Under the pieces are notes generated by a model. The model worked only from the letters and a program-made list of their open reading frames with translations. It was not told the DNA's origin and did not search any database. Below are positions 1 to 24,000 of a DNA stretch of 24,000 nucleotides, one piece after another. Origin of the DNA: Thomasclavelia sp. (GTDB taxonomy: Bacteria > Bacillota_I > Bacilli_A > Erysipelotrichales > Coprobacillaceae); NCBI GenBank assembly GCA_020025035.1, contig JAHHSU010000005.1, forward strand, positions 5,886 to 29,885, given 5' to 3'. A program made the position numbers and the translations under genes. The number at the start of each line of letters is the position of its first letter. Position 1 is the first letter of the stretch.

Positions 1-2
1 AA

Positions 3-74
3 CAAGAAAAAAATAAACTAGAAGATTATCAAGCTAAATATGATGCATTAAAAATTAAATTAGATGCAATGTAA
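3..74 (+). CDS. 3' end of an upstream CDS of unknown function with a coiled-coil-like tail (...QEKNKLEDYQAKYDALKIKLDAM*)
   Basis: Open frame from the window edge, ending at TAA 72-74 and followed directly by a strong terminator hairpin. Too short to assign a family. Confidence 0.35.
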   Translation, partial: QEKNKLEDYQAKYDALKIKLDAM

Positions 75-107
75 AAGAACTGTAATTTGGATTACAGTTC
101 TTTTTTT
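74..107 (+). terminator. Rho-independent terminator of the upstream gene
   Basis: Perfect 13-bp stem AAAGAACTGTAAT (74-86) / ATTACAGTTCTTT (91-103), loop TTGG, then a T-run to 107. It lies inside the 5' part of the 64..1323 track ORF, which argues that ORF starts later. Confidence 0.75.
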
Positions 108-159
108 CATAGCGTTTTTAAATGAATTAGTATATAATTTACAAAGAAGAGGTGATAAA

Positions 160-1323
160 GTGAAATTACAACGTTATCATTTATTAATTATTGCTTTGAT
201 TTGCTTTATTGTTGTTTTTGTTGGAATTAATACTAAATATGATAAATTTTATCGTATTCAAGGAATGAACAATGATAATCGAATTTTAATTGAAACTTAT
301 TTAGATCATAATGCCCAGGAATATTTAATTCATAATAATATTCCAGTAGATAGTTTTATACGGTATATTGATGTTCCAGGATTTAATATTGAAAACTATG
401 AATACTATCGACAAGTAGAAATTGCAAATTGTTTACCAGGATTAGGTGAGATTATAGCTCATACAAATCGTGTAGTAGATAAATTGAAAACTGAGTCTCA
501 GAGTTCCATAAATGAGATGTTAAGTATTTTGTTGAATGATGATTTATTGATTGATTATGAAAATAGTGATAATTTTAACTTTCAATATGCAAGCATTTAC
601 AGTGTATTAAAGCCATATTATTTAAAGGATAATGAAAATTATATTGATACAATTAATGATTTAATGACATCTTTAGCTAAGTTAGGATATGAAAGTGTAG
701 AATCTAGAAAAGATATTTTGATTATACTATTTAAAAATTACAATTCTTCTCAAGTTACTGATATGGTTGATTATTCTATTAATGAAGGAAGTGTGTGCTT
801 TGTAAAAAATCCTACATCATTAGATGCATTAGTTAATGAAAAACATTATATTAGTAGTTATGTACCACATGATTTAGAAGTAATAGAGTCTATTCCACGT
901 TTGTCTTATTTTACTTATTTAAGAAGTGATGCATATATACAACTTAAATTAATGTTTGATGACTTTATGAAATATAATGAGAATGAATCAATATTAGTTG
1001 AAACTGCTTATGAAAGCTTTGATTCGTTACCTACAGATTTAGCAGGAAAAAGTGAATTACAATTAGGAAATACAGTATCATTAAAGGTAGAGGGAGTTTC
1101 AAGTGAAGAATTTAATCATACTGATTTTAAAAAATGGCTAGATGAGCATGCTTATCAATATGGATTTATTTTACGTTATCCTCCATCAATGGATAATCAG
1201 ACTGGACATTCATCTGTAAATAATATTTATCGTTACGTTGGAACAGATATTGCTGGTAAAATGCATGAATTAAATATATCTACACTTGAAGAATATGTGG
1301 AACAAGTAAAGGAGGATGTATGA
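160..1323 (+). CDS. Membrane-anchored VanY/LdcB-like (peptidase M15B fold) protein with a degenerate active site
   Basis: Track ORF 64..1323. I place the start at in-frame GTG 160, after the SD AGAGGTGA and downstream of the terminator. N-terminal TM segment LLIIALICFIVVFVGI. The C-terminus matches the M15B pattern (WLDEHAYQYGFILRYP...YRYVG), but the metal-ligand motifs read SELQLGNTVSL and NNIY instead of SxHxxGxAxD and ExxH. The stop overlaps the murI start (ATGA). Confidence 0.7.
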   Translation: MKLQRYHLLIIALICFIVVFVGINTKYDKFYRIQGMNNDNRILIETYLDHNAQEYLIHNNIPVDSFIRYIDVPGFNIENYEYYRQVEIANCLPGLGEIIAHTNRVVDKLKTESQSSINEMLSILLNDDLLIDYENSDNFNFQYASIYSVLKPYYLKDNENYIDTINDLMTSLAKLGYESVESRKDILIILFKNYNSSQVTDMVDYSINEGSVCFVKNPTSLDALVNEKHYISSYVPHDLEVIESIPRLSYFTYLRSDAYIQLKLMFDDFMKYNENESILVETAYESFDSLPTDLAGKSELQLGNTVSLKVEGVSSEEFNHTDFKKWLDEHAYQYGFILRYPPSMDNQTGHSSVNNIYRYVGTDIAGKMHELNISTLEEYVEQVKEDV

Positions 1324-2099
1324 AAACTACAATAGGAATTTTTGATTCGGGCGTAGGAGGATTGACTGTATTACATGCAATTCAAAAATCGCTTCCATAT
1401 CAAGACTTAGTATATGTTGGAGATAATGCTCATTGTCCTTATGGTGATAAAACAAAAGAGCAATTATTAGAATATGCAATAAATGTAGTAGAATATTTTA
1501 TTGGTAGAGGTATTAAAATTATTGTTTTAGCATGTAATACCACTTCAGCGAATACATTAGAAGATTTAAGAAAAAAATATCAAGATGTTTTATTTATTGG
1601 TGTGATAGATTCAACCGTACAAACTTTTTTAAAAAAAGATCTTCGCAATGTACTTGTGATTGGTACAAAAGCAACGATTGAGTCTAATAAGTATGAGCAA
1701 TTAATATTAGATTATCAAAAAGATTGTCATGTTACAAGTTTGGCTACACCTAAATTTGTACCAGCTATTGAGTCTAAGGCATCTAATCATGAAATAGAAA
1801 ATATTGCATATGAATATCTAAATGAGTATCAAGATAATATTGATTCTATTATATTAGGCTGTACGCATTATCCTATGATTATGGATCAAATAAAAAATGT
1901 GCTAGGGGATATATGTTATATTTCTTCTAGTGAATCTGTTAGTAAAGATATAAAATATTATTTAGAAAGCCATCATTTAATTAGTCAGCATCCAAAAAAT
2001 ATAGAAATTTATACTACAGGAAATGTAGATGATTTCGTTGAAGCGGGAAAAACATTTTATGATTTTTCAAATACAGAAGTTCAAGCACTTCATTTATAA
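1320..2099 (+). CDS. murI: Glutamate racemase
   Basis: Hallmark motifs GIFDSGVGGLTVL, the first catalytic Cys in LACNTTSA and the second in LGCTHYP. Length 259 aa is typical. Confidence 0.95.
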   Translation: MKTTIGIFDSGVGGLTVLHAIQKSLPYQDLVYVGDNAHCPYGDKTKEQLLEYAINVVEYFIGRGIKIIVLACNTTSANTLEDLRKKYQDVLFIGVIDSTVQTFLKKDLRNVLVIGTKATIESNKYEQLILDYQKDCHVTSLATPKFVPAIESKASNHEIENIAYEYLNEYQDNIDSIILGCTHYPMIMDQIKNVLGDICYISSSESVSKDIKYYLESHHLISQHPKNIEIYTTGNVDDFVEAGKTFYDFSNTEVQALHL

Positions 2100-2254
2100 A
2101 GTTCTATTTACTAATTTAGAATAGAGGTAAATTGGATTGTATTTAAAATATTAGAATAAGTCTCTTGCTTGAAGTAATTTGAAGTAGATAGTAGGTTACT
2201 AATTTATTTTCTCTTGTTAATTTTTTAGATAAAAGAAAAGAGCTATCAAGGAAT

Positions 2255-2305
2255 AGCAGAAAAGTTTTCCACTGGAAAATACTCTGCTCTTGAAGGCTTT
2301 TTTTT
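2255..2305 (+). terminator. Probable terminator structure downstream of murI
   Basis: Imperfect hairpin AGCAGAAAAGTTTTCCA / TGGAAAATACTCTGCT, followed about 9 nt later by a T8 run (2298-2305). The gap between stem and T-run is not ideal. Confidence 0.4.
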
Positions 2306-2488
2306 GTGCATTTTTAAATGATCATTTATATACGTATTTATTTTAGAAAATCTATAAGACTTATTATTTTTTAAAATAAATATGCAAGAAGTATTACCAT
2401 AGTTGTTATATAATTAAAAATCTTCATAAAATCTTTAAAATTAGTTGTTAACCTATGTTTAGAAAATAAGTGAAAGGAAATAAATACA

Positions 2489-3190
2489 ATGGAAATGATT
2501 TTGAAAACAACTAATCTTTGTAAAACATTTAAAGGTCATATGGCTGTAAATAGCGTATCGCTAAATATTGAGCGAAATTCGGTTTATGGATTACTTGGTC
2601 CAAATGGAGCTGGTAAATCTACTATTTTAAAGATGATTACCGGTATTTTAAAACCTACTTCAGGGACGATTTTATTTGATGATCATCCATGGGTGAGAAA
2701 TGATTTAAATCATATAGGTGCGTTAATTGAAATACCGCCACTTTATGAGAACTTAACCGCACATGAAAATCTAAAGGTGCGTACGACACTTCTTGGACTT
2801 GAGGATAGTAGAATTGATGAAGTTTTAGAAACCGTACGTCTAGGCAATACTGGTAAAAAACTAGTTGGTCAGTTTTCACTTGGTATGAAGCAACGTCTTG
2901 GGATTGCAATCGCATTATTGAATAATCCACAACTTTTGATTCTAGATGAACCTACTAATGGACTTGATCCTGTAGGTATTGAAGAGCTTCGAGAATTAAT
3001 TCGCTCTTTTCCATCAAAGGGTATTACTGTGATTCTTTCAAGTCATATTCTTTTAGAGGTACAGCAGATGGCTGATCACATTGGAATTATTTCAGGGGGT
3101 GTTCTAGAATATGAAGGTGAGCTTCATGAAAATCAAAATTTGGAACAGTTATTTATGGATGTTGTAAAAAATAATTACAAGGAGGGGTAA
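2489..3190 (+). CDS. Lantibiotic-protection-type ABC transporter, ATP-binding subunit (LanF/MutF/CprA-like)
   Basis: Walker A GPNGAGKST, signature FSLGMKQR, Walker B LLILDEPTNGLD, H-loop SSHIL. Glu replaces Gln at the Q-loop position (HIGALIEIPPLY), the E-loop described for LanF immunity ATPases. Two LanE/LanG-type permease genes follow. Confidence 0.88.
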   Translation: MEMILKTTNLCKTFKGHMAVNSVSLNIERNSVYGLLGPNGAGKSTILKMITGILKPTSGTILFDDHPWVRNDLNHIGALIEIPPLYENLTAHENLKVRTTLLGLEDSRIDEVLETVRLGNTGKKLVGQFSLGMKQRLGIAIALLNNPQLLILDEPTNGLDPVGIEELRELIRSFPSKGITVILSSHILLEVQQMADHIGIISGGVLEYEGELHENQNLEQLFMDVVKNNYKEG

Positions 3191-3193
3191 GCA

Positions 3194-3916
3194 ATGAATT
3201 ATCTTAAATCAGAACATCTTAAGTTTAAAAGGACAATTTTTAATAAGTTGCTTTGGATTGCTCCTTTATTTGTCACTGTTTTTGCATGGATTATAGGTGG
3301 TTTTTCTGGCTTTATGTATATGTCTTTTTACTGGTGGTATGCATTTATTCTTCCAGGAACAATTGCTATTTTATGTGTTTTTTCGCATTTAAAGGAAGAT
3401 AAGGCTGGAAAGTACTATTCTATTTTTTCTATACCAATAGATTTGGTAAAATTTGAAATGGCAAAATCTGTTTTAATCATTGAAAAACTTGTAATCGCTG
3501 CATTATTTTTAGCAACTTTTGTTTCTATTAGTAATGTTATTTCTCCAGCACTTGCAGTTTATAATATTGGGGTAAGTGTTCTTGGAAGTGTTGCAATTGT
3601 ACTTGCATCTATTTGGCAAATCCCATTGTGCTTATTTTTGGCTCAAACAATTGGAATGACTTTACCTATTTATTTAAATACAATTTTAGGTATTCTTTTT
3701 CCTATTGTATTAAAAGAATCTATTTTTGTATGGCTTTGCCCTTATTGCTGGACTGCAAAATTAGCAGAATCTTTAATGGGAATTGAAATCAGTGGAGTTT
3801 ATAAAGGAAATTCTCACTTTTCAATCTCAATTATTGCAGTTTTAGTTGCCTCTTTTTTCTTATTTATGATATTTTCTTTTTTTGATGCTAAAAATTTTCA
3901 AAAAGGAGGAAACTAA
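3194..3916 (+). CDS. Lantibiotic immunity ABC permease, MutE/EpiE-like (six predicted TM segments)
   Basis: SD GGAGGGG before ATG 3194. The N-terminus MNYLKSEHLKFKRT... is typical of the LanE/ABC-2 family. Polytopic hydrophobic protein, 3 nt downstream of the ATPase gene. Confidence 0.78.
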   Translation: MNYLKSEHLKFKRTIFNKLLWIAPLFVTVFAWIIGGFSGFMYMSFYWWYAFILPGTIAILCVFSHLKEDKAGKYYSIFSIPIDLVKFEMAKSVLIIEKLVIAALFLATFVSISNVISPALAVYNIGVSVLGSVAIVLASIWQIPLCLFLAQTIGMTLPIYLNTILGILFPIVLKESIFVWLCPYCWTAKLAESLMGIEISGVYKGNSHFSISIIAVLVASFFLFMIFSFFDAKNFQKGGN

Positions 3917-3918
3917 AA

Positions 3919-4635
3919 ATGAGATTGCTGAATGGAATACGTTTAGAGCTATTAAAATTTAAACATACGCCTTTAATAATTATTCATATGATATTTCCAA
4001 TCATTGGTGCATGCTTATTTACAGTCTACTTCTTCTGTTATAAAAACGTGTCCTCAATTAATAGGATTGACCTTATTTTAGAACTTACAGCTACTGTATT
4101 TCCACTACTAATTAGTATTATTGTAGGATTAAATGTTTTACTAGAAGAAAAAGCATCCCACTTTCAGCCCTTACTAATAGTTCCTTATCGTGGAAAATTA
4201 TTTTTTGTAAAACTATTAACACTCTTTTTTTCAGGTGTGTTTTCACTCATTCTGTTATTTACGTTGTTTCTTTTAGGAACACTATTAACTAGGCAGATAG
4301 GAACTGTTCCAATCTTATTTCTTTTACAATCTGTATTTGGACTTGCAATTTGGAATTTTGTAATCTATACGCTACACTTATTTTTAAGCTTTAAATTTGG
4401 TCTTACAAGTTCTCTTTTTTGGGGTGTGTTTGAAAGCTTACAGTGTATCTTATTTAGTAATATTGAGTTGCAAGGTGCAACGCGCCTTATTCCTTTTGCC
4501 TGGTCTGTAGACTGGATACACGATAGTATGAATAAAACGATATCAAATCATATTGTAATTTGGGTTGTAGCAATTGCTCTTACAATTATTTTTGCAGCCA
4601 TAACCATTCAATGGTTTATACATTGGGAAGGATAA
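3919..4635 (+). CDS. Lantibiotic immunity ABC permease, MutG/EpiG-like
   Basis: SD AGGAGGA before ATG 3919. N-terminus MRLLNGIRLELLKFKHTP... and a polytopic hydrophobic profile. Paralogous in style to the preceding permease. Confidence 0.78.
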   Translation: MRLLNGIRLELLKFKHTPLIIIHMIFPIIGACLFTVYFFCYKNVSSINRIDLILELTATVFPLLISIIVGLNVLLEEKASHFQPLLIVPYRGKLFFVKLLTLFFSGVFSLILLFTLFLLGTLLTRQIGTVPILFLLQSVFGLAIWNFVIYTLHLFLSFKFGLTSSLFWGVFESLQCILFSNIELQGATRLIPFAWSVDWIHDSMNKTISNHIVIWVVAIALTIIFAAITIQWFIHWEG

Positions 4636-4865
4636 ATAAACTATAAGCAAAAATATACTAATAAGTACATTGCAAATATCATTATTTTTACAGGGGTATA
4701 TGTTTCTTTGTAAAATAAGATGATTGAATTTCTTGTAGATTATATTCCATACTATTTAAATATTGAAGATGTTATAACATGAATCATCATTATAAAATTC
4801 TAAATGATATTGTTTAAACATTAGGGGCATAGACCATGTATAAACGTTATAACATCGAATCAGTA

Positions 4866-4874
4866 TGTTATAAT
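4866..4874 (+). promoter_or_regulatory. Extended -10 element (TGTTATAAT) upstream of the response-regulator gene
   Basis: TGnTATAAT match about 34 nt upstream of ATG 4908. The -35 is weak (GTTATA at 17-nt spacing). It is embedded in an inverted repeat (see findings). Confidence 0.4.
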
Positions 4875-4907
4875 ACGTTTATGATTTTATCGAAAGGAGG
4901 AGGTAAA

Positions 4908-5567
4908 ATGGCTTTGATACTTGTAGTAGATGATGATGTTTCAATTTTACAGCTTATTAAAAATGGACTATCCAAAGACGGACATATTGTTTCAACATAT
5001 ACCTGTGCAAATCATGTTCCACTAGACAAACTTGTTCAATATGATTTGATTATTTTAGATGTTATGATGTCAGGAATAAATGGCTTTTCATATTGCAAGA
5101 AAATTCGCTTACTAGTAGACTGTCCAATTATGTTTTTAACAGCAAAGACAATGGAAAATGATATAACATATGGTTTTGGAGTAGGAGCAGATGATTATTT
5201 AACTAAGCCATTTAGAATTTTGGAACTAAGGGCTAGAGTCAATGCCCATTTACGCAGAGAAAAGCGTGATAAACATCATGCTCTTATCCTTGATAATATT
5301 AAAATAGACTTATCTGTAAAAGAAGTAAAGGTCGATGGTATGATAGTTACTTTTACTAAAAGTGAATATTTGATTTGCGAATACCTTGCTTTAAATAAAG
5401 GTCAGGTGTTTACAAAGGAACAAATCTATGAAGCTGTATTTAGTTTGGATGGAGAGAGTGATAATTCTACTATTTCAACACATATCAAAAATATACGTGC
5501 AAAACTAAATACGTTTGGAGTACAGCCAATTACAACAGTATGGGGGATGGGATATAAATGGGAATAA
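4908..5567 (+). CDS. OmpR-family response regulator (LanR/CprR-like)
   Basis: Track ORF 4836..5567. I choose ATG 4908 after the SD AAAGGAGGAGGT, which gives the canonical MALILVVDDD receiver N-terminus. Phospho-acceptor context IILDVMM, then LTAKT. C-terminal winged helix (TVWGMGYKWE). Confidence 0.9.
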   Translation: MALILVVDDDVSILQLIKNGLSKDGHIVSTYTCANHVPLDKLVQYDLIILDVMMSGINGFSYCKKIRLLVDCPIMFLTAKTMENDITYGFGVGADDYLTKPFRILELRARVNAHLRREKRDKHHALILDNIKIDLSVKEVKVDGMIVTFTKSEYLICEYLALNKGQVFTKEQIYEAVFSLDGESDNSTISTHIKNIRAKLNTFGVQPITTVWGMGYKWE

Positions 5568-6865
5568 ATCAAACAAATTCTCTCAAAACAGCATTTTGGA
5601 AATTTTTGGTTGCACTGCTTTTTAGTCTTTGCATGGCTGTTTTCATTCCGTTTATGTTACTCTTGTTTGGAACTACATTTGGGATTGTTACCTATGCAAA
5701 TTATTCAGAACAAAGTGTAAAACATATTGAACCAATCATTGCATCAGCACCAGATTTATCTAAGGTACAACTTCCTGTTGGTTGTAAATATCTATTATTA
5801 GATAAAAACTATCAGCTTGTTAAAAGCAATTTGAATAAAAAAGATCTTTCTATTGCTTTAGATTATGCAGTTACTGGAAAGATGGATGGACTAGGAAATA
5901 AACAGTATTTATTTGTTACTCGTGAAAACGAATTTGTAATTCTACAATACTATATTGGCTCTAAGTTTACAGATGAATGGTTAAACAAACTTTTACCTTC
6001 ACCTGAAATTCTTTTATATATTTTAATGGGATTAAACTGTATTGCTGTATGTATTTTCCTTACAACAAGATTTTCTAAGAGTCTACGCTTACAGCTTGTT
6101 CCACTTTTTAATGCAACAAAAGAAGTATCTAGACAAAACCTTGATTTTGAGGTAGGTCATTCAAAAATTAAAGAATTTGAAGACGTACTATTGTCTTTTT
6201 CTAATATGAAAGATAGCTTAAAAAATTCTTTGAAACAACAATGGCAAACTGAACAAATGCAAAAAGAACAAATTGCATCACTAACTCATGATTTGAAAAC
6301 TCCTTTGACCATTATTCAAGGAAATATCGATTTGCTTTGTGAAACAAATTTGGATGATGAACAGAAAATGTATTCAAGATATATTATTGATGGCTCTAAA
6401 CAGATGCAAGAATACATTAAGATACTAATTGAAATTTCTAGGGCATCTACTGGATATTTACTATGTAAAAAAACCTATGATATAGAAGTATTTCTAGGTG
6501 AATTACAAGAGCATATTAAGGCAATATGTTATGTAAAGAAAAAACAGTTAGTGTTTGAATCTGTTGGTTTGCCTGATCAAATTACAATTGACAAAACGCT
6601 CTTAGAGCGGGCTGTATTAAATGTGGTAAACAATGCATTAGATTATAGTACTCAAAAGGTGATTGTAAAGATTCGATTTCAAAAAAAGAATGATACATTG
6701 GAAATTATTGTGATTGATGATGGAAAAGGTTTTTCTAAGGATGCATTGTATCATGCTAAAGAACAGTTTTATATGGAAGATAAGGGTAGAAGTAGTAAGA
6801 TGCATTTTGGTATGGGTCTTTATATTGCTAACTGCATTGCAAAGTGTCATGGTGGTAAAATATAA
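5558..6865 (+). CDS. Sensor histidine kinase (LanK/CprK-like), apparently truncated at the C-terminus by an in-frame TAA
   Basis: Start overlaps the RR stop. Two TM segments flank a roughly 110-aa extracytoplasmic loop. H-box SLTHDLKTPLT, N-box NVVNNALDYS, G1 IDDGKGF, G2 GMGLYIA...HGGKI. The stop at 6863-6865 is followed in frame by LENFTKTGGAMVTILVQSKDDLIN* (to 6940), which reads like the normal end of a HATPase_c domain. Confidence 0.85.
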   Translation: MGINQTNSLKTAFWKFLVALLFSLCMAVFIPFMLLLFGTTFGIVTYANYSEQSVKHIEPIIASAPDLSKVQLPVGCKYLLLDKNYQLVKSNLNKKDLSIALDYAVTGKMDGLGNKQYLFVTRENEFVILQYYIGSKFTDEWLNKLLPSPEILLYILMGLNCIAVCIFLTTRFSKSLRLQLVPLFNATKEVSRQNLDFEVGHSKIKEFEDVLLSFSNMKDSLKNSLKQQWQTEQMQKEQIASLTHDLKTPLTIIQGNIDLLCETNLDDEQKMYSRYIIDGSKQMQEYIKILIEISRASTGYLLCKKTYDIEVFLGELQEHIKAICYVKKKQLVFESVGLPDQITIDKTLLERAVLNVVNNALDYSTQKVIVKIRFQKKNDTLEIIVIDDGKGFSKDALYHAKEQFYMEDKGRSSKMHFGMGLYIANCIAKCHGGKI

Positions 6866-7399
6866 TTAGAGAATTTTACTAAAACTGGAGGAGCAATGGT
6901 AACTATCTTAGTGCAATCTAAAGATGATTTGATAAATTGATTATTAGTAGATATAAAAATAAGATTACTCAATTTGTTGTAAATAAGTGGTTACATAGTG
7001 CAATGATTTAGGTGATCTTTTTTGATATTATTCTTTATTGTATAGAAGGAATGAATGCTGTAACAACTAAAATATTTATTTTAGATTAAGTATTGAGATT
7101 TAAAGGTGTTTTTTATAAAATCTAAATTTTGATAATGGATTGCTAGGTTTGAATGTCTAATGGTAACAAAAATATACTACTAAGTTACAAGAAAAATGGA
7201 AAGAGATTAAAGCAAAAAGACTATTTAGAACTTACTAGAATATCTAGGGATACAAGGTATAAAGCAAATAGAATGAGGTAGACAAATAATAATAGTAGAC
7301 AAAAAAATCGTTGATAAAAATAGAAAGGAGCAGTCAAACTTTTTTGAATATACAGTATAAATATTGCTTTATACACATATGATGTGTTGAGGTGAAATA

Positions 7400-8362
7400 A
7401 TGAAAAGAAAAATTATTCGGTTATTATTTGTATGTAGTTTTGTTTTAGCAATCGCATTTATTTTTGAAAAAAATAAAAAAACTACAGATACTCCTGTATC
7501 CAATATAGTTTATACAAATAATCCACATTATAAAGAAATTGTATACCAAGATGAAAGTCAAATGTTAATTCCTGTAAATATGGAAGTCTCATTAGATGGT
7601 AGTTTAGAAGATGATGTTGCACGTATTGTCCATTTAATGAAAACAAAACCAACACAATATAAAGGATTATATCCAGTAATTCAAGATGACGTGACATTAA
7701 ATTCTGTATCATTTGATGAAGGGTTACTAACATTAGATTTTAATGATGGATTAATGAATTTAAATAAGGAAGGAAGTCTGAATTTTTTAGAAGCCTTGAC
7801 ATGGACACTTTGTGAGTATCAAAATATTAAACAATTACATTTAACATGTAACAATGAAGAAATTACAAATTTACAAGATAGCTATATTTCATTATCACAA
7901 AATTATAATAATAGTTTAGGTTTAAATAATTTTGAGTCTGTAAATGCTTATTTACATAAAACAAATGCTTTAACAGTTTATGCAAATAAGGTAATTGATG
8001 GACAAACGTTTTATGTACCTATGACACGTAGATTAAATACAACTGATTTAGATATTAAAGATAAGGTGAGTTTTTTATTAAAACACACTTCAATTTCATC
8101 CTTATTAAATGAAAATACTGTATTAAAAAATTTAGAAGTGTTAGATGGTACTGAAATTGTAGATGGTAAATTGATTGTAAATTTAAGTGATCAAGCATTA
8201 TTAGATGAAATGTCATTAAATCCTCAAGTATCTGATTTATTAATGTTATCATTACGACAAATTGATGGAGTAGAAATGATTGGTTTTACTGTAAATGGAC
8301 AAACAATAGGACAAGATGAAGTTGTTTCTAAAGAAATTGTATATAATGTTGTAAAGATGTAA
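7400..8362 (+). CDS. gerM: GerM-like sporulation/germination protein (two GerMN domains)
   Basis: SD GAGGTGA before ATG 7400 and an N-terminal signal/anchor (LLFVCSFVLAIAF). Two repeats fit the GerMN pattern: ...LIPVNMEV...GLYPVIQDDVTLNSVSFDEGLLTLDFN... and ...FYVPMTRRL...GTEIVDGKLIVNLS...IDGVEMIGFTVNGQ. Confidence 0.75.
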   Translation: MKRKIIRLLFVCSFVLAIAFIFEKNKKTTDTPVSNIVYTNNPHYKEIVYQDESQMLIPVNMEVSLDGSLEDDVARIVHLMKTKPTQYKGLYPVIQDDVTLNSVSFDEGLLTLDFNDGLMNLNKEGSLNFLEALTWTLCEYQNIKQLHLTCNNEEITNLQDSYISLSQNYNNSLGLNNFESVNAYLHKTNALTVYANKVIDGQTFYVPMTRRLNTTDLDIKDKVSFLLKHTSISSLLNENTVLKNLEVLDGTEIVDGKLIVNLSDQALLDEMSLNPQVSDLLMLSLRQIDGVEMIGFTVNGQTIGQDEVVSKEIVYNVVKM

Positions 8363-8367
8363 TTCTA

Positions 8368-8376
8368 TGCTATACT
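8368..8376 (+). promoter_or_regulatory. Possible extended -10 (TGCTATACT) just after the gerM stop
   Basis: TGnTATACT match 6 nt after the gerM stop and upstream of the uORF/phosphoesterase. I found no convincing -35. Confidence 0.25.
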
Positions 8377-8425
8377 CATGTTGAGGTGGTAGTATGAAAA
8401 AAATTATAAACATATGTGATGTTGT

Positions 8426-8896
8426 ATGGTAAAAATAGTGGTTATGTCTGATAATCATGGAAAAACTCATCATATAGAAAATATATATCTTGCTAATCAA
8501 GATGCTGATTATTTTATTCATTGTGGCGATTTTGAAGATGATGATATATTTTTAGAAAAATTTATTAGTGTATCAGGAAATAATGATATTGGATCATCGT
8601 TTCCTAAAAATCAAACTTTAGAAATTGAAGGATATAAAATAGAAGTATGTCATGGTAATCAATTTGATTATTATGAGCGAACATTCAATATGTATGAGTA
8701 TGCAAAGCAACAAGGAATCGACATTTTGATTAGTGGCCATACCCATATTCCAAATAATGAATGTATTGATCATATTCATTTGATTAATCCAGGTTCTACA
8801 GCACGTCCTCGATCTAACAGTAAACCAAGCTATGCAATATTATGGTTAGATCAAGGATCTATTCATGTGGAATTTCAAGAATATATAGAGAATTAG
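8426..8896 (+). CDS. YfcE/YsnB-family metallophosphoesterase (MJ0936-type)
   Basis: Calcineurin-like motif series VVMSDNHG, HCGDF, GNND, CHGN, SGHTH. Size 156 aa is typical. Confidence 0.85.
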   Translation: MVKIVVMSDNHGKTHHIENIYLANQDADYFIHCGDFEDDDIFLEKFISVSGNNDIGSSFPKNQTLEIEGYKIEVCHGNQFDYYERTFNMYEYAKQQGIDILISGHTHIPNNECIDHIHLINPGSTARPRSNSKPSYAILWLDQGSIHVEFQEYIEN

Positions 8897-8900
8897 TATT

Positions 8901-8936
8901 AAAGAAACTATACTATGATGAAATAGTTTCTTTTTT
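8901..8936 (+). terminator. Rho-independent terminator between convergent genes
   Basis: Stem AAAGAAACTAT (8901-8911) / ATAGTTTCTTT (8923-8933), then a T-run to 8936. It lies between the phosphoesterase stop and the end of the minus-strand ger operon. Confidence 0.7.
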
Positions 8937-8974
8937 AAATGTACTATGACTAACTATAATTGAATTTATAGTAT

Positions 8975-10063
8975 CTAATCTATCGTTTGATGCTCAACAG
9001 AATTATTACGTAATTCTAATCTTGAATGCACATGTATCTCAATATTATTTATTGTAACAGGATGATTACTAAGCTTGTGTAATTCAAGGTAATCAATATT
9101 GTTTTCTAATAATTTAGTATAGGTTGATACAATGGATTGTTTCATGTATTTGTTAATTGTTGTGATTACCTCTTCTTCTTTTAAATTAGATGGATAGGAT
9201 ATTAGAGATAATGAAACATGGAGATGAATATGAAATTTATTATTTTTAAATGATGTTTTAGTTTTTGAACTAAGAATATCATAATTTATTCCAAAATCTT
9301 GATATGGAATTGTTTGAGTAACATTATTGTTGCTTTTTTTATGAATATAGGTTAATCCATAAATATCTTGAATATTAAGTGTTGTTGTTTCTTTGTTATT
9401 TAGGAATGTTAACTTGTCAATTATAAATTTTTTTGCGGGATTTTCTTCTCCTTCATTAATTACACTTGAATTTTCTATTGTAGATAAGTTTGGGATAATA
9501 CTAATACTGTTATCTCCTGCATAAGTTTTCATAATTTCTAACATAGGTGTTGGAACATCTAATGCATTAAGATTTGTTGGATTATTATATGCAATTAATG
9601 AAAAATAAGGGGAACTTGTAATACTATGTTTTACTTGGTAGATATCATTAATATCTTGAGTATTGATAAATAGTGATGTTGATAATTTTAGGTGTTGATC
9701 GTGTACAACATAATTAAGTACTTCTTTTAATGGGATTGGATCTAAAACGTTTGGTGTAACTAAAAGCGTGTCTACATGATCTAACATAAATTCCATTCGC
9801 ATTTTATTTTCTAGTTTTTGGATTGCTTCTCCTATAGAATTTCCAGATGTATGAATGATTAAGATTTCTCCTTTATTACTAGAAGATTCTACTTCTGGTT
9901 TAGAAAGAGAGTTAGGATTGATAATTTGAAAGGTAATTGTATATTGACTATCTTGATAATCGATTGCCATAGATGTAGGAAATACTAAAGTATAAAGATC
10001 TTTTAAGTCGCTACATCCTGTTAGAATAGTGATAACTATAAATAAGATAGTAAGTTTTTTCAT
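8975..10063 (-). CDS. Germinant receptor C subunit (GerAC-family lipoprotein)
   Basis: Lipobox ILTGC with Cys17. SD AAGGTG upstream. ATGA overlap with the preceding A-subunit gene. Size and composition are typical of Ger(x)C. Confidence 0.82.
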   Translation of the reverse strand: MKKLTILFIVITILTGCSDLKDLYTLVFPTSMAIDYQDSQYTITFQIINPNSLSKPEVESSSNKGEILIIHTSGNSIGEAIQKLENKMRMEFMLDHVDTLLVTPNVLDPIPLKEVLNYVVHDQHLKLSTSLFINTQDINDIYQVKHSITSSPYFSLIAYNNPTNLNALDVPTPMLEIMKTYAGDNSISIIPNLSTIENSSVINEGEENPAKKFIIDKLTFLNNKETTTLNIQDIYGLTYIHKKSNNNVTQTIPYQDFGINYDILSSKTKTSFKNNKFHIHLHVSLSLISYPSNLKEEEVITTINKYMKQSIVSTYTKLLENNIDYLELHKLSNHPVTINNIEIHVHSRLELRNNSVEHQTID

Positions 10064-11412
10064 AATACACCTTGCTTTCGTTTAAAATTACTAGATTGAA
10101 ATATTTTAAAGAAATTTTTAAAACTAATAAATAAGGCAGGATTTACCATATCTTTATCAAATGACTTTTGAGATGTAATATATAAACATATCGCAATAGA
10201 TGATAATATAAAACCATATAGTCCTAGAGTTGCACTAGCTATAAAGATAAATATTTTAAATATTGTGATGATACTATTGAATGATATATTATTAGATACA
10301 GAATAATTACATATAATATTAATCGCACATAAAAACATAATATCATATCCAATAAATCCACTAGCGATTACATTTTGTCCTAGCAATACACTACCAATGA
10401 CTAATAATGTAGATGAGATTCCTGCTGGTAGCCTTGTACCTGCTGCTCTAAACAATTCAAATAAAAGAGTCGCAAATATGATTTCTAGATAAACTGGTAA
10501 GACCATCCCTTTTTGGATACTTAATATATTGGATAACCATAAAATAGGCAATTCCTGAGGATGAAAACAATAAATCGCAATAATAAATCCCATTAAGAAA
10601 ATAGATACTACAATACTAAAAAAATACAGAAAACGATTTAAAAAAGTAGTAATATAGTGTTCATTAATATCGTCTGAATAGTCTAAAAATAATGAAATTG
10701 TAGCAGGTCCAATATTAGCATTATTAAAGTTATCAACAAAGATTACAAATTGTCCTTTTAATAAGCTTAATACACAATAATCTGGTCTCATTGTATAGGT
10801 CATTTCAGGAAACAATTTATTTTTTTTACTATACAAAAGTCCTCTTAATTGACCAGAACTTGTAATATCTATATCATTTATTTCATTTAGCTTACAATTT
10901 AGTTTGTGTAGTATATGTTTAGGACATTTATCTTGCATATATAAAAGTCCAATTTGTGTTTTTGTATTTTTTCCTAGTGTCATTTTTTGGTAGCATAAAT
11001 TGGCAGTTTTAAGTCTTTTTCTAATTAATGCAACGTTTGTTTCGAGATTTTCAATAAAACTATCACGTGGGCCTGTAATTGTAATATCTATCATAGAAGA
11101 ATCAGGTGTTCTTTTTGGGACACTAATGACATTAATTGTATAATAGTTATGTTGATAATAGAATAAACATAATCCACTAAAGACTTTTTCATCAAATTGT
11201 TCGATTGTAAGTTCATCCATTTTTTGAATCGTTAAAATGGATGATGTAATAGAATCAATAACTACATTACGATTAATTTTCCCAATAATTTCGTTTTCAA
11301 TTTCTTTAATATCACATAAACCTTCACAATATATTAATGAATACCATTCATTATTTTTAAATACTACATCTTTACAGTTTTGAAAGTGATTTTGTAGTTG
11401 TTTTATGTCCAT
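10060..11412 (-). CDS. Germinant receptor A subunit (GerAA/GerKA family)
   Basis: SD AAGGAG before ATG 11412. Soluble N-terminal domain followed by the C-terminal multi-TM region characteristic of GerA-family A subunits. Confidence 0.88.
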   Translation of the reverse strand: MDIKQLQNHFQNCKDVVFKNNEWYSLIYCEGLCDIKEIENEIIGKINRNVVIDSITSSILTIQKMDELTIEQFDEKVFSGLCLFYYQHNYYTINVISVPKRTPDSSMIDITITGPRDSFIENLETNVALIRKRLKTANLCYQKMTLGKNTKTQIGLLYMQDKCPKHILHKLNCKLNEINDIDITSSGQLRGLLYSKKNKLFPEMTYTMRPDYCVLSLLKGQFVIFVDNFNNANIGPATISLFLDYSDDINEHYITTFLNRFLYFFSIVVSIFLMGFIIAIYCFHPQELPILWLSNILSIQKGMVLPVYLEIIFATLLFELFRAAGTRLPAGISSTLLVIGSVLLGQNVIASGFIGYDIMFLCAINIICNYSVSNNISFNSIITIFKIFIFIASATLGLYGFILSSIAICLYITSQKSFDKDMVNPALFISFKNFFKIFQSSNFKRKQGVL

Positions 11413-12409
11413 AAAGTACGCTCCTTAGTTTGAGTATTAATAAAGTAATGTCGCATAATAGAGATATAATAATAAAGCCAATAGTAAAATTAGCAACTAA
11501 ATGATTGTGGGACAATAGATAAATAAGTATCAAAGAGCACACAAAGATAAACAAATATGGGAGTTTTGGATTAGTATAAAGACGTTGAAGTAATTTAATA
11601 TTAATTGCAATTTTACAAAAACCACTAATCACATAATAAAAAAGTACAGGAAAGTTTATGTGACCTATATATTGTCCAAAATAAATCATATTATGACTTT
11701 CAAAAAATGGATAAACAATAATCTTTAATACTCCTCTAAATTCATTTAGATGAATAATGGAACGAGCAATAATAAAGAGTAAAATAATAAATAAATATTT
11801 ATAATATGTTTTTTTACTGATAGGAACTTCATAAATTTTAGGTAATGTAAAAATAGAAAATGATTCAAAATAAAGTAATACAGATAATAATAATGCATTT
11901 ATATTAAAATGAAATTTTGGCATATCATGATGTAAAAAAGGATAATATAATAATTTTATTTTGAAGGCAAAATATACTAACAAAAAAATACTAAATAAAA
12001 TAAACATTAGGTTAAATCCTTTATAAATATTAAAAGTAGGTATTTTGATAATATAGAAAACTAGTAAAGACAAAGATAAAACAATGATATAAATAGGAGT
12101 ATCAGTTAACCAATGTACTTCCACAAAGTCACATATAATTAAAAAAGAAAGAAGTGTTGTAACAGTTATATAAATAAATAATATTTTTTTGATTATCGGT
12201 GTTATTTTATATGACATTGCTTGTTGGTAAAATCGGTATACAAGAGGCGATGTCATTCCAATAAGTAGCAAGGTAGGAAATACGTAGTATATAAAGCTAT
12301 CTCCAACTATTAGATAAAGCGTATTAATAATAATTTTGGATAAAACAAATGATGTGGAAATTAATGCTAATATAAAATAAGACTGATTAATAATTTTATT
12401 TTGATTCAT
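11372..12409 (-). CDS. Germinant receptor B subunit (GerAB family, APC-superfamily-like permease)
   Basis: About 10 TM segments. The track start (12418) is a GTG without an SD. ATG 12409 is preceded by AAGGTGA at good spacing, so I prefer MNQNKIIN... as the N-terminus. The 3' end overlaps the A-subunit gene by 41 nt. Confidence 0.82.
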   Translation of the reverse strand: MNQNKIINQSYFILALISTSFVLSKIIINTLYLIVGDSFIYYVFPTLLLIGMTSPLVYRFYQQAMSYKITPIIKKILFIYITVTTLLSFLIICDFVEVHWLTDTPIYIIVLSLSLLVFYIIKIPTFNIYKGFNLMFILFSIFLLVYFAFKIKLLYYPFLHHDMPKFHFNINALLLSVLLYFESFSIFTLPKIYEVPISKKTYYKYLFIILLFIIARSIIHLNEFRGVLKIIVYPFFESHNMIYFGQYIGHINFPVLFYYVISGFCKIAINIKLLQRLYTNPKLPYLFIFVCSLILIYLLSHNHLVANFTIGFIIISLLCDITLLILKLRSVLYGHKTTTKSLSKL

Positions 12410-12589
12410 ATTTTTCACCTTGTTGAATTATGGACAATTATTTGTTATTTATAATTCAATATTTAAAATTCACTACTTTTTATAGTAAAATCATAAAAAA
12501 AGTGTTCAAAATTTAAATTTTGCAATTTGCTTTGAGTAAAATAATTTGTTACAAATAAATCATAAGTATTTACAGAAAGGAAGATGTAT

Positions 12590-12889
12590 ATGGTTAATGA
12601 AGTAATACTTGTGGGAAAATTAAAAGATATTATAGGATATAAAAAATTCAATGATAGAAAATGGTTTATAATTACGATGATGGTTGAAAAACCATTACGT
12701 AATGAAAATGGAGAATATGATTATGAAGAAATTGAATGTGCGTTATGGCAAGGAGATGCAGATCAATTTATTGATAATCAATATATGTCAAAAATGTATA
12801 GTATTAAAGGTAGAATTAAAAAAATGTGGGATGGTCAAAATTATGTTGCGGTTGAGAAAATTAGAGGAATAGATAGTCATTTTGATTAG
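12590..12889 (+). CDS. Short SSB-like OB-fold protein lacking an acidic C-terminal tail
   Basis: Pattern N-x-V-x-LVGKL ... EIECALWQGDA ... IKGRIK mirrors bacterial SSB (NRVVLVGRL ... INCVTWRRQAE ... VDGRLQ). I prefer ATG 12590 (SD GAAAGGAAG about 9 nt upstream) to the track start 12584. Confidence 0.55.
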   Translation: MVNEVILVGKLKDIIGYKKFNDRKWFIITMMVEKPLRNENGEYDYEEIECALWQGDADQFIDNQYMSKMYSIKGRIKKMWDGQNYVAVEKIRGIDSHFD

Positions 12890-12909
12890 TTGTAATACCT
12901 ATAAAAGTT

Positions 12910-12918
12910 TGGTATAAT
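12910..12918 (+). promoter_or_regulatory. Extended -10 (TGGTATAAT) upstream of lepA
   Basis: Perfect TGnTATAAT 26 nt upstream of the lepA start. Confidence 0.45.
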
Positions 12919-12943
12919 TACCACTTGAAAGTAGGTGTTTATA

Positions 12944-14749
12944 ATGAGCATAGATCAATCTAAAATACGTAATTTTTCTATTATAGCTCATATTGATCAT
13001 GGAAAATCAACCTTAGCAGATTGTATATTACAATTAACTGGTGCAGTTGCAAATCGTGATATGAAAGCACAGTTATTAGACAGTATGGATTTAGAAAGAG
13101 AACGTGGAATTACAATAAAATTAAATGCTGTACAATTAAATTATACTGCAAAAGATGGACAAACTTATTTATTACACCTCATTGACACTCCAGGTCATGT
13201 TGATTTTACTTATGAAGTATCAAGGTCATTAGCAGCGTGTGAGGGAGCTATCTTAGTAGTTGATGCTGCTCAAGGAGTAGAAGCACAGACTTTAGCAAAT
13301 GTCTATTTGGCTTTAGATAATAATTTAGAAATTATTCCTGTAATCAATAAAATTGATTTACCTAGTGCAGATCCTCAAAGAGTAATAACTGAAATTGAAG
13401 ACGTAATTGGATTGCCTGCAAGTGATGCACCACTTATTTCAGCAAAAACCAATCTAAATATAGATTCCGTATTGGAAGCAATTGTGCAAAATGTTCCAGC
13501 CCCTTCTGGAAGTGTAGATCATCCAACTCAAGCCTTAATATTTGACTCTTTCTATGATGCATATCGTGGAGTTATTGTACTTATTAGAATAGTAGAAGGA
13601 AAAATAAGAGTTGGAGATAAAATAAAATTTATGGCAAGTAATGCTGTATATGAGGTACTGGAAGTTGGAGTGAATACACCTGCAGAGGTAAAAAAAGATG
13701 AACTCATTACAGGAGAGGTTGGATGGCTTTCTGCATCAATCAAATCCATTAAGGATATTCATGTAGGAGATACTGTTACTGTTATTGGAAATGAATGTAA
13801 AAATCCATTACCTGGATATCGAAAACTAAATCCAATGGTGTATTGTGGATTATATCCAGTTGATAATGCTAGATACAATGATTTGCGTGAAGCGTTAGAA
13901 AAAATGCAATTAAGTGATTCTGCACTTGTTTTTGAACCTGAAACATCACAAGCATTAGGATTTGGATTTCGATGTGGTTTTTTAGGCTTATTACACATGG
14001 ATGTAATTGAGGAAAGATTAGAGCGTGAATTTGGTCTAGATTTAATTGCTACTTCACCTTCAGTAATTTATCATGCACATTTAACGGATCATAAAATGAT
14101 TGAAATTGATAATCCAGCTAAGTTACCAGAAGTACAAAAAATTCATTATATTGAAGAACCTTACGTAAAGGCAGCAATTATGACACCAAACGACTATGTA
14201 GGTCCTATTATGGAGCTTTGTCAAAGTAAACGTGGAGAATATGTAGATATTCAATATATTGATGATTCTAGAATGAATGTCATTTATTTACTTCCATTAG
14301 CTGAAATCGTATATGATTTTTTTGATCGCTTGAAGTCATGTTCAAAGGGATACGCATCATTTGATTATGAATTACACGGGTATAAAGAAAGTAAATTAGT
14401 CAAGATGGATATTTTACTTAATGGCGAAATCGTAGATGCATTATCATCTATTGTCCATAAAGATTTTGCGTATCATAGAGGTAAAATTATATGTGAAAAG
14501 TTAAAAGATATCATACCACGACAAATGTTTGAAGTACCTATTCAAGCGGCAATACAAGGAAAAGTTGTAGCTAGAACAAATATTAAAGCAATGAGAAAAA
14601 ATGTTCTTGCTAAATGTTATGGTGGCGATATTACTCGAAAAAAGAAACTATTAGAAAAACAAAAAGAAGGAAAAAAACGTATGAAAGCAGTAGGAAGTGT
14701 AGAAATTCCTCAAGAAGCATTTATGGCTGTTTTATCCGTAGATGAGTAG
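12944..14749 (+). CDS. lepA: Elongation factor 4 (translational GTPase LepA)
   Basis: [19 protein letters not shown] (G1), DTPGHVDF (G3), NKID (G4) and the LepA-specific C-terminal domain. I prefer ATG 12944 after the SD AGGTG to the track GTG 12935. Confidence 0.97.
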
Positions 14750-14779
14750 AACTGTATCAATGACAGTTCTTTTTTTTTG
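14748..14779 (+). terminator. Rho-independent terminator of lepA
   Basis: Stem AGAACTGT (14748-14755) / ACAGTTCT (14763-14770), then a run of 9-10 T. Confidence 0.85.
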
Positions 14780-14875
14780 TTTTGCTTAATAAAATATTAT
14801 TAATATACAAAATAAACAGTTTGAAATAAAAGGATAATGTACAATTTTTTCATAAATAAATAGAAAAAATTAATC

Positions 14876-14904
14876 TTGTATTCTAATAGAATGTTTCATA
14901 TACT
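14876..14904 (+). promoter_or_regulatory. Sigma-A-type promoter of the PTS operon (TTGTAT-17 nt-TATACT)
   Basis: -35 TTGTAT at 14876-14881, an exact 17-nt spacer and -10 TATACT at 14899-14904, about 65 nt upstream of the regulator start. The spacer contains the palindrome ATTCTA-A-TAGAAT. Confidence 0.5.
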
Positions 14905-14911
14905 GTAATAA

Positions 14912-14925
14912 AGAAAGCGCTTTAT
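14912..14925 (+). promoter_or_regulatory. Candidate catabolite-responsive element (cre, CcpA site)
   Basis: AGAAAGCGCTTTAT matches the cre consensus TGWAANCGNTNWCA at 11 of 14 positions. It has a perfect palindromic core AAAGCGCTTT, is GC-rich against an AT-rich background, and sits just downstream of the predicted -10. Confidence 0.4.
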
Positions 14926-14968
14926 ATTTTGTGTAAGTTTTATTGAATTAGAAAGGAGGGTACTATTA

Positions 14969-16852
14969 GTGCGCAAACTTCAAATTTTAGAACTATTAAT
15001 ACAACAAGATCAGTATACGACTAGTCAAGAATTAAGCAAAATATTTGGAGTATCTACAAGAACTATTTACAATGATATAAAAACATTATCTAGCGACGGT
15101 GAAAAAAATGGCTTTGAATTAATTTTAAAACGTAATTTAGGATATTATATTCAAGTTACCAATCAAGCTAAATTACAGGAATATATTAACTCAATGACAG
15201 TATACAAAGAATATTCAATAAAAGATAGATATGTATATATACTATCAAGACTTTTATTATCAAATCATTTTATGACACAAGAAACACTTGCCAATGAATT
15301 ACAAGTAAGTCAATCATTGATAAAAATTGATTTAAAAAAAATTGAGTCTTATTTTCAAAATACAAATATAAAACTGCTTAAAAAACCATATTATGGAATT
15401 CTTCTAAAGGTTACAAATGAGAATAGAATTAAATTGATTTTTCATTTGTATGATTTTAAAAATAGTCTTATTTGTCAAACAATTGATTCATTTTATAAAA
15501 AAGAATTTTGTAATATACAAACTATTTTAATTACGTTATTGAATGAAAACAATCTATATTGTAATGATAACGAGTTTCACAAAATGGATAAAATGTTGAA
15601 AATTATTATCTATTTATCTATACACAGTGTATTAGAAAATGAAAAAAATACATGTAAGGTGGATATCAATTATTATAAAATTGCAAAAGCATATAGTAAA
15701 AAAATAAATAAAATATATGGAATATGTTTATTAGAAAATGTTATATGGTTAATTGCAAAAATCATTAGAGATAATACTAGACAAGTACAAAGTAGTATCC
15801 TTTACAAGGAAGAACTTCAACGTGAAATTAATGAATTTTTTATGGTAGTGGATAAGGAATATCAAACAAAATTTTTAGAAGATAAACAATTTATAGATTT
15901 ATTGTATTCACATATATCACTACTATTAGAACGGTTAAATAATAGTATCACTTTAAGAAATCCATTAATTGTTGAAATTAGTGCCAAATACCCATTTATA
16001 TTTAATTTAGCTATTCAATTAGCATTTAGGCTAAGTGACAAGTTTGGAGTAACAATTTCACATGATGAAATAGGATTTATTGCAACCCATTTTGCTGCTC
16101 ATATGGAAAAGGAGAATAACCTATATCTTGAAAATATTCATCGAATTGCAGTTATATGTTGTTCTGGGGGAGGAGCATCATATTTAATAAAACTAAAACT
16201 TGAAACGCTTTTTCATAGCTCTGATATTAGAATCTTTTCGATAGTAGATTTAGATAAAGTTAAACAGTTTTTACCTAATATAGTTTTTACAATTGCAAAA
16301 GTTGATTTAGATATTGCTGCTCCAATTATACAAATTAATGAATTATTAGATGATAATGATATGATAAAAATCAAAAATAGATTTAGTTTAAATACTGATG
16401 ATGATATTGAAAATTTGTCTAATCAAATATTTAAAAAAGAATTATTTAAGTGTATTGATAAAGATGTAAATTATATCGATTTATTAGAAAATATGGGAAA
16501 GGCAATAGAAATGCAAGGATATGCTCCTAAAGGATATTTGGACAAGGTATTTCAAAGAGAAGAAGTATTATCTACTATCTATCAAAATGGTGTAGCTATC
16601 CCTCATCCTATTGATATGTGTGGAGTAGAAAATGTGGTTAATGTTGCAATTTTAAATAAACCTATTACTTATGAAAATAAGGAAGTCAGAATTGTTTTTA
16701 TGATATCACTTGCAAAAGGAAGTAGTCAGATTCATCAACATATTACAAAAGTCTTACTTGATATCATCTCAAATCCATTAAAACTTGATCAATTAATTAA
16801 ATCAAAAACTTTTGATGAATTTATGATTCAAATAAAACATAATGATTGGTAA
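14969..16852 (+). CDS. LicR/CelR/MtlR-type PRD-containing transcriptional activator (HTH, PRD1, PRD2, EIIB-like and EIIA-like domains)
   Basis: GTG start after the SD AAGGAGGG. N-terminal HTH (TSQELSKIFGVSTRTIYNDIKTL). PRD histidines (LYSHISLLLERL; ATHFAAHMEK). EIIB-like Cys segment IAVICCSGGGASYL. C-terminal EIIA(Fru/Mtl)-like segment GVAIPHP. Confidence 0.85.
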   Translation: MRKLQILELLIQQDQYTTSQELSKIFGVSTRTIYNDIKTLSSDGEKNGFELILKRNLGYYIQVTNQAKLQEYINSMTVYKEYSIKDRYVYILSRLLLSNHFMTQETLANELQVSQSLIKIDLKKIESYFQNTNIKLLKKPYYGILLKVTNENRIKLIFHLYDFKNSLICQTIDSFYKKEFCNIQTILITLLNENNLYCNDNEFHKMDKMLKIIIYLSIHSVLENEKNTCKVDINYYKIAKAYSKKINKIYGICLLENVIWLIAKIIRDNTRQVQSSILYKEELQREINEFFMVVDKEYQTKFLEDKQFIDLLYSHISLLLERLNNSITLRNPLIVEISAKYPFIFNLAIQLAFRLSDKFGVTISHDEIGFIATHFAAHMEKENNLYLENIHRIAVICCSGGGASYLIKLKLETLFHSSDIRIFSIVDLDKVKQFLPNIVFTIAKVDLDIAAPIIQINELLDDNDMIKIKNRFSLNTDDDIENLSNQIFKKELFKCIDKDVNYIDLLENMGKAIEMQGYAPKGYLDKVFQREEVLSTIYQNGVAIPHPIDMCGVENVVNVAILNKPITYENKEVRIVFMISLAKGSSQIHQHITKVLLDIISNPLKLDQLIKSKTFDEFMIQIKHNDW

Positions 16853-16865
16853 TAAGGAGAATAAT

Positions 16866-17915
16866 ATGAATACAAAATTATTAGAAAAATTATCTAATGC
16901 AGATGCAATTGCAGCAAATGAACAGGAAGTAAGAGATATTCTTTACAATGAGCTAGAAAATGATTGTGATTTGATAGATTATGATGGATTAGGAAGTATT
17001 ATCTTTAAAAAAGAAGGGAATCAAAAAGGTCCTAAAATTATGCTTTGTGCACATATGGATGAAGTGGGGTTTATGGTGCGAAGTATTTCACAAAATGGAC
17101 ATATTTTGTTAATGAATATTGGATCGGTAAAACCATTAGCTCAATTTGTTCAGGAAGTAAAAATTACTACAAGTACTGGTAAAAAAATATATGGTATATT
17201 ACACGCTAAATACATTGATAATTTTGCTAAAGATGTTTATGTAGATATAGGTGTCGATAGTCAAAAAGAGGTAGGTGAATTAGGAATAGAAATAGGAGAT
17301 ATGGTTACTTATAGTACCCAATTTAAACATCTTCATCAAGATTACATGATTGGAAAGGCATTTGATGATCGTCTAGGATGTTATGTTATTACTAGGGTTT
17401 TAAAAAGATTGCGTCAAAAAAATCATCCTAATGTTGTTTATGGGGTGATGACTTCTAGTGAAGAAGTTGGTATTCGTGGAGCGAAAACTGCAACATATAA
17501 AATTAATCCTGATATTGTAATCCCTATTGATGTTGCCTGTTTTTCTAATGAATGGATTAAAGATCATACCAATCAAAGACAGATTGGAAAAGGGGTTATT
17601 CTTACTCATTATGATAAGACGTTAGCACCAAATCGTTATTTACTAAATCTATTTAAACAAACATCAAAAAAATTAAATAAACCTATCCAATTAGATATGT
17701 TTAATACAGGAGGGACAGATGGAGGTGAAGCACATAAATGTTATGATGGAAAACCCACAGTAGTTACATGCATTCCAGTAAGATATGGACATTGTGCCTA
17801 TTCGATCGCAAAACAAAAGGATATTGAAGATATGATTGATATTTTAGAGGAATTAATATTAAATTTTGATTTTAATCAGTATTATCAATCTATTAATTTT
17901 AAGGGAGGAAAATAA
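16866..17915 (+). CDS. M42-family metallo-aminopeptidase (FrvX/YpdE/CelM-like; often mis-annotated as endoglucanase)
   Basis: ATG 16866 after the SD AAGGAG. Motifs CAHMDEVGF, FDDRLG, SSEEVGIRGA and RYGH are all intact. Confidence 0.9.
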   Translation: MNTKLLEKLSNADAIAANEQEVRDILYNELENDCDLIDYDGLGSIIFKKEGNQKGPKIMLCAHMDEVGFMVRSISQNGHILLMNIGSVKPLAQFVQEVKITTSTGKKIYGILHAKYIDNFAKDVYVDIGVDSQKEVGELGIEIGDMVTYSTQFKHLHQDYMIGKAFDDRLGCYVITRVLKRLRQKNHPNVVYGVMTSSEEVGIRGAKTATYKINPDIVIPIDVACFSNEWIKDHTNQRQIGKGVILTHYDKTLAPNRYLLNLFKQTSKKLNKPIQLDMFNTGGTDGGEAHKCYDGKPTVVTCIPVRYGHCAYSIAKQKDIEDMIDILEELILNFDFNQYYQSINFKGGK

Positions 17916-17916
17916 A

Positions 17917-18240
17917 ATGACAGAACAAGAACAACAAATTGTAGGGATTATTGCTTCATCTGGGCAGAGTAAATCTAAAGCTTTTGAAGCATTAAATATG
18001 GTAAAAATTGGGGAATATGATAAAGCTAGGCAACTAATAGAAGAAAGTAGAAAACTAGACGTTGATGCGCATCTTATTCAAACTCAATTAATTCAAGCAG
18101 AATTTGATGAAACAAAAGATAGTTTACCAATCACATTATTAATGGTTCATGCACAAGATCACTATATGGTAAGTCAATTAGCACGTGATTTAATTGAATC
18201 GTTAATTAATGTATTTGAAGCAAAGGAAAGGGGAGAATAA
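17917..18240 (+). CDS. PTS lactose/cellobiose-family EIIA component
   Basis: ATG 17917 after the SD GGGAGGA. The conserved MVHAQDH segment carries the phosphorylatable His. Size 107 aa is typical. Confidence 0.9.
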   Translation: MTEQEQQIVGIIASSGQSKSKAFEALNMVKIGEYDKARQLIEESRKLDVDAHLIQTQLIQAEFDETKDSLPITLLMVHAQDHYMVSQLARDLIESLINVFEAKERGE

Positions 18241-18241
18241 A

Positions 18242-18577
18242 ATGAAAATATTATTATGTTGTGCAGGAGGATTTTCTACTAACATGTTAATGCAAAACAT
18301 GAAAAAAATTGTAAAGGATAGTGAAAAACTAAATGAAGAAGATTTTAGTTTTACTGCTATTCCAGCAGATGCATTAGAAGAGGAAATTGATCATTGGGAT
18401 ATTGTTTTAGTAGGACCACAAGTTTCTCATAAGATTGATATGATTGAAGCAATATGTAAACCTAAAAATGTTCCATTTACGATTATAGATAAAGATGTAT
18501 ATGGAAAAATGGATGGTGCTACGGTTTTAAAATTAGCTTTAGTAACTTATAAAAAACATCAATTAGCAAATAGTTAG
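18242..18577 (+). CDS. PTS lactose/cellobiose-family EIIB component
   Basis: ATG 18242 after the SD GGGGAG. N-terminal active-site Cys motif MKILLCCAGGFSTNMLM. About 111 aa. Confidence 0.9.
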   Translation: MKILLCCAGGFSTNMLMQNMKKIVKDSEKLNEEDFSFTAIPADALEEEIDHWDIVLVGPQVSHKIDMIEAICKPKNVPFTIIDKDVYGKMDGATVLKLALVTYKKHQLANS

Positions 18578-18602
18578 TGCTAGATAGGGGGGGAGAAAAA
18601 TA

Positions 18603-19934
18603 ATGTTTAAAAAATTTGAAGCATTTATGAATAAATGGTTAATGCCTTTTGCTCGTAAGGTTGATAAGCAACGACATTTAAGTGCAATTAAGGCATCTAT
18701 GGTTGCAATGACACCTTTTACAATTTTAGGAAGTTTCTTTGCGATACTTCCAGCATTACCAAATATGATAGGTATTAACAATCCAGTTAGTCAATTTATT
18801 ATAAATAATGCAGAGTTATTTGATTTACCTGTGACATTGTCCATTGGGATGATGAGTTTGTATGTAACAATGTGTATTGCATATAATTTAGGAAATCATT
18901 ATAAATTATATATTCCTGGATGTATTTCATTATCTACGTTTGCATTTTTATGTGTTGCTGTAGAAGTAGTTGATGGAGGAATAAGTATTACTAATTTTGG
19001 TGCAAAAGGGTTATTTTGTGCAATGTTAGTTGGAATGGGTGCTACTGAATTATATCGTTTATGTAAAGAAAAAAATCTTACAATTCGAATGCCAGAAGGA
19101 GTGCCAGATTTTGTTTCAAAATCATTTGAATTAATTCCAACAACAATTATTGTGGCTGGTACTTTTATTCTTGTTCGTTTTGTATCATTAAATGTATTTC
19201 ATTCATTACCACCTCAAATTTTAACAATCTTTTTATCTCCATTAGTTGGTTCAATGGATAATCCATGGGCAGTATTATTCTTACACTTTATGATCTGCTT
19301 AATCTTCTTTTTTGGGATTCACTCTTCTGTTTTTGGTCCAATTACACGTCCAATTATGGCAACATTTATTGCAGAAAATATTGCAGCAATGCAAGCTGGA
19401 CAACCTTTACCACATTTTTATACAGCTGGTACATCTAGTGCATTTTTTGGATTTACAGGTGCAGGAATTACTATTGGTTGTGTAGTTGCATGTATGATGT
19501 CTAAATCTAAACGTTATAAAAAAATTGGTCAGGTTTCGTTATTTCCATCATTATTTGGTATTAATGAGCCAATATTATTTGGTGCTCCAATTATTTTAAA
19601 TCCTATTATGTTTATCCCATTTGTATTTGGTGGTGCAATTATAGGAACTTTACCAATGTTTTTAATGCATTATGGCTTATTAGGTAAACCATTTTTCGAT
19701 CCACCTTATGTTGGTGTTTTCTTAGAAGGATTTTTAACAAATGGAGATTGGCGAGTATTCCTTGTGTGTGGATTACAGTTGATATTAGCAATTTTAGTTT
19801 ATTATCCTTTCTTTAAAATTATGGAAAGACAAGAATTAAAAGAAGAAGCAAGTCGAAAAGAAAAAGAAGAGATCAAGCAAATATTTAGTGAAAAAGACAA
19901 CGATATTTTAAATGAATTAGATTTAGATTTTTAA
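18603..19934 (+). CDS. PTS lactose/cellobiose-family EIIC permease
   Basis: SD GGGGGGGAG. N-terminal pattern ...MPFARKVDKQRHLSAIKASMVAMTPFTILGSFF typical of CelB/LicC. About 10 TM segments. 443 aa. Confidence 0.92.
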   Translation: MFKKFEAFMNKWLMPFARKVDKQRHLSAIKASMVAMTPFTILGSFFAILPALPNMIGINNPVSQFIINNAELFDLPVTLSIGMMSLYVTMCIAYNLGNHYKLYIPGCISLSTFAFLCVAVEVVDGGISITNFGAKGLFCAMLVGMGATELYRLCKEKNLTIRMPEGVPDFVSKSFELIPTTIIVAGTFILVRFVSLNVFHSLPPQILTIFLSPLVGSMDNPWAVLFLHFMICLIFFFGIHSSVFGPITRPIMATFIAENIAAMQAGQPLPHFYTAGTSSAFFGFTGAGITIGCVVACMMSKSKRYKKIGQVSLFPSLFGINEPILFGAPIILNPIMFIPFVFGGAIIGTLPMFLMHYGLLGKPFFDPPYVGVFLEGFLTNGDWRVFLVCGLQLILAILVYYPFFKIMERQELKEEASRKEKEEIKQIFSEKDNDILNELDLDF

Positions 19935-19957
19935 AAGGCAATTATTATATTGCCTTT
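19934..19957 (+). terminator. Hairpin between EIIC and the M24B peptidase gene (weak or partial terminator, or a processing site)
   Basis: Perfect 9-bp stem AAAGGCAAT / ATTGCCTTT with loop TATTAT, followed by ATTATT rather than a clean T-run. Confidence 0.3.
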
Positions 19958-19976
19958 ATTATTAGGAGGAAGCAAA

Positions 19977-21044
19977 ATGGATAGAACTAAAAAGTTTACT
20001 CAAGTATGCCTAGAACGTCAATTAGATGCAGTATTGATTCATAGTAAAACAAACAAACAATATCTTGGTGCATTAACTGGAAGTGGAGTAAAGGTTTTAA
20101 TCACTAAAGATAAAGTGTACCAAATTATGGATGGTAGATATATTAATGAAGCAAAGATAAAGACTCCTACATTTAACAATATTGTATATAAGCAAGGATC
20201 ATCTTATATAGATGCAGTAAAAGAAATAGTTGGTACAAATGCAGTGATTGGGATTGAGGGGAATCATGTTAGTGCATGTGAATATCATCAAATGCTCCAA
20301 TCAAACTTGAATATAGAGTTATTATCAAATGATTTAGAAATCATAAGAAGATGTAAAGATGAAAATGAAATTGCTTGTATTAAAGAAGCATGCAAGATTA
20401 CAGATCAAGTTTTTGAAGAACTACTTAAATTGATTAAAGTAGGAATGAGTGAAATAGAAATAGCTAATCATATCGAATTTTTAGCTAAACAAAATGGTGC
20501 TACATCAATGGCATTTGATACTATTGTAGTTTCTGGTACTAGAGGTGCATTACCACATGGAAGACCTACTAGTAAACGAGTAGAAAAAAATGAAATGGTT
20601 ACAATAGATTTTGGAGTAGTATATCATGGTTATCAATCTGATATGACTCGAACAATATGCATAGGTAAACCTAAAGATGAATTAAAAAAAATCTATGATA
20701 TTGTTTGTCATGCACAATGTGCAGGTATTCAATATATTAAACCAGGTATTACTGGAAAAGAAGTAGATCAATATGTTCGTGATATTATTGAAAAAGCAGG
20801 ATATGGAAAGTATTTTACGCATGGATTAGGTCATGGTATTGGATTAGGTGGAGGAGAATTACCTTTACTAAATCAATATAGTGAAACTGTATTAGAAGAA
20901 GGCATGGTGATGTCTTGTGAACCAGGGATTTATATTCCTAATGTTGGTGGAGTAAGAATTGAAGATGATGTTGTTATTCAAAATGGAAAAGCAGTAGTGT
21001 TAAATCAAACTACTAAAAAATTAATTATTCTTAAGGAGGATTAG
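19977..21044 (+). CDS. M24B-family Xaa-Pro peptidase (PepQ/PepP/YpdF-like)
   Basis: ATG 19977 after the SD AGGAGGA. Pita-bread metal-site motifs DFGVVYHGYQSDMTRT, HGLGHGIGL, CEPGIY and VRIEDDV are intact. Confidence 0.9.
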   Translation: MDRTKKFTQVCLERQLDAVLIHSKTNKQYLGALTGSGVKVLITKDKVYQIMDGRYINEAKIKTPTFNNIVYKQGSSYIDAVKEIVGTNAVIGIEGNHVSACEYHQMLQSNLNIELLSNDLEIIRRCKDENEIACIKEACKITDQVFEELLKLIKVGMSEIEIANHIEFLAKQNGATSMAFDTIVVSGTRGALPHGRPTSKRVEKNEMVTIDFGVVYHGYQSDMTRTICIGKPKDELKKIYDIVCHAQCAGIQYIKPGITGKEVDQYVRDIIEKAGYGKYFTHGLGHGIGLGGGELPLLNQYSETVLEEGMVMSCEPGIYIPNVGGVRIEDDVVIQNGKAVVLNQTTKKLIILKED

Positions 21045-21047
21045 CCC

Positions 21048-22232
21048 ATGAAATATAACTTTGACAAGGTAATTGATCGAAAAAAAAGTAAATGTAGAAA
21101 ATGGGATAATGGTATACTTCAAAATAAATTTAATGTAGATCAAAATGCAATTCCAATGGATCTTGCTGACTTAGATTTTGAATGTGCTCCTGCTATTAAA
21201 AAAGCATTAGTTGATCGTGCATTGTTAGGGGATTATGGTTATTCATATTGTTATGATGAGTATTATGATGCGGTTATTAACTGGAATAAAAGAAGATTTC
21301 ATGTAGATATAAAAAAAGAGTGGATTAAGTTAACGTTTGGTACTTGTGGGACATTGCATTATATTGTTCAATGTTTTTGTAAACAAGGTGAAGCTGTAAT
21401 GATTAATACACCTGCATACGAACCTTTTGCTAAAGCGGTATATGAAGCAGGATGTCAACTAGTATGTAATCCATTAAAATTAGATAATATGAGATATTAT
21501 TTTGATTTTAAGTTAATGGAAAAGCAAATCGTAGAACAAAATGTTAAGTTATTTATACTATGCTCTCCACAAAACCCAAGTGGTAGAGTGTGGACAAAAG
21601 AAGAGTTACACAAGCTAAGTGAAATATGTATAAAACATGATGTATTAGTGGTTTGTGATGAAATACATCGAGACATTGTGTTTAAAAAGGATAGTTTTAC
21701 TACGTTATGGAATGCACATGAAGATATTATTCATCACTCTATTATGTGTGTATCACCAAATAAAGGATTTAATTTAGGTGGATTAAAATCAAGTTACATT
21801 ATAATAGAAAACAGTAACATACGTCAAAAAATGTTAGAGTATCTTGAAAAAGTATATGTTACAAGTCCTCATGTTTTTGTCATTCCAGCAACTATTGCAG
21901 CTTATAATGAGAGTGAAGAATGGTTAGATCAATTAACAAAATATATTGAAGAAAACTTTGAGATTCTTTATCACTGGTTTGAAAAATATATGCCAAAAGC
22001 AAAAGTAATGAAAGCAGATTCTAGTTTTTTATCATGGATTAATGTAAGTGATGTTTTTGAAAACGAGAATCAAATGCAAGAATTTTTTGTAAAAGCTAAT
22101 CTAACAATGGTAGTAGGAAGTTATTTTGTTGCTGATGGATTAGGTTGGGTAAGATTAAATGTTGGTACACAAAAAGAAATATTAATCGAAGCATTAAATA
22201 GAATGCAAGCTGTCTTAGAACACAATATGTAA
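21048..22232 (+). CDS. PLP-dependent class I/II aminotransferase-fold C-S beta-lyase (MalY/PatB type)
   Basis: N-terminal signature NFDKVIDRKKSKCRKWD typical of MalY/PatB. PLP-Lys motif SPNKGFNLGGLK. 394 aa. Confidence 0.88.
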   Translation: MKYNFDKVIDRKKSKCRKWDNGILQNKFNVDQNAIPMDLADLDFECAPAIKKALVDRALLGDYGYSYCYDEYYDAVINWNKRRFHVDIKKEWIKLTFGTCGTLHYIVQCFCKQGEAVMINTPAYEPFAKAVYEAGCQLVCNPLKLDNMRYYFDFKLMEKQIVEQNVKLFILCSPQNPSGRVWTKEELHKLSEICIKHDVLVVCDEIHRDIVFKKDSFTTLWNAHEDIIHHSIMCVSPNKGFNLGGLKSSYIIIENSNIRQKMLEYLEKVYVTSPHVFVIPATIAAYNESEEWLDQLTKYIEENFEILYHWFEKYMPKAKVMKADSSFLSWINVSDVFENENQMQEFFVKANLTMVVGSYFVADGLGWVRLNVGTQKEILIEALNRMQAVLEHNM

Positions 22233-22235
22233 TAT

Positions 22236-22273
22236 AAAAAATACAAAATGTATCATTCATTTTGTATTTTTTT
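22236..22273 (+). terminator. Rho-independent terminator ending the PTS operon
   Basis: Stem AAAAATACAAAATG / CATTTTGTATTTTT with loop TATCATT and a trailing T-run. Confidence 0.8.
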
Positions 22274-22422
22274 ATACTTCATCATACTAGAAGATATATC
22301 AAAATATAGTAAAACAACAATTAATCAAACCAAAAAAGATGTAATTATGTGTATAAAATTTACGTTTCATACTGACACTTACTATTGCAATTTAATTGTG
22401 GTATCTTTTACAGCGTATTTAA

Positions 22423-22451
22423 TTTACTTCATTAAAAAAATAATATATAAT
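22423..22451 (+). promoter_or_regulatory. Possible sigma-A promoter for the PBP gene (TTTACT-17 nt-TATAAT)
   Basis: -35 TTTACT at 22423-22428, a 17-nt spacer and -10 TATAAT at 22446-22451, 21 nt upstream of ATG 22473. The AT-rich context raises the chance of a false positive. Confidence 0.35.
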
Positions 22452-22472
22452 ATTTTAATAAAGGAGATGATC

Positions 22473-24000
22473 ATGTTGTTTAATAATAAAAAGTCAGATA
22501 CACATAAATTCTCCGGTTCGTATTTTTTTGATGGATATAATGATGAGAAAAAAAGAGAGCGAAGAAAAAAAGAAAATGAGGTGACTAGAAGAATAATAGG
22601 ATTAATATTTTTTATTCTTGTTGTGGCATCTTTAATTGGTGTACGTATGTATTATTTACAAGTTGTACAAAATGGTTATTATGAAAGTAAATTGATCACT
22701 TATCAACGAACAGAAAAAAATAGTGATGTACCTAGAGGTACTATTACAGATCGTAATGGTATAGTTTTAGCAAATAGTAAGTCTACTAATGTTATTGTCT
22801 ATTATGCTCCTAAAGGTATTGATTCTAAAACTGAATTAATGATGGCCGGAGTTTTATCTGATTATTTTACTGCTAATCGTTTTAATATAAAATTAAGAGA
22901 TAAAAAGGATTGTTTTATATTAGCTTTTCCTAAAGAAGCAAGTGCATTAGTTACTAAGGAAGAAAAAGCAACGCTTACAGATGAAGAATTATATCAATTA
23001 GAATTGGATCGTATTAGTGAAACAATGATTGATGAAAAATTAGATGCTCAACAATTAGTTCAGTATTATATTTATTTTTTAATGAAAAATACAAATATTT
23101 ATGGACATGTCATTATTGAGAATGCAACAGTAGAAGATATTAGTTTTATTAGCGAAAGAAAAGATGTTTTAAAAGGGTTCATTTTTTCTTATGATTATGT
23201 AAGAGAATATAATTATGGGGATAATATGAAGGATGTATTAGGAAGTCTTTCTACAAAGAAAAATGGTATTCCAAAGAACGAATCAAATCGTTTATTAGCA
23301 GCTGACTATATGATGAATTCAAGAATTGGAACATCTGGATTAGAAAAAGAATATGAGCAAATATTAGGAGGACAACCTTCTGTTTATAATATTTCTTATG
23401 ATATTAATACTGGAGAGCCTATTATTAACCAAATAAAACCTGGAGAAAAAGGATCTGATTTACGTTTAGCAATTGATTGGGAATTACAAGAAATTGCTGA
23501 TCAAAAAATGGAACAAATACTTAAAGCTAATATAAACAAGCCATATTTTGATCGTTTATTTTTTACTTTGATGGATCCTAACACTGGAGATGTTTTAGTA
23601 ATGGCTGGAAAGTATATTGATAAAAAAACAGGAGAAATTATAGATTATGCTTCTGGTAATTATTTAGAGGCATTTCCATATGGTTCAACTGTAAAAGGTG
23701 CTACAATTTATATGGGGCATAAACGTCATTTAATTCAACCAAATGAAGTTATTAATGATACTTCTGAAGGGATTGTAATTCAAGGGACAAAACCTAAAAA
23801 ATCATATAAAGCTTTAGGACCTGTTAGTGATATTACAGCTTTAGCAAAATCTTCTAACGTTTATATGTTTCATATTGCAATGCGCTTAGGAGGAGCGAAT
23901 TATATTCCTAATAAACCATTAAGTATTGATAAAGAAGCTTTTTCAAAGTTAAGAAAAGATTTTGGAGAATTAGGTTTAGGCGTAAAAACAGGAATTGATG
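22473..24000 (+). CDS. Class B penicillin-binding protein (PBP2/MrdA- or SpoVD-like transpeptidase), 5' part, continuing beyond the window
   Basis: Not in the ORF track because it is open-ended. My own translation from ATG 22473 (SD AAGGAGA) gives MLFNNKKSDTHKF...RRIIGLIFFILVVASLIG (TM anchor)...PRGTITDRNGIVLA...GTSGLEKEYE...FPYGSTVKGATIY (SxxK active site). Confidence 0.9.
   Translation, partial: MLFNNKKSDTHKFSGSYFFDGYNDEKKRERRKKENEVTRRIIGLIFFILVVASLIGVRMYYLQVVQNGYYESKLITYQRTEKNSDVPRGTITDRNGIVLANSKSTNVIVYYAPKGIDSKTELMMAGVLSDYFTANRFNIKLRDKKDCFILAFPKEASALVTKEEKATLTDEELYQLELDRISETMIDEKLDAQQLVQYYIYFLMKNTNIYGHVIIENATVEDISFISERKDVLKGFIFSYDYVREYNYGDNMKDVLGSLSTKKNGIPKNESNRLLAADYMMNSRIGTSGLEKEYEQILGGQPSVYNISYDINTGEPIINQIKPGEKGSDLRLAIDWELQEIADQKMEQILKANINKPYFDRLFFTLMDPNTGDVLVMAGKYIDKKTGEIIDYASGNYLEAFPYGSTVKGATIYMGHKRHLIQPNEVINDTSEGIVIQGTKPKKSYKALGPVSDITALAKSSNVYMFHIAMRLGGANYIPNKPLSIDKEAFSKLRKDFGELGLGVKTGID

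Follow-up and report, generated by a model that had tools for sequence, protein, structure and literature searches.

Pairings of PTS genes with peptidase or lyase genes are on record in Escherichia coli K-12, where the annotation confirmed all of the parallels that a preliminary description of our locus had named (frvABXR, the sgc operon, fryBC-ypdFE-fryA and malXY). The fryA-ypdE-ypdF-fryC-fryB operon (ypdDEFGH) likewise carries M42 and M24B peptidases inside a PTS operon, but its transporter belongs to the fructose rather than the Lac family and it has neither a lyase nor a PRD activator. In malX-malY a PTS permease gene adjoins a gene for a PatB/MalY-family beta-lyase; here, however, MalX is a glucose-family IIBC, peptidases are absent, and MalY is known chiefly for repressing MalT activity. 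In frv and sgc the PTS is paired with M42 alone. The same enzyme families are found in E. coli with PTSs of three transporter families other than Lac (fry-ypdEF, frvX, sgcX, malXY).

Related chemistry also occurs outside PTS operons. The thioalcohol pathway of Staphylococcus hominis (DtpT, PepA, PatB) reportedly applies a peptidase and then a PatB-family C-S lyase to an imported cysteine conjugate, and in lincosamide biosynthesis LmbF, a PLP lyase of this fold, acts on S-glycosyl-L-cysteine. Neither system involves a PTS or phosphorylation, and what they process are not nutrients but odour precursors or antibiotic intermediates. A proven bacterial route for a sugar-amino acid conjugate is the AlfH/AsdA/PepV pathway, whose cluster encodes, besides sugar enzymes, the PLP enzyme AsdA, which has the class I/II aminotransferase fold, and the peptidase PepV. 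In that pathway, however, the permease AlfH and not a PTS takes up the conjugate, bond cleavage falls to a fucosidase and a glycosylasparaginase rather than a lyase, and PepV is dispensable.

The type of IIA/IIB/IIC transporter found in our locus, with its phosphorylation sites kept, is shared with chbBCARFG of E. coli and chb of L. paracasei (PMC12791066). In the chb operons the imported disaccharide is cleaved by an operon-encoded phospho-glycosidase, a GH4 enzyme (ChbF) in E. coli and a GH170 enzyme (ChbE) in L. paracasei (PMC12791066), whereas the cassette described here encodes none. The same cassette has been drawn, without explanation, in Latilactobacillus sakei LT-13 (LACBS_00568-00576; Kato & Oikawa 2018, PMC5845896, Fig. 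1), which settles whether the architecture had been described, a question left open in the preliminary description. The L. sakei cluster is a strain-specific insertion of about 8 kb encoding a PRD regulator, an aminopeptidase, Lac IIA, IIB and IIC, an RDD protein, an aminopeptidase and MalY; its physiological role was given as "under investigation", and the purified MalY, a PLP beta-lyase, was studied as a racemase (PMC5845896). No paper explaining the cassette was found in the open-access full-text literature searched. In the L. sakei version (subtype 2) a gene for an RDD-family membrane protein separates IIC from M24; ours (subtype 1) lacks the RDD gene and has a lyase of the PatB branch.

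Organisation of the operon

In the window, meaning the whole 24,000-nucleotide stretch of Thomasclavelia sp. DNA that was analysed, a seven-gene PTS unit lies at 14969-22232 on the plus strand, in the order regulator, M42, IIA, IIB, IIC, M24B and C-S lyase. Its features are:

14748..14770, plus strand: intrinsic terminator of the upstream lepA gene (terminator scan), upstream boundary of the unit
14876..14904, plus strand: candidate weak promoter, TTGTAT-17 nt-TATACT, read from the sequence
14912..14925, plus strand: cre-like palindrome AGAAAGCGCTTTAT, candidate CcpA site between the candidate promoter and the ribosome-binding site
14969..16852, plus strand: PRD transcriptional activator, LicR/MtlR type (HTH_11, Mga, PRD and EIIA_2 domains, Pfam)
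16842..17915, plus strand: M42 metallo-aminopeptidase, YpdE type (PF05343, E 3e-78)
17917..18240, plus strand: PTS enzyme IIA, lactose/cellobiose family (PF02255)
18242..18577, plus strand: PTS enzyme IIB, lactose/cellobiose family (PF02302)
18603..19934, plus strand: PTS enzyme IIC, lactose/cellobiose family (PF02378; TIGR00410)
19934..19957, plus strand: intercistronic hairpin AAGGCAAUU-loop-AUUGCCUU, 9 bp, just past the IIC stop codon
19977..21044, plus strand: M24B Xaa-Pro peptidase, YpdF-like/prolidase-like (PF00557 and PF01321, Creatinase_N)
21048..22232, plus strand: PLP-dependent C-S beta-lyase, PatB/MalY family (TIGR04350, 359 bits against a cut-off of 340)
22236..22272, plus strand: Rho-independent terminator closing the unit, a 15-bp AT-rich stem followed by a U-run

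Pfam and other HMM models reproduced the seven co-directional genes of the preliminary description, in place and on the plus strand, and assigned all seven proteins to the families proposed there. The regulator and M42 genes overlap, or are 13 nt apart if M42 starts at ATG 16866, which is probably its true start; the remaining gaps are 1, 1, 25, 42 and 3 nt, matching those first reported, including the 42-nt gap before the M24B gene. The lepA terminator region (14740-14785) folds into an 8-bp stem followed by a T-run, and the closing terminator is stable (−13.4 kcal/mol, z −5.8), with none of 200 shuffled sequences equalling it. Between the two terminators the seven genes make up a single tight unit.

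Of the promoter-to-terminator unit originally proposed, the terminator was confirmed and the promoter was not. A sigma-70 consensus scan found no promoter on the plus strand between 14771 and 14968, and the candidate at 14876, from which the unit had been said to start, matches the consensus at 8 of 12 positions, under the threshold of that scan. Weak promoters are typical of activator-dependent genes. The regulator is the first cassette gene in 75 related loci (22-41% identity). The palindrome AGAAAGCGCTTTAT is the sole match in the window to TGAAAGCGCTTTCA at three or fewer mismatches, where about one is expected by chance. Of 69 related loci, 24 have a cre-like site in the 300 nt preceding the regulator gene, the background in random 360-nt windows being 2.7%, and with this enrichment the operon looks catabolic.

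Transporter and enzymes

The PTS proteins keep their catalytic residues when aligned with E. coli ChbA and ChbB and with ChbC (3QNQ). IIA is 42% identical to ChbA and keeps the HAQDH motif, its histidine aligned with ChbA His89; Cys7 of IIB, a protein with a median identity of 71% across related loci, aligns with ChbB Cys10. IIC scored 281 against TIGR00410 (cut-off 236) and passed none of the substrate-specific equivalog models. Its sole PDB relative is ChbC, whose His250 and Glu334, aligned here with His240 and Glu322, were reportedly placed by Cao et al. in 2011 at the phosphorylated sugar hydroxyl. The IIC proteins of related loci are about 25-32% identical to E. coli ChbC and, judged by sequence, the window IIC falls in a distinct, as yet uncharacterised Lac-family subfamily.

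Alignments to E. coli YpdE, YpdF and MalY upheld the earlier statement that the active-site motifs of all three enzymes are intact. The M42 protein is 43% identical to YpdE and keeps the metal-ligand motifs HMDEVG, FDDRLG, SSEEVG, D and GHCA; it scored 458 bits against NF007421 (cut-off 412), the YpdE equivalog model, which YpdE matches too, and its nearest solved structure is 1YLO. The M24B protein shares 40% identity with YpdF, keeps the metal-ligand positions D, D, H, E and E, and falls under the YpdF equivalog cut-off (286 against 393); its solved relatives are 3Q6D, 1WY2 and 5CNX. The lyase is 30% identical to MalY, with Lys239 aligned to the PLP lysine Lys233 and the TPAY, NP.G and DEIH motifs kept. 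Its solved relatives are 4DGT, 6QP3, 9K71 and 1D2F, and the S. hominis PatB structures (6QP1-3) are among its PDB neighbours. It shares 26-30% identity with the MalY-like subtype 2 lyases, which are themselves 36-42% identical to E. coli MalY (52% for the Vibrio scophthalmi copy). The E. coli parallels are closer than had been claimed: the M42 protein is a YpdE-type orthologue, the M24 protein resembles YpdF at the identity given above, and the subtype 2 lyases are MalY-like.

RidA genes lie just after the lyase or just upstream of the regulator in six loci, and LDH-family genes adjoin the cassette in eight, one of them (L098) overlapping the lyase stop codon. These companions point to a beta-elimination that gives pyruvate. 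For the L. sakei lyase (Ls-MalY), beta-lyase activity has been measured, and its Km for L-Cys is 11.5 mM (PMC5845896), a value so high as to suggest that L-Cys is not the enzyme's real substrate.

The preliminary description had also considered that the enzymes act as regulators, as MalY does on MalT. E. coli MalY is indeed annotated as a negative regulator of MalT. A similar idea is that M42 is a cryptic (phospho)glycosidase, in line with its old annotation as "endoglucanase CelM"; SgcX and several M42 PDB entries still carry the label endoglucanase. However, the metal ligands and the PLP lysine are all conserved, and structural and enzymatic work on M42 proteins has found aminopeptidase activity. 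The intact active sites weaken the regulatory proposal, as do the RidA and LDH partners, which make sense only for a working lyase; in addition, no MalT homologue was found in the L. sakei genome by its authors (PMC5845896). We consider both ideas very improbable.

Recurrence of the gene set

A scan of species-representative genomes returned 153 relatives of the window IIC, and 80 of these loci were fetched. The same seven genes in the same order were present in 69, while six loci were broken by contig ends and five were variants. The co-occurrence of M42, M24B and lyase genes with a Lac-family IIC, for which the preliminary description had proposed a survey, extends to well over 100 bacterial species. 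Hosts of the ordered set include Clostridium, Romboutsia, Peptacetobacter, Clostridioides, Enterococcus, Streptococcus, Granulicatella, Abiotrophia, Lacticaseibacillus, Erysipelotrichaceae, Collinsella and Olsenella. Because this order recurs across so many genera with unrelated flanks, those of the closest relative included, the arrangement is far beyond chance.

In eight distant versions the order is shuffled and the set is kept, with M42 in 8/8, M24 in 6/8 and the lyase in 6/8. The set survives such shuffles at about 45-60% IIC identity in Companilactobacillus, Vibrio scophthalmi, Cetobacterium, Carnobacterium and an E. raffinosus megaplasmid, and at least four different gene orders were seen. 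The lyase is kept in 78 of the 80 loci; in the distant set it is absent from the loci of Brevinema (L095) and Vibrio sp. 404 (L096). M24 is missing from four loci (L037, L068, L095, L097) and M42 from none; in Brevinema a minimal IIB-IIC-M42 unit is found.

No further ORF of at least 60 aa lies between the seven genes of the operon, which rules out a glycoside hydrolase, of whatever family, hidden among them. Across 82 related loci (the 80 fetched ones, L001 and L003), GH1 occurred within 10 kb in three and GH4 in one, neither ever inside the cassette. The preliminary description was right that the operon has no GH1 or GH4 enzyme.

These data bear on whether the genes do two separate jobs under one regulator, with the PTS importing an ordinary beta-glycoside, cleaved by a glycosidase encoded elsewhere, and the peptidases and lyase scavenging peptides and sulfur amino acids. 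Stand-alone roles of such enzymes are well known (TET aminopeptidases, prolidases, cystathionine beta-lyase), and the Ls-MalY activities were measured on free amino acids. The hairpin in the 42-nt gap (−10.7 kcal/mol, z −1.8) also sets the PTS genes apart from those for M24 and the lyase, both here and in many relatives: the IIC-M24 spacer is at least 40 nt in 28 of 73 related loci, 26 of these 28 fold with z < −2, and a related palindrome occurs in eight loci, in this spacer only. In the other 45 of 73, however, the spacer is just 0-20 nt, and the genes on either side are therefore probably co-transcribed. Moreover, unless a substrate is shared, it is difficult to account for co-inheritance as a mobile unit, in one order in most loci and through several others; glycosidase genes are hardly ever close by; and, counting the window, the same enzyme families accompany PTSs of four transporter families. 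We find two separate jobs a doubtful explanation.

Candidate substrates

The operon probably degrades a sugar bound to an amino acid or a short peptide. We propose that the PRD activator would activate the operon whenever its cognate PTS is engaged, and that CcpA would repress it while better sugars are present. The Lac-family IIA, IIB and IIC would import the conjugate and phosphorylate the C6-OH of its sugar. The YpdE-type M42 aminopeptidase would then strip N-terminal residues, and the YpdF-like M24B enzyme would cleave an Xaa-Pro bond impassable to ordinary aminopeptidases. On a glycosyl-Ser/Thr or glycosyl-Cys with a free alpha-amino group, the MalY/PatB lyase would carry out a PLP-dependent alpha,beta-elimination, giving sugar 6-phosphate (or a thio-sugar phosphate) and 2-aminoacrylate, which would yield pyruvate and ammonia. 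Base-catalysed beta-elimination is the standard route for releasing O-glycans from Ser/Thr. Against the proposal, we know of no PLP enzyme that eliminates an O-glycosyl or phospho-glycosyl group from serine, and to our knowledge the characterised Lac-family transporters all carry plain beta-glycosides. The sugar-amino acid or glycopeptide substrate of the preliminary description gains support from co-inheritance through shuffles, from RidA and LDH genes by the lyase and from the cre-like sites; the nature of the substrate itself, like every enzymatic step, is what we infer from this context. We are least sure that it is the lyase, and not M42, that frees the sugar.

The pattern of gene loss, with M42 always kept, is no less compatible with M42 as the main deconjugating enzyme than with the lyase in that role. 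A tentative alternative is thus an N-aminoacyl or N-peptidyl amino sugar, or another amide- or ester-linked amino acid-sugar, from which M42, aided by M24B, would free an amino-sugar 6-phosphate; the lyase would do no more than convert the Cys or Ser set free (or a Cys conjugate) to pyruvate, ammonia and sulfide. The Brevinema unit and the pairing of M42 alone with a PTS in frv and sgc favour this, and M42 enzymes, routinely assayed on aminoacyl-arylamides, accept non-peptide leaving groups. Amino-sugar/tagatose catabolism genes (AgaS-like, KbaY- or KbaZ-like, PfkB) lie nearby in six lineages and could indicate a peptidase-released, galactosamine-type product. In 11 fetched Peptostreptococcaceae loci, an AgaS-like/PfkB/class II aldolase operon just upstream of the cassette has neither transporter nor deacetylase, as expected were free galactosamine-6-P the product, and AgaS-like or KbaZ-like genes are close to the cassette in Companilactobacillus and Longicatena. 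However, the Peptostreptococcaceae neighbours may reflect shared ancestry rather than function, abundant natural N-aminoacyl amino sugars in guts or foods are not obvious, and the almost universal retention of a Ser/Cys-specific lyase is left unexplained, as is the E. coli pairing of a PTS with MalY alone.

The upstream AgaS-like gene of Peptostreptococcaceae encodes a SIS-domain protein, which could instead suggest a glycated (Amadori/Heyns) peptide or a muropeptide, trimmed by the peptidases and finished by a deglycase, etherase or amidase encoded elsewhere, with the lyase acting as racemase or lyase on freed amino acids. PTS routes are known for fructoselysine-type compounds and MurNAc, although those known for Amadori compounds are of the mannose family. 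Cleavage of L-Ala-D-Glu bonds is not known for M42 or M24B enzymes. The SIS protein (394-407 aa, sized in L005 and L013) is AgaS-like, at 41-43% identity to E. coli AgaS, and not FrlB-like; such a gene was not found in the other lineages, bar two Companilactobacillus loci that carry one about 6 kb downstream. Deglycase, MurQ and amidase are absent from every cassette. Ls-MalY does racemise many amino acids, Ala included, but with a Km of 150-170 mM (PMC5845896). A glycated or muropeptide substrate therefore seems unlikely.

We thus favour, with a probability of roughly 35%, a self-contained, horizontally mobile catabolic operon for a sugar covalently joined to an amino acid or short peptide, from which the lyase releases the sugar phosphate. 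The lyase would then fill the role that a GH1 or GH4 phospho-glycosidase plays in ordinary cellobiose and lactose operons.

Gene content of the operon

Seven co-directional genes lie between the terminator of lepA (14748-14770), which is directly upstream, and a strong, AT-rich closing terminator at 22236-22272 (-13.4 kcal/mol, z -5.8 on folding), in a window of ~28% G+C. Profile searches assigned all seven to families as the preliminary description had named them, and its intergenic gap sizes were reproduced from the gene coordinates. Its view that the active sites are intact also held, since metal ligands, the PLP lysine and phosphorylation residues are conserved in alignments.

Features of the operon (positions in the window, strand, feature)
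14876-14904, + strand, candidate weak promoter TTGTAT-17-TATACT, below the threshold of the consensus scan
14912-14925, + strand, cre-like palindrome, 3' of the candidate weak promoter
14969-16852, + strand, PRD activator; HTH_11, Mga, PRD and EIIA_2 in the profile search
16842-17915, + strand, M42 peptidase; PF05343; NF007421 458 bits, cut-off 412
17917-18240, + strand, Lac-family IIA; PF02255
18242-18577, + strand, Lac-family IIB; PF02302
18603-19934, + strand, Lac-family IIC; passes TIGR00410, fails all substrate-specific models
19977-21044, + strand, M24B peptidase; PF00557 and Creatinase_N
21048-22232, + strand, PatB-family C-S lyase; TIGR04350 359 bits, cut-off 340

The transporter belongs to the PTS Lac family (TC 4.A.3), with separate IIA (PF02255), IIB (PF02302) and IIC (PF02378) proteins matched at Pfam E-values of 1e-25 to 3e-11; IIC scores 281 bits against TIGR00410 (cut-off 236). 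The phosphorylatable histidine of IIA aligns with ChbA His89, Cys7 of IIB with ChbB Cys10, and His240 and Glu322 of IIC with His250 and Glu334 of ChbC (3QNQ). We take the IIA histidine and IIB cysteine to be the phosphorylatable residues and the IIC histidine and glutamate to lie at the sugar site. By profile scores, none of the PTS proteins of the cassette reached a substrate-specific equivalog model for cellobiose, chitobiose or lactose: IIC scored 281 against a cut-off of 434 for TIGR00359, 187 against 614 for TIGR00394, 130 against 760 for NF007634 and 184 against 503 for NF007157, and IIA and IIB were likewise under the cut-offs of their models.

The M42 protein is matched full-length by PF05343 (positions 1-291 of 292), and its dinuclear metal-ligand motifs are conserved in alignment to E. 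coli YpdE. It passes the curated, YpdE-defined model NF007421 (458 against a cut-off of 412), whereas E. coli FrvX, at just 281, does not; we predict a YpdE-type aminopeptidase. The M24B protein combines the pita-bread domain PF00557 with Creatinase_N (PF01321) and retains the metal ligands D, D, H, E and E of YpdF, scoring under the YpdF equivalog cut-off (286 versus 393). The last gene encodes a member of the PatB/MalY C-S beta-lyases (TIGR04350, 359 bits against a cut-off of 340) with class I fold motifs, in which Lys239 aligns with the PLP-binding Lys233 of MalY and whose PDB neighbours are all C-S lyases.

The domains that define activators of the LicR/MtlR type are an HTH with Mga at the N-terminus, a pair of PRDs, an EIIB(Gat)-like domain and, at the C-terminus, one that resembles EIIA(Mtl/Fru). 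In the regulator of the window, Pfam detected HTH_11, Mga, one PRD (residues 291-377) and EIIA_2 (487-624); the second PRD and the EIIB(Gat)-like domain are below Pfam thresholds, and residues ~395-405 read VICCSGGGAS. A scan of the whole unit found no further ORF of at least 60 aa that fits between the cassette genes, and thus a hydrolase of any family is not hidden there.

The window also holds genes outside the operon. At 64-2099 are a VanY-like D,D-carboxypeptidase and an Asp/Glu racemase, followed at 2489-6865 by an ABC ATPase, two ABC-2 permeases and then a response regulator/histidine kinase pair; the layout of 64-6865 is typical for peptide-antibiotic sensing and resistance modules. 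On the - strand are a GerM-like protein (7400-8362) and a GerA-family germinant receptor operon (8975-12418) comprising GerAC (8975-10063), GerAA (10060-11412) and a 348-aa ORF that lacks a Pfam match and is probably GerAB (11372-12418). The GerM-like gene and the GerA-type operon mark the host as a spore-forming Firmicute. A 101-aa ORF immediately 5' of lepA (12584-12889) also lacks a Pfam match, and the gene for a class B penicillin-binding protein, which has PBP dimerisation and transpeptidase domains, begins 3' of the operon terminator at 22473 and runs past the window end at 24000.

Distribution, variants and control of the cassette

An IIC alignment was used to scan one genome per species (185,579 species). 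This confirmed 153 IIC relatives; 80 loci were fetched, and their ORFs were searched with the seven window proteins. The finding is much more general than the sequence alone could show, the transporter subfamily being present in at least 153 species-representative genomes. The co-occurrence of M42, M24B and lyase genes with Lac-family IIC, which the preliminary description had proposed to survey, proved to be the norm: 69 of the 80 loci share the order regulator-M42-IIA-IIB-IIC-M24-lyase. Six of the 80 are cut by contig ends, three have IIA and M42 swapped (Companilactobacillus, Latilactobacillus), two lack M24, and in Vibrio scophthalmi the genes are rearranged.

Relatives of the window IIC with 73-88% identity occur in Clostridium baratii, C. 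thermobutyricum, Sarcina, Romboutsia, Amedibacillus and Erysipelothrix, a level of conservation that is unusual between hosts so distant. Median identity to the window proteins was 71% for IIB, 70% for IIC, 59% for IIA, 54% for the lyase, 50% for M42, 47% for M24 and 34% for the regulator. Flanking genes are unrelated from genus to genus, the closest relative shares the cassette alone with the window at the DNA level, and in Erysipelothrix larvae an IS21 element adjoins it. The cassette is a conserved, mobile unit. Plasmid carriage was considered and dropped, as plasmid matches were confined to Enterococcus megaplasmids typed as non-mobilizable.

The window represents subtype 1, with a lyase of the PatB branch. 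In subtype 2, IIC is ~50-60% identical to that of the window and the lyase 26-30%; this lyase is MalY-like, with 36-42% identity to E. coli MalY. The PatB model TIGR04350 is nevertheless its best match, and the idea that these PLP enzymes form a different family was rejected. Subtype 2 usually has an eighth gene: in 22 of its fetched loci (within L059-L086) it encodes an RDD-family membrane protein (PF06271, ~200 aa; for example L067, 11379-12041) and is located after the lyase or, in three loci, between IIC and M24.

A third arrangement, regulator-IIA-IIB-IIC-M24-M42-lyase, is found on Enterococcus raffinosus megaplasmids and in Carnobacterium. E. raffinosus has two divergent cassettes, one on megaplasmid pCX012922 (~1 Mb; L091) and a canonical chromosomal one (L024, L030); their gene orders differ, and their IIC proteins are 47% and 73% identical to that of the window. 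Among the further relatives of this third type that were sampled, Cetobacterium has the full gene set in another order still. An uncultured Clostridium carries regulator-IIA-IIB-IIC-lyase-M42 and lacks M24 (L097), Vibrio sp. 404 carries IIB-IIC-M24-M42 and lacks the lyase (L096), and Brevinema has IIB-IIC-M42 and no more (L095). Among eight distant loci, M42 was present in all eight, M24 in six and the lyase in six, making transporter plus M42 the invariant core, to which M24 and the lyase are near-universal additions; M42 is the sole cassette enzyme never lost.

A consensus promoter scan upstream of the regulator gene detected no promoter, and no Rfam family was found in the window. Of 69 loci, 24 have a cre-like site in the 300 nt that precede the regulator, compared with 2.7% of random windows, which fits a catabolic, catabolite-repressed operon. 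Within the unit, the window hairpin after IIC (19934-19957) is weak on its own (z -1.8 on folding). Across related loci, the IIC-M24 spacer is at least 40 nt in 28 of 73, and 26 of these 28 have a strong hairpin directly 3' of the IIC stop codon. The palindrome GGCAAGC-N-GCTTGCC, confined to this spacer in eight Erysipelotrichales loci, resembles the window stem AAGGCAAT...ATTGCCTT.

Loci for the recurrent hairpin between IIC and M24
L001, L003, L008-L012, L018, L033, L051, L059-L066
L069, L071-L076, L080, L084, L085

In the other 45 of the 73 loci the spacer is only 0-20 nt, so that co-transcription of the PTS, M24 and lyase genes is the default; on this ground we rejected the idea that the hairpin splits the unit into two operons. 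Most likely, it adjusts transporter transcript levels relative to those of the enzymes, through partial termination or 3' stabilisation.

Glycosidases, neighbouring genes and known relatives

PTS operons are among the best-understood nutrient systems of bacteria, and as a rule a co-encoded glycosidase cleaves the phospho-sugar that they import. To look for such enzymes, every ORF up to 10 kb from the cassette was searched with E. coli BglA (GH1) and ChbF (GH4) in 82 loci (the 80 from the species scan plus L001 and L003). The preliminary description had held that a phospho-glycosidase routinely included in or adjoining homologous loci would count against its reading. This is not the pattern found: a BglA-like GH1 gene is present in three of the 82 loci and a ChbF-like GH4 gene in one, and neither family occurs inside any of the 82 cassettes. 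A Lac-type chb cluster, that of L. paracasei, can use a GH170 enzyme (PMC12791066); this family is excluded from the cassette itself only, because all seven of its genes are assigned. The co-encoded phospho-glycosidase of characterised cellobiose, lichenan and lactose operons (GH1 or GH4; GH170 in L. paracasei) is therefore absent from the unit. We class the cassette as a catabolic PTS operon whose enzymes include no glycosidase.

Clustering of flanking ORFs across loci revealed few recurrent partners. An operon of PfkB, GntR, AgaS-like SIS and class II aldolase genes lies directly upstream in 11 fetched Peptostreptococcaceae loci from Romboutsia, Peptacetobacter and Clostridioides (L005, 2027-5977; also L013, L016-L019, L021, L022, L034, L042 and L054) and on a separate Romboutsia contig. 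It contains no transporter or deacetylase gene, and could possibly be the downstream pathway for an amino-sugar phosphate freed by the cassette. AgaS-like, KbaZ-like or aldolase genes are also near the cassette in Companilactobacillus, Longicatena, Faecalibacillus and Faecalitalea. These neighbours hint at a galactosamine or tagatose-type product, although part of the pattern perhaps reflects shared ancestry. The AgaS-type genes, together with the invariance of M42, favour the main rival to a lyase-based pathway, in which the conjugate would be an aminoacyl amino sugar and M42 the deconjugating enzyme; PTS-plus-lyase pairs such as malXY speak against this alternative, which we regard as unlikely.

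Other neighbours bear on the lyase. RidA genes (PF01042) adjoin the cassette in six loci overall: immediately 3' of the lyase in Companilactobacillus and Lacticaseibacillus, and immediately 5' of the regulator gene in Peptacetobacter and Faecalitalea. LDH-family genes lie beside it in eight loci, and one additional locus has an LDH gene whose start overlaps the stop codon of the lyase. RidA quenches the 2-aminoacrylate released by PLP-dependent beta-eliminations, and LDH reduces pyruvate; these partners indicate that the cassette enzyme would act as a lyase yielding pyruvate.

In Faecalibacillus (L077-L079, ~17150-19270) a second PatB-like lyase gene, its product 35-37% identical to the window lyase and with a class II aldolase gene directly 3', is found ~4 kb downstream of the cassette. 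In Peptacetobacter hominis (L064, 1332-6065) threonine/serine dehydratase and RidA genes precede the cassette on the same strand, and the opposite strand carries genes for an asparaginase and an AsdA-like 540-aa class I/II PLP enzyme.

The E. coli PTS loci that the preliminary description named as carrying these enzyme families are confirmed by the K-12 annotation: frvA-frvB-frvX-frvR, sgcX-sgcB-sgcC-sgcQ-sgcA-sgcE-sgcR, fryB-fryC-ypdF-ypdE-fryA and malX-malY. In E. coli the families stand beside fructose-, galactitol- and glucose-family PTS; the Firmicute cassette brings them together around a transporter of the Lac family.

Our full-text searches yielded no explanation of the cluster, and a single paper among the results depicts it: Kato & Oikawa 2018 (PMC5845896) describe it in L. 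sakei LT-13 as a strain-specific insertion of ~8 kb. The MalY encoded there is PLP-dependent; it acts as a beta-lyase towards L-Cys (Km 11.5 mM), cystine and cystathionine, and has broad racemase activity (alanine Km 150-170 mM); according to the authors, its physiological role is still being investigated (PMC5845896). Such high Km values suggest that the native substrate has not yet been found. The window lyase is a predicted beta-eliminating enzyme by homology, measured activity coming from this L. sakei homologue of subtype 2 alone. Two other hits, a Turicibacter proteomics match and a C. difficile CcpA paper, concern other loci. As far as literature searches show, the architecture has one published drawing and no published explanation.

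A proposed lyase-based pathway for glycosyl-amino acids

Taken together, the gene content points to one pathway: a sugar-type group translocator, an aminopeptidase and, usually, an Xaa-Pro peptidase and a beta-eliminating lyase, with no glycosidase. The simplest substrate that would employ all of these parts is a glycosyl-amino acid or glycopeptide with a sugar linked to Ser, Thr or Cys. The PTS would import the conjugate and phosphorylate its sugar, M42 would trim the N-terminus and M24B would take off a Pro-containing block. This would present the lyase with a free alpha-amino acid that carries a good leaving group at the beta position, and it could eliminate the sugar phosphate to leave pyruvate and ammonia. 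There are precedents in the chemical beta-elimination of O-glycans, in LmbF, which acts on S-glycosyl-cysteine, and in the peptidase-then-PatB route of Staphylococcus hominis for Cys-Gly conjugates. Dedicated glycoamino-acid pathways do exist in bacteria, as in the alf-2 pathway of L. casei.

We give this model, a glycosyl-Ser/Thr/Cys conjugate from which the lyase eliminates sugar phosphate, a probability of roughly one in three. The broader claim, that some sugar-amino acid or sugar-peptide conjugate is the substrate, we consider on balance probable. The preliminary description had likewise proposed a sugar-amino acid or glycopeptide processed by peptidases and a lyase; the observation behind it is real and statistically robust, and the interpretation, still only plausible, is now better supported.

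Other readings of the same gene set fit less well. That the PTS and the enzymes serve independent functions under one regulator is a poorer fit to the data and rather improbable. Amadori or muropeptide substrates agree with the data more poorly too and seem quite improbable; along with bacillithiol-type substrates they rank low, as the deglycase, glycosidase or amidase they require is never present. Purely regulatory or cryptic-glycosidase roles for the enzymes also match the data less well and are very improbable. Equally remote, or more so, is a radical variant that involves no sugar, in which the Lac-type IIC would phosphorylate the Ser side-chain hydroxyl of a peptide and the lyase would eliminate the phosphate.

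A more specific form of the glycosyl-amino acid model has a PLP beta-lyase replacing the glycosidase: the YpdE/YpdF-type pair would trim 6-phosphorylated O- or S-glycosyl amino acids from Pro-rich glycopeptides, for example fragments of mucin or of the IgA1 hinge, or glycoproteins of bacteria or plants, before alpha,beta-elimination. We put this forward tentatively. If true, it would be a new enzymatic route for glycosidic-bond cleavage in central catabolism, and would provide the first physiological role for E. coli malXY, fryABC-ypdEF, frvX and sgcX.

Because the cassette is compact and mobile, and some L. sakei strains naturally carry it while others lack it, the question can be tested directly. 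In at least 153 species-representative genomes, a transporter subfamily is co-inherited with a pair of peptidases and a C-S lyase, not with a glycosidase; it is carried by Firmicutes, Actinobacteria, Fusobacteria and Vibrio associated with the gut, the mouth, food and fish. The identity of the substrate would account for four E. coli K-12 loci that have long been orphans (malXY, fry-ypdEF, frv and sgc). It would also establish a new type of PTS nutrient, whose source is probably glycoproteins of the host or the diet, and might reveal lyase-based deglycosylation.
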